A DNA stretch of 64,000 nt. Source: Massalongia carnosa. Taxonomy: Eukaryota. The translations under genes were made by a program, and so were the position numbers. Positions 1-64,000 of the stretch are shown here, one piece after another (position 1 is the stretch's first letter; each line of letters starts with the position of its first letter). The notes below the pieces were generated by a model, which ran no database searches, had not been told where the DNA came from, and was given only the letters and a program-made list of their open reading frames with translations. Where the stretch lies: contig OZ287080.1 of the NCBI GenBank assembly GCA_965645245.1, positions 62,001 through 126,000 of the forward strand, written 5' to 3'.

Positions 1-1
1 C

Positions 2-3000
2 CTTGAGCTGTTCCGTGAGAGCGAGGCCAATCAGGTGCGTCTCCTAGGCAAGAACGTTCTAAAGGACCTTCGGCGAGACTACAGCATACGGCATGCGGTT
101 ATCGCGACGTGGCAGATCTCGTTCACTCAGATCCAGAAGACGGAGCAGCCAGCTGCAGATTTGCTTGCATTGATGAGCATGTTCGATAGGCAGGGAATTC
201 CAATAGCCCTTCTGCGGAACAGCACCAGTCGACTCGACTTTGACGACGCTCTGGCGCCGTTGCTAAGCTTCTCCCTTGTGCGGGCCGAGATCGGAAAGCA
301 GTCATTTGAGATGCACCGTCTAGTGCAGCTATCCATGAGAAAGTGGCTCGAGGCGGCCAAGCAGCTAAGCAAATGGACAAAGGAGTCGATAAGAGTTCTA
401 GCCGCAGCATTCCCCAACGGAGACTATAAGACGTGGGCGGATTGTCAAGTACTCCTTCCCCACGCAAGAGAAGCTATTGGCCATGGAACAGAAGATGAGG
501 TGGACGTGACAAATCAGGCACAGGTTGCTTCAAACTTAGGATGGTACTTACTCCTTAGAGGTGAGTACAGAACGGCGGAGAAAGTTGTTCGAATGTCAGT
601 CGAAGCAAGAGAGAGGGTACTTGGGCCAGAGCACCCAGACACGCTCACCAGTGTCAGCCATCTTGGGTGGTTGTTTGAGAGCCAGGGCAAGTACGAAGAG
701 GCGGAAGCGATGCACCGGCGAGCGTTGGAAGGAAGGGAGAAGGTACTTGGGCCAGAGCACCCAGACACGCTCACCAGTGTCAGCCAGCTTGGGTCGTTGT
801 TTGAGAGCCAGGGCAAGTACGAAGAGGCGGAAGCGATGCACCGGCGAGCATTGGAAGGAAGGGAGAAGGTACTTGGGCCAGAGCACCCAGACACGCTCAC
901 CAGTGTCAGCCAGCTTGGGTCGTTGTTTGAGAGCCAGGGCAAGTACGAAGAGACGGAAGCGATGCACCGGCGAGCATTGGAAGGATACGAGAAGGTACTT
1001 GGGCCAGAGCACCCAGACACGCTCACCAGTGTCAGCCAGCTTGGGTCGGTGTTGTCGAGCCAGGGCAAGTACGAAGAGGCGGAAGCGATGCACCGGCGAG
1101 CATTGGAAGGATTGGAGAAGGTACTTGGGCCAGAGCACCCAGACACGCTCACCAGTGTCAGCCAGCTTGGGTCGTTGTTTGAGAGCCAGGGCAAGTACGA
1201 AGAGGCGGAAGCGATGCACCGGCGAGCGTTGGAAGGAAGGGAGAAGGTACTTGGGCCAGAGCACCCAGACACGCTCACCAGTGTCAGCCAGCTTGGGTCG
1301 TTGTTCGAGAGCCAGGGCAAGTACGAAGAGACGGAAGCGATGCACCGGCGAGCATTGGAAGGAAGGGAGAAGGTACTTGGGCCAGAGCACCCAGACACGC
1401 TCACCAGTGTCAGCCAGCTTGGGTCGTTGTTTGAGAGCCAGGGCAAGTACGAAGAGACGGAAGCGATGCACCGGCGAGCATTGGAAGGATACGAGAAGGT
1501 ACTTGGGCCAGAGCACCCAGACACGCTCACCAGTGTCAGCCAGCTTGGGTCGGTGTTGTCGAGCCAGGGCAAGTACGAAGAGGCGGAAGCGATGCACCGG
1601 CGAGCATTGGAAGGATTGGAGAAGGTACTTGGGCCAGAGCACCCAGACACGCTCACCAGTGTCAGCCACCTTGGGTCGGTGTTGTCGAGCCGGGGCAAGT
1701 ACGAAGAGGCGGAAGCGATGCACCGGCGAGCATTGGAAGGATACGAGAAGGTACTTAGGCCAGAGCACCCACACACGCTCACCAGTGTCAGCCACCTTGG
1801 GTCGGCGTTGTCGAGGCAGGGCAAGTACGAAGAGGCGGAAGCGATGCACCGACTAGATTTGAAAGGATCTGAGAAGGTACTTGGACCAGAGCACCCAGAC
1901 ACGCTCACCAGTGTCAGCCAGCTTGGGTCGGTGTTGTCGAGCCAGGGCAAGTACGAAGAGGCGGAAGCGATGCACCGGCGAGCATTGGAAGGATACGAGA
2001 AGGTACTTGGGCCAGAGCACCCACACACGCTCACCAGTGTCAGCCAGCTTGGGTCGGTGTTGTCGAGGCAGGGCAAGTACGAAGAGGCGGAAGCGATGGA
2101 GCGGCAAGCATTGGAAGGATTGGAGAAGGTACTTGGGCCAGAGCACCCAGACACGCTCACCAGTGTCAGCCAGCTTGGGTCGGTGTTGTCGAGCCAGGGC
2201 AAGTACGAAGAGGCGGAAGCGATGCACCGGCGAGCATTGGAAGGATTGGAGAAGGTACTTGGGCCAGAGCACCCAGACACGCTCACCAGTGTCAGCCAGC
2301 TTGGGTCGTTGTTTGAGAGCCAGGGCAAGTACGAAGAGGCGGAAGCGATGCACCGGCGAGCGTTGGAAGGAAGGGAGAAGGTACTTGGGCCAGAGCACCC
2401 AGACACGCTCACCAGTGTCAGCCACCTTGGGTCGGTGTTGTCGAGGCAGGGCAAGTACGAAGAGGCGGAAGCGATGCACCGGCGAGCATTGGAAGGATAC
2501 GAGAAGGTACTTGGGCCAGAGCACCCACACACGCTCACCAGTGTCAGCCACCTTGGGTCGGTGTTGTCGAGCCAGGGCAAGTACGAAGAGGCGGAAGCGA
2601 TGCACCGGCGAGCATTGGAAGGATACGAGAAGGTGCTTGGGCCAGAGCACCCAGACACGCTTACCAGTGTCAGCCAGCTTGGGTCGGTGTTGTCGAGGCA
2701 GGGCAAGTACGAAGAGGCGGAAGCGATGCACCGGCGAGCATTGGAAGGATACGAGAAGGTACTTGGGCCAGAGCACCCACACACGCTCACCAGTGTCAGC
2801 CAGCTTGGGTCGTTGTTTGAGAGCCAGGGCAAGTACGAAGAGGCGGAAGCGATGCACCGGCGAGCATTGGAAGGATACGAGAAGGTACTTGGGCCAGAGC
2901 ACCCAGACACGCTCACCAGTGTCAGCCAGCTTGGGTCGGTGTTGTCGAGCCAGGGCAAGTACGAAGAGGCGGAAGCGATGCACCGGCGAGCATTGGAAGG

Positions 3001-5131
3001 ATACGAGAAGGTACTTGGGCCAGAGCACCCACACACGCTCACCAGTGTCAGCCACCTTGGGTCGGTGTTGTCGAGGCAGGGCAAGTACGAAGAGGCGGAA
3101 GCGATGCACCGGCGAGCATTGGAAGGATACGAGAAGGTACTTGGGCCAGAGCACCCACACACGCTCACCAGTGTCAGCCACCTTGGGTCGGTGTTGTCGA
3201 GCCAGGGCAAGTACGAAGAGGCGGAAGCGATGCACCGGCGAGCATTGGAAGGATTGGAGAAGGTACTTGGGCCAGAGCACCCAGACACGCTCACCAGTGT
3301 CAGCCACCTTGGGTCGGTGTTGTCGAGCCAGGGCAAGTACGAAGAGGCGGAAGCGATGCACCGGCGAGCATTGGAAGGATACGAGAAGGTACTTAGGCCA
3401 GAGCACCCACACACGCTCACCAGTGTCAGCCACCTTGGGTCGGCGTTGTCGAGCCAGGGCAAGTACGAAGAGGCGGAAGCGATGCACCGACGAGATTTGA
3501 AAGGATCTGAGAAGGTACTTGGACCAGAGCACCCAGACACGCTCACCAGTGTCAGCCAGCTTGGGTCGGTGTTGTCGAGCCAGGGCAAGTACGAAGAGGC
3601 GGAAGCGATGCACCGGCGAGCATTGGAAGGATACGAGAAGGTACTTGGGCCAGAGCACCCACACACGCTCACCAGTGTCAGCCAGCTTGGGTCGTTGTTT
3701 GAGAGCCAGGGCAAGTACGAAGAGGCGGAAGCGATGCACCGGCGAGCATTGGAAGGATACGAGAAGGTACTTGGGCCAGAGCACCCAGACACGCTCACCA
3801 GTGTCAGCCAGCTTGGGTCGGTGTTGTCGAGCCAGGGCAAGTACGAAGAGGCGGAAGCGATGCACCGGCGAGCATTGGAAGGATACGAGAAGGTACTTAG
3901 GCCAGAGCACCCACACACGCTCACCAGTGTCAGCCACCTTGGGTCGGTGTTGTCGAGGCAGGGCAAGTACGAAGAGGCGGAAGCGATGCACCGGCGAGCA
4001 TTGGAAGGATACGAGAAGGTACTTGGGCCAGAGCACCCACACACGCTCACCAGTGTCAGCCACCTTGGGTCGGTGTTGTCGAGCCAGGGCAAGTACGAAG
4101 AGGCGGAAGCGATGCACCGGCGAGCATTGGAAGGATACGAGAAGGTACTTGGGCCAGAGCACCCACACACGCTCACCAGTGTCAGCCAGCTTGGGTCGTT
4201 GTTTGAGAGCCAGGGCAAGTACGAAGAGGCGGAAGCGATGCACCGGCGAGCATTGGAAGGATACGAGAAGGTACTTGGGCCAGAGCACCCAGACACGCTT
4301 ACCAGTGTCAGCCAGCTTGGGTCGGTGTTGTCGAGGCAGGGCAAGTACGAAGAGGCGGAAGCGATGCACCGGCGAGCATTGGAAGGATACGAGAAGGTAC
4401 TTGGGCCAGAGCACCCACACACGCTCACCAGTGTCAGCCAGCTTGGGTCGTTGTTTGAGAGCCAGGGCAAGTACGAAGAGGCGGAAGCGATGCACCGGCG
4501 AGCATTGGAAGGATACGAGAAGGTACTTGGGCCAGAGCACCCAGACACGCTCACCAGTGTCAGCCAGCTTGGGTCGGTGTTGTCGAGCCAGGGCAAGTAC
4601 GAAGAGGCGGAAGCGATGCACCGGCGAGCATTGGAAGGATACGAGAAGGTACTTGGGCCAGAGCACCCACACACGCTCACCAGTGTCAGCCACCTTGGGT
4701 CGGTGTTGTCGAGCCAGGGCAAGTACGAAGAGGCGGAAGCGATGCACCGGCGAGCATTGGAAGGATTGGAGAAGGTACTTGGGCCAGAGCACCCAGACAC
4801 GCTCACCAGTGTCAGCCACCTTGGGTCGGTGTTGTCGAGCCAGGGCAAGTACGAAGAGGCGGAAGCGATGCACCGGCGAGCATTGGAAGGATACGAGAAG
4901 GTACTTGGGCCAGAGCACCCACACACGCTCACCAGTGTCAGCCAGCTTGGGTCGGTGTTGTCGAGCCAGGGCAAGTACGAAGAGGCGGAAGCGATGCACC
5001 GACGAGATTCGAAAGCATCTGAGAAGGTACTTGGGCCAGAGCACCCAGACACGCTCACCAGTGTCAGCCAGCTTGGGTCGGTGTTGTCGAGCCAGGGCAA
5101 GTACGAAGAGGCGGAAGCGATGCACCGGTGA
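2..5131 (+). CDS. Fungal NLR-like protein (NB-ARC/winged-helix end plus TPR superstructure), 5' part outside the window
   Basis: The frame is open from base 2 (LELFRESEANQVRLL...), so the track start at GTG 35 is not the real start. The motifs TWQISF..I, A.LL..MS.FDRQGIP, L.SFSLV, MHRLVQ and LLPHA are typical of the post-NB-ARC region of fungal NLRs. They are followed by 42-aa kinesin-light-chain-like TPRs (VLGPEHPDTLTSVSxLG...QGKYEEAEAMHRRALEG.EK). Confidence 0.92.
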   Translation, partial: LELFRESEANQVRLLGKNVLKDLRRDYSIRHAVIATWQISFTQIQKTEQPAADLLALMSMFDRQGIPIALLRNSTSRLDFDDALAPLLSFSLVRAEIGKQSFEMHRLVQLSMRKWLEAAKQLSKWTKESIRVLAAAFPNGDYKTWADCQVLLPHAREAIGHGTEDEVDVTNQAQVASNLGWYLLLRGEYRTAEKVVRMSVEARERVLGPEHPDTLTSVSHLGWLFESQGKYEEAEAMHRRALEGREKVLGPEHPDTLTSVSQLGSLFESQGKYEEAEAMHRRALEGREKVLGPEHPDTLTSVSQLGSLFESQGKYEETEAMHRRALEGYEKVLGPEHPDTLTSVSQLGSVLSSQGKYEEAEAMHRRALEGLEKVLGPEHPDTLTSVSQLGSLFESQGKYEEAEAMHRRALEGREKVLGPEHPDTLTSVSQLGSLFESQGKYEETEAMHRRALEGREKVLGPEHPDTLTSVSQLGSLFESQGKYEETEAMHRRALEGYEKVLGPEHPDTLTSVSQLGSVLSSQGKYEEAEAMHRRALEGLEKVLGPEHPDTLTSVSHLGSVLSSRGKYEEAEAMHRRALEGYEKVLRPEHPHTLTSVSHLGSALSRQGKYEEAEAMHRLDLKGSEKVLGPEHPDTLTSVSQLGSVLSSQGKYEEAEAMHRRALEGYEKVLGPEHPHTLTSVSQLGSVLSRQGKYEEAEAMERQALEGLEKVLGPEHPDTLTSVSQLGSVLSSQGKYEEAEAMHRRALEGLEKVLGPEHPDTLTSVSQLGSLFESQGKYEEAEAMHRRALEGREKVLGPEHPDTLTSVSHLGSVLSRQGKYEEAEAMHRRALEGYEKVLGPEHPHTLTSVSHLGSVLSSQGKYEEAEAMHRRALEGYEKVLGPEHPDTLTSVSQLGSVLSRQGKYEEAEAMHRRALEGYEKVLGPEHPHTLTSVSQLGSLFESQGKYEEAEAMHRRALEGYEKVLGPEHPDTLTSVSQLGSVLSSQGKYEEAEAMHRRALEGYEKVLGPEHPHTLTSVSHLGSVLSRQGKYEEAEAMHRRALEGYEKVLGPEHPHTLTSVSHLGSVLSSQGKYEEAEAMHRRALEGLEKVLGPEHPDTLTSVSHLGSVLSSQGKYEEAEAMHRRALEGYEKVLRPEHPHTLTSVSHLGSALSSQGKYEEAEAMHRRDLKGSEKVLGPEHPDTLTSVSQLGSVLSSQGKYEEAEAMHRRALEGYEKVLGPEHPHTLTSVSQLGSLFESQGKYEEAEAMHRRALEGYEKVLGPEHPDTLTSVSQLGSVLSSQGKYEEAEAMHRRALEGYEKVLRPEHPHTLTSVSHLGSVLSRQGKYEEAEAMHRRALEGYEKVLGPEHPHTLTSVSHLGSVLSSQGKYEEAEAMHRRALEGYEKVLGPEHPHTLTSVSQLGSLFESQGKYEEAEAMHRRALEGYEKVLGPEHPDTLTSVSQLGSVLSRQGKYEEAEAMHRRALEGYEKVLGPEHPHTLTSVSQLGSLFESQGKYEEAEAMHRRALEGYEKVLGPEHPDTLTSVSQLGSVLSSQGKYEEAEAMHRRALEGYEKVLGPEHPHTLTSVSHLGSVLSSQGKYEEAEAMHRRALEGLEKVLGPEHPDTLTSVSHLGSVLSSQGKYEEAEAMHRRALEGYEKVLGPEHPHTLTSVSQLGSVLSSQGKYEEAEAMHRRDSKASEKVLGPEHPDTLTSVSQLGSVLSSQGKYEEAEAMHR

Positions 5132-5152
5132 GCATTGGAAGGAAGGGAGAAG
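617..5152 (+). repeat. 36 x 126-bp tandem TPR-coding repeat
   Basis: The anchor GTACTT recurs at 617, 743, ... and the array ends at GTAC 5153; (5153-617)/126 = 36. Units differ at only a few codons. Confidence 0.95.
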
Positions 5153-5662
5153 GTACTCAATTTTGCGATGAATATATTCAACTCTATTATTCGTCTTCAT
5201 GGACTTTGCCCATATCTCAATGAGATAGTTATATTAGGTTAATATATTCTTTATAAAAAAACACTAATTAATCGTGCTATACCATGTCCAAAACTCAATT
5301 TTTGCAATAAATCTTACTTGTTGTTTGAAACAATCAAGGACCTTGTTGAGGAAGATCAGATAAACGTTTGATTGCTAAAGATGGGCAGCGCGTATAATCT
5401 CTTTCTCAAGTTTATATTATAAGGGGGCAATTCGGGTGGTAATAAATGATATATCGACACCCTCACATAGTTCCTTGAGCTGCCTAGTTAAAGGGCACTT
5501 AGGTATTTAGAGAATAGGTGTTCTTTTTCTTCCATTTTTTCCTATGCCTTGGGGTCATCCGGATTTTATTAAAACCCCCATCCTATTATCTTAGGGGTAC
5601 GGATATTTGCACACCTCTCCGGCTTCTTATATACCCCTCTCCGGATAGATCAACACCCTAGG

Positions 5663-5914
5663 CCGGCACGCGGTGCGAGAAATAGTTGACACACCAAAAA
5701 TATAAATTAATTATGATAGGCTACATCGTTAAGTAATACATTTCAAAAAAGTTAAGGTGAATTTGATCGCATAACTCTATTACTATATCAAGTCTGTTTT
5801 ACTCGTTCATCTGTTGTTGATTTTCTATATTATATTGAAGCTTTGATAGTTCTGTAGTTTTATGCGTACTGATGAGTTTTGGTGTGTCAACTTTTTTTCG
5901 CACCGCGTGGCCGG
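5663..5914. mobile_element. Small MITE-like element with about 37-bp imperfect terminal inverted repeats
   Basis: CCGGCACGCGGTGCGAGAAATAGTTGACACACCAAAA at 5663 is the near reverse complement of TTTTGGTGTGTCAACTTTTTTTCGCACCGCGTGGCCGG ending at 5914. The interior is AT-rich and non-coding; no TSD is evident. Confidence 0.5.
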
Positions 5915-6570
5915 ATACACTAATACCCCTCGTTAGGGCATATGGCTCTGCACCTCTTGTTTTGTACCTAAGCATGACATTTAGTTCGATTAATAAGCTG
6001 ATCAAGCGCATTCCAAAGCTGTCGATGTTTTGAAATTCGGACGATTAATCGTCGGCTCGCTTAGCGGGATCCGACTCGGAGGCCGTCGCCTCCTAGTCGG
6101 GGAAAGCGATTTGCATCCGGAATGCGATTAGCATCCATTCAAACTGCAATTTTGACTATTTTTCACCTTTTACCCTCAACAACATTGATCAATCATTACT
6201 TAATATCGTAAAAAGCTTGAAAGCATCGTCGTCGTCATCGTTGTCATCAAAATTATCCCCCCCCCTCAATTTCCGATCCTTTATTATCGCATTTGCAACT
6301 TTCGAAAAGACGTTTTCAACCTCCCTTCGTACCATGGAAAATAATGCCTCAATCTTGGTTTCCACTCTCAGCCCCATGGAAAGATTGGAAGAAGCGAAGC
6401 AATTTCTGATTGATCATCCCGAAGAAAGCAAGGCTGCTGCGTCAAAAATCTACAATGTCAACGTTAAAACGTTGACGTCTTTTGTTCGTCGTCATCCGAA
6501 AGAAGGAAAGAAAAAAGAAGGGAAAAAAAAGGGGGGAGAAAATTAGATACTGAAAGAGCATGAAGCTAGG

Positions 6571-6774
6571 TGTAAAGGTAATCATCATAATAAGGGTGTG
6601 TAAAAGGATGTCCATTGAGATGTGCTAGCAAGCTCGTCTATATACAGCTAATCTAGACTAGTCCCAATCTGGACCTGCTCCTATCATGGAAGGACCAAAG
6701 AGTTAAGCCGGGCTTATCACGGAGATAAGCAAGTGTTAGAGTACGAAAGCATGCTATATTATATTATCGTGACA
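6571..6774 (-). repeat. LTR (3' LTR in element orientation)
   Basis: TGTAAAGG...CGTGACA, a direct repeat of 10648-10851. Confidence 0.9.
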
Positions 6775-7032
6775 ACTTCCCCCGAGCAAATAAAGCTGCT
6801 ACGACCCCGTAGCAATATTATTACTTACTAACTCTGCCATCTTTCCTGGGTCTTCCACGACCCCTCTTTACCGGCATGACTGCTTTTGTAGCGGGTACCA
6901 TAGCTCCCGTAGTAGGTGTTAGTGAGGCGGATTGTGGAGTAGGTGTGACCTTTGTAGGACCAATCGTGGACGTTTCAGCGGGAGCCACCTTTGACATTTG
7001 TACTGCCTCACCAGCTCGTGCTGTGATAGCAG

Positions 7033-7836
7033 GTGTATCCAAGGTCAAACTACCGCAATCAAAGAGGAGGAAACAAACAAAATCAAGGTGGCTATAGGAG
7101 GGCGTATCAGGCTTCAGTTGAAGACGACGAAGATCTGCAGGAGAGCCCCGGAACATCCTCAGTCGAGCCAGAGGACATGCCGGTAAATTTCGCTGGGTAT
7201 GATGAGCATGGGAACGAGATGTTCTATGCAGAGCAGGATGCACCAGAGGAATCCGAGGACTTCGCTTGGTTTGTCGGCATAGACTCTTCCTGCACCAACT
7301 GTCAGGAATCCTTTCCATCGAAGAACAAACTACACAAACACCTACGGTCTGGATGTTCCAGGACATCGCCTGCCTCAAAAACCTTGAAAAAATTTGCAAA
7401 TTTCACTTCTAACAAGCTGTCAGTTGACAAAGAGAATGAACACGGATCGAACGCCTATGCTACTTCCGTAGTAGACACCACTACCACTACTCCTATCATA
7501 ATCACATCCAAGGCTTCTACAGAAAACCTCGGTTTTGGACTAGGCTTTCGTAACTGGAACTTCATCGAGGGAGCGGTAAAGTTTACCCCGGAAGGTCCAT
7601 CCACCGATTGCTGTCTGGACACTGGTTGTGGTTCCACTTTAGGAGATCGAGAGTGGATTAGCAGAGACATTCCTAACGCTAAGGTTCATCTTATGGCAAA
7701 TCCGCTACGAGTTCGAGGTATTGGTTCCAATACGCATGAAACAAGGAGTACATTTTGGTTCCATTCTACATGCCGGCCTCAAAGGCGTCCGATGGAACGT
7801 CGGTTCTGGCCTGTATCACCCGTGAAATCCACATAG
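7033..7836 (+). pseudogene. Gag C-terminus with C2H2-like finger, plus aspartic protease N-half (inverted block)
   Basis: CTNCQESFPSKNKLHKHLRSGC (C2H2 pattern) and CCLDTGC (protease active site). An apparent 1-nt deletion near 7745 shifts it out of frame with 7755..10349. Confidence 0.75.
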
Positions 7837-10349
7837 TGGATGGTCTCAAGGCCAATATGCTGATCGGAAACGACGTACTTGGACCAGAAGAATTTGTTAT
7901 TGATATAAACAAGAAAAAGGCTTACATCGGTAGCTGTGATGTAAACATCAGCCTTCAGGTCAGACCTCGTGGAACTTTCATCAGAAAGACCGTTCGCATA
8001 AGGTCCGCTGTTACCGTCACCCCAGGTGCTGAGTTAAAAGTCCCTGTTAACATGATCTTACCAGCAGACAGAGACTTTCTTTTTAAACCTACCGATAAAG
8101 CAAATGTAACTTTGTACTATCACCTCGTAGATGCACTTACTGCAGAAATCGTAGTCCGAAACGACTCGCCTATACCAGTGGAACTTCCAAGAAAATTCCG
8201 CCTCGGACAGGTCTCCGAGGTCCACTATAACGAATGTTTTCACATAGCTGACAAAGACCTTGCCACCAAACCACCAAAGGCAAGTTGGTTCAAAAAAGCA
8301 TTTAAAGCAGCAGCATTTCTGACTGCTGTTACTATGGATCTACCTACTCCAAGTCTTTCATCATTTCCCCCAGAAAATTCCATTAAGGTAGCTACCACAG
8401 CATCTTGCAACAAGTATGAGACCAAGCTAGCCAACGGTGTCATGACCTATGGCGACACGATAGCCACCAGGGCCTATTCAGACCTGGTAGACGAGTTTCC
8501 CTCACTATGGAAGGACGAAGGCTTCATTGATGTTCCTATGAACCAGTGGATGAAGCTACCCCTTCGCGAGGATTGGCAGTCGAAGGTCTCTGGAAAATCC
8601 AAGGTCTATCCCCTGGGAATAGAAGACAGGGAAATAGTAGATAAAACCTTTGACGAAATGCATCGACAAGGACGATTAATATGGACCAATACGCATACTC
8701 CATTCAGCTACCCTGTTTTTGTCGTTTGGAAGAAAATCGGTGACGTCCGGAAAGGCCGTGCCGTCGTAGACATCAGAGGCCTGAATGATCTTCTGGTTCC
8801 TGATGCCTACCCGGTCCATCTACAAAGTGATGTCATAGCAGACCTTCGTGGATGTACTCACATTTCTGTCCTAGACGCGAATTCTTTCTTCTATCAATGG
8901 CGCGTTCATCCGGAAGACACATATAAGCAAACAATAGTCACTCACCGAGGCCAGGAGACCTTTTTGGTACCAGTGATGGGCAATCGCAACTCCATTGCTT
9001 ATGTTCAAAGACAAATGGACACCATTCTTCGGGACTTCCGTGACTTTGTCAAAGCTTACATAGATGACGTGGTAGTAAGATCAACGTCCCTAGATGAGCA
9101 TTTAATGCATCTTCGGAAAATCTTCTCCTTATTCGTGAAGCTTGGAATATCCATCAAGCCCACCAAGGCTTTTTTAGGCTATTCAGACGTTGATCTTCTC
9201 GGGCAGAGGGTAAACTCCCTCGGCATGTCCACCTCCGAGGAGAAACTTCGCGCCATATCTCTGTTGAAGTTCCCCAAGGCGCTGATAGACTTAGAACATT
9301 ACCTCGGTCTTACCGGCTATCTACGTTCTTTCATCTACTACTATGCAGGCATAGCCCGCCCTCTACAAGACCTAAAAACGCGCCTTCTAAGGGCATCTCC
9401 GAAAGGAGGTCAACAACGACGAAATTATACGTCTCGTACTAAGATAATCCCTACCGAAAAAGAGACTTCAGCGTTTATAACCCTTCAGAAGCTGCTTAGC
9501 AAACCCTCCATCCTCATTCATTTTAGTCCACACCGCATTCTCTGGATAGACCTAGACGCCTCCAAAGATTTTGGGTATGGTGTTATAGTCTTCCATGTCA
9601 AAGTCGGTGTTATAGTACCAATCGGAAAATGGCCTTCAAGAAATCAAATAGAACCCATCATGTTCCTTAGCCGTCTCCTTACGGCGGCTGAAAAGAACTA
9701 CTGGCCTACTGAACTAGAGATGGCAGGTCTAGTATGGACCATCAAAAAAGTCAGACATCTTGTCCAATCATCGGAGCATCCAACGATCGTTCAGACAGAT
9801 CACTCCGCTATAATCGAAATCAGTAAGCAAAAGCTAATAACGGCCACTACATCGACCATGAGAATGAACGTCCGATTGATCAGAGCTTCTCAGTTTCTGA
9901 GTCAATTCCGACTCGACATCAGGCATAAACCAGGCAAAGAGCACATCATTCCTGATGCTCTTTCCCGACTAGCCAGCGCCAACGTGAGGCCTATCTTAGC
10001 CGATGATCACTCGGAGTTGGATGTCTTATACGTCTACAACACTACGGTCGTAGAAATGAGCAATGACTTCAGAAAACGTCTCATCGCCGGTTATTCTACA
10101 GATAAATTATGGATCAATATAATCCAAATAATAGACACTAACGATAAACTCGACGAGGGCGCCGCTAAAATTCCTTTTGCCCGGGGAAACACTATGGAAA
10201 TTCCAGTCAATCCAGCTGAGATGAACTCAACTGAAAAATCAACTCAGGAAATTTTGCCAATTGGCAAAACAGACAAGGATCTCATCTATCACATAGATAG
10301 ATTCGATCGGAGGGCAAGGCCTGATGATGATTCCTCCGGAATTCTGTAG
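7755..10349 (+). CDS. Gypsy pol fragment: protease C-half, reverse transcriptase and RNase H; integrase missing
   Basis: RT motifs RAVVDIRGLN, LDANSFFYQ and AYIDDVVV; RNase H motifs DLDASKDFGYG, ELEMAGL, QTDH and HIIPDALSR. The last about 14 codons come from the inversion junction. Confidence 0.85.
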   Translation: MVPFYMPASKASDGTSVLACITREIHIVDGLKANMLIGNDVLGPEEFVIDINKKKAYIGSCDVNISLQVRPRGTFIRKTVRIRSAVTVTPGAELKVPVNMILPADRDFLFKPTDKANVTLYYHLVDALTAEIVVRNDSPIPVELPRKFRLGQVSEVHYNECFHIADKDLATKPPKASWFKKAFKAAAFLTAVTMDLPTPSLSSFPPENSIKVATTASCNKYETKLANGVMTYGDTIATRAYSDLVDEFPSLWKDEGFIDVPMNQWMKLPLREDWQSKVSGKSKVYPLGIEDREIVDKTFDEMHRQGRLIWTNTHTPFSYPVFVVWKKIGDVRKGRAVVDIRGLNDLLVPDAYPVHLQSDVIADLRGCTHISVLDANSFFYQWRVHPEDTYKQTIVTHRGQETFLVPVMGNRNSIAYVQRQMDTILRDFRDFVKAYIDDVVVRSTSLDEHLMHLRKIFSLFVKLGISIKPTKAFLGYSDVDLLGQRVNSLGMSTSEEKLRAISLLKFPKALIDLEHYLGLTGYLRSFIYYYAGIARPLQDLKTRLLRASPKGGQQRRNYTSRTKIIPTEKETSAFITLQKLLSKPSILIHFSPHRILWIDLDASKDFGYGVIVFHVKVGVIVPIGKWPSRNQIEPIMFLSRLLTAAEKNYWPTELEMAGLVWTIKKVRHLVQSSEHPTIVQTDHSAIIEISKQKLITATTSTMRMNVRLIRASQFLSQFRLDIRHKPGKEHIIPDALSRLASANVRPILADDHSELDVLYVYNTTVVEMSNDFRKRLIAGYSTDKLWINIIQIIDTNDKLDEGAAKIPFARGNTMEIPVNPAEMNSTEKSTQEILPIGKTDKDLIYHIDRFDRRARPDDDSSGIL

Positions 10350-10647
10350 CTGTGGACTATATACTGAATGGTTCGTTCAATGGGAAGGATGTCCGAGCTA
10401 AAGCCGTATTCCTTACGGTAATGAAAGAATTGATAGGCTAACAGAATAAGGTCTTCTGAAAGAGGTGGAGTTGAACCTTGTGGAGGGGAAACAGAGGAGA
10501 ATTGGGAAGCCAGGTTGGGCCTCGCCACGGTGAATTCAACCGAGGTGAGCTTTGGCAGGAAGACTGGTTGAAGTGCTACTTCTGGTGGAGGACTCCTCCT
10601 GGTGATCTATACAGTAATCAATGGTACTGCGAGACAGTGCTACCATT

Positions 10648-10851
10648 TGTAAAGGTAAGCATCATAATAAGGGTGTGTAAAAGGATGTCCATTGAGATGT
10701 GCGAGCAAGCTCGTCTATATACAGCTAATCTAGACTAGTCCCAATCTGGACCTGCTCCTATCATGGAAGGACCAAAGAGTTAAGCCGGGCTTATCACGGA
10801 GATAAGCAAGTGTTAGAGTACGAAAGCATGCTATATTATATTATCGTGACA
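10648..10851 (-). repeat. LTR (5' LTR in element orientation)
   Basis: Direct repeat of 6571-6774, followed by TSD CTAGG. Confidence 0.9.
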
Positions 10852-11344
10852 CTAGGGCTTTAGATGGATTCATTAAATCCTTATTGATACATGGAATTCC
10901 ACCTACGCATCATATAGCTTTTAATGCAATTATAAGTCTGAGAAAGGCTCATAAATTAAAAGCTCTATCAAGACGATGGTTTCGGTCTTGGTGGAAACGT
11001 AGCAATTTACACAAGATTAAGACCAAACTATTACCAATGGTTCGCTTTGAAGCCGCTGAAGAATCAGGTGTGATCAAATGGTTTAATAGCTATAAAGAGG
11101 TATTGAGGGAATTAAAAATCAGAAGAAGACGAAACATTTTAAACTTTGATGAAGCTGCTTTTCGAATTGGATGCATGAATGGTCAGGAAATCTACGTTCC
11201 TATGGAAATCAAGCAATTCTAAGCCGTCAGCCCGGAGAATCGCCGATCTGCGACGGTCATTTAGACGATCAATGCTGCTGGCGACTATCCCCCTCCCCCC
11301 ATGATCATCATACAGGGTCAGGAAATCATGGCGACGAGGTTTTC

Positions 11345-12376
11345 TGTAATACGGATGGCGCTAGAGGGATACGTGATCGCCTATGGCGGTTGCGGGATTA
11401 ACTAGCGTGGACCATGCCGTAGTACGAAGTCGCATAAGCCGTCGAGGCTGACACACTGCCATCTTGCCCCGAAACTTCGGAGTTATTGTTATCACGTTTT
11501 CTTGACTACTTACAGATCAAACACCTGTCGAGGCCGTGGTGGTAGATTGCCATGGAGTGTAAGGCGGACTCCTGTGGAGACGCCAAGGAACCCTATATGG
11601 GATCTACTGGCCTACTCGGAGCTACTGGATCTCTTGATGGTTCAAGAGAGGTAGCAGGAGGCACGGCTCGCTGGACGCAGCTTGAGCTAGGCTCCCCGGT
11701 GTAAACTTAAGCTTCAACCTTTATTACTACGTTGGTAGTGATGTCGGCTGAATGAACCTACATGACCTCATTGTCTAGACCTTGTGTCTAGAGGCAGGTC
11801 CGCGGTGTAGCAAGGTATTCAGTCGGAGGTAACCTTCCATCACTAGGTAGTGGTGACGGCGAAATGATGCTACATAGCCTGAGGCATGTAGTGAGGGATC
11901 TAGCCGGGGGTAGAATTGTTCTACCTTGCAAGGGAAGATCTAGAAGGCTGCTCGAGGCTGACTAGATGATCCAGCGAACGCCGAGTTCGTGGATGGATCC
12001 TGAGGGATGGTTGGATGTAATGCGATAAAGTCGGATGTGGATTGCAAGGCTGTAATGCTCGCAAGACTCCCAAGGCTTGCAAGGCTCCTAAGGTTCCAAG
12101 GCTCCCAAGGCTATAGGCTTGGGGTGAGTAGGATAAATATCAGAACGAATCTTGTAGTATTCGTTAGCAATTAGTCTTTATTCTATGAACAACCTACGTT
12201 TGGGTCTCGGACGAGATCTCTTGGTCTAAGCACTTCCACATCCATTAGTTCTTTGGATCACGTATACTCTCGGAGACTAGCACGTAGTAGCTATCTTCCA
12301 CCTCTCACGCTGAGCATTTCCCCTTTCGAGATCAGTGTCGCTCGTGATAAGCTTACTGGTCTCGTAGCCCATTACA
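11345..12376. mobile_element. Solo LTR, about 1.03 kb, family S copy 1
   Basis: TGTAAT...ATTACA termini with TSD TTTTC. It interrupts the pogo transposase and is near-identical to 13217-14246 and, reversed, 19787-20816. Confidence 0.9.
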
Positions 12377-13216
12377 TTTTCGGAGGATTCGCCGGTGGGC
12401 ACGCGTATTGTACCTTCCGACAGTGGTTTCACATCTGATAAGATAGCAATTGAATAATTGAAGCATCTAATTCAAAATTCGGATGCAGGACCTAAAGCAG
12501 ATTGGAAATTACTCCTGATAGATAATCATAGCAGTCACGTTACTCCTGAATTTGTACTTCTGGCCAATGAAAATCACATTCGTCCCTACCCACTAATTAC
12601 ACATTTGACTCATTGCATGCAGCCATTAGATGTCGGCGTGTTTCAGCCCTATAAACACTGGCATCAACATGCTATTGAGGAGAATGTTGCATCGTCATTT
12701 GTCGAGTATTCCCTGACTCGGTTTCTTCAGGATTTGATCAAAATTAGAAACCAGACATTCAAAGCTTGTACAATCCGACATGCATTTGAAACTTCGGGAA
12801 TGTGGCCGGTCAATCCAGAAGCATACATTCGTCAGCCGAAACAAGTCATTCTCGATAATTCTAGTCTGAACAATTCTGATCTGACTGATCAGCCCTCAAT
12901 TCCTCTACCTCGTCAAATTCAACCTAGGGATATAGTCGACATAGAAAATGGATTGCGTCAATGGGGGTCAAAAATTCAAGAATCTATGCAATGGAGTGAT
13001 CCCGCCCGAGCAGGGGAATTTGATTCTTTTATAGCTGGTACGAAAGAGATCATTTCGAAGTCTATACTCGGCGAAGCGGAGCATGAAATATATCAGCAGC
13101 AAAGAACGAATCAGCTAAACAGCAGACGAATATCTCGTAAAAGATTGAGACCTGAAATCGGAAGATTGGGAATAACCGCTGAAGATGCGAAGCAAGCTAT
13201 AGCCATAAAGCTACAA

Positions 13217-14246
13217 TGTAATACGGATGGCGCTAGAGGGATACGTGATCGCCTATGGCGGTTGCGGGATTAACTAGCGTGGACCATGCCGTAGTACGAA
13301 GTCGCATAAGCCGTCGAGGCTGACACACTGCCATCTTACCCCGAAACTTCGGAGTTATTGTTATCACGTTCTTGACTACTTACAGATCAAACACCTGTCG
13401 AGGCCGTGGTGGTAGATTGCCATGGAGTGTAAGGCGGACTCCTGTGGAGACGCCAAGGAACTCTATATGGGATCTACTGGCCTACTCGGAGCTACTGGAT
13501 CTCTTGATGGTTCAAGAGAGGTAGCAGGAGGCACGGCTCGCTGGACGCAGCTTGAGCTAGGCTCCCCGGTGTAAACTTCAGCTTCAACCTTTATTACTAC
13601 GTTGGTAGTGATGTCGGCTGAATGAACCTACATGACCTCGTTGTCTAGACCTTGTGTCTAGAGGCAGGTCCGCAGTGTAGCGAGGTATTCAGTCGGAGGT
13701 AACCTTCCATCACTAGGTAGTGGTGACGGCGAAATGAAGCTACATAGCCTGAGGCATGTAGTGAGGGATCTAGCCGGGGGTAGAATTGTTCTACCTTGCA
13801 AGGGAAGGTCTAGAAGGCTGCTCGAGGCTGACTAGATGATCCAGCGAACGCCGAGTTCGTGGATGGATCCTGAGGGATGGTTGGATGTAATGCGGTAAAG
13901 TCGGATGTGGATTGCAAGGCTGTAATGCTCGCAAGACTCCCAAGGCTTGCAAGGCTCCTAAGGTTCCAAGGCTCCCAAGGCTATAGGCTTGGGGTGAGTA
14001 GGATAAATATCAGAACGAATCTTGTAGTATTCGTTAGCAATTAGTCTTTATTCTATGAACAACCTACGTTTGGGTCTCGGACGAGATCTCTTGGTCTAAG
14101 CACTTCCACATCCATTAGTTCTTTGGATCACGTATACTCTCGGAGACTAGCACGTAGTAGCTATCTTCCTCCTCTCACGCTGAGCATTTCCCCTTTCGAG
14201 ATCAGTGTCGCTCGTGATAAGCTTACTGGTCTCGTAGCCCATTACA
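13217..14246. mobile_element. Solo LTR, family S copy 2
   Basis: Same termini, its own TSD TACAA (13212-16, 14247-51), same orientation as copy 1. Confidence 0.9.
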
Positions 14247-16134
14247 TACAAAAAGATCAGGAAATTGAGAAGAAGAAGGAGAATAATAACTTCATGAAGT
14301 TGTGGAGAACGGAAAGAGACGAAATTCATGTTAAAGGGGTGACTGCTCGAAAAGCAGAAAGGGATCGAGTCAAACGACTAAAAGAGATACAGAAAGGGCC
14401 CGGTGCCATCTCAGTTGAGATGAATGAGGAGATTCCTGACCCCGAGGCATTATGGAAAGCGACGAATGAGGTGTAGATAGCTGAGGAAGCGAAAAAAGAA
14501 GCCCGAAAGAATCTATCTACATCTGCTCGTGCCAATGTTGAAGAAGACGTCACATTTATTGTAGATGAGACAGAAGCTAGAAATGGAGGCATTTCGAACA
14601 TTTCGAATATTCCGGACATTCCAGAAGAAGCATGGCTACGAGATGATTTTGTGTCTTTCAATCCAGGTTTCGAATCGGGAGATGCTTCGAATTATGAGGG
14701 GGATGCGGGGTATGCGGGGTATCAGGAAGATCAGAATAATCAGGGTGGTCAAAGTGGTCAAGGGGGTCAGGGGGGTCAGAGGGATAATTTTAATAACGGC
14801 TTTGATGATGACGATGCCTTTCGAGCTTTGTATGAAATTTAGAATCAATAAATCAATGTGGTTGAGGGTAAAAGGTGAAAAATGGTCAAAATTTCAGTTT
14901 GAATAGATGCTAATCGCTTTCCGGATGCAAATCGCTTTCCCCGACAAGGAGGCGACGGCCTCCGAGTCGGATCCCACTAAGCGAGCCGACGATTATTAGC
15001 CCTGGGTTTTAAGACAAAGTTTGGCTGAGGTTGGACCCTGAAAATTAACTAAGTGATCGAATCCCGAAAAATTAAGGTTTAGTGAGCTGAATTCTGAGGA
15101 ACATCACGGTCATACATACCTTTATTATTACATATCCATCATCGGGAAATCGGGAGGACCCGCGAATTGGTCCAATAGTCGACTAATAGGCTACATTAGT
15201 CAATTAGCCGAAATGTTCTAGGTACTGCCGATTGCGCCCACGTTTGACATGGGCGCTTGACGAATAGTCGAACATTTGACCTGTAAACAGCTGCTCTTTG
15301 ACTATTGATTACCTTTACCTTTCTTTGTCCAATGATGATAATTGCTTTATTGACTCTTTTGTGTCATTGTAAGCATTTGAATCCAATAATTTCATTAATT
15401 AACTTGTTGTTTTAGTAACGATTGTAACAAATCTTGCGTATGTCAAAATGCACTGCTTTTGTTTCCTTTTCGAGCGCTTGATGCTGCAAGATACGACGAT
15501 AAAGACACACCAGTCGAGTAAATTATCATGATTTGGTTTAATTAATGTTATGTAAGTTCTCCCATATTGTCGTCCTCCCTCGCAGAGTCTTCATCTGCTT
15601 GAGAATGCGCCCAGTTTCCTCTTCGTATCACTACTCTATGCACCTGTTCCACCCGATCCAAAAACGAACTCTATTCCTCCTCAAAGCTCAATACGGCCTT
15701 GGGATTGTTGATACAGTATACCAGAACGACTCTCCATCTTTTATTCCCACAGCAGTCTGCCACTCCTTCCACGTTGCATCATACCTCATCTAAATCCGCC
15801 AGTCTTTTCCCATGCGTAAATCGTAATCTATCGCATCTTCTTGACCCGAATCTGTCGTCACGATTGCGTCTTGCGCGAGTGGAGTTGGAGTTGACGATAT
15901 CTTGTCGTTAATCTGTTTCCAACGCAATTGTTAGACTAACAGATATTCTACAAACAAAGCGAATACTTACGAAGGATGAACTTGATGCGCTGTGCTTTAA
16001 TTGTGAGGGTTCACGTTCCGAAGAATTCTAGGAGAGATGTTAATACCACGTTAGAACGCGGTTAATAAGATTGCATACCTCGTGGCTTATCAACTGCGGC
16101 GGTCTAGGTGAAGAGGTTTCCTTCTATGATCGTC

Positions 16135-16675
16135 AAGAACTGGCAAATGGATTGTGGACAGCTTTTGTGACCGCCGAAAAGTCTCTATCTCTTTTTCTAG
16201 TCTAACGCATATATCGCCGATGAATGATACTTTGTAACAACATCTTTCTCTCCGAGGACTGTTGATTCCAGGTGATCGTCATTCGAGTATTGATTTCTTT
16301 TCAGTATTAATGCCTCAACTCAGCAATGATTATATTGATACAAACTTACTCTCTCGCTGTACCTTTTTTTGCCCGTATTCGTACTCTCCAATAGCATGTT
16401 GAACCAGAGTTGTTATCAATACGATCACTTCTCCTCGAAGTGGATTGAACAAATGCGCAGTGTCGGTATTGCGTCCATAATTGCAGTCATTGTCGTTATT
16501 GAAGGATATCAGAGTAACTGCCTTTATCAAGATAGGCGCGAGAAACTGCTTTTTCGGAGCCTAATCGCAAGTTAGTTAAACTTTATATCAAGATAACTAG
16601 GACATATTAACCGTTGATAAATCTTCGCACAGAAAATGAAGATCGTCTAGCAAAGTGGACACGAATATTCGACAG
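16135..16675 (-). pseudogene. 3' remnant of a spliced gene of unknown function (pattern resembles fungal DUF6532-type proteins)
   Basis: A 51-bp GT..CTAAC..AG intron at 16561-16611 joins ...LLDDLHFLCEDLST in phase to APKKQFLAPILIKAVTLISF...AHLFNPLRGEVIVLITTLVQHAIGEYEYG. The 5' end is replaced by a copia fragment. The family call is from memory of the pattern only. Confidence 0.4.
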
Positions 16676-19480
16676 TATGGCAAAACCGTCCCAAAGCTTC
16701 CAACGTTCCCAAAGCTTGATACTCGACTCCGGTTCTACCTCACATATTCTCTGCAACAAGGACTTCTTTCTAGAAGGAACCTTTCGGAGCGAGTACAACT
16801 TTCTAGAGACAGGGTCCGGAGAAGTACTACCAACAGAGGCACAGGCTCTCTGCTTATCCCGCTGGACAATGGCAATGGAAGTCAAACTGACCTCATTCTG
16901 ACCGATGTCCTATACTCCCCACGCCTAAAATTTAACCTCATCAGCACCATTAAGCTTGGTAAGAAAGGCATAGCAACATACCTGATGGCGGACGAGCAGC
17001 CCGCATAATTAGTGCACAAAGGAAAGGTGATTGGACTGGCCAAAACGATAAATAATCAATATATTTTGGAAACAACCATCAGCCCTATCGGTGCACGAGC
17101 CCTCACTACCACAAATTCTGCAAAGTCCCCTATTCAAATAGTTATGGCACGAACGACTCGGCCACCTCAGCTATCCAAACCTCCTATAACTAAATTACTT
17201 AGCCATTGGAGTCACAATCGATGGACCCATACCAGAAGAAGTATGCGGCCCATGCATGATGGGTAGACAACAGCGGAAAATAAATCGCACTCCAAGGACC
17301 CGAGCAACAGAATTCCTGGGTCTAGTGCATAGCGATTTGGGGGGACCATTCCCACTGACAAGGTTCGGTAAACGTTTTTATGCTACAATAAAAAGACAAT
17401 TTCTCCGGAGTAATGTGGGTGTATTTGCTGAAAACAAAGGGTCAGACCTTTGAAGTTTTCAAAGAGTTCAAAGCATGGATAGAAAATCAATCAGGAAAGA
17501 AAATAAAGCGCCTTCGAGCTGATGGAGGAGGAGAGTACACGGGTGGAGACTTCCAGAATTTCCTAAAAAAGGAAGGCATCAATGGGAAGCCAGGGCACCG
17601 AATGTGCCCGAGCAAAACGGAAAAGCCGAAAGACAGAACTATACTCTCATGGTCCCTACCCGGTCCATGTTGAAAGCAAAGAAACTTCCAAAGTCTCTTT
17701 CGGGGGAAGTCCTGAAGACTGCTGGGTACATCAAAAATAGAAGTCCCGGGGTCGACGAGGTCACTCCATATGAACGCATGAACAATGCGAAACCCTTCCT
17801 CGGCCATATGAGAACAGTCGGGGCAAGGACCTGGATACATCCCAAAGGAGAAACGAAAGAAATTGGATGATCGTTCCTGGCAAGGCATATTTGTCGGGTA
17901 TGATGGAAACAAAATCTACGATCCTCTCACTGGAAAAGTCAATGTTTGTCGCGATATCACCGTCGACGAAGGCAATATGTATGATCCCAAGGTCAGAAAG
18001 GCCTGGGCCCTAGCCGATATTCCATGGGAGAAGAATGATGATGGTTTATTTGATGATCCGGACGACTTTGTCGAAAATGAAGTCGAAATCCCAAATTCGT
18101 TATCTCCGATAAACCCGAACTCCAAAATATCGATAAGTTCGGAAGACCTGCTGCGCTGCAGGCACCGAAAGACCTGCACGACCGCAGGCAACGAAAGTCC
18201 TGCAACGACCGCAGGCACGGAAAGTCCTGCAACGACCGCAGGCACCGAAAGTCCTGCAACGACCGCAGGCACGGAAAGTCCTGCAACGACCGCAGGCACC
18301 GAAAGTCCTGCAACGACCGCAGGCAACGAAAGACCTACGCACGGGTAGGCAACGGAAGTCCTACGCACGGGTAGGCAACGGAAGTCCTACGCACGGGTAG
18401 GCAACAGACCAATCCCACAGCACTCTTTCCGATTTCCACCCACGTGTGAAAGGTGGTTTGGCCTGAGGCTGTCAAGGGCAATAAGTCAAGGATGGGATTC
18501 GGGTTCAGAGGGAGCTACATCAGGAACTAAAGCATCAGAGGGAGCAGACTGTCATCGACGCCGGGATAGCTTCAGCGAGGCGAATAAGACCTATGGCAGT
18601 GAGAGGGAGTGTTGAATTGCACTGCCGAAGTTTCTATGCTTAGTCAGCTGAATGTATATTAGCCGCTCTTCTCTCTCTATAGAACAATCAACCGTCTCAA
18701 GTTTCAACAAACATCCGTCCTAGCATTCAAAATGAATCGGTCCCATCAACTCCACGAATAATGCTTCATCCAATGGGAGTAAATACGTCAGGGGGAGGCC
18801 AAGCCGAGGAGAGTGAGGGGAGGATGATCCAAGTGAAACGGAAGAAATTCCTTCACCCCTCATCGAACCTCGAAGATCTGGACGAATAAGGGTCCCCAGT
18901 CAAAGAGAACTGGAGAACATCCGTCCTAGCATTCAAAATGAATCGGCCCCATCAACTCCACGAATAATGCTCCATCCAATGGGAGTAGATGCGTCGGGGG
19001 AGGCCAAGCCGAGGAGAGAGAGGGGGGGGCTGATCCAAGTGAAGCGGAAGAAATTTCTTCACCCCTCATCGAACCTCGAAGATCTGGGCGACTAAGAGTT
19101 CCCAGTCAAAAGTCACTGGAGAACTCCCGTCCCAGCATAAATATATTCAGGTCAAACCAGGTGCCAGAATCCCATAAACATATGGTACGAGTGCTAATCA
19201 CCCTGGCAAGAGGCGAGGACACAGAAGGCCTCAATGAACCTCTGACACTGAAAGAGGCAATGTCCTCACCCCACTGGGAACAATGGAAAAAGGCCATGGA
19301 GGCCGAATACCAATCCCTAGTGGAGAATGAAACATGGAAACTAGAAAAAGGCACCAACTGATCGAAAGGTGATCACCGGTCGCTGAGTGTTCAAAATAAA
19401 GAAAGATAAATATCAAGTTTATCTCGACCAAAGAGATGATAGCAAGACGGGCTTACGAAGCCCCTGGCCGCTAAACCCTT
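16676..19480 (+). mobile_element. Degraded Ty1/copia fragment (family B): protease, integrase and RT start; RT/RH deleted
   Basis: Close match to the 42027-47070 element (ILDSGSTSHI, WHERLGH-like, VHSDLGGP, RLRADGGGEY, PEQNGKAER). It has many frameshifts, and at about 19410 it jumps from the RT start to the RNase H end. Confidence 0.85.
18149..18709. repeat. LTR-like insert (TG..CA, about 560 bp) with 27-bp and 26-bp tandem repeats
   Basis: Absent from the intact family-B copy. It contains about 6 x ACGACCGCAGGCA(C/A)(C/G)GAAAGTCCTGCA and about 3 x ACGCACGGGTAGGCAACGGAAGTCCT. No matching TSD. Confidence 0.6.
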
Positions 19481-19713
19481 CACAGCGGGTGTCAAAAGTT
19501 TTTACCTAATGAGGGTAGCATTTTTAAGCGAAAATCCCCTATGTGCATGAATTTTTTTTTAGATTTCCTCCCCCAATCAACCATGGCACCATCTACTCCA
19601 CCACCACAGGCAAAAAAAATCCCCTGATGCTGATACCATCAGAAAAACCCGCTTTTTTCAAGCTATTGATCATCGGCCGGAAAATGTAACCATCAAAGAT
19701 GTCTGCGAGCAAG

Positions 19714-21977
19714 GTTTTCCTTTTCCCTAGAGTGTAGTCATCTGGTTTCCCTTCTGGGAATATAAACCAACAGTTCTCGAGATTATTGTAATGGGCTACG
19801 AGACCAGTAAGCTTATCACGAGCGACACTGATCTCGAAAGGGGAAATGCTCAGCGTGAGAGGAGGAAGATAGCTACTACGTGCTAGTCTCCGAGAGTATA
19901 CGTGATCCAAAGAACTAATGGATGTGGAAGTGCTTAGACCAAGAGATCTCGTCCGAGACCCAAACGTAGGTTGTTCATAGAATAAAGACTAATTGCTAAC
20001 GAATACTACAAGATTCGTTCTGATATTTATCCTACTCACCCCAAGCCTATAGCCTTGGGAGCCTTGGAACCTTAGGAGCCTTGCAAGCCTTGGGAGTCTT
20101 GCGAGCATTACAGCCTTGCAATCCACATCCGACTTTATCGCATTACATCCAACCATCCCTCAGGATCCATCCACGAACTCGGCGTTCGCTGGATCATCTA
20201 GTCAGCCTCGAGCAGCCTTCTAGATCTTCCCTTGCAAGGTAGAACAATTCTACCCCCGGCTAGATCCCTCACTACATGCCTCAGGCTATGTAGCATCATT
20301 TCGCCGTCACCACTACCTAGTGATGGAAGGTTACCTCCGACTGAATACCTCGCTACACTGCGGACCTGCCTCTAGACACAAGGTCTAGACAACGAGGTCA
20401 TGTAGGTTCATTCAGCCGACATCACTACCAACGTAGTAATAAAGGTTGAAGCTGAAGTTTACACCGGGGAGCCTAGCTCAAGCTGCGTCCAGCGAGCCGT
20501 GCCTCCTGCTACCTCTCTTGAACCAGCAAGAGATCCAGTAGCTCCGAGTAGGCCAGTAGATCCCATATAGAGTTCCTTGGCGTCTCCACAGGAGTCCGCC
20601 TTACACTCCATGGCAATCTACCACCACGGCCTCGACAGGTGTTTGATCTGTAAGTAGTCAAGAACGTGATAACAATAACTCCGAAGTTTCGGGGCAAGAT
20701 GGCAGTGTGTCAGCCTCGACGGCTTATGCGACTTCGTACTACGGCATGGTCCACGCTAGTTAATCCCGCAACCGCCATAGGCGATCACGTATCCCTCTAG
20801 CGCCATCCGTATTACAATTATTGCCTGGTCTTTCACACGCAGGGCATATCTTATCGTGCCTTTTCACTCCACGGTGAGATTGTCCAGTTGTATTTGCCCT
20901 CTTTCTCTTAGTGGCTGTATTGGCTTCTTCTTCTAGTAGGCCATCTTCGTCTTCGTCGTCCACTAACGTCTGGAACGCGGCTCCCCGGACCGTCTGCTTC
21001 ACTCCATCTCTCAAGTATTCTCGGATTTCTCGTAGGACTTCTGGATATTGCGATATGTCATTTCTTGCGGCGTCGTTGCCTCTGGATCGAAGTGCATAGG
21101 ATAGTTCTGGTGCGTGTGGTTTCATCCACGACGACATATTTCCAAGCCATATTCCGTGCTTGAACTCCGACAAATCGTGTTGTCGGGCCTTGGCTACTAC
21201 CTTCTCCCACTTATCCAACCAGTCTAGTGGTTTCGCCTTCATCCTAAGCAACTAATCATATTTCTCCTTCGCCAACGCCATGGAATGTCCCGTCGGAGGT
21301 GCCATAAGGTTTCGTAAGATAATGAGACACTCCTTTACTGACATACTCGCTTTCAGGCTCGTTCGGTTTGTGATCGGAACTGTTTCTACTATGTGTTTTC
21401 TTATCGTCGTCAACGAGGTTTCTTGTCTTATATAGTCTTTCTGATCCGACTCGTAATGTTTTCTTGCATTATCGAACATTCGCTGATTTGCGGCTGAGAG
21501 GTTTGTGTATAGTGTCTCTCCTTGTACTATGTCTGCTACTACCGGCTTGTAGGGAGCTGCCGCAGGAAGAACAGTAGGTTGGTCTGGATCTGCCATATTC
21601 CAAAACTCGTTAGCTGATATCGTTTTCAATTCATCATACCACGTCTCCCAATCCTCTGATGTCTCGAGGATTGTCCTCATCGTTTTGGAGTCTGCTGCCA
21701 TTTTCGCGATTGCTGTCTCGTTGAATTTAAGAATCTAATGCTCTTGACGATTTGCGGTGTCTTTACGACTATCCGGGCTCATAACTGTCAAATATATAAG
21801 GGTCAAAAGGCATAATCAGGGAATTGGGTAGATGTTGATTGTATTGTGGAGGATGTGGAAAAGTGGGAATCTATCTAATGGGGGAGGCCACGTGTCTAGT
21901 CGGGCCGGAATAAACCTTCGGATATATCATCCTGAGTTACCACTGATGTTTAGGATTAGTTATCCTATAATTTGACA
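19714..21977 (-). mobile_element. 3'-truncated Ty1/copia (family D): 5' LTR, PBS and gag
   Basis: A 192-bp LTR at 21786-21977 (TGTCAAAT..ATTTGACA) is followed by PBS GTTATGAGCCCGG. Gag runs from 21701 with a stop at about 21252. The zinc knuckle CPACERPG-NLENCW is split by solo LTR S3. Confidence 0.8.
19787..20816. mobile_element. Solo LTR, family S copy 3 (opposite orientation to copies 1 and 2)
   Basis: Reverse complement of 11345-12376, with TSD ATTAT (19782-86, 20817-21). Confidence 0.9.
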
Positions 21978-23367
21978 CATGTTGCCGCTTCTATTTCGTG
22001 GCATCATAAAGGGCCGCTGATGTTTTACAATGACGAGCACGACGCGCCTGAAATTCAGGTTCAGAAGCCCAGAAAACCTCTTTTGCGGAATTATCTCATG
22101 AATTTCTACCGTATTATCTGGCAGATAAAACCCCCTCGGTCATAAAACCCCGTTCTAATTGGTCAAATTCCACCGTGGGGGGTGGTTGATCCATAAAACC
22201 CGGTCCTTTCCAGTTCTAAGAACAAGTACATTAATTTGTATACAACTTTCAACCAAATCTATGTATCTTTTCTTGAAAGTCAATTTGATCCGAGAATCAA
22301 TCCTCATCTGCATCCGTTTCATCATCCTTCTTACTTTCAGTCCCATCATTTTCAAAAAGAATATCCAGATTATCCATTTCATCTTTCAAGTCTCCCTCCA
22401 TTATGTACTCCATTTCGTCATAAACGACCTCCTCAGTTCTCACCTCTCTTTGCACCCCGTCCACATTTAATTCAGATTCGTCCACTTCCTGAATGTCCTC
22501 CATACCGACGGGCTGCCTCCAATGACCGACTTGTATGTTTGGTATGTCCTTGATTGACAACTCTTCATCTTCTGATCCATCAACAGCGAGCGACAATCCT
22601 AGCTTTCGAAAGGTTTGACGTATCAGAGATGCTTGTTCTGCATGCAAATCCCTCCACGGTTGCCCCACCCATTTTGTTAGATTAATTCGTCGATCACCTA
22701 CAGTGTAGAGTTCTTTGCTCTATTAATTCGTCGATCACCTACAGTGTAGAATTCTTTGCTCTATTTGTCGTAATTTTCGTTATACTGCATGTCGGCCAGC
22801 TCCGAAATTCGGATTTTAAGAGGCTTATTGATGGCTACATCGAGAACTTGCACATAACCGGTGCATCCGGAGGGAACAAAGGAGGGCATGATGTTTAAAT
22901 CGCGAAAGACTCGTTGGACCTGCAAATTTGTTAGCGAATCGAAGCAACAGCAGGATATGAACTTGTCAAATGTCAGCTATCCTGGCATTAACCAACATTG
23001 GTCAACGGGCCCGTCACATGCTCGTCACATGACATTGCCACCGCGGCAAAGGTAAAAATTCTTCATCCCCCACATTCTTTCTTCCTTTGGAGACATCTCT
23101 TGATCTATCCCCTGGCGGCATACCTAGCTAGAAATCATCTATAGATCAATGCCATTCATTTCACCTCATCTGGTCAAGACGTAAATCATCTCAACTGATC
23201 ATCAGGGCAAAAAGCCTCAGAGTTATGAGCCCGGATTCTCGCTTCCATCGTCTTGACCACTTCTTGAATCTTTAAAAAAGCCACCTTTTGGCACTTATTC
23301 AGAAGCCATCACTTGGCACCTTCAGCATTTTTCGAAATCAGCCCTTTTTCGAAATACAATATCAGCA

Positions 23368-24684
23368 ATGTCGGCATCGCCCAGAAAAATCGTCTTGGCA
23401 AAATCGGCCGACTGGAGAACATGGTTTTCCTTCATCCAGATAAAGGCAGAAAGTCTAGAAATTTGGGATGAGGTTAACCCGAATGAGCCATTTAAGGAGT
23501 CGTTAAAACGGCCAGAGATACCAAATTTTCCAATCTCGGAAAATGATGATGATGAAGTTGAGGCAGGAAAGCATCAAATGCTTCAACTGAAAACTCAGCT
23601 ATACAGATTAAAATTGGACGAATACAAAGTTCGAAAAGCAGCACTAACTGAGCTGACATCCAAAATTCTAGAAAGTCTGTCGACCGAATACGGCGTTTAT
23701 TTGGAAGACATAAACCAAAAAAGAGAACATCCATGGAAAATACTGACGGCACTGAAACAAAGAATTGCTCCATCTGATGCCGCCCAAATTCGGGACATTG
23801 AGACCAAATACGAGAAGCTCAAAAATGGACCAGGAAATCAAAATTTGGAGACATACATCGAGCAGTGGCAGAGGACATACACTGACGCCATCAATAATAG
23901 GCTTTTTGAGGCAGAGGGGCAACGAGCTCATCGACACTTTCTCATGGCCATTCGGGAAAAGGAGACTAACTTTACCGATACCATGCTGATCAATCTAAAT
24001 AGGGAGCCGGACATGGACTTCTATAAATTGCTGGAAGAATTCCGACAATTCGTCCGGTATCAAAAAGCTGAAAAAGGGGAGTCCCATTCCGCCTTTTCTG
24101 TTAATTCCAACCGGTCTTCCTCGTCTAATCAGGGACCTACATTCAATGGTCAGCGACCGGCTAGACCACCTTGCATTTGCGGCAAAGATCATGCCCTCGG
24201 TCATTGCTGGCACCTAGTGCCTGACCATCCCCGCCGACCGCACAATTTCAAAACGAGTCCCGAAATCCAATCCCGAATCGATGACGCTATGAAGGATAAG
24301 GCATTCCGGGAGAAGGTGGAAAAATCCATACAAACCTGCAAAGAAAAAGCTAGGACTAGTCAGAATAATCAGGGGCAAAAGAATCAGGATCAGAAAGGGC
24401 AGAAAAATAACACGATACCGGAGGGTGGAAATGCCACCTTTGCAGCAGAATGGGCACTCAGAAAGAAAAGGGGGAATTTTGACCCTAAAAGCACGTGCTA
24501 TGCGGATGGATGCAAATCTTCCTACATTTCTTTGGCCGGAAATTTTTCGGACTGCCCGCTATATAGCAAATCGGACTCCTATGGGAAAACATCAATGGAA
24601 AACGCCATACCAGATGGTCCACAAGACCCGTCCAAACTTAGCACATTTACATGTTTATGGCTGCAAAGGTTATGCCTTAAATAA
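23368..24684 (+). CDS. Copia A gag; genuine to about 24445, the tail is out of frame past a deletion junction
   Basis: Gag-like N-terminus (LAKSADWRTW..I...A....IWD.VNP) and zinc knuckle CICGKDHALGHCW. Confidence 0.8.
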   Translation: MSASPRKIVLAKSADWRTWFSFIQIKAESLEIWDEVNPNEPFKESLKRPEIPNFPISENDDDEVEAGKHQMLQLKTQLYRLKLDEYKVRKAALTELTSKILESLSTEYGVYLEDINQKREHPWKILTALKQRIAPSDAAQIRDIETKYEKLKNGPGNQNLETYIEQWQRTYTDAINNRLFEAEGQRAHRHFLMAIREKETNFTDTMLINLNREPDMDFYKLLEEFRQFVRYQKAEKGESHSAFSVNSNRSSSSNQGPTFNGQRPARPPCICGKDHALGHCWHLVPDHPRRPHNFKTSPEIQSRIDDAMKDKAFREKVEKSIQTCKEKARTSQNNQGQKNQDQKGQKNNTIPEGGNATFAAEWALRKKRGNFDPKSTCYADGCKSSYISLAGNFSDCPLYSKSDSYGKTSMENAIPDGPQDPSKLSTFTCLWLQRLCLK

Positions 24685-26995
24685 GCAAATTTCGAAGAAG
24701 GAAAAGTTGAAAGAAAGAGCTCACATCGGATATTTGGTTGGTTATGATGCTCGCAACATTTTTCGCATTTGGATACCATCTCAGCGGAAGGTAATTCGGA
24801 CTAGAGACGTTATTTTCGATGACAGCACTAGATACGATCCTCATGACATAGATGTCATGCAGGCAAGTTCCGAGCCAATGCTGCCATTACCAGAGACGTT
24901 TGAAATTCCGAATCTTCTTACTGATTTGGCGCGAATTACCGAGGTGGAATCAGATTTAGAAGATGAGATAAATCTGCATGCGGAGCAAAACCAGCAATCT
25001 ATAGAAAAAGGGCAAATGCCAGCATCTGGCAATTCCCCAAATGACTCCGCAAATGACTCCGCATCACATGACTCAGCAAAAGGCAAAACATTCGAATATT
25101 TGCCATCTCCCTTACCATCTGAAGCAACCCCGCCACCTGACCCTAAACCATCTCAAAAAGAGAAGAAAGTGATTGGTCTAGAATTCGACCAGGCAAATAT
25201 CTTGCCTGAGGGGGTGAGACGGGAAAGAAAAGGCAGAAAACAGGCTTATTTCGCTGCCTTGAAAGATGCCGAAAATAGAGAAGTTATCTCCTTTCATTCC
25301 TCATTTGCAGCATTTGCAAAATCATCATTCTTTACTAAATTTTCTCAGCATCGCCTACATAGAGATTCCCTACCTGCGGAACCAAAGCATTTCGGTCAAA
25401 TGCTGAAACATTCTCATTCCGCCGGATTTCAGGAAGCAATCAAAACGGAAATAAAAGCTTTGGAAGCAAAGGGCACTTGGAAGGAAATTCCTACAAATGA
25501 GGTAATTTCGAAAGATAATGTCATCATTCCTACTATGTGGATTATCAAATATAAATTCGACGAAGAGGGATATTTGACCAAATACAAAGCTCGCTTAGTG
25601 GCTAGGGGTGATTTTCAGAAGACTGACCAAGACACCTACGCCGCCACTTTGGCAGCTCGCATTTTCCGAGCATTAATGGCAATTGTAGCAATATTCGATT
25701 TGGAGACGCGACAGTATGACGCCATAAATGCATTTGCCAATAGTCCTATAGATGAGCCCATCTATTGTAAGCCACCTGAGGGATGGCCAAAAGATAGCGG
25801 CATTTTGCTGCTTCTACAAAGGGCTCTGTATGGACTAAAACAATCTCCAGCCTTATGGTATCGTCTTTTATCGGAAGCACTAATCGGAATGAATTTTGAG
25901 CCGATACCAGGAGCAGATTGTCTCTTCATCAGTCGGGACAAGCATTTGCTTCTTTTCTTCTTCGTAGATGATATCGTTCTTCTATACGATCGTCGTTGGA
26001 CCAATCAAGCTGACGTTTTTCAGACGCAGCTATTTGACCGTTTTGAAATGCGACATTTAGGAGAATTAGAATGGTTCCTAGGAATTCAGATCTCTAGGAA
26101 ACGCGAAACCGGACTTTTATGGCTGTCTCAGCAGTCCTACATTGAAAAGATAATTTCAAAATTCAATGTCAGCATTAATCTAGAAAATAAGGGACCGGCG
26201 ACACCTTTACCATACGGATCAGGAATGCAATTGGTCAGAAATTCTGGTCAGGCTACAAATCAGGAAATCCATGCCTACCAGCAAATAGTTGGATCCATCA
26301 ATTTCGCCGCAGTAATAACCCGCCCGGACGTCGCATTTGCAGCTTCCAAACTGTCGGAATTTCTAACCAACCCATCTAAATGCCATTCGGAAGCTGCCAT
26401 TCGGACCCTGAAATATTTAGGGCATTCCAAAACATTGACCATTTGGTTTAACTCTTCCGATTTTTTCGGAAACTCTGACCATTCTTCTTCTGACCAAACC
26501 ATCTTTTTAGCAAGCAGCGACGCCTCATTTGCCGATGACCCCGCGACCAGATATAGCTCCCAGGGATACGGATTCAAGCTATTTAGTGGAATGATAGATT
26601 GGAAGGCGTCAAAGCAGAAGACGGTCACCACTAGCAGTACGGAAGCGGAATTGCTCGCCATCTCATCGGCAGGAAAGGAGCTCATCTGGTGGACGCGTCT
26701 TTTTCAAGAGATAAATCTAGATTTGCAGATGATGCCAAACATTCAATGCGACAATCGGCAGACAATCAGGGCACTGACGGAAAATAAACTGGTGACCAAG
26801 CTTCGCCATGTCGACATCCATAAACATTGGCTCCGCCAAGAAATTGCAAAGGATCGAATCAAAATTCAATGGGTGCCCACTGCCACAATTCTGGCAGATG
26901 GATTGACGAAGGCATTGCCGCCTCAAAGGCATGCTTCATTTGTCAAATTACTAGGCCTGAAAGGGCAACATCATGAAGATATAAAAGAAGGATGA
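24425..26995 (+). CDS. Copia A pol remainder: integrase C-half, RT (RVT_2) and RNase H
   Basis: QNGHSERKG, YKARLVARGD, ALYGLKQSP, FFVDDIV, SDASFA, TSSTEAE and ILADGLTKAL. Confidence 0.88.
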   Translation: MEMPPLQQNGHSERKGGILTLKARAMRMDANLPTFLWPEIFRTARYIANRTPMGKHQWKTPYQMVHKTRPNLAHLHVYGCKGYALNKQISKKEKLKERAHIGYLVGYDARNIFRIWIPSQRKVIRTRDVIFDDSTRYDPHDIDVMQASSEPMLPLPETFEIPNLLTDLARITEVESDLEDEINLHAEQNQQSIEKGQMPASGNSPNDSANDSASHDSAKGKTFEYLPSPLPSEATPPPDPKPSQKEKKVIGLEFDQANILPEGVRRERKGRKQAYFAALKDAENREVISFHSSFAAFAKSSFFTKFSQHRLHRDSLPAEPKHFGQMLKHSHSAGFQEAIKTEIKALEAKGTWKEIPTNEVISKDNVIIPTMWIIKYKFDEEGYLTKYKARLVARGDFQKTDQDTYAATLAARIFRALMAIVAIFDLETRQYDAINAFANSPIDEPIYCKPPEGWPKDSGILLLLQRALYGLKQSPALWYRLLSEALIGMNFEPIPGADCLFISRDKHLLLFFFVDDIVLLYDRRWTNQADVFQTQLFDRFEMRHLGELEWFLGIQISRKRETGLLWLSQQSYIEKIISKFNVSINLENKGPATPLPYGSGMQLVRNSGQATNQEIHAYQQIVGSINFAAVITRPDVAFAASKLSEFLTNPSKCHSEAAIRTLKYLGHSKTLTIWFNSSDFFGNSDHSSSDQTIFLASSDASFADDPATRYSSQGYGFKLFSGMIDWKASKQKTVTTSSTEAELLAISSAGKELIWWTRLFQEINLDLQMMPNIQCDNRQTIRALTENKLVTKLRHVDIHKHWLRQEIAKDRIKIQWVPTATILADGLTKALPPQRHASFVKLLGLKGQHHEDIKEG

Positions 26996-27161
26996 TAAAG
27001 ATCATTGCAGATGATCTTCATCAAGGGGGTGTGTCAAATGTCAGCTATACTGGCATTAACCAACATTGGTCAACGGGCCCGTCACATGCCCGTCACATGA
27101 CATTGCCACCGCGGCAAAGGTAAAAATTCTTCATCCCCCACATTCTTTCTTCCTTTGGAGA

Positions 27162-29896
27162 CGAGAAGACTCGGGACAGTCCCCCCCCACCGTCCCCCTA
27201 GCAAAGATCATTCCAAATTAGGACTAGCTACAAGCCACTTCCATACTAAATATGTGCACGTCCACCGTCTCTCCGCAAGCTTCCTCTAGCTGATTTAGCT
27301 TAGCCCCGCATTCTGAAAAATCCTCATCTGTTCATACTACTACTATTACTACTACTCCTACCACTCATTGCGATGATCTCAATTCCGAAAATGCATCACT
27401 CAATTGCGAAAAATTATCCTTTCTAGGCTTCATAGTCTTAGCAACCTTTCTTGTAGCTGTATTTTTCCTCTCCTCAGCCCTTGCTTGTTTGGCCGCTTGG
27501 TCGGCCCTCTGCTGAGACTCCAACTCCAACTGAGCCTTCGATTTTTTGGTTACCACACCCCGTGACCCTCATGTTGTTGTTGCAGACGATGTGGATGGTA
27601 GCTGGCTATCGCGGATGTTTTTTTGACTGAGGCTATAAAGGGAAGGAGCTTTTGGAGAGGGAACCGTTTGGGAAAGAGCCTTTTGGCTATGTTTCACTAG
27701 CACTTCATCAATATCTTCAAATGAATCGGAAGAAGATGCCGGGGATGGAGGGATCAAATCATCGTTCTCATTCAGAGAGAGTGGAGGATCGGGGGTAGGC
27801 TGAGTTGCTATATATTGCAGGTCATCGTCGTCAGATACGATGATAGCATCTCCTGAATCTATACCGAATATTAGCCGCGCTACATCGATCGATTTGCTGA
27901 TATCCTGGGTTTTTTATCATCAATCATACCCTTGTCTTCACGGCCTGCCCGCAATTCATCCTCATGCCTTCTTCTCCTCCCTTCTTCAATCGAGTCCTTA
28001 CGTTTAGCACGTCGCTGCTTAGCTTCATCTGCCTCAGCTGCCTCCCGGCCAGTGTAAGCCCGCCGGCGACTTCCACTCTTTTTATACATGAGGTTGTCCT
28101 TCGGTCGGATTTCGTCGGGGAATGTTGTAGGGATAAGTGGCCTCGCCAGCTCCTTATCCTGCCATTTTAATTGAAAATAGCAGTGAATTTGGCGAATTCA
28201 CGAGCGTATCCCTCCCTTCTATGCACATTTTCTATTGATTTATGAAAATCAATAGATTGATGTACGGCCGCATGCAGCAAATCAACACCCCCGCGACGAA
28301 ATCTATCCCCAGTATTATTGTCAACTGCCTTCTCGATCTACTCTTCCGGCTCAGATTCTTGTCTTTGTTGAGCATTCCCCCCCTCATCCGCCTCCTCATC
28401 CTGCTCTTCTGTGGTCTTCCTGTGAGCTGCTCTCCGAAACATCTCAGCGAAATTTATGGTGGGGTCGAAAACCATTCTCCACGAGACCACAAAAGGCGGG
28501 CCATCGAAAAACCAGCGGGGATGAATGAGGGAGATAGGTATGGGGATAACGTCAATGACGCAACGATACAACCAGCATCTGCACGGAAGACCGTATCGTG
28601 GAGGCAAATCACAATCATACATACAATCCTCACCGGTTGGTTCGATTAATTGCTGCATCTGGGTTTATTTCCTTAGCCCGTTTTTTATGCATCGCTGCAG
28701 TCAATCCAGCGGCGAAGTCTCCGAGGATGACCCTAGGACCAGGACATGTATCATGAAAAAAGATATCTTTCATACAATCAAATAAAAACGTAAAGCGCTC
28801 AGCCGATCCAGAAGTTATATAACAATAGGCCGCGGGGAAAGTCTGATTTGTGTTGGTGAGGCCAACCAACACCGATAGAGGCAAGTTCAACTGATTTGTA
28901 TTGAACGTAGCATCCGTTTCTATCAAAATCCACTGACGAATCGTCTAGTCAGTCGGATCTGTTCAGCGTTACAGAAAAAGAAATGTTCAACAACACGTCT
29001 TCGGGGAGTATTGTTTTCAACGAGATATTTCTCCAAAGTCCGTACATGAAACCCTTCTTCTTTTAGAAATCCAAGTGCATAGGTCAACTCTTCTTCAGGT
29101 GTATGTTTGCCCTGGGATCGAGCCAGGTTGTAATAGTTCTTCTTCGATAGGCGCAGGCCAGTCATTCCCAAAACGCGAGATGCTTGACCGTATCTAGTTG
29201 ATGCATCACGGAGACTTTTTGCTTGATCTAGGGCAGTTGCTCGATCGAGGTCTTGTCTACGATGCTCTTTGAAACCGAAGGGGTCTGTAGCGATCTCGTG
29301 ATTGTGATCAGGATTGGTGATGATTAATCTCCACGATTCGTCTTTATTTTGCTTCAATCTTAATCGATATTTGCACTCGTTGAACGAGACCTTCGTGTTT
29401 TTTCGTACGCGGTCCTTCTCCTCTAGCTTTCTAGTGTTTCTTTCTCTTTTGTGATGACGGGTGCAATCTAGTATAACGAGATGATTCTTCTTATCATTAG
29501 TCTCTGTGACCAATGCAAAGCCTTGAGTAAAGGCATAATTCTGAAGGCGGGTTTTTCCCTCTTCCCAGGAGATAAAGATTTCACTCTCACTCGGAGGAAG
29601 AGGATGAGACGACGGTAAACTCGCTATAGCCCTTTGCAAACGTGCATCCAGGGACGTTGATGTGAGGGCCATAGCAAAGAAAAAGATAAGGGAGAGAAGA
29701 AGTGCGGTCTACCTATCATAGTGATAAATTTATACAGAGGGTTGGCTGCCTATACCTATAATATTATTAATAGAGACGGTGAACGAGGTATATGCACCTA
29801 ATTCTTTAGTATGGGGAGGTGGCTTGTAGCTAGTCCTAATTTGGAATGATTTTCGCTGGGGGGACGGTGGGGGGGGGACTGTCCCGAGTCTTCTCG
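27162..29896 (-). mobile_element. Mutator-like (MULE) element, internally deleted
   Basis: TIRs of about 90 bp (CGAGAAGACTCGGGACAGTCCCCC...) and a 9-bp TSD CTTTGGAGA (27153-61, 29897-905) inside the copia A 3' LTR. Confidence 0.93.
27365..29672 (-). pseudogene. MULE transposase pseudogene (FAR1-like, MULE DDE start, SWIM)
   Basis: FAR1-like C..H / CKYRL..HNH, then IETDATFNTNQLNLPL, ILGDF and SWIM CMYDCDLPPRYGLPCRCW. It has several frameshifts, and the DDE-to-SWIM middle is missing at about 28650. Confidence 0.85.
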
Positions 29897-30191
29897 CTTT
29901 GGAGACATCTCTTGATCTATCCCCTGGCGGCATACCTAGCTAGAAATCATCTATAGATCAATGCCATTCATTTCACCTCATCTGGTCAAGACGTAAATCA
30001 TCTCAACTGATCATCAGGGCAAAAAGCCTCAGAGAACTCAATTAAACTTTCAGTTTTATGGCCAGCAAAAACATCTGATGATAGAAATCGCCGTGTATTA
30101 GGGTTTTGTAATCCGATGGTAGCTTATACTGTTGTTTTAAGCATCGAATCATCACCTCCGCATTGCAGTAGGCCTTCATATTCCATTGCAC

Positions 30192-31430
30192 CGAGTAGAT
30201 TCGGGACAGACCCCATCTGGCAGACCCCTCGTAAAGTTCTACTGCTTATTAGGACTAGTTAGCTTAAGCCTCACCCTCACACTAAATTAATAGTCCATCT
30301 ACTAATGCAATGTCCCCCCAGCAAGCTTCATATACCTAGCTGATAAGCCGTTATATCCATATTGACTTATGAAAAAGTCACACCTATTACACTCTACTAT
30401 TTCATTACTATTATATAAAACTCATTGCGACTAATCTGATTTGCTCTTTCTTACAGAAGAAAATTAACTCCACAACACCTCGCTGCCGTATGTTGTTTTC
30501 AACTATATATTTCTCCAAACAGCGCACGTGAAACCCTCCTTCTTTCAAGCATCCAAGTGTATAATCCATTTCCTCTGCGGGTGTATGACTCCCTCCAGAT
30601 CGAAATAGGTTATAATAATCATTCTTCGAAAGACGAAGTCCCCGAACACGCAAAGTTCTTTAGGCTTGGGTATATTTAGTACATGAATCGCGAAGACCTT
30701 TCGCATGGTCTAGGGTTTCTGCTCGGTCGGGGTCCATATTATGCTGTTCTTTGAAACTGAATGGGTCATTGATCATGGAATGATTGTGTACGGGGTTGAT
30801 GAGTGCTAAGCTCCAGATCTCATCTTTTTTTTTCTCAGGCGGACTCTATATTTGCAGTTATTGAACGAAACTTTCGTACTCTTTCGTTGGCGGTCTGTCT
30901 CAGCCAATTTTCTGGTGTTTCTCTCTTTTTGATGATGACGTGTGCATTCTAATAACATGACTCCCCGTGTTTTCTGAAAAGATTCTATGACTATCGCGAA
31001 CCCCTGGGTAAAAGCATAGTCCTGAAGGCGAGCCTTTCCCTCCTCTCAGCTAGCGAAACCTTCTCCCTCTTGAGGGGGGAGACAATGGGCTGAAGGGAGA
31101 AGGGCCTTGGCCTTTCCAATTTTCCGATCTAGGGAAAGTAAGGCGGAGGCCATGACTGAGAGAAAGAATATACTCGAAAAGATGATAAACGTTGGGTATA
31201 TGAGATAATTGCCCCTCATCAAATAATTAGAGGCTAGCTACTTGTGATGTTTGAATTGGCTACAGCAATAAGTAATGTTGCAAGTGACTGGGTATATGAA
31301 GCTTGCGGGGGGACGTTGCATTAGTAGATGGACTGTTACTTTAGTGTGAGGGTGAGGCTTAAGCTAGTCCTAATAAGCTGTAGAACTTTATGAGGGGTCT
31401 GCCAGATGAGGTCTGTCCCGAATCTACTCG
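30192..31430 (-). mobile_element. Non-autonomous MULE derivative retaining the N-terminal (FAR1) part of the transposase
   Basis: TIRs of about 140 bp (CGAGTAGATTCGGGACAGACC...) at both ends. A decayed ORF from 31152 is homologous to 28923..29672. No TSD. Confidence 0.85.
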
Positions 31431-31445
31431 GTCGTATCAAGCCGA

Positions 31446-32702
31446 CGAGTAGATTCGGGACAGACCCCTCGTAAAGTTCTACTGCTTATTAGGACTAGCT
31501 TAAGCCTCACCCTCACACTAAATTAACAGTCCATCTACTAATGCAACGTCCCCCCGCAAGCTTCATATACTCAGTCACTTGCAACATTACTTATTGCTGT
31601 AGCCAATTCAAACATCACACGTAGCTAGCCTCGGATTATTTGATGAGGGGTAATCATCCTATATACGCTGCGGGAGAGGGAGGGGCGGAGCCGGAAGAGG
31701 ATAAGGAAGAGGATAAGGAGGTGGTATGGGGGGAGGGTGAGGATGAGATGGAAGAGGAGGATGAGAAGATGGAAGAGGAGGATGAGCAGGAGGTGAGAAG
31801 AAGGAAAGGCGAAGGGGGAGAAGTGAAGAATGACGGTGATAGATATCGCCGCGGTGGAGTTGATATGATGCAATCTGCAGCGTTTGAGTCAATGGATTTG
31901 CACAAATCAATGGAAAATTCACATCGAGATGAGGAGTATGCTCGAGCATACGTAGCAAACAGCGCCAAATTCAATCAAAAATGGCTGAAAAGGGAGTCGG
32001 CTAGATCTCTTATCTCCACAACTTTCCCTGATGAAATCCCACCGAAGGAAAACCTCAGGTGGAAAAATGGAGGAAGTCGTCGGCGTGCTTACACTGGCCG
32101 CGAGGCAGTTGAGGCCAATCAGCGACGTGCTAGACGTAGGGACTCGATTGAACAAGGGAGAAGGCGACAGCATGATAAACTGCGTGAAAGCGATGAAAAC
32201 GAGAGTCTGATTAGCGATGGTAAAAACCCACGATATAAGCAAATCAACGCAGCGTGGCTAACATATGATGTAGTAGATTTGACTGAAGATGCGGTCATTG
32301 TCTCCGACGACGATGACCTGCATTATGTAGACACTCAGCCGATTTCCGATCCTTCTACGGGTCTCACACTTCCTTCGAATGACAACGATGCATCTTCAAC
32401 GTCTTCCGATTCGTTTGAAGATATTGATGAAGTGTTGACGAAACATAGTCAAAAGTCTTATCTCAAACGGCCCCGTCCCTTTATAATCTTAGTCAAAACC
32501 TCCGCCTCAGTCAGTTGCCTCCTACATGGTCTGCCACAACGCGAAGGTCTCGGGATGTAGCCAAAAAACCAAAGGCTCTGTTGGAGTTGGAGTCTCAGCA
32601 AAAGGCTGAGCAAGCAGATAAACAGGCTAGGGCCGAGGCGAAGAAGCAGGCGGCAGCTATGAAGATTGCTAGGACTATGAAGCCTAGAAAGGAGAATATT
32701 TC
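31446..32702 (+). mobile_element. Second MULE derivative: 5' TIR fused to the transposase C-terminus, cut by copia C
   Basis: The TIR CGAGTAGATTCGGGACAG starts at 31446. ORF 31640..32560 (GSRRRAYTGREA, SSDSFEDIDEVL) is homologous to the C-terminal part of the 27162 MULE. Confidence 0.8.
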
Positions 32703-35700
32703 TGTTGGATGTTAGATGATGAGACCACCATCATCATGGGCATCCATCATGAGCCTCGGGAGGTGCATTGCAAAGTGCCTAAACAAGCAGAGATGGGAGA
32801 CAAGGTCTGACCGTCAGGGGACAAGGTCTGACTGTCAGGAGGACAAGGTCTGACCGTCAGGGGGACAAGGTCTGACCGTCAGGGGGACAAGGTCTGACCG
32901 TCAGGGGGACAAGGTCTGACCTCCTAGATGTGACTGTTTTGTGACTGCTATATAAAGCAGACAAATAGCCCACATAGATAATCACCTTTAATGACAATCA
33001 TGCTACTATACATACAAAGTGAATTTATATTTCATAGGTTATGAGCCCGGCTTACTTCTGCTACGTCTGAAAAGCCTCTTCATTGATTGTCAACCAACTT
33101 ACCTCCATCCCTCCATCTACTCCATTCTATACTATATATATTCCCTACCTCCGTCCGCGCCAAAGTCAAAGCATCAGTCCATTCCACAGGGTCACTGCCC
33201 TATTCCTCATTTCATCTTCCTTGTAGCATCATGGCTAAAGGGGAGAGCCTATACACGTTCCTCAAACTGATGGGGAGCGGGAACTATAAGAAATGGTCCA
33301 GAGACATGGCCTTCGCCCTGCAGGAAGCGGAACTTTGGAGTTATGTTACTGGGGCCCGGAAAATACCTCGAGAGATTCCCTTTCCATCAAAGAGTTCTGA
33401 TGATGACGAAGTCTCTCTGGAAGAAACACCGGATCAGCTCGATAAGCGGGATCAACGGGACCTTGAACGACTGGAGTTCGAGGAAAAGCAAAGAAGAGTA
33501 GTAGGAAAGATAGGCAAGATGTGCACGGACGACGTGCAGCAAGAATTCTTTTCGATGAGGGACCTAGCCAACGGTGAGATCTGGAATCCCAAGGACCTCT
33601 GGGAGCATTTGAAGACCCGTTATACATTGAAGAACTGGAGTGCTAAGTGGAGCACCTTCAACCGGCTAGAGGAGATCAATTATGAAAAGTGCAAGACCAT
33701 TGAGGAGTACGGTAGCCTGGTCAGAGATATCAAGGCTGAGATCACCGACATTTCCCTCTCTGTCGAGCAAATAGTGGTGCTCAAGCTTCTCAACGGACTC
33801 GGTAGTTCATTCAGCACCTACCTGACCATCCTGAACGAACAGGCCCGGCGGGAGGATAAATTCCCTGCGCTGGATGGACTACTGAAGAACCTGGAGGACG
33901 AAGAAGCTCGCATGCGCCAGGACCCTGTTGCCATAGCTAAAATGCTGAAGGCAAAGAAAATTAAGAACCCCACTGAAGAGGGTGAGAGCAAATGTAAATA
34001 TTGTGGTTATAACCAGTCCGGGAATGCAGGCATAGCAACGCCACATGTAGGAAATGTGGTAAGACCGGCCACCTGGAACGCGTTTGCGAAGACAAAGGAG
34101 GTAATGAAACCTCGAAACCCCAAATAGTTTGTACAATAAGGGAATGTTCCGGGAAAAGAACCCAGGAAACACCGCTTATTTGTATGGCAAATCTATACCG
34201 AGGCCCCAAGAATGCCCACGATCTATTGATCGACTCCGGTGCCACCGCGCACATTATATGCAATAAAGATCTCTTTCAAGAAGGGACCTTTCGGAGCGAA
34301 AATAGCTGTTTAGAAACAGGTTCCGGAGAGGTGTTATCGACAGAGGGGAAAGGCTCTCTACTCGTATCACTGGACAATGGAAATGGAGGTGTAACGGACC
34401 TCATTTTAACCAACGTCCTTTTCGCCCCCGACCTAAAATTCAACCTCATCAGCAAAATTCAACCTCATCAGCACAATACAACGCGGCAAAAAGGGCATAT
34501 CAACGTACCTGATGGCGGATGACAATCCCGCTCAACAGGTGCATAAAGGAAAGGTGGTTGGACTGGTCAAAACAATAAATAATCAGTATGTTTTGCAGAC
34601 AACCACTATTAGCCCTACCGAAGCACGGGCCCTCACCACCACAAACGGTACAAAGACCCCTATCCAAATATGGCACGAACGACTCGGCCATCTCAGCTAC
34701 CCAAACCTCCTAAAATTAAATCATTTAGCCAATGGAGTCACCATCGAAGGACCCATACCAGAAGAAGTATGCGGCTCATGCATGATGGGAAGACAACAGC
34801 GGAAAATAAATCGCACTCCACGAACCCGAACAACAGAATTTCTCGGAATAGTGCATAGCGACTTAGGGGGACCATTTCCACTGACAAGGTTCGGTGAACG
34901 TTTTTATGCTACGATGAAAGACGACTTCTCCGGGGTAGTGTGGATCTACTTGCTGAAAACAAAGGGTCAAACCATCGAATGTTTTAAGCAGTTCAAGACA
35001 TGGATAGAAAATCAATCGGGAAAGAAATAAAGAGACTCCGAGCTGATAGAGGAGGGGAGTACACCAGTGGTGACTTCCAGGAATTCCTAAAGAGTGAAGA
35101 CATCTAGTGGGAGGCCCGGGCACCAAATGTGCCAGAACAGAATGGGAAGGCCGAAAGGCAAAATTATACCCTCATGGTTCCCACTCGGTCCATGATGAAG
35201 GCTAAAAAGCTCCCAAAGTCCCTTTGGGGGGAGGTACTGAAGACGGCCGGGAACATCAAGAATAGAATTCCCGGGGTTGACGAGGTCACTCCATATGAAA
35301 GCATGAATAATGCGAAACCCTTCCTCGGCCACATGAGAACGGTCGGGGCTAGGACGTGGGTACATATCCCAAAAGAGAAGCGCAAGAAGCTGGACGATAG
35401 GTCCTGGCAGGGGATATTTGTTGGGTATGAAGGAAACAATCAGTATCGAATTTACGATCCTCTCACTGGAAAAGTCCATGTTTGTCGCGATATCACTGTC
35501 GACGAAGGCAATATATATGATTCCAAGGACAAAAAGGCCTGGGACCTAGCCGACATTCCATGGGAGGGAGACGATGATGCTTTGTTTGATGACCCAGATG
35601 ATTTTGTTGATGAAAACAAAAGTCATAATCCGCCATCTTCGTTGTCTCCGAAAACTCCGAGCTCTGAAATATCGAGAAGTTCGGAATTTCAAAATGAAAC

Positions 35701-37736
35701 GGCCCCACCAGCACCACGGATAGTGCTACATCCAATGGGAGTAAATGCTTCGGGGGAGGCCGAGAAGAGGAGAATGGGGGGGAGAGTGACTCCGATGAAG
35801 TGGAGGACATTCCTCGCCAGCCCATCGAACCTCGAAGATCTGGACGAATAAGGGTCCCCAGTCAAAGAGCACTGGAGAACATTCGTCCCAGCATCAACAC
35901 CGTATTCAGTTCAAACCAGGTCCCGAAATCCCATGAGCACATGGTGCGGGTGCTAGCAACCCTGGCAGGAGGCGAGGACAATGAGGGCCTCGATGATCTT
36001 TTGACACTGAAAGAGGCTATGTCCTCACCCCACTGGGATCAATGGAGAAAGGCCATGGAGACCGAGTATCAATCGCTAGTGGAGAATGAAACTTGGACAC
36101 TAGAAAGGGCACCGACTGATCGAAAGGTGATCACCGGTCGCTGGGTGTTCAAAATAAAGAAAGACAGAGATGGGAAAATACTGAAATACAAAGCGAGATG
36201 GGTAGTTCATGGCTATAAACAAAAGGAAGGCCTGGACTACCTCGACACCTTTGCCACAGTGGTAAAACCAGTCTCTTATAAGGCATTGATGGGAATCAGT
36301 GTAAAGAAGGGACTGTCCATTCAGCACATGGACGTGGTGACTGCTTTCCTGTATGGCTTCCTAGATGAAGCTATATATGTCATACAACCCACCTTGTTCG
36401 AAAAAGGGGAGAACAAGGTCTGCTTACTGCGAAAGGCCCTATATGGCCTAAAACAATCCCCTCGTGTATGGTACCAGACCCTGCAGGATTTTCTGCAAAA
36501 GATGGGGTTTAAACGAACATATTCTGATCATGGAGTCTTTGTATCGGACGATATCTTTATAGCGATTTACGTTGACGACCTTCTCATCTTCGGAAAAGAC
36601 ACCTCAAAATTGTAGCAATTGCAACACGAATTGAAGTCCCGTTTCCGCATGACGGACTTGGGAGAAGTCTCCCATTATCTGGGAATCGAAGTCGATGTCA
36701 ACATCGAAAAATCGGTTATAACTCTTCGACAAACAACCTACCTGAAGAAGGTGCTACAGCGATTTAATATGGTCGACTGCAGGCCCATTTCCACCCCCAT
36801 GGACCCCGGTGCCGGAAACACTCATGCCGTCGGATGACCAGGCCGACAAAGAAACAATTACCTGGTACCAGTCGGTGGTGGGCTCGCTGATGTGGCCAGC
36901 CATGCATACATGCCCCGACATCGCTTATGCAGTGGGAGTACTGAGTCGATATTGTTCGAACCCAGGCCCATTACACTGCAAATATCTTCAGCGCATTATG
37001 CGCTATATATCCAGTACCCTATATACAGGCCTCGTGTTTAGAAAAGACACCGAGGATGACATTGTGGGATACTCGGACTCCGATTATGCTGGAACGAAAG
37101 ATGGAAGAAAATCGACCGGGGCCTATACGTTTTTGTTAGCAGGCGCCCCAATTTTCCACTGTTCCAAGCTACAACCTACCGTCGCCCTATCCACCTGCGA
37201 GGCCGAATATATGGCCCTGACGGAAGCAGCTAAAGAGGCCATTTGGTGCGCGCGATTTCTGGCCGAGTTAGGATATCGGAAGGACACCCCTGTCCTATTT
37301 CGAGGGGACAATCAAGGGTCAATTGCATTGGCTGAAAACCCCGAATTCCACCGTCGAACAAGCACATCGAAATCAAATGGCATTGGATCAGGGACGTGGT
37401 TGAATTGGGAAGGGTAAGCATCAAGTTTATCCCTACCATAGAGATGGTGGCAGATGGGCTTACAAAGCCACTGGCCGCTAAACCCTTTGAGGACTTTAAG
37501 TCAATGCTTGGCATGGGCTAAACCCAAAGAGGCAAAAATATCCGGAGAGCCTCAAGATGGCTGAATGGGAGTGTTGGATGTTAGATGATGTGACCACCAT
37601 CATCAAGGGCATCCATCATGAGCCTCGGGAGGTGCCTTGCAAAGTGCCTAAACAAGCAGAGATGGGAGACATGGTCTGAGCGTCAGGGGGACAAGGTCTG
37701 ACCGTCAGGAGGACAAGGTCTGACCGTCAGGGGGAC
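32703..37736 (+). mobile_element. Ty1/copia LTR retrotransposon (family C), pseudogenised, 3' LTR truncated
   Basis: 5' LTR 32703-33036 with about 22-bp tandem repeats GACAAGGTCTGACCGTCAGGGG, PBS GGTTATGAGCCCGG, PPT GAATGGGAG. The 3' LTR starts at 37572 and is cut at 37736. Confidence 0.92.
33230..37521 (+). pseudogene. Copia C gag-pol polyprotein with multiple frameshifts and stops
   Basis: MAKGESLY..., LIDSGATAHI, WHERLGH, VHSDLGGP, YKARWVVHG, IYVDDLLI and GYSDSDYA appear in successive frames. There is a 19-bp duplication at about 34435 and a TAG at 36613. Confidence 0.88.
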
Positions 37737-38058
37737 CGAGGTGCTTAGGGACAGTCCTAGGGCTCAAGTGAGAAAGGAAACGGCGATGAGAAAGGTGGCC
37801 AAAACCATGAAGCCTAGAAAAGATGATGTATCGCAATTGGATTGGCTGACGAGTTTTTGGAGTTGAAGTCATCGCAATAGGTAGATTTGTAGGTGTTGAA
37901 TACACTTAGTCAGTAATAGCAACATTATTAATACGTAGTGTAACTGCTAGCTTGTACGCACCATGGATGAGTAGTAAAATGGCTGCTTACTAGTAAAGAT
38001 TTACACAGAGGGGGGGGGGGGGGGGACGGTCGGGGGGGGACTGTCCCTAAGCATCTCG
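37737..38058 (+). mobile_element. 322-bp MULE-derived MITE
   Basis: Ends CGAGGTGCTTAGGGACAGTCC and GGACTGTCCCTAAGCATCTCG are inverted. The interior encodes RKVAKTMKPRKD, the extreme C-terminus of the MULE transposases. No TSD. Confidence 0.75.
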
Positions 38059-39600
38059 TGCTTCGGTCGCATGATTGTGGATGGTGGGCCAGAGAACAAG
38101 GACCTTGTTGAAGACCTCGCTGCGCGATATGGTATTAAAAGAGTGTTGGTGTTTGCTTATCATCCGCAGGCTAATGCTATGGTGGAAAGAGGGCATAAGC
38201 CTTTCGTAGACGCATTAGCAAAGATGACCGATGGAGGTTTGGGAAATTGGGTTCAGAATCTAGCTGCAGTCTTATGGGCCGACCGTTCCACCGTCAAATC
38301 CACCACTGGGCTATCTCCATACTATGTCTTATGCGGAAGCGAACCAGTGTTGCCAATCGAGCTGGAAATTCCAATATGGCGCATCCTGCCCTAGAATGAA
38401 GTACACACCACTGAAGAATTGCTAGCCATGCGGGCTCGCCAAATCCAAAGGCGCGTTGAAGACCTTGAGGAAGCTATACTCCACCTTCAACGTAGGAGAA
38501 TGGATGGGAAGGAGGATTTTGATGACACTCACCAAATTAGAGTCGCCGAGTTGGAGAAAGGGGATCTTATCTTACTCCATGACACAAAAAGAGATGCAGT
38601 TATGTCCACCGCTGTCAAGCTAGCATATCGCTGGCTAGGGCCTTATAGAAGTCATGAAGCTATACCGTAGATGGGTACTTATCGGCTCGAGGAACTTGAT
38701 GGAGTTATCATGGCCAAAACTTTTGCATGCAATCGATTGAAGAAGTTTCACCCTCGCCAAAATCTCAGCGAAGGAGTCACGCCTGACTTCAACATGGCGG
38801 ATGAAACTGAAGTAGGCGCAGACCCTCGACAATTAGCTATTCTCGAAGGCTGGCCACTGGCAGTAATGGTACATCCGGTCACACATGCGCCGTGACTGTA
38901 TAGCAAGAAGCAAGAATAAGCCGCTCTTTATCATTTTTATTGTTGTTCCTATGACACGCTCGTTTGATTATATGATTTTCCTTCACTGGACTGATGAAGG
39001 GATGGCATTCACGTTACCTCAGTGCCTCCTATAAGAGATCCCTTTCAGCACTTCAAAACTTTCTCTTTTCCACGTTACACTTAACTTACCCACTAACTTC
39101 AATTTCCCGAATAGCTATCTTACTCTTTCTTTCTCTCTACGCTCCCTACAAAGGCTTTCCACACCACTTGTTTTCCTGTCTTGGCTTTCTTCGAGTATGG
39201 TTCTGTAGGCATTTGTGCCGAGCATATGAACAGTTTAGCGGAACAGTTTGGGTTGGTACCAAGCAAGCCGGCGGTGCAGTCCCGTAGCCTAGCGACTTTA
39301 TGGGAGAGGCAAGAGAATGGTTGGAAAAGAATGACGCGGGAGTGGTTCGTGAGGGAAGAGTATGGGTTTGCTGGATTCCAAGCACTTAGCTATTTTTCAA
39401 GATGCAAGGAACGGCATCTTTCGGGGTCTGTGGTGGTTGTGGTGGGGTAGAAAGCGCGAGCTTTCGGGGGTTTGCTTGTTCCGTCCCGGAGGGTGGAAAA
39501 AGGATCATAAAGGGGGGGGTCAAACCTCAGGATAGCTCATCAAGACCTATCAACTGCCCCTCGAGCAGTGGTTTTTCCTTTTGTGTGTCCACCGTAGGCC
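38059..39600 (+). mobile_element. Degraded gypsy fragment: integrase core/C-terminus and downstream region; related to the 55736 element
   Basis: IVDGGPENK, AYHPQANAMVERGH, VLWADRSTV, VLPIELEIP and RWLGPY match 62311..63327, with stops and frameshifts. The right boundary is approximate. Confidence 0.8.
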
Positions 39601-39689
39601 CTCCGTGCCTAGTTCAGAGCCGCGCTGCCTACTCCTCTGCTACCTCTACGTGCCCCAGGTCATCAGATTCGCACTTCCACCCACTACCC

Positions 39690-40282
39690 CTCTTCATCAT
39701 CCTTCGTTCTTTTTCTTTGACTGCCATCATGGCCTGACTCATGGTCTGTTGCGCTTGACTTTGCACGCTAATTCCAACTCTCGCATTCGTTCTGGACGCC
39801 GATCCTGCATTAACTATCTCTATAAAATGTGATCCTTGACCATGAACGAAAAACCGCTGACATATGACGATCCGCCATGGCTTGGGAGTCGGATTTGATG
39901 CGAATATCTTACTGGGTCTTCCCCTTCGCGCTTGCGCCGACCATCTATGCTTTTGCTTGCTATGCATTCTCATGCTGTCTTCATTGCGACAAATGTATTG
40001 AAATCTAATCGGTTCAATTTCACATAATAATCCATCGGAATACACGGGCAATATACGGACGGGACTATCGATTCGAATGGGCATGTATAATTCAACGGAA
40101 TATTGAATCAAATAGGGCCATGATTGCGCTGTCTCCGCGATAGGTGCGGCTTCCCTGCTTTTCATTCGATGCTGCGGGCCTTGAAAATAGGACTGCACCT
40201 GAGCGGGCCAAATTGCGTGTTGGAATTTGCGACACACGATCATTCGCCACTCTCTCAAAAGTTAAATAGGTAATACCCTCAT
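39690..40282 (-). pseudogene. N-terminal fragment of a DUF3505/OrsD-like zinc-finger protein
   Basis: IVCRKFQHAIWPAQVQSYFQGPQH (degenerate C..C...H....H), LPVYSDGLLC....YICR....MRMH....H.W and WR.V.CQRFF..G.GS.FIE. This is the recognisable DUF3505 pattern. It has an early stop and is 3'-truncated. Confidence 0.7.
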
Positions 40283-42026
40283 TATGATGATGAGAATAAT
40301 TGCGAATTCGGGGTTGACGATATGTGAGTTCTCGCTTATCCGCGAACTGCGCGCAAGCGGGATCTCATGTTCCATGGAGTTGAATTGTTTTATTGCATTT
40401 ACTACTTCATATTAATGCGACAACGTTAGCTCTTGCAGATTCGGAATCGCCGCATGAAACTGTACAATTTATATATTCAATATGTCTCGCGGTACTCATC
40501 ATCTGCTGATGTTGAGCGGCGGCAAGGTTTGATGTTCCAGTACTTTCTCCGCTCATAAGCTCCTCAAAAGCTCCTCCAACACCCTTTGCGCCGCGATTTT
40601 TCTAAAATCACCAAATAATCGAACTTTTTCTGTTGAAACATATGTTTTAATTTCGAAGCAGGGCTATCAATGGCCACCCTAATCAAGTAAATCGGCCCAG
40701 GGCGCGAAATGGCACCCTACCCTAACCGTTATATTCCACCGTACTTACGGATAGAGTACAGATAGTTAGAACTGCATGCGACCGATAATTTATAGAAGAA
40801 AAATACTTCAATAAATCACAACTATATGAATTCTGCATGAAACTACTTGATTACAAACTTTGTTGTGATCTAGGAAGCATTCTCCAAAATATTCACATAC
40901 AAAGTTTTTAATCATATGCTTTATATGACTGCGTACAGCAACTGCAAGCAAAACACTTCTGCTTTCCACTGGAAGCCTGCGGCTTTCCGTTCGGAAAATG
41001 TTTTTCCTGCTCCGTAGGCCAATCGGAACAGTTCCCTGAATGGAAACCTGCAGGTTTCCAGAGAATACTATGGTTAGGATTAGTTGTTATCACGTTCTAG
41101 ACTGCTTACAGATCAAACACCTGTCGAGGCCGCGGTGGTAGATTGCTATGGAGTGTAAGGCGAACTCCTGTGGACACTAATCGTCGGCTCGCTTACTTCC
41201 GGGATCCGACTTGAAAAAATGTCGACCGCATTTTAGTCGGGGAAAGCGGTTGCATCCCCCCAAATTCAAATTTCTTCATCTTTTTGATCATTGACCAACA
41301 ACCACATTGATTAAAAATCAGCGGATACAGTACATAGCTTGAAAATCATCGCCGTCATCATCACCGTCGTCAAAATCATTTCCCTTGACTCCCCTGACCC
41401 CCTGAGCCTCGTGATTCTCCGCTTACTCCGCATACCCCGCATACCCCGCATTCTAACAATCATTCGCATCTCCTGGTTGAAAAGATGCTTCCGAATCGAA
41501 TTCTTTCAATGATTCTTCCAAATCGAAAGATATGGAATCATCTCGTAGCCATGTTTCTCCTTCTGGAAGATCTGGAAGGATTGAATTATCTCCATGACCA
41601 GTGCTATCTACGATAAACGTGATATCTTCCTCATTGACATTGGCACGCGGATTCTTTCTAATTTTCTTCTTCGCTTCCTCAGCTATCCATACCTAATTCG
41701 TGGCCTTCTATAATGCCTCGGGGTCAGGAATCTTCTCATACATCTTAATTGGAATGGGACCGAGCATTTTCTGCATTTCTTTCAGCTGTTTAACTCGATA
41801 TCTTTCTGCTTTTCGAACAGCCAATCCCTTGACATGCATTTCGTCTCTTTCTATTCGTCATAGCTTCATGAAGCTATTATTCGCTCGTTTCTCCTCAGCC
41901 TCAGGATCCTGTTGTAGTCTGATGGCTATAGCCTGCTTTACATCTTCCGCTGTGATTCCCAATCTTCCGGATTCTGGTCTCAGATGTTTACGAGACATTC
42001 GTCTGTTATTTAACTGACTTCTTCTT

Positions 42027-45000
42027 TGAGGAATAGTAAAATTCACGTGTAGGTATAATAGCATGATTGTCATTGAAGGTATGGATTATATGTGAGCTAT
42101 CTACTTCATTATATAGCAGTCACATTGGAGACCTTTCGGCGACCCTTTTCATAAGGAGTCAGCCGGTCCACTGAATCTCGGTCCCCGGAGGGCATCTCGG
42201 CCCCCGGAGGTCATCTCGGTCCCCGTGGTAGAGTCGCCGAAGATAAGCACTAGATGAATGCCCATGATGGTAGCCCCTACCATCTGACACTCCCATTCAA
42301 TCATCTTGAGACTATTCGAATATTACCTCTTTGAGCTTAGTTCATGCCAAGCATTAACTTAAAGTCCTCAAAGGGTTTAGCGGCCAGTGGCTTCGTAAGC
42401 CTATCTGCCACCATCTCTTTGGTCGAGATAAATTTGATTTTTATCTTTCCCAATTCAAGCACCTCCCGTATCCAATGCCATTTGATTTCAATGTGCTTGG
42501 TGCGACGGTGAAACTCCGGGTTTCGGCCAGTGCAATTGACCCTTGATTGTCCCCTCGAAGTAGGACTGGGTGGCCCTTCTTCCGGTATCCCAGCTCGGTC
42601 AGAAATCGTGCACACCAAATGGCCTCTTTAGCTGCTTCTGTTAGGGCCATATATTCGGCCTCGCAGGTGGATAGGGCGACGGTAGGTTGTAGCTTGGAAC
42701 AGTGAGAAATCGGGGCGCCTGCTAACAAAAATGTATAGGCCCCTGTCGATTTTCTTCCATCTTTCGTTCCAGCATAGTCGGAGTCCGAGTACCCCACAAT
42801 GTCATCCTCGGTATCTTTTCTAAACACGAGGCCTGCATTTAGGGTACTGGAGATATAGCGCATAATGCGCTGAAGATATTTGCAGTGTAATGGGCCTGGG
42901 TTCGAACAATATCGACTCAGTACTCCCACTGCATAAGCGATGTCGGGGCGTGTATGCATGGCTGGCCACATGAGCGAGCCTACCACCGACTGGTACCAGG
43001 TAATTGTTTTCTTGTCGGCCTGGTCTTCCGACGGCATGAGTGTGTTTCCGGCACCGGGGTCCATGGGGGTGGAAATAGGTCTGCAGTCGACCATATTAAA
43101 TCGCTGCAGTATCTTCTTCAGATAAGTTGTTTGTCGGAGAGTTATAATCGATTTTTCGGTGTTGACGTTCACCTCAATTCCCAAATAATGGGACACTTCT
43201 CCCAAGTCCGTCATGCGGAAACGAGACTTCAATTCGTGTTGCAGTTGCTGCAATTTTGAAGTATCTTTGCCGAAGATGAGGAGGTCGTCGACGTAAATCG
43301 CTATAAACATATCGTCCGATACAAAAACTCCATGGTCCGAATATGTCCGTTTAAACCCCATCTTTTGCAGAAAATCCTGCAAGGTCTGGTACCATACACG
43401 AGGGGATTGTTTTAGGCCATATAGGGCCTTTCGTAGTAAGCAGACCTTGTCCTCCCCTTTTTCGAACAAGGTGGGTTGTATGACATAAATAGCTTCATCT
43501 AGGAAGCCATATAGGAAAGCAGTCACCACATCCATGTGGTGAATGGAAAGCCCCTTTTTAACACTGATTCCCATCAATGCTTTGTAGGAGACTGGTTTTA
43601 CCACTGTAGCAAAGGTGTCGAGGTAGTCCAGGCCTTCCTTTTGTTTATAGCCGTGAACTACCCATCTTGCTTTGTACTTTAGTACTTTCCCATTTCTGTC
43701 TTTCTTTAGTTTGAACACCCAGCGACCGGTGATCACCTTTCGATCACTCGGTGCTTTTTCTAGTGTCCATGTTTCATTCTCCACTAGGGATTGGTATTCG
43801 GCCTCCATGGCCTTTTTCTATTGTTCCCAGTGGGGTGAGGACATTGCCTCTTTCAGTGTCAGAGGTTCATCGAGGCCTTCTGTGTCCTCGCCTCTTGCCA
43901 GGGTGATTAGCACTCGTACCATATGTTTATGGGATTCTGGCACCTGGTTTGACCTGAATATATTTATGCTGGGACGGGAGTTCTCCAGTGACTTTTGACT
44001 GGGAACTCTTAATCGCCCAGATCTTCGAGGTTCGATGAGGGGTGAAGGAATTTCTTCCGTTTCACTTGGATCATCCTCCCCCTCACTCTCCTCGGCTTGG
44101 CCTCCCCCCGACGCATTTACTCCCATTGGATGAAGCATTATTCGTGGAGTTGATGGGGCCGATACCTGTTGGTCTTCCGAACTTCTCGATATTTTGGAGT
44201 TCGGGTTTATCGGAGATAACGAATTTGGGATTTCGACTTCATTTTCGACAAAGTCGTCCGGATCATCAAATAAACCATCATCACTCTTCTCCCATGGAAT
44301 GTCGGCTAGGTCCCAGGCCTTTTTGTCCTTGGGATCATATATATTGCCTTCGTCGACGGTGATATCGCGACAAACATGGACTTTTCCAGTGAGAGGATCG
44401 TAGATTCGATACTGATTGTTTCCATCATACCCGACAAATATTCCTTGCCAGGAACGATCATCCAATTTCTTTCGTTTCTCCTTTGGGATATGTACCCACG
44501 TCCTTGCCCCGACCGTTCTCATATGGCCGAGGAAGGGTTTCGCATTGTTCATGCGTTCATATGGAGTGACCTCGTCGACCCCGGGACTTCTATTTTTGAT
44601 GTACCCAGCAGTCTTCAGGACTTCCCCCCAAAGAGACTTTGGAAGTCTCTTTGCTTTCAACATGAACCGGGTAGGGACCATGAGAGTATAGTTCTGTCTT
44701 TCGGCTTTTCCGTTTTGCTCGGGCACATTCGGTGCCCTGGCTTCCCATTGAATGCCTTCCTTTTTTAGGAAATTCTGGAAGTCTCCACCCGTGTACTCTC
44801 CTCCTCCATCAGCTCGAAGGCGCTTTATTTTCTTTCCTGATTGATTTTCTATCCATGCTTTGAACTCTTTGAAAATTTCAAAGGTCTGACCCTTTGTTTT
44901 CAGCAAATAAACCCACACTACTCCGGAGAAATCGTCTTTTATTGTAGCATAAAAACGTTTACCGAACCTTGTCAGTGGGAATGGTCCCCCCAAATCGCTA

Positions 45001-47070
45001 TGCACTAGACCCAGGAATTCTGTTGCTCGGGTCCTTGGAGTACGATTTATTTTCCGCTGTTGTCTACCCATCATGCATGGGCCGCATACTTCTTCTGGTA
45101 TGGGTCCTTCGATGGTGACTCCATTGGCTAAGTGATTTAGTTTTAGGAGGTTTGGATAGCCGAGGTGGCCGAGTCGTTCGTGCCATATTTGAATAGGGGA
45201 CTCTGCAGAATTTGTGGTGGTGAGGGCTCGTGCACCGATAGGGCTGACGGTGGTTTCCAAAATATATTGATTATCTATCGTTTTGGCCAGTCCAATCACC
45301 TTTCCTTTGTGCACTAATTGTGCGGGCTGCTCGTCCGCCATCAGGTATGTTGCTATGCCTTTCTTACCAAGCTTAATAGTGCTGATGAGGTTAAATTTTA
45401 GGCGTGGGGAGTATAGGACATCGGTCAGAATGAGGTCAGTTTGACTCCCATTGCCATTGTCCAGCGGGATAAGCAGAGAGCCTGTGCCCTCTGTTGGTAG
45501 TACTTCTCCGGACCCTGTCTCTAGAAAGTTGTACTCGCTCCGAAAGGTTCCTTCTAGAAAGAAGTCCTTGTTGCAGAGAATATGTGAGGTTGCACCGGAG
45601 TCGAGTAACAAGCTTTGGGGACGTTGGGGGCTTTGGGACGGTTTTGCCATACAAATAAGCGGTGTTTCCTGGGTACTTTTCCCGGAACATTCCCTTATCA
45701 TACAGACTATTTGTGGCTTTGAGGCTTCATGGCCCCCTTCCTCGCAAACGCTTTCTAAATGGCCTACTTTACCACATGTTTTGCATTTGGAGTCGATATA
45801 CCTGCATGTTCCGGGGTGAAACTTCCCGCAACACTTGCATTTGGTCTTACCCTCTCCGGACTTTGCTCCGGAGGGGTGCTTTTTGTTGTTAGTCTTCCCT
45901 TTTGTCTTTAGCACATTGGCTGTGGCAATGGGGTCCTGGCGCATGCGAGCTTCCTCGTCCTCCAGGTTTTTCAACAAAGCATCCAGCGCAGGGAATTTAT
46001 CCTCACGCCGGGCTTGCTCGTTCAGTATTGTAAGATAGGTGCTGAACGAGTTTCCTAGTCCATTCAGGAGCCTGAGCACAACTATTTGTTCGACAGTCAG
46101 GGCCATGTCGGTGATCTCGGCCTTGATGTTCCTGACAAGGCTTCCGTATTCTTCGATGGACTTGCACTTTTCATATTTTATCTCCTCTAGCCGGTTGAAG
46201 GTGCTCCATTTGGCACTCCAATTCTTTAGAGTGTACCGGGTTTTTAGATGTTCCCAAAGATCTTTTGGGTCCCAGACTGCTCCATTAGCTAGGTCTCTCA
46301 TGGACAGGAATTCTTGCTGCACGTCGTCCGTGCACATCTTTCCTATCTTACCAACTACCCTCCTTTGTTTCTCCAAGAACTCTAGTCGTTCAAGGTCCCT
46401 TTGGTCTCTTTTGTCGAGTTGTTCTTCTGTTTCTGATGATTCCTCCGGAGGGTCTCCCTCTTTCTCACTAGGTTTATTAGGTGGAAGGGGAATCTCTCGG
46501 GGCATTTTCCGAGCACCAGTCACATAACTCCAGAGTTCCGCTTCCTGCAGGGCGAAGGCCATGTCTCTAGACCATTTCTTATAGTTACCACTCCCCATGA
46601 GTTTGGGGAATGTGTACAGACTCTCTCCTTTAGCCATGCCAGAGAAAGTGGTGTAGAAGCAGGGAAGGGTCTCCCGGTATGGAGGGGATACTAGCAGAGA
46701 ATATATATATATATTGAAGGATGGGGCAGATGGAGAGGTGGAGGTATGTTTTGACAATCAATGTGGGGGCTTATTCGACGAAGTGGAAGTGAGCCGGGCT
46801 CATAACCTGATGAATAGTAAAATTCACGTGTAGGTATAATAGCATGATTGTCATTGAAGGTATGGATTATATGTGAGCTATCTACTTCATTATATAGCAG
46901 TCACATTGGAGACCTTTCGGCGACCCTTTTCATAAGGAGTCAGCCGATCCACTGAATCTCGGTCCCCGGAGGGCATCTCGGCCCCCGGAGGTCATCTCGG
47001 TCCCCGTGGTAGAGTCGCCGAAGATAAGCACTAGATGAATGCCCATGATGGTAGCCCCTACCATCTGACA
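42027..47070 (-). mobile_element. Full-length Ty1/copia LTR retrotransposon (family B), young
   Basis: 263-bp LTRs at 42027-42289 and 46808-47070 (2 mismatches seen), TSD TTCTT, PBS GGTTATGAGCCCGG, PPT GAATGGGAG. Confidence 0.95.
42337..46637 (-). pseudogene. Copia B gag-pol (Gag-PR-IN-RT-RH) with one premature stop and one frameshift
   Basis: ORFs 43818..46757 and 42441..43808 are in the same frame, separated by a TAG where relatives have TGG (WEQ*KKAM). A frameshift near 42525 lies before NPEFHRRTKHI. Confidence 0.9.
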
Positions 47071-49046
47071 TTCTTGATTCTCGATGCATTTCCAGCTCCG
47101 TGCCATCGATAATCGCATTCAAAACAACTTCATTTGAATTGTCTACAAATGAGTCCCATTCCTCAGCCCGAGCGGGATCACTCCATTGCATAGATTTTCT
47201 GATTTTCGGTCGGCATTGACTCAAACCATACTCAATGTCAGCTACTTTTGTCGGTTGGATTTGACGAGGTAGGGGTAGAGGTAATGAGGGCTCATTATTC
47301 AGACTGTTAAATGAATCATTGGGATCATTGGGATTGAAATTTTTCAGCTGACGAATGCATACCTTTGGATCAATCGGCCACATCCGACTTTTCAAATGCA
47401 TGCCGAATCGTAGAAGTCTTAAATGTATGATTTCTGATTTTGGTCAAGTCCTGTATAAATTGAGACAGAGAATACTCGACAAATTACGACGCAACGACTT
47501 CCTCAATAGCTATGCAATGCCAATGCTTATAAGGCTGAAATACGCCCACATCCAATGGTTGCATGCAATGAGTTAAATGCGGTATAAAGGAAAAGGGTCG
47601 AATGCGATTCTCATTGGCCAAAAGTGTAAATTCAGGGGTTGTATGACTGCCATGATTATCCATGAGCAATAATTGCCATTCCGCATCAGGTCCTGCATTT
47701 GTATATTTGATAAGATGCTTCAAATATTCAATTGCTATCTTATCAGATGTAAAACCACTGTTCGAGGGCACGACATACGTGCCCTCGAACATACCTTCTA
47801 AAAACCATGTGGCCATGATGTCATGACCCTGTACGATGATCATTGGAGGGGGCGGATAGTCGCCGGCAGCATTGATAGTCTCAATAACTGTCGCAGATCT
47901 GCGATTTTCCGGGCTGACGGCGTAGAATTGTTTGATTTCCTCAGGAACAATGATTTCCTGACCCCTCATGCATCCAACCCGAAAACCAGCTTCATCAAAG
48001 TTCAAAATATTCCGACTTTTTCGAATTTTCAACTCTTTCAACACCTCTCTATGCCTTTCAAACCATTCTATCACATCTGATTCTTGGGCAGCTTCATAAC
48101 GAATCATTACTAGTGGTTTTGTCTTTATTTTATGAAGTTTGTTACATTTCCACCAGCTCCGAAACCATCTTCTTGACGGGCCTACCTCGAGGGGGTTATG
48201 GGCCTTTTTCAGACTTACAATAGCCTTGAAAACTATCTGATGTGTAGGAAGAATTCCATGCATCAATAAGGACTTAATAAAGCCAGTAATTGACCTTGCC
48301 TCATGCTCCCTCAGTATCTGATTTTGTCCTCCATTTTTCCTCCCTTCTGGTCAACGAATGGAAGACGTCAAAGTTTTGACGTTGATATTGTAGATTCTAG
48401 CTGCAGTCGTTTTACTTTCTTTGGGATGATTTGTCAGAAATTCCTTCGCCTTTTCCAATCTTTCCATGGGGTTGAGAGTGGAGACAAGGGAGGCGTCGTT
48501 ATCCATGATACGAAAGGGGAGATTGGTTTGGGGGATTGATTCGAGAGGAAAGAATTTGAATTGATGATCAGTTGGGTCTGAGAAATAATTTTCAAGCTAT
48601 GTACGGTATCGACTGATTTTTAATCAATGTGTTTGTTGGTCAATAATCAAAAAGGTGAAGAAATTTGAATTTGGGGGGATGCAACCGCTTTCCGGGATGC
48701 AACCGCTTTCCCCGACTAAAATGCGGTCGACATTTTTTCAAGTCTGATCCAGGAGGTAAGCGAGCCGACGATTAGCCGTGAACTCTATATGGAATCTACT
48801 GGCCCACTCGGAGCTACTCGATCTCTTGATTGATCAAGAGTTGTAGCAGGAGGCACGGCTAGCTGGACGCTGCTTGAGATCGGCCTCCCCAGTGTAAACG
48901 TCCGCTTCAACCTTTATTGCTATGCTGGTAGTGATGTCGGCTGAATAAACCTGCATGACCTTATAGTCTAGACCTTGGGTCTAGAGGCAGGTCCGCAGTG
49001 TAGAGAGAGATTCAGTCGGAGGTAACCTTCCACCGCTACGTTGGTA

Positions 49047-49317
49047 CGGGATATCCCGGTGAAACGCCGAACCCGGTGAGAACGCCGAAAATTCTAAATT
49101 TCGGCACTTTGCTATTTTTTGCTACCATGCGACAACCACCACGATTGATATACTGAAGCTTTGGTAAAATGTACATAGAAGGTGTCCAATCTGATGTATA
49201 GAAAAAAAATTCTATTCGCCAAAATGATTTGGCTTTCGCACCTTTCTCCCCCTAGATGTACGAGAAATTATCATTTCCACTCTACTAACCACCTCGACAT
49301 CATCACTTTGCTCCTGG
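49047..49317 (-). mobile_element. 3' end of another TA-flanked DNA transposon (probably pogo-like)
   Basis: The terminus TA|CGGGATATCCCGGTGAAACGCCGAACCCGGTGA is similar to 55572. The minus-strand peptide end ...SRTSRGRKVRKPNHFGE* is typical of such transposases. Confidence 0.55.
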
Positions 49318-51331
49318 TATGAAGTATAAATTCACTTTGTAGGTATAGTAGCATGATTGTCATTGAAGGTAATTATCTATGTGGGCTATTTGTCTGCTTT
49401 ATATAGCAGTCACAAAACATTCACATCTAGCAGGTCAGACCTTGTCCTCCTGGCGGTCAGACCTTGTTCTCCTGACGGTCAGACCTTGTCCTCTTGACGG
49501 TCAGACCTTGTCCTCCTGACGTTCAGACCTTATCCCCCTGACGGTCAGACCATGTCTCCTATCTCTGCTTGTTTAGGCACTTTGCAAGGCACCTCCCGAG
49601 GCTCATGATAGATGCCCTTGATGATGGTGGTCTCATCATCTAACATCCAACACTCCCATTCAGCCATCTTGAGGCTCTCCGGATATTTTTGCCTCTTTGG
49701 GTTTAGCCCATGCCAAGCATTGACTTAAAGTCCTCAAAGGGTTTAGCGGCCAGTGGCTTTGTAAGCCCATCTGCCACCATCTCTGTGGTAGGGATAAACT
49801 TGATGCTTACCCTTCCCAATTCAACCACGTCCCTGATCCAATGCCATTTGATTTCGATGTGCTTGTTCGACGGTGGAATTCGGGGTTTTCAGCCAATGCA
49901 ATTGACCCTTGATTGTCCCCTCGAAGTAGGACAGGGGTGTCCTTCCGATATCCTAACTCGGCCAGAAATCGCGCGCACCAAATGGCCTCTTTAGCTGCTT
50001 CCGTCAGGGCCATATATTCGGCCTCGCAGGTGGATAGGGCGACGGTAGGTTGTAGCTTGGAACAGTGGAAAATTGGGGCGCCTGCTAACAAAAACGTATA
50101 GGCCCCGGTCGATTTTCTTCCATCTTTCGTTCCAGCATAATCGGAGTCCGAGTATCCCACAATGTCATCCTCGGTGTCTTTTCTAAACACGAGGCCTGTA
50201 TATAGGGTACTGGATATATAGCGCATAATGCGCTGAAGATATTTGCAGTGTAATGGGCCTGGGTTCGAACAATATCGACTCAGTACTCCCACTGCATAAG
50301 CGATGTCGGGGCATGTATGCATGGCTGGCCACATCAGCGAGCCCACCACCGACTGGTACCAGGTAATTGTTTCTTTGTCGGCCTGGTCATCCGACGGCAT
50401 GAGTGTTTCCGGCACCGGGGTCCATGGGGGTGGAAATGGGCCTGCAGTCGACCATATTAAATCGCTGTAGCACCTTCTTCAGGTAGGTTGTTTGTCGAAG
50501 AGTTATAACCGATTTTTCGATGTTGACATCGACTTCGATTCCCAGATAATGGGAGACTTCTCCCAAGTCCGTCATGCGGAAACGGGACTTCAATTCGTGT
50601 TGCAATTGCTACAATTTTGAAGTGTCTTTTCCGAAGATGAGAAGGTCGTCAACGTAAATCGCTATAAAGATATCGTCCGATACAAAGACTCCATGATCAG
50701 AATATGTTCGTTTAAACCCCATCTTTTGCAGAAAATCCTGCAGGGTCTGGTACCATACACGAGGGGATTGTTTTAGGCCATATAGGGCCTTTCGCAGTAA
50801 GCAGACCTTGTTCTCCCCTTTTTCGAACAAGGTGGGTTGTATGACATATATAGCTTCATCTAGGAAGCCATACAGGAAAGCAGTCACCACGTCCATGTGC
50901 TGAATGGACAGTCCCTTCTTTACACTGATTCCCATCAATGCCTTATAAGAGACTGGTTTTACCACTGTGGCAAAGGTGTCGAGGTAGTCCAGGCCTTCCT
51001 TTTGTTTATAGCCATGAACTACCCATCTCGCTTTGTATTTCAGTATTTTCCCATCTCTGTCTTTCTTTATTTTGAACACCCAGCGACCGGTGATCACCTT
51101 TCGATCAATCGGTGCCCTTTCTAGTGTCCAAGTTTCATTCTCCACTAGCGATTGATACTCGGTCTCCATGGCCTTTCTCCATTGATCCCAGTGGGGTGAG
51201 GACATAGCCTCTTTCAGTGTCAAAAGATCATCGAGGCCCTCATTGTCCTCGCCTCCTGCCAGGGTTGCTAGCACCCGCACCATGTGCTCATGGGATTTCG
51301 GGACCTGGTTTGAACTGAATACGGTGTTGAT
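49318..51331 (-). mobile_element. 3' half of a second copia C copy (RT, RH and complete 3' LTR 49318-49652)
   Basis: Near-identical reverse complement of 35892-37736. It is cut exactly at the hAT TIR. Confidence 0.92.
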
Positions 51332-54300
51332 CAGTGTTCGCAATGGAGTGATTCTTAATAGATATCCACTCCATTTAATCCATTCCAATCCACTCCAAAG
51401 GTTTTTTTTTTAAATGGAGTCCATCCAATAAGGTTTTAGGCTTAATGGAGTCACTCCAATAAGGATTTATCTAATGGAGTGGACTCCATGGAGTCCAATG
51501 GATTAGGGCCTAAAAATAGGTGGTGTTTTAGGTATAGCTCCAGGGGCCTTAAAGCTATGGTAATTCCCACATTTTAAGTGATATTTCACTTGTTTTACTG
51601 CTTTTATTCGTGTCAACCTACAAATATCACTTGCTATGGACTGAATTTGCTTCTATTTAAACTAGAAACCACCAAAATCCGTCCCGAACCGTACTTGCAG
51701 TAATGTCTGATATTAGTGACGATACAACTACAACCCGCCCCGACCCTGGCGAGATAGAGTCAGTATTTGAGCTTCCTGGAGCATGTGATATCGACGTTCC
51801 TGAACGTATTACGCGTGGCAGAAAGCGTACGGTTGGTTCAGCAGAGCTTGGGAATGAAGCTTCAAGAGTATTGATCCATATCCTTTATTTAATCAAGCTT
51901 ATATATTAATATATGGCAGAGGTCTCCATCCCAGTCAGCCCTGAGCTTTTCTCGACGTTCCACTGCACCCTCCACGACTTCCCAAGCTACGGAGCGTCCC
52001 CATATCATCCTGAGCGGCACTATATACTCTGAGAACGACAGGAACGCTCCTGGTAACCATTCCAGCAGCCCTTCTAGGCCGTCACCTATAACCTCTATTG
52101 AAGGCAGGGTTATTGGTGGCCGGTTTTCGTCTCCTACAAGTGGAATAGCTTCAAAGAGAGCTAGAGCGAGCCGTAGTTGGATATGGGATTGGGGCACCAA
52201 GGCAGAGAGGAAGGGCAAGGCCTATTGGGTGTGTAACAAATGTAAAGTACCAGATTTATACTTATTTGCCGTGTTTGCTATGAAAATTTGTATAGAACTC
52301 GGTGTAATTCCGCCCATTTTATATGTACCGAACCATCGAGTTGTCATTTTGACATGTACTATACATTTGTCCAATATCTATTTAATTTATATTAACGATT
52401 ATTAAAGCTAATTAACTACAGGTGTTGCAGACGGTTCTAATACTGAGTATATGATCACAAACGGCACTGCTTCATGTGGAGAGCACTTACGAAAGGACCA
52501 TAATCTTGTTCCACCTAAGGAAGCAGCTGCTAGGGCATCTATCTCTGTTGTTGAACATCTTCAACAAGGGGTAGTAGTTGCTCCTTTTAGTCCAGAAGTC
52601 TTTCGACAAAAGCTCTTACGATTTCTTTGTATTTGTCATATTCCTTTTGCCATTGTAGAGCAGCGTGCTTTTCGAGACCTGCTTTTATATTCAAGTCCGT
52701 ATTTACGAGGCAATGATACACTCCCCAAGTCGGGCAATTCCATTAAAGCTGCACTATTAGAGATATTTCTAGCTTGTCAACTTGTATTGATTCAGTTATT
52801 AGTGGAAAGCAACTGCCAAGTCCATATATCCCTCCTAATAATTTCTCTATGCTAGGTCTTTGCTGTCACTTTATTGATCGTTCCTGGCAAGCACGTACAG
52901 TGATTCTTGGCATGAAGCGTCTTATTGGACCCCATAGTGGAGAGAATATGTCAAAATTAATAGTCAAGGCCCTTGAAGTTTATAAACTAGGGGGTAGGCT
53001 CGGCTACTGTGTTTTGGATAATGCCGGTGATAATGACACTTGCTTGAGAGCAGTCGAGGAACATCTCCTTTTGCAGGGAGTTAGGTGGGACGCTGATACT
53101 CACCGACTACGTTGTTTCGGCCATATCGTTAATCTCGTGGCAACTGCATTCTTAGAGAACAAACCTACGAAGCAAGCGCGTCAACGACTCCCAGGGGAGC
53201 CCAAGGCAGTCTGGAAACGTCCAATAGATGCTATTACGAAGCTTCATGTGATTATTGTCTTTATAATGGCCACCGCTCAAAGGATCGAGCAGTTTGAAGG
53301 GATTAATAAGACGATTCAAGACCCTCTCTTGCATCCAATTAAAGAGCAAATCACTAGATAGTTTTCAACTCTTAATATGCTTCGACGGGCCATTCAAATC
53401 AAAGACTCTCTTGATCTATTCGTCCAGCGTAACTCTGAGCAATCATTTACTGAGAAGACTCTTTTTGATTCGCAAATGACGGTTGACGATTGGAACTACG
53501 CCAAGGGAGTGATTGCTTTTATGGAACCACTCGAAGAGCTTATGATGAGTTTACAAGGAAGAGAGATGTCTGGTATATTATATAAGCTTTAAATAACTCG
53601 ATAATCACTAAGCTTTTAATAGGAAATAATGGTTACGCTCACCAAGTGCTCCCTTCATATGATTTAATAAAAAAGGGGATGGAAGAGCAGCTATTTGGCT
53701 TTGAGCTTGATGAAGTCGATCAGTCAAACCCACAGGAACTAGCTAGTAAACGACTGGAACTGAACATTATTAACGCCATGCAAAAGCTAGAGAAATACCG
53801 TCAACTACTCACTTCCCCTATTTATTTAGTGGCCGTCGTCCTGATGCCCTGGTATAAGTGGACTTATTTTGAGGATAGTATGAGTGCTAGTGACCTTGCT
53901 CAAGCTCGTACGAAGGTCCAAAAACTTTGGCAAGACTTATATGCAAATATAGAGGTTGCTGAAGATGATACACCGTCACCTGGAAGTCAAAATAATAAGG
54001 TATATTAACACTTATTAATATAAAAACACGGCTAACTATATTTGTAGCACGCTAAGCCCTCCCTTTTGAAGGAACACCTTAAAAGGAGTACAAACAAAGC
54101 TAAATCCACTGTCAGAGATGAATATAGACGGTACTGTAATACAGAACCAGTTGATGAAGATGGTTGCGGGTTCTCTGGCCACTTAGAATGGTGGAAAGCT
54201 CACGAGCCTCACTATCCTAGACTAGCTCAAATGGCCAGGGATATATTCTCTGTGCCTGGCATGAGTGCAGAGGTCGAACGCTTGTTCTCTTCGTCCAAAT

Positions 54301-55124
54301 TGATGATTCCAGATCATAGGAATCGTCTAAAACCCGACTTTATTGAGGCAGGAGAGTGTATTAGAAGCTGGGCCATGGGTGGGCTAGTTCTAGGAGACTA
54401 TTTCGAGTACTTACCAGCGTACCAGAAGGCAGGAGAGAAGTTCGGGGATCAAGGGAACCCATAGGAGGTGGGATGAGTGCATGGTTGCCAAGGGGACTAG
54501 AAGTTGATATTTGCTATGTTTGATGGCAAATTTGGCATTGCTGGAAAGGTTCTTTTAGGTATCTTTTGAATTTTTCCTAGTTAATTTTAGTTGAAAGGTT
54601 CAAAAACTACTTTGAGTTCGTGGAGAACAAATGCAAAAACACTCCTTCCTCATCACTTCAACATCGCAACCTCAATCTACCACCTATATTTCAGACTCTA
54701 CCCCCTAGCCGAGGTTTACCGGGCCATGGAAGGTGCGAAAATCCAGCCAAAATCATCAAAACACAAAGGTCGTCGTCCTCGCTTAGCTGGGTCGTCGTCT
54801 CGATTAGGCAATTTATATCTACTACAAAGTGGTTTTACGCTCGAGGGAGGTTCCGGAAAGGTTTGTACGCACTGCACTTCAGTGGAGTCCATGGAGTCCA
54901 TGGATTAAATGGATTAAATGGATTTAATCCAGTGGAGTCCACTGGATTTACTCCACTGGAGATCCGTGGACTCCGATCCACTCCATCCATTAAATATATT
55001 CCTTAATGGAGTCCAATCCATTAAGGTTTAATCTTAATGGACTCCAATCCATATAGGTCTAGACTTAATGGATTGGATTGGAGCGCCACTCCAATCCAAT
55101 CCAGTCACTCCATTGCGAACACTG
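51332..55124 (+). mobile_element. hAT DNA transposon (Restless/Tfo1-like)
   Basis: 20-bp TIR CAGTGTTCGCAATGGAGTGA / TCACTCCATTGCGAACACTG and dense subterminal ATGGAGT/ACTCCAT repeats at both ends. No 8-bp TSD. Confidence 0.92.
51703..54464 (+). pseudogene. Multi-exon hAT transposase pseudogene
   Basis: BED finger (WVCNKC | intron | ...EHLRKDH), LDNAGDND, RLRCFGHIVNL, and dimerisation domain WWKAHE..YPRLAQMARDIFSVPGMSAEVERLFS. Probable GT-AG introns lie near 51868, 52242, 53573 and 54000. The first catalytic DxW motif is deleted at about 52830 and there is a TAG at 53359. Confidence 0.85.
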
Positions 55125-55571
55125 CTAATGCCTTCCGGAAGTGCTCCAACCGTAATTAGCCTTTCCGCCTCACCGCCGCGCACAGCAATCCGCAAATAGA
55201 ACACGATGAAATTTTCTCTTATTGCCTCAATGACACGTGCTTCATAGATGTCAGATTATCATCCGTTAATTGATCAGGTTATCCTCAATATCCAGACCTG
55301 TGTCAAAAGTCAGCGGCCCAACACGTGATTTTCGCGATTTCGCGTTTTCATCTCCTCAATCGCGCGGGTGAAAAAAACTGACAACGTGTAGTTTAACAAG
55401 TTTACCTTGCTAGAATTCAACCCTTTCTATTTTTTGTTATTCATTGATTATGTCTTCTTGAGTTTTCAATTGCTATCAGCAAAATAGATTAGATTAGATC
55501 AGATTCAGTTTAATTGTATCGATTACTTAAGACCTTTAACGATGTCTTAAACAATCTTGTTGAAATAGGTA

Positions 55572-55735
55572 TGGGATTTCCCGGTGAAACGCCGAACCCG
55601 GTGACAACGCCGAAGTTTAGAAAATTACTCCGCACCACCTTACCTTCTTCAACCATGAATAACACTACCACCACCGGTCCAAGAAGAGGCTCTAATATCA
55701 CAAATCAATAGAGGAATACCTCCTACCCCTACAGT
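55572..55735 (+). mobile_element. 5' end of a TA-flanked DNA transposon related to the 49047 end; target of the gypsy insertion
   Basis: TA|TGGGATTTCCCGGTGAAACGCCGAACCCGGTGACAACGCCGAA closely matches the 49047 terminus. Confidence 0.5.
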
Positions 55736-56692
55736 TGTGCGCAATTTGGCAGAAGAAATGATCAAGTCGTCAGTAGGTAGGAACTGGGCGGGAGAATTCA
55801 CTAAGTGAAATCAAGATAGACTTAAAAGTCTATATTTACGCTGTAGGGGGGTGGAGCGGTGATACTCTAAATTCAAATTGCTAGCGGTTCGGGAGTTGGT
55901 TCTTTTCGGCTGATACTCGGTAAAGGTAGCGGGGAAGTCAGGTGACAGTCTTTCTTTTAGCTTAGTTATAGATAGTTCTTTTCCTTTTGGAGCAAGCATG
56001 CTCGTAGCAATAGCTACAACACATAGCATCAACACATACAGTTCACAGGCACGAGGCACGAGGCACGAGGCATACAGAGACCAGTCTAGCTATTGTCCTT
56101 ATTCTATTGTTCTGTTCTTCTCTTGTTTGTTTGTTCTCTTGCACTCCTAGCAGTAGTGGACCACGCACACCACCCAGTTCATCCTTCCACATTTGGCGAC
56201 CACGGTGCGATCTCTATTTGACCGGGAGCAGAAATCAAACGACGAGTCTAGACAGACATGTGAGACAGACAGTAGACTTACAGCGACAGCGACAGCGACA
56301 GCAAATAGCGACAGGAAACAGCGACAGGAAGCAGCGACAGCGTACAGATATCTAGAGATAGTGGAAAAACGACATACAGTGACCGGAGAAAGACAGAAAG
56401 AACGGGGGCATCCATTTGACCCTGACAACGAGGCACGAACAGACCTCTCAAGAACGCGCGGACTCGGACATAGCGACGGGACGACCCCATACAGCTTGCG
56501 ACACGGTGGAGACGGTCTAGGTACTAAAAGAATTGACATCGAGACGAAGACAGACGGAAAAGTGACCGCATTACGGACCGGACCAATCAGGAGCCTCGGA
56601 ATTGCGACTCGGCAGTTGAAGTCGACAGCCTAATCCCGTTTGAGAACATCGCCACATTTAGCGAATGCCTCAATGATTTAGCGACGGCGTGA

Positions 56693-59600
56693 GTGCGACA
56701 GTGGCAAAAATATAGTGTACCCACAGACATAGGGCCTGAGCGGTATCGCATTCCTGCTAGGAGATTAGCCAGCATCGGGAACCGAGAGACAAAACGACAC
56801 GGAGTAGACATAAAAGTAGCCTCATTTCCCTCCGATGGCAGAATATCGCAGCCATTCAATTCTACCCATTCGTACAATTCATATCAAACTTCCTATTCAC
56901 CAGTTGACAATACCGAGAGAGAAAGCAGAGCGCATTGCTATAACAGACAACGTCTGCATACGGAGGCGGCACCAGCACCTCTGCACCACAGACATTTCGA
57001 CCTACCTCCACCGTACCAGACACATACTTGTCCTTGTTTGTCATATCATTGTTTCGAGCCGACTAAGCAAGCTCCTATTGGTCATTCGTCTGCAGGAGAG
57101 ACGTATACTCATCATCCTGTTTCGCATTGTCATCCATACTATTGTCAGCCGAGTAGTCATATCCCAACCTCTGACGACAAAGAAACAACTACCTCACAGC
57201 TGACAAAAATCGTTACAAACCTCATTCCTCTTCTTGAGCAACTTGTCATTAGCGTCCGAAACACTAACGAGGCACGTACGCGAACTGATAGTCCTGCTCC
57301 ACCTGCGAGCCGAGATAGTCCATCGACTATCATACCTACAACCGAAGGTCAACCTAGTCACGAGGCAGAGAGCACCATGACCACACCATCGTCGACAAGC
57401 CCCGAGCCTTTTGGAAATAGACCAGCCATGTCCGCTGGACCCTTTGGATTTGTGATGACCATGCCTCAACCAGGCACTCCTGGCACTCCATTCTTTCAAG
57501 GTAAAAATGTGTCGGAGTTCCTGAGTCGGTACGAGGATATGTGTGAGGACTATCATGTCGGAAACAATGAGAAGATTCGTAGGTTGCCCCGTTATTGCGA
57601 CATGCTAATTGGCCAGACCATTGAGTCGCTTCCGGACTTTGTGGAGAGAAGATGGACACAGCTGAGCAAGGTGATGAAGAAAGAGTACAAGGCTGGCGAT
57701 AGTATTCAGCAGGTGAATTCTCGACCGTTTCTGGAGTCATACAAGGACAAAGTACGCACTTGCGACGATGATGTGCGGAACTTCTGTCGGAAGTTCGGTG
57801 CCATATCCAAAGCCCTAATTAGTCAAGAGAAGCTAGACATTTACACACTAAATCAGTGGTTCATGCAAGGTCTTCCTGCTGACATACGCGAAGAGTTGTT
57901 CTTTCGCCGAGGTGTTGATTTCGACGATAATGTGATGAAGGACTTTGATGGACTGGTGAAAAAGACTCTGACACTAGTAGAGGCGAGAATGAAATATAAG
58001 GAGGTGATGCGGACCGAGAAGAGTGTAACCGATAAATATAGTGCTCTAGCCGACCAGTTCGACAAAAAGATAGTGCTAGACGGTCATGAAAATATCATGA
58101 ACTCGCTTAGTCCACCAGTAGCAGACTCGACTACTGTTAGCCTATCGAAGTCCACGGAGAAAACTATCATGGACCTGACCAATAAGTTCGATGCATTAGT
58201 CCTTGCCACCGGAGCTCAAATGCGACCGGCCAATCAGAATAGTCAGCAGAGTCAGCAGAGTCGGAACCGTTCCCAATCACCACATAGACAGTCATCCTAT
58301 GACGGACAGAGACAACAGCATGACCATCAATATGGTAGCGACGAAAGCTGCAACTATTGTGGAGAGAAGGTACTGCATGACAGGCGAAGAGACTGTCCAG
58401 ACTTCGACGCTGACCAAAGGAATGGTGTTATCTATCTGAATGAGAAAGGCCTGCTCTGTCTGGGACCGATGGGTACATATTCCAACCCAATTCGGCATTT
58501 ACCGGGTGTGACACAAAAAGAGTCCATTAGACGTGCGAAGATGTTGGCCAATCAATTTAGTCAAGCTGGACAAAATGCCGAAGTGCACACGGTTCGAATA
58601 GGCGAGGATAGTGCAGATGACTTTTCTTCTGACGAAGAATGGGACCCGGAGGTGACGATCATCGAACATACTACCTCTATCAACTCGGCTAGGACCGAAA
58701 ACAATAAACCTGCTGAGGAGAACTGGAAAGAGCCGGCTAAACGAATTCTGAAACGCAGGGCTGAGCGCGAGGACCATTTCGCAGTACCGAAAGCACTTAG
58801 ATATGGCAATTGGAGTCCGCTTCCTACGTCGGTAGAACGTCGGAATGATAGTCTTGACCAATCAAAACCAACCGACAGAGCTTCCGCGGCAGAACCTCGG
58901 GTAACATTTGCTGACCCTATAGAAGAAGATGTGGAAATGACAGAAGCAGGTCTAGCTGGGAAAGGCGGCGGAAAGAAGAAGCCGGGTACCGGAGTGCTGA
59001 GGGCACCTATTCGTGGAGAAGTTCGAGACGCCATAGAAAAGATAGGTGCAGAAGAATTCCTGAAGATAGCGAGACGAGAGTTCAACGTGGACTTGATACA
59101 GGGCCGCTATCTGCAATCGCTAGCAGCTGGTACTGGAGGACTGACCAATGGCAATATCATAGCCATGTTACCCATGTTTAAATCGGTAGTTAACAAAGTG
59201 ACACGAAATACGGAAGCAGAAAGACAGGACGGTCCAACGGTAAAAATCGGCTCTATCGGCATTCGGGATCCACTACTCCGCAGAGCATATACAAGGTCGA
59301 CACCTAAAGCCAAAGTGCGAGTTGGTGATGGAGGCCGATATAAGTCTCTTCTTGACTCAGGTGCCGAAGTGAACGTGATGACATATGATGTCGCTAAGCG
59401 CGAGGGTCTGGCCATGCGACCTTACCCAAATATCAATCTAATTTCCCATACCGGACATAGAAAGGAATTCCTCGGGGTGTGTGAAAACGTGGAGGTTGAT
59501 ATTGGCGGAGTAGCGTCGCTTAACCACATATTTGTCATTGATGCTGCGGACCATCAACTAGTGCTAGGACAACCTTATCTTCACCAGATGCGTGTGGGCT

Positions 59601-59749
59601 TGGACTACCGTAACAACGAGGTAGAATGCACCATACATGCTGAAGATGGGAAACGAACTGCTAAGTTCATAGCGACTTCCGATCCTGGTAGCAAACTCCA
59701 TACAGCAGAGGACCTGTTTCCGGAGAACCGAGACGAAACTTTAAACTAG
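56693..59749 (+). CDS. Gypsy Gag plus aspartic protease (first in-frame ATG at 57377)
   Basis: PFFQGKNVSEFLSRYE (gag), CNYCGEKVLHDRRRDC (knuckle), and LLDSGAEVNVM / LVLGQPY (protease). Confidence 0.85.
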   Translation: MRQWQKYSVPTDIGPERYRIPARRLASIGNRETKRHGVDIKVASFPSDGRISQPFNSTHSYNSYQTSYSPVDNTERESRAHCYNRQRLHTEAAPAPLHHRHFDLPPPYQTHTCPCLSYHCFEPTKQAPIGHSSAGETYTHHPVSHCHPYYCQPSSHIPTSDDKETTTSQLTKIVTNLIPLLEQLVISVRNTNEARTRTDSPAPPASRDSPSTIIPTTEGQPSHEAESTMTTPSSTSPEPFGNRPAMSAGPFGFVMTMPQPGTPGTPFFQGKNVSEFLSRYEDMCEDYHVGNNEKIRRLPRYCDMLIGQTIESLPDFVERRWTQLSKVMKKEYKAGDSIQQVNSRPFLESYKDKVRTCDDDVRNFCRKFGAISKALISQEKLDIYTLNQWFMQGLPADIREELFFRRGVDFDDNVMKDFDGLVKKTLTLVEARMKYKEVMRTEKSVTDKYSALADQFDKKIVLDGHENIMNSLSPPVADSTTVSLSKSTEKTIMDLTNKFDALVLATGAQMRPANQNSQQSQQSRNRSQSPHRQSSYDGQRQQHDHQYGSDESCNYCGEKVLHDRRRDCPDFDADQRNGVIYLNEKGLLCLGPMGTYSNPIRHLPGVTQKESIRRAKMLANQFSQAGQNAEVHTVRIGEDSADDFSSDEEWDPEVTIIEHTTSINSARTENNKPAEENWKEPAKRILKRRAEREDHFAVPKALRYGNWSPLPTSVERRNDSLDQSKPTDRASAAEPRVTFADPIEEDVEMTEAGLAGKGGGKKKPGTGVLRAPIRGEVRDAIEKIGAEEFLKIARREFNVDLIQGRYLQSLAAGTGGLTNGNIIAMLPMFKSVVNKVTRNTEAERQDGPTVKIGSIGIRDPLLRRAYTRSTPKAKVRVGDGGRYKSLLDSGAEVNVMTYDVAKREGLAMRPYPNINLISHTGHRKEFLGVCENVEVDIGGVASLNHIFVIDAADHQLVLGQPYLHQMRVGLDYRNNEVECTIHAEDGKRTAKFIATSDPGSKLHTAEDLFPENRDETLN

Positions 59750-59790
59750 CTAGCCACCATGTGCAGAAAAGGTCCATGGCTGGTAGCAGT
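59740..59790 (+). promoter_or_regulatory. Programmed -1 ribosomal frameshift signal
   Basis: T TTA AAC (X XXY YYZ in the gag frame) lies directly before the TAG, and the -1 frame runs without a stop into pol. A downstream stem is possible: GCTAGCCACCATG / CATGGCTGGTAGC. Confidence 0.8.
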
Positions 59791-62700
59791 AATAAAAACC
59801 TGGAGAGAGCGAAAGTGTCGAGTTTTAGGGTTGGACTATCGGAGAATAAATCTTCCATTCCATTTAACAGGCCCGGCCTATTAAATCAAATAGCCCTAAC
59901 TCCTACAGCGACTAGTGCGGAAGAGGCGGCGATGGACCACTATGTTCGCGCCTTCACACCGTCGCGTGCAATTGGCTCGGTCGGACTTTCGGCTCTGAGG
60001 TTTTCTCGGAAATTCGACATGTACACGATCAATCAGAACAGGGTGTTCGGGCGACGGAGTAGTGTGAGAGTTGATACGGCATACAAACGGAAGGCAGTCA
60101 AGGTTCGACCAGTGAATTCTGACCAGTCGGATGGCACCATACCTGGTGGAATAGCAGATTGGAAAGCGAAGGCGCTAGAGAAAGAGAGAGGCCTACCAAA
60201 GTCAGAAAAGTTCCCTGATTGGCTAATTCCAAAGTTCTCGACAATATTCAAAGGCTCACGATTGACACCGGAACGGCTGCAGCGAATGACAGTGGGCGAC
60301 AGTATGACGTCTGCTGAGAAAGAAGTGTTGACCCAGATGTTATACAACCGAGAAGCAGCGCTGTCATGGGAGTTTTCCGAGATGGGCAGAGTCAAACCTG
60401 AGGTGTCTCCACCATGTAAAATCAACACTATTCCACATGAGGCATGGCAGACCCCATCATTCCCATTGCCAAGGGCCCTGGTACCGATGGTGATAGAGAT
60501 GCTGAAGGACCGACTGCAGCGAGGAACGTTGGAACCTTGTCATGGTCCCTATCGAAATCCATGGTTCATAGTGAAGAAGAAAGAGAAAAATAAGTACCGA
60601 TTAATTAATGCGGCCCTAGACATGAACAAAGTGACCATCCGAGACGCAAATCTGCCACCTTCGGTAGACGAATTCTCAGAGGACTTTGCTGGCTGCCACA
60701 TCGCTTCCTTGATCGACTTGTTTTCAGGATATGACCAAATGGAACTCGATGTTCATAGTCGAGACATGACCGCCTTCATGACACCAATAGGACTATTGCG
60801 AATGACATCTATACCAATGGGAGCTACCAATTCGGTTGCACAGTTCGTACGGGTAGTGACAAAGATACTGCAGGACCACATTCCGAACCGTGCTAAACCT
60901 TTCCTTGATGACATCGGAGTGAAGGGGCCGAAGACTGATTATGGTGGTGAAGAAGTGGCACCGGGCATCAGAAAGTACGTGCTTGAACATCTCATGTGGC
61001 TAGATGGGGTACTCGCGGACATAGAAAGGGCTGGATGCACTATCTCCGGAGAAAAGTCACAATTTTGCATGGCCGGTCTGAAGATAGTAGGATTTGTGAC
61101 CGACTCCGATGGTAGACATCCGGACACCGCTAAGGTTATCAAAATTCTAGAGTGGCCGATATGCACCGACGCTTCTTCCGCTCGTGCTTTTATAGGTGTG
61201 TGTGTGTACTATCGCATATGGATATTGGACTTTGCCATTGTTGCTGAACCAATATATCGTCTGCTGAAGAAAGATGCTGCTTTTGTATGGGGCATGGAAC
61301 AAACCGAGGCAATGGACTTGCTGAAGATAGCTCTGACATCTCCGCCAGCACTAAAGACCATTGACTATAGCGAGCTAGCTGGACTTATCATATTGGCTGT
61401 GGATGCGAGTTTGAAAGGATGGGGCGCTGTACTGATGCAAATCTTTGATGGCAAGCGTCACCCCATTCGGTACGAAAGCGGAGAATGGAGCGAGGTGGAA
61501 CAGCGATATGATGCAACCAAGCGAGAGTGTCGAGGCGTTCTAAAGGCATTGAAAAAGACAAGGCACTGGCTATATGGAGTTCACTTTGTGTTGGAGACAG
61601 ACGCCAACGTCCTAGTGGCGCAATTGAATGGAGCTTGTACCGATTTGCCTGGTGCTCTGATAGTCCGATGGATAGCATGGATACGACTGTTTGACTTCGA
61701 GGTCAAACATGTTGCTGGCCGAAAACATACGGCAGCAGATGGACTGTCTAGACGACCTCATACTGAGGAAGAAATTCGGGCCGAACAGCAGGAGCAAGAC
61801 ATAGACGATTTCATAGATGCCGAACTGAATTCACTAAGGGCCTGTCCAATTTCCGTTAACTCCGCAGACGAGGTGCCAGACGAAAAAGTGCTAAAGGCCG
61901 GATATAGTGATAAGTCCGAGAGAATCGCTGCATTTCTAACATCACTACAAAAGCCGGTTGGACTAAACCGCAAAGAGTTTAGAGCGTTTAAGAGCGAGGC
62001 CTTGCGCTATCGAGTACAAGATGGCCATCTTTATAGACGAAACAGCAAGAACGTACCTTCCAGGAGAGTGATAGACTCCGATGAGCGGAAGTTGGAAATA
62101 TTGAAACAGCTGCATGACGAAAGTGGACATAGAGGCAGAGAGGGCACATACAGACGCATAGCAGACAGGTACTGGTGGGAACAATTGCACGATGATGTAA
62201 AAGGCTATGTTCGGTCCTGCGAGGAATGTCAGAAACGTGACCCCACTAGGCTCGAGGAAGCACTTCATCCGACATGGGTTACCTTCATGTGGTAGAAGGT
62301 TGGCTTAGACGTGGTCCACATGCCAGCTTGTCGAGGCAAGCACTATATTGTTATGGCCAGAGATGACTTTTCCGGATGGGTCGAGGGTAGAGCACTAGGA
62401 AAAGTTACCGCTCAGAATGTCGCGAGATTCTTGTGGGAAGATGTTATATGCAGACATGGGTGCTTCGGAAAACTGATTGTTGATGGTGGACCAGAAAACA
62501 AAGATGCTGTTATCGAATTAGCAAATCGATATGGTATCAAAAGAGTAGTTATTTCTGCCTATCATCCGCAAGCCAATGGCATGATAGAACGGGGACATCG
62601 GCCAGTTGTTCAAGCATTATCCAAAATGACAAATGGAGGCATGGGCAAATGGGTTGATAATCTTCCTGCAGTACTATGGGCCGACCGTACAACAGTTCGT

Positions 62701-63327
62701 GCTAGCACCGGCAACACACCTTTCTATCTGAATAGCGGCAATGAGGCTGTTCTACCAATTGAACTGGAAATTCCAACATGGAGAATATTACCATGGAATG
62801 AAGTTCATACAACAGACGAATTGCTAGCTATGCGTGCGAGACAAATACAGCGAAGGGATGAAGACATGGAAGAGACAGCTTTATTCCTGCAAAGACAAAG
62901 AATGGAAGGCAAAGAGACCTTTGACACTCTGAACAATCTGAGATCAATTGAACTCACCGAGGGTCAATTAATTCTTTTGCACGACACTAAATTAGACAAT
63001 CAGCACACAGGCAAACTAACGTTCAGGTGGTTGGGACCATATAAAATTCAACAAACAATTGTTGATAAGGGAACTTACAAACTATGTGAACTAGACGGCA
63101 CCCTATTAGCTGGAACCTTTGCAGGAAATCGACTGAAACCATTTCATGCTCGGCAAAATATTAACTTACCTCCGATAGAAGAACCTGAGCAACATAATAG
63201 TCAGGGGCCGACTATAAACCATGGGGGGGACGAGGACGACCGACAGTCCATGATTCCACCTGGCTGGCTAATGGCAGTAGTGATTCCTAGCAGACGTGCT
63301 GATGCGATGGAGACGGTGGAAAATTGA
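59761..63327 (+). pseudogene. Gypsy pol (RT, RNase H, integrase) with a single in-frame TAG at 62293
   Basis: LIDLFSGYDQ, PFLDDIGV, AVDASLKGWG, LHDESGH...CEECQ, then *KVGLDVVHMP, IVDGGPEN and ANGMIERGH in the same frame. Confidence 0.9.
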
Positions 63328-63684
63328 CATATCCGACTACCTATATCGAACGAATTTCCTTAGTAAAATGCATATTGTCAGCGGAGGAAGCACACGAACC
63401 TTCGGAATAGTTTCATTTCACACTTACCAAAATTCACCGAAAACTTCACCAACCTTAGTCGAAATTGCCATCTTCCGAATCCTCACCTCCATGTTTTACC
63501 TTTTCCATACTACCAGAACTCAGCAAATTATCTAGCTTTTACTACCTACCTGATCAGCACATATACTATCTTCCTATCAGCAAAAATCTCTGCTAAGCTC
63601 AACTTCTTATCTAAGCGAAAGTCAGCAAGCTACTCGATAACTTGGAACAATTTATCTTACCTTACTTGCCTTACATCTTTTGGC

Positions 63685-64000
63685 ATGTCTTTCCAATTAG
63701 TCATTGTCCTAGGAAATGACCGCTTCCACCACATGACAGACGCACTAGCTTTTCTTGAGACATTGACCCCAGCAGACCGATACGAGGGACAGAGGACCAT
63801 AGAATCGCAGCTAATAGAGTTTCAGCATATGCTAGGGGATAGCATAGTGGACTATTATGACTATGTCATACAGAATGATGCCTGGGCCTCGGTGATGAAA
63901 GAAGAAGAGTTCAAAGCTCAACGAGAAGATGTTATTGAGGAGGTGGATATGGTCCAACTGTCACGGGCAGTTGGAGAATGGAGGAATCGGACATTAAAGG
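63685..64000 (+). CDS. Extra ORF downstream of integrase, unknown function, runs off the window
   Basis: ATG 63685 is open for 105 codons to the window end (MSFQLVIVLGNDRFHHMTDALAFLETLTPADRYEGQRTIESQLIEFQHMLGDSIVDYYDYVIQNDAWASVMKEEEFKAQREDVIEEV...). It is not in the ORF track, presumably because no stop is reached. Confidence 0.6.
   Translation, partial: MSFQLVIVLGNDRFHHMTDALAFLETLTPADRYEGQRTIESQLIEFQHMLGDSIVDYYDYVIQNDAWASVMKEEEFKAQREDVIEEVDMVQLSRAVGEWRNRTLK

Follow-up and report, generated by a model that had tools for sequence, protein, structure and literature searches.

A 36-unit TPR array in Massalongia carnosa as the probable C-terminal end of a fungal NLR-family gene

What kind of gene carries 36 nearly identical repeats that differ at only a few codons? 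This question arose at one end of the 64,000-nucleotide window that we analyzed from Massalongia carnosa (assembly GCA_965645245.1, contig OZ287080.1, positions 62,001 to 126,000 of the forward strand). An earlier reading of the letters alone, which we will call the sequence-only reading, had proposed a large and actively reshuffling non-self receptor of the NLR type at the edge of a transposon nest. Judging by homology, positions 2-5131 of the + strand are very probably the C-terminal ~1700 residues of a fungal NB-ARC/DUF7779/42-residue-TPR gene of the NLR family (STAND), in the high-internal-conservation (HIC) class. Because the NTPase and the effector would lie upstream of the window, the NLR label rests on homology.

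The reading frame and the repeat array

The coding part of the locus has these features:

2..610, + strand: pre-array coding part, with DUF7779 at nt 128-355, then a helical linker, then one degenerate capping TPR
611..5146, + strand: TPR array (predicted sensor superhelix) of 36 units of 126 bp in tandem, with one 42-residue TPR per unit
5129..5131, + strand: TGA stop, at codon 37 of unit 36
5147..5157, + strand: 11-nt stub of a 37th unit, where the repeat similarity stops

Tandem Repeats Finder reported a single array at 611-5157, with a period of 126 bp, 36.1 copies, 95% matches, 0% indels, and a score of 8035. Cutting at 126-nt steps from 611 yields 36 in-frame units of 42 codons, and the identity at a lag of 42 residues stays at or above 0.70 along 36.2 units. 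The 36 near-identical TPRs that the sequence-only reading placed at 617..5152 fall within this array. The open reading frame (2..5131, + strand) spans 1709 codons, and its 5' end is open at the window's first base. At codon 37, 33 units have CGA, one has CTA, one has CAA, and one has the TGA stop. The C>T change behind this stop also produces a GGTGAG string.

Other frames of the array are open too, over 1555 and 1115 codons. The unit contains no stop in those frames, and for this reason the open frame of the array is not evidence of constraint. The antisense or off-frame reading frames of the array (1555, 1115, and 539 aa) had Pfam matches to SMK1_alpha_su, SRAP, BACON, HAD_RAM2_N, and others. 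We rejected these because no single stretch passes: the scores are sums of one chance match of 20-30 residues per unit.

The units are 0.849-1.000 identical to each other at the nucleotide level. Only 23 of the 36 are distinct by DNA and 20 by protein. Identity does not decay with distance (0.941-0.962 at lags of 1 to 15 units), and exact repeats of 440, 337, and 318 nt lie inside the array, at lags of 13, 4, 12, 7, and 6 units. Blocks of several units have been duplicated exactly, and the rearrangement is recent. HIC repeats have been defined by over 85% identity across at least 100 aa (Dyrka et al. 2014) or by a Psim of at least 0.7 (PMC13449251). The 36 units here, 1512 aa in total, have a mean pairwise identity of 0.948 in DNA and 0.895 in protein.

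The array is unusually long: it has 36 units, versus at most 18.2 among the 378 relatives that we retrieved. Its size is what stands out, since the type of NLR is already well described. A rival reading is that the true locus has fewer units or has them in another order, and that the assembly is wrong. Assembling 4.5 kb of 126-bp units that are 95% identical is difficult, and the array has exact duplicates as long as those above. Also, the public-run contigs that we placed on positions 4769-6200 come from four runs that all consist of short contigs, and none could span the array. We nevertheless regard an artefact as improbable. There are 0 indels across the 36 units, and the order of the 23 distinct units is not periodic. 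A protein of the window sits on a contig of 2,020,593 bp, which suggests a long-read assembly. Assemblers tend to collapse such arrays and seldom expand them.

The public contigs do bear on the 3' end. The stop and the letters of the 3' junction are also found in contigs from the runs of two other studies. Two contigs (X4 record 17, at 5123-5226, and X5 record 25, at 5100-5204) each depart from the window at positions 5180 and 5187 only. An X2 contig has a loose end at 4895 that resembles the pre-array sequence; it is uninformative because all of the unit starts are alike.

Homologues and the state of the gene

In the 203 residues before the array, we identified DUF7779 (PF25000) at aa 43-118 (E = 3.1e-10; 40.6 bits, versus a cut-off of 27). 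Over residues 1-215, the fragment is 86%, 83%, and 80% identical to its three closest homologues (P0003, P0005, and P0004, respectively), with 100% coverage and without a stop or frameshift. All three have DUF7779 in the matching place. In P0003, NB-ARC is at residues 455-662 (27.6 bits, versus a cut-off of 23.5), and the first residue of the window aligns at about residue 664, right after this domain. By this similarity, segment 2..610 is the predicted C-terminal end of a nucleotide-binding module. NB-ARC passes our Pfam scan (E ≤ 1e-5) only in P0003. In P0005, AAA_16 was below the cut-off, although the precomputed list gives PF00931, and P0004 had no match.

Upstream of the aligned part, the closest homologues have a Walker-A-like string (GLGG[V/I]GKSQ) and a hydrolase-like string (AHSFGG or AHSLGG). 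Four of the five that we examined (P0003, P0005, P0009, and P0011) share a common N-terminus with AHSFGG, which resembles a nucleophile elbow. The N-terminus of P0004 is different and has AHSLGG. No Pfam hydrolase family matched the N-termini of the closest homologues at E ≤ 1e-5. The sequence-only reading had taken the array for the TPR tail of an NLR, and the evidence agrees: the units match TPR_10 and TPR_12, DUF7779 precedes the array, and NB-ARC lies just upstream in homologues that are 80-86% identical. A role as a non-self receptor is putative.

The window's fragment is 80-86% identical to proteins from Fusarium, Zopfia, and Geoglossum, and a Fusarium and a Zopfia protein are 79% identical to each other over 1155 residues. 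As a long shot, the gene family might pass horizontally from one distant ascomycete class to another. Scanning metagenomes with residues 1-203, we found 19 relatives at 48-88% identity, none of them identical. The gene's own full-length product was absent among the best 120 and the best 150 protein matches listed (the highest identity in the latter was 63%), while a transposon protein from the same window (P0211) did turn up in a protein search.

The region beyond the array has the following features, with no strand assigned:

5158..6045: AT-rich 3' flank with a GC content of 0.37, single-copy within the window (from composition and self-BLAST)
5667-5909: 243-bp element with 33-nt inverted ends (inverted repeat I1)
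6046..12500: first part of the nest of transposons, with a DDE_1-type element split by a gypsy-type LTR retrotransposon (from self-BLAST and Pfam matches to RVT_1, RNase H, and DDE_1)
6571-10851: the gypsy-type LTR retrotransposon, with 204-bp LTRs that are 99% identical (from self-BLAST and Pfam)

The nest that had been proposed beside the gene begins at 6046, and the remainder of the window is made up of copia, gypsy, and DDE_1 elements. One X5 contig skips 5658-5909. We found no further pieces of the gene beyond the transposons: all 39 blastn and 36 tblastn HSPs were inside 1-5200. Among the 42 ORFs that we scanned in the window, none was a Starship captain-like gene or another marker of something other than a transposon nest.

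Could this be a dead or truncated relic of an NLR, in which the upstream part or the 3' end has been lost or broken, and homogenisation within the array keeps the repeats looking intact? The transposon nest is just 0.9 kb away. The array stops abruptly in mid-unit, with a change from CGA to TGA 26 nt before the similarity ends. The absence of the gene's own product from the best matches listed also fits a relic, as does the metagenomic relative L018 (86% identity), which appears to be broken within the same region. Furthermore, the repeats of NWD pseudogenes are reported to stay nearly intact, and many NLRs to be pseudogenised (PMC13449251).

On balance, we consider a relic somewhat unlikely. 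The 203 non-repeat residues align at full length with homologues at 80-86% identity, without a disruption. The GC content of the gene region is 0.53-0.60, and there is no RIP-like signal in the index. Homologues commonly finish in their last unit or shortly past it: in 74 of 115, no more than 84 residues lie between the start of that unit and the end of the protein, and 5 end at unit position 38. Contigs from two other studies have the same stop and junction, and by self-comparison, the 888 bp past the array are not a transposon.

Fold and variation of the units

The array matches TPR_10 (E = 3.8e-47) and TPR_12 (E = 2.4e-47) in Pfam, and the TPR of kinesin light chain 1 (KLC1) matches it at E ~1e-48. 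An AlphaFold2 model of units 9-18 (pLDDT 95.1, pTM 0.86) has alternating helix pairs, with helix A at residues 9-24 of the unit and helix B starting at residue 28 and reaching into the next unit, as far as its residue 3. Foldseek matches this model to KLC1/2 with a probability of 1.00. The predicted fold of the array is a TPR solenoid like that of kinesin light chains. The Podospora "42PR" structures 4y6c and 4y6w, of 42-residue repeats, also align with the array (E = 2.9e-17 to 2.9e-18). We take these to be engineered TPR-like repeats from a Podospora protein of the HIC TPR kind. Their 42-residue repeats are near-identical, as in the array, but they are short constructs of 229 residues.

Across the units, 29 of the 126 nucleotide columns and 21 of the 42 codons vary. 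Seven codons (10, 17, 21, 22, 23, 24, and 42), which are 16.7% of the unit, hold 2918 of the 4122 pairwise nucleotide differences (70.8%). Codon 10 is D in 22 units and H in 14; codon 17 is Q in 23 and H in 13; codons 21-23 are VLS in 23, LFE in 11, and ALS in 2; codon 24 is S in 29 and R in 7; and codon 42 is Y in 21, R in 6, L in 6, and S in 3. Codon 31 is A in 33 units and T in 3. All of the variable states that had been listed from the sequence alone occur among the 36 units.

These states are reassorted between units, as the sequence-only reading had claimed. All four combinations are seen for the pairs 10/17, 10/24, 17/24, and 10/LFE, and 9 of 10 within-unit pairs have no significant association (Fisher p > 0.05). 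LFE/VLS is a fully linked block of 4 nucleotides, that is, a single linked haplotype, and the states of codons 23 and 42 are 2-3 nucleotides apart. The array may be actively reshuffling. Neighbouring units follow a rule: every His10 has a unit that ends in Tyr42 before it (14/14; p = 6e-5), and none has an LFE unit there (0/11). This would fit with selection on pockets between adjacent repeats.

To ask where the variable positions lie, we used the KLC1 residues that contact the JIP1 peptide, as named in PMC6214655. We placed these on the unit's register by alignment, and every residue letter agreed. The contacts correspond to positions 13, 16, 17, 20, 21, 23, 24, 28, and 42. Five of the seven hypervariable positions coincide with contacts in the KLC1 groove (hypergeometric p = 0.0026; this is a mapping by homology, not from the coordinates of the model). 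Positions 10, 17, 21, and 24 are inside one 60-degree arc of helix A. The exceptions are position 22 (L/F), which belongs to the buried stripe, and position 10, which has no KLC1 contact. Variable sites had been expected to face the ligand, and as mapped via KLC1, they do lie on helix A and the end of helix B, mostly at contact positions. Variation limited to a few positions on the ligand face is another criterion for HIC repeats, and the homology mapping to KLC1 points to this pattern in the array.

The homologues vary at similar positions. Of 120 homologues, 81 have at least 6 recognisable units, and the positions that vary most within these proteins are 42, 23, 20, 24, 10, and 13. The array's seven hypervariable positions outrank the others in variability within the 81 homologues (Mann-Whitney p = 0.006).

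Has diversifying selection acted on these positions? The codon-level results are mixed. The ratio piN/piS is 2.06 overall and 0.260/0.043 (6.1) in the seven hypervariable codons, versus 0.015/0.026 in the other 35 codons; because the units share ancestry, these pi-based ratios overcount single events. By count, there are 7 silent codon states and 23 replacement ones, about the neutral ratio of sites (28.7 synonymous to 97.2 non-synonymous). Each silent state occurs in at most 3 units, and 8 replacement states occur in at least 6 units. Silent variants had been described as comparatively few, which is true of their frequencies but not of the number of states. Frequency-spectrum tests within the array gave p = 0.125 and p = 0.084. 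So, diversifying selection is favored by the piN/piS ratios and is not favored by the state counts or by the frequency tests. From this array alone, the formal evidence for positive selection at the hypervariable positions is weak.

The types of mutation also differ between the two classes of codons. The hypervariable codons have 13 transversions and 3 transitions, versus 7 and 13 in the other codons (Fisher p = 0.008). RIP as the source of the variation was ruled out, as (CpA+TpG)/(ApC+GpT) stays within 1.15-1.41 throughout and most of the hypervariable changes are transversions.

Neutral concerted evolution might also produce such an array, if a few old types of unit (such as LFE and VLS, perhaps from paralogues) were shuffled with no diversifying selection on the binding face. 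The neutral ratio of states, the non-significant frequency tests, and the complete linkage of LFE/VLS are all consistent with this, and block duplications have inflated the frequencies of the states. Against it, seven codons hold most of the differences, these codons coincide both with the KLC1 contacts and with the most variable positions of the homologues, and the bias towards transversions is specific to them. Also, in Pa_2_10340 of Podospora, TPR sites under positive selection were found on the concave face (Dyrka et al. 2014, PMC4986451). We think that a purely neutral origin is unlikely.

Relation to known receptors and possible function

The best comparison for this gene is to the sesB-like/NB-ARC/TPR HIC NLRs described by Dyrka et al. 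2014 (PMC4986451). In both, the 42-residue TPRs are nearly identical within a protein, a few concave positions are hypervariable, and the units are thought to have recombined. The closest homologues of the array gene and the Podospora HIC TPR NLRs have the same order of domains: a hydrolase-like N-terminus, NB-ARC, and TPR (PMC4986451). They differ in size: 2 to over 15 units are reported for the Podospora alleles and 21 for the longest HIC TPR array of that survey (PMC4986451), versus 36 here.

The sequence-only reading had instead compared the gene to the HNWD (NACHT-WD40) family. The HNWD/NWD proteins (HET-E, HET-D, HET-R) do share HIC repeats, hypervariable ligand-facing positions, concerted evolution, and repeat shuffling with it (PMC13449251). 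But the array would form a TPR solenoid rather than a WD40 beta-propeller, the putative switch is NB-ARC rather than NACHT, and the effector of the homologues is hydrolase-like rather than HET. The HIC TPR NLRs fit better, and the gene is not a member of HNWD. NLRs of the HET-Z/PLP1 type also combine NB-ARC (which is predicted from homologues for the array gene) with TPRs, but their effector is a patatin, while that of the array gene's relatives is hydrolase-like. An allorecognition role has been proven for HET-Z/PLP1-type NLRs in Podospora (PMC13449251).

Another candidate function is a non-immune TPR scaffold outside of the NLRs, such as an adaptor like kinesin light chain. Kinesin light chains are the best matches among solved structures, and some homologues have the database names "kinesin light chain" or "nephrocystin-3". 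KLC1 and KLC2 (PDB 3nf1, 6fuz, 3zfw, and 3edt) also have a 42-residue TPR unit and the same fold. In contrast to the array gene, they are cargo adaptors with 6 diverged repeats and no NTPase, and they serve here only as a structural ruler. The defining features of kinesin light chains are an N-terminus of heptad repeats and six diverged TPRs, whereas DUF7779 precedes this array and its 36 units are near-identical. The closest full-length relatives have NB-ARC and a hydrolase-like N-terminus, and they lack the kinesin-binding coiled coil. Extreme internal conservation is reported to be enriched in NLRs (PMC4986451). We consider a scaffold extremely unlikely.

If the gene encodes an NLR, then its TPR superhelix would bind a protein or peptide ligand on the concave face (helix-A positions 10, 17, 21, and 24, plus 23 and 42). 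At rest, the superhelix would keep the upstream NB-ARC switch off. A bound ligand would lead to nucleotide exchange and oligomerisation, and the N-terminal effector would then set off a defence or cell-death response. The effector would be an alpha/beta-hydrolase-like domain (reportedly labelled "sesB-like" by Dyrka et al. 2014) if it resembles that of the closest homologues. The 126-bp units would exchange sequence by unequal crossing-over and by gene conversion over short tracts, and the scaffold would stay homogeneous as a result. These processes would also shuffle the few kinds of residue found at the contact positions and alter the number of units, and therefore new binding surfaces could arise fast.

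As 36 units far exceed what one binding site needs (KLC has 6, and the Podospora HIC TPR alleles have 2 to over 15), the array might be a multi-site "library" sensor, or a store of cassettes that yields shorter alleles of new specificity by unequal recombination. We view this as a long shot. If there is a library sensor, then stretches of a few units along the multi-turn superhelix would form different pockets, and one protein would survey many ligands.

The principle is not new: HIC NLRs of this kind, hypervariability of their concave face, and their association with transposons have already been published (PMC4986451; PMC13449251). Among fungal recognition receptors that evolve fast, the HIC NLRs are the best candidates, and almost no ligand is known for them. 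Because short-read assemblies collapse such arrays, a cleanly resolved 36-unit array with a simple alphabet at seven positions is an unusually rich record of shuffling at a single locus. It would also be a handy template for experiments on binding and specificity, and for asking what limits the length of such arrays.

The repeat array and its variable codons

Tandem Repeats Finder reports a single array at 611-5157, with a period of 126 bp, 36.1 copies, 95% matches and 0 indels. Sliced every 126 bases from 611, it gives 36 in-frame units of 42 codons each. Pairwise identity between units averages 0.948 for DNA, with a range of 0.849-1.000, and 0.895 for protein; at the DNA level, the 36 units comprise 23 distinct sequences. 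Searches by blastn and tblastn found no further TPR units elsewhere in the window. The open frames over the array are:

2..5131, forward strand: reading frame of the array, 1709 codons, already open at window position 1
514-5181, reverse strand: antisense open frame, 1555 codons
1853-5200, reverse strand: antisense open frame, 1115 codons

The antisense frames stay open because the unit has no stop codon in those frames. The open reading frame of the array is not, by itself, evidence of constraint. We rejected the Pfam matches on the antisense frames: their scores sum one short chance match in every unit, and no stretch passes. Such spurious scores are a trap for automatic annotation.

Variation among the 36 units affects 29 of the 126 nucleotide columns and 21 of the 42 codons.

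Residue states at variable codons of the unit (number of units)
Codon 10: D 22, H 14
Codon 17: Q 23, H 13
Codons 21-23: VLS 23, LFE 11, ALS 2
Codon 24: S 29, R 7
Codon 31: A 33, T 3
Codon 42: Y 21, R 6, L 6, S 3

Seven hypervariable codons (10, 17, 21, 22, 23, 24 and 42), one sixth of the unit, account for 70.8% of the pairwise nucleotide differences (2918 of 4122). Most pairs of these sites show all four combinations of states, and 9 of 10 site pairs within the unit have no significant association, so "combinatorial reassortment" is a fair description. The sequence-only reading, which proposed 36 near-identical units whose listed states are reassorted between units, is borne out here, and each of those states was found.

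Family placement and the ends of the gene

Pfam identifies DUF7779 (aa 43-118, E 3.1e-10) in the 203 residues that precede the array, and the repeats match TPR_10/TPR_12 (E about 1e-47). With residues 1-215 as the query, 1167 of 4162 candidate proteins matched at E<=0.001. Among the matches listed, the highest identities are to proteins from Fusarium nematophilum (P0003, 86% identity), Zopfia rhizophila (P0005, 83%) and a Geoglossum simile MAG (P0004, 80%), each with 100% query coverage. In all three, the N-terminal region is conserved and contains a GxSxG-like string; a Walker-A-like GLGG[V/I]GKSQ string comes next, followed by the stretch that aligns to the window. The first residues of the window align at about residue 664 of P0003, in which a Pfam scan places NB-ARC at residues 455-662, with a score of 27.6 bits (cut-off 23.5), and DUF7779 at residues 706-782. 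Since this NB-ARC ends just before the aligned stretch, the window starts directly after the expected end of the NTPase. In the same kind of scan (E<=1e-5), NB-ARC was below threshold in P0005 and P0004; despite this, a precomputed domain list assigns PF00931 to P0005. From these homologues, we infer that the NTPase and effector domains of the array gene would lie upstream of the window. The full-length product was not found among the matches listed in the protein searches.

The proposal of an actively reshuffling, non-self NLR is largely right: the TPR array and DUF7779 are present, the NLR label is a prediction from sequence similarity, and "active" and "non-self" are presumed.

P0003 (Sordariomycetes) and P0005 (Dothideomycetes) are 79% identical over 1155 residues, and the fragment before the array shares 80-86% identity with proteins whose names point to three separate classes. 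Such identity between classes is unusually high for an NLR, which hints at horizontal movement. In a metagenomic relative (L018 9458-10240, 86% identity), the frame ends within a region that is continuous in the window's gene; it is probably a broken copy.

At the other end of the gene is the stop codon:

5129-5131, forward strand: TGA stop; this codon is CGA in 33 of 36 units, and CTA, CAA and TGA in one each

Repeat similarity continues 26 nt past the stop, to 5157, and the sequence beyond is AT-rich (GC 0.37), with no second copy in the window. Of 115 homologues, 74 terminate no more than 84 residues after their last unit begins, and in five the end is at unit position 38. Short contigs from the runs of two other studies (X4 record 17, 5123-5226; X5 record 25, 5100-5204) read across both the stop and the junction, and their only mismatches to the window are at 5180 and 5187. 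Because many homologues end alike and these contigs bridge the stop and the junction, the 3' end is probably native. The TGA arises by a C>T change that also yields GGTGAG (within 5126-5133), a string resembling a 5' splice donor.

Structure and selection at the variable sites

In a single-sequence AlphaFold2 model of units 9-18 (420 aa; mean pLDDT 95.1, pTM 0.86), helix A spans residues 9-24 of the unit, and helix B starts at residue 28 and runs on to residue 3 of the following unit. The nearest solved relatives are kinesin light chain TPR domains (sequence E about 1e-48; Foldseek probability 1.00), and the Podospora 42-residue repeat structures 4y6c and 4y6w also matched. Helix A carries six of the seven hypervariable positions, with 10, 17, 21 and 24 within a 60-degree arc; position 42, the remaining one, lies close to the end of helix B. 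Position 22 (L/F) is on a buried stripe and changes only together with the LFE block.

To map contacts we used kinesin light chain 1 (KLC1) as a ruler, by homology alignment instead of model coordinates, and all residue letters agreed. The KLC1 residues that contact the JIP1 peptide, which passages of PMC6214655 place on the concave surface, fall at unit positions 13, 16, 17, 20, 21, 23, 24, 28 and 42. These contacts include five of the seven hypervariable positions (17, 21, 23, 24 and 42; hypergeometric p=0.0026). In 81 of 120 homologues, those with at least 6 recognisable units, variability within proteins is highest at positions 42, 23, 20, 24, 10 and 13. The window's seven positions outrank the rest (p=0.006), with positions 4-12 partly fixed by the search pattern. 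This ranking is independent support for the contact mapping.

For the whole unit, piN/piS is 2.06; it is 0.260/0.043 at the hypervariable codons and 0.015/0.026 at the other 35. The hypervariable codons show 13 transversions versus 3 transitions, and elsewhere there are 13 transitions versus 7 transversions (p=0.008). At codons 23 and 42, two or three nucleotides separate the states. Speaking against selection, the distinct states (7 silent, 23 replacement) are at the neutral site ratio, the contrast between silent and replacement state frequencies is not significant (p=0.125 and 0.084), and the units are non-independent observations. It is the position of the variable sites and the analogy to known systems that make diversifying selection likely; the array alone is no proof.

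Array dynamics, surroundings and known systems

Identity between units is flat with distance (0.941-0.962 at lags of 1-15 units), and there are exact repeats of 440, 337 and 318 nt, at lags of 13, 4, 12, 7 and 6 units. For example, unit types N-O-(P)-Q-R occur at units 18-22 and 31-34. This is the expected trace of unequal crossing-over and gene conversion. Sites inside a unit are nearly unlinked, and a rule acts across units: His10 follows only units that end in Tyr42 (14/14; Asp follows Tyr 7 times and non-Tyr 14 times; p=6e-5) and never an LFE unit (0/11, p=9e-4). Block duplication accounts for part of this rule, and the remainder may reflect contact between adjacent repeats.

As the sequence-only reading had it, the array sits at the edge of a transposon nest, which fills the window from 6046 onward with DDE_1, gypsy and copia elements:

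5667-5909: 243-bp element in the 3' flank, with 33-nt inverted ends (94% complementary)
6046-6571 and 10865-11343: halves of a DDE_1-type element, matching 48774-47801 on the opposite strand
6571-10851: gypsy-type LTR retrotransposon, with 204-bp LTRs (99% identical)
28926-29708 and 39632-40261, both reverse strand: a pair of ORFs with FAR1/AFT-type DNA-binding (E about 1e-6 to 3e-7) and OrsD (E 1e-14) matches in Pfam

The gypsy-type element is a young insertion that interrupts the DDE_1-type element; copia, gypsy and DDE_1 elements occupy the window after it. One X5 contig joins 5658 to 5909 without the 243-bp element, which thus appears to be a small non-autonomous transposon whose presence varies between samples. 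The FAR1/AFT-type and OrsD ORFs sit among retrotransposons and may be transposon-derived or host remnants.

Composition indices of the window gave no RIP-like signal in the array or the transposons. A sequence of about 1033 bp occurs three times at about 99% identity (11345-12377, 13217-14247 and 19787-20816), and RIP-type indices are 1.15-1.41 across the window. Together these suggest that the genome mutates repeats only weakly, which may be why a 4.5-kb near-identical array survives.

According to passages of Dyrka et al. 2014 (PMC4986451), 21% of the TPR domains of fungal NLRs have high internal conservation (HIC), and most HIC TPRs are 42 residues long. The same passages describe a Podospora sesB-like/NB-ARC/TPR gene with 2 to more than 15 repeats depending on the isolate, whose selected and polymorphic sites are on the concave side of a KLC2-based model. 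Passages of a 2026 study (PMC13449251) report a more frequent association with transposable elements for HIC NLRs, as well as the co-occurrence of HIC and length polymorphism. The array gene belongs to the kind described in these passages of Dyrka et al.

Its size as assembled is the distinguishing feature: 36 units, versus at most 21 for HIC TPR arrays in the survey of Dyrka et al. Runs with lag-42 identity of 0.70 or more reach 36.2 units here and at most 18.2 among 378 retrieved proteins; those proteins are samples of the top-scoring matches, and they come largely from assemblies in which arrays of this sort may be collapsed. A protein encoded in the window sits on a 2.02 Mb contig, which suggests a long-read assembly. 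The next-longest array among the retrieved relatives is from the lichen fungus Lasallia pustulata, and one run containing parts of the window is labelled lichen metagenome; these hint at habitat only. The array is a textbook-quality and unusually long example of a phenomenon that has already been described.
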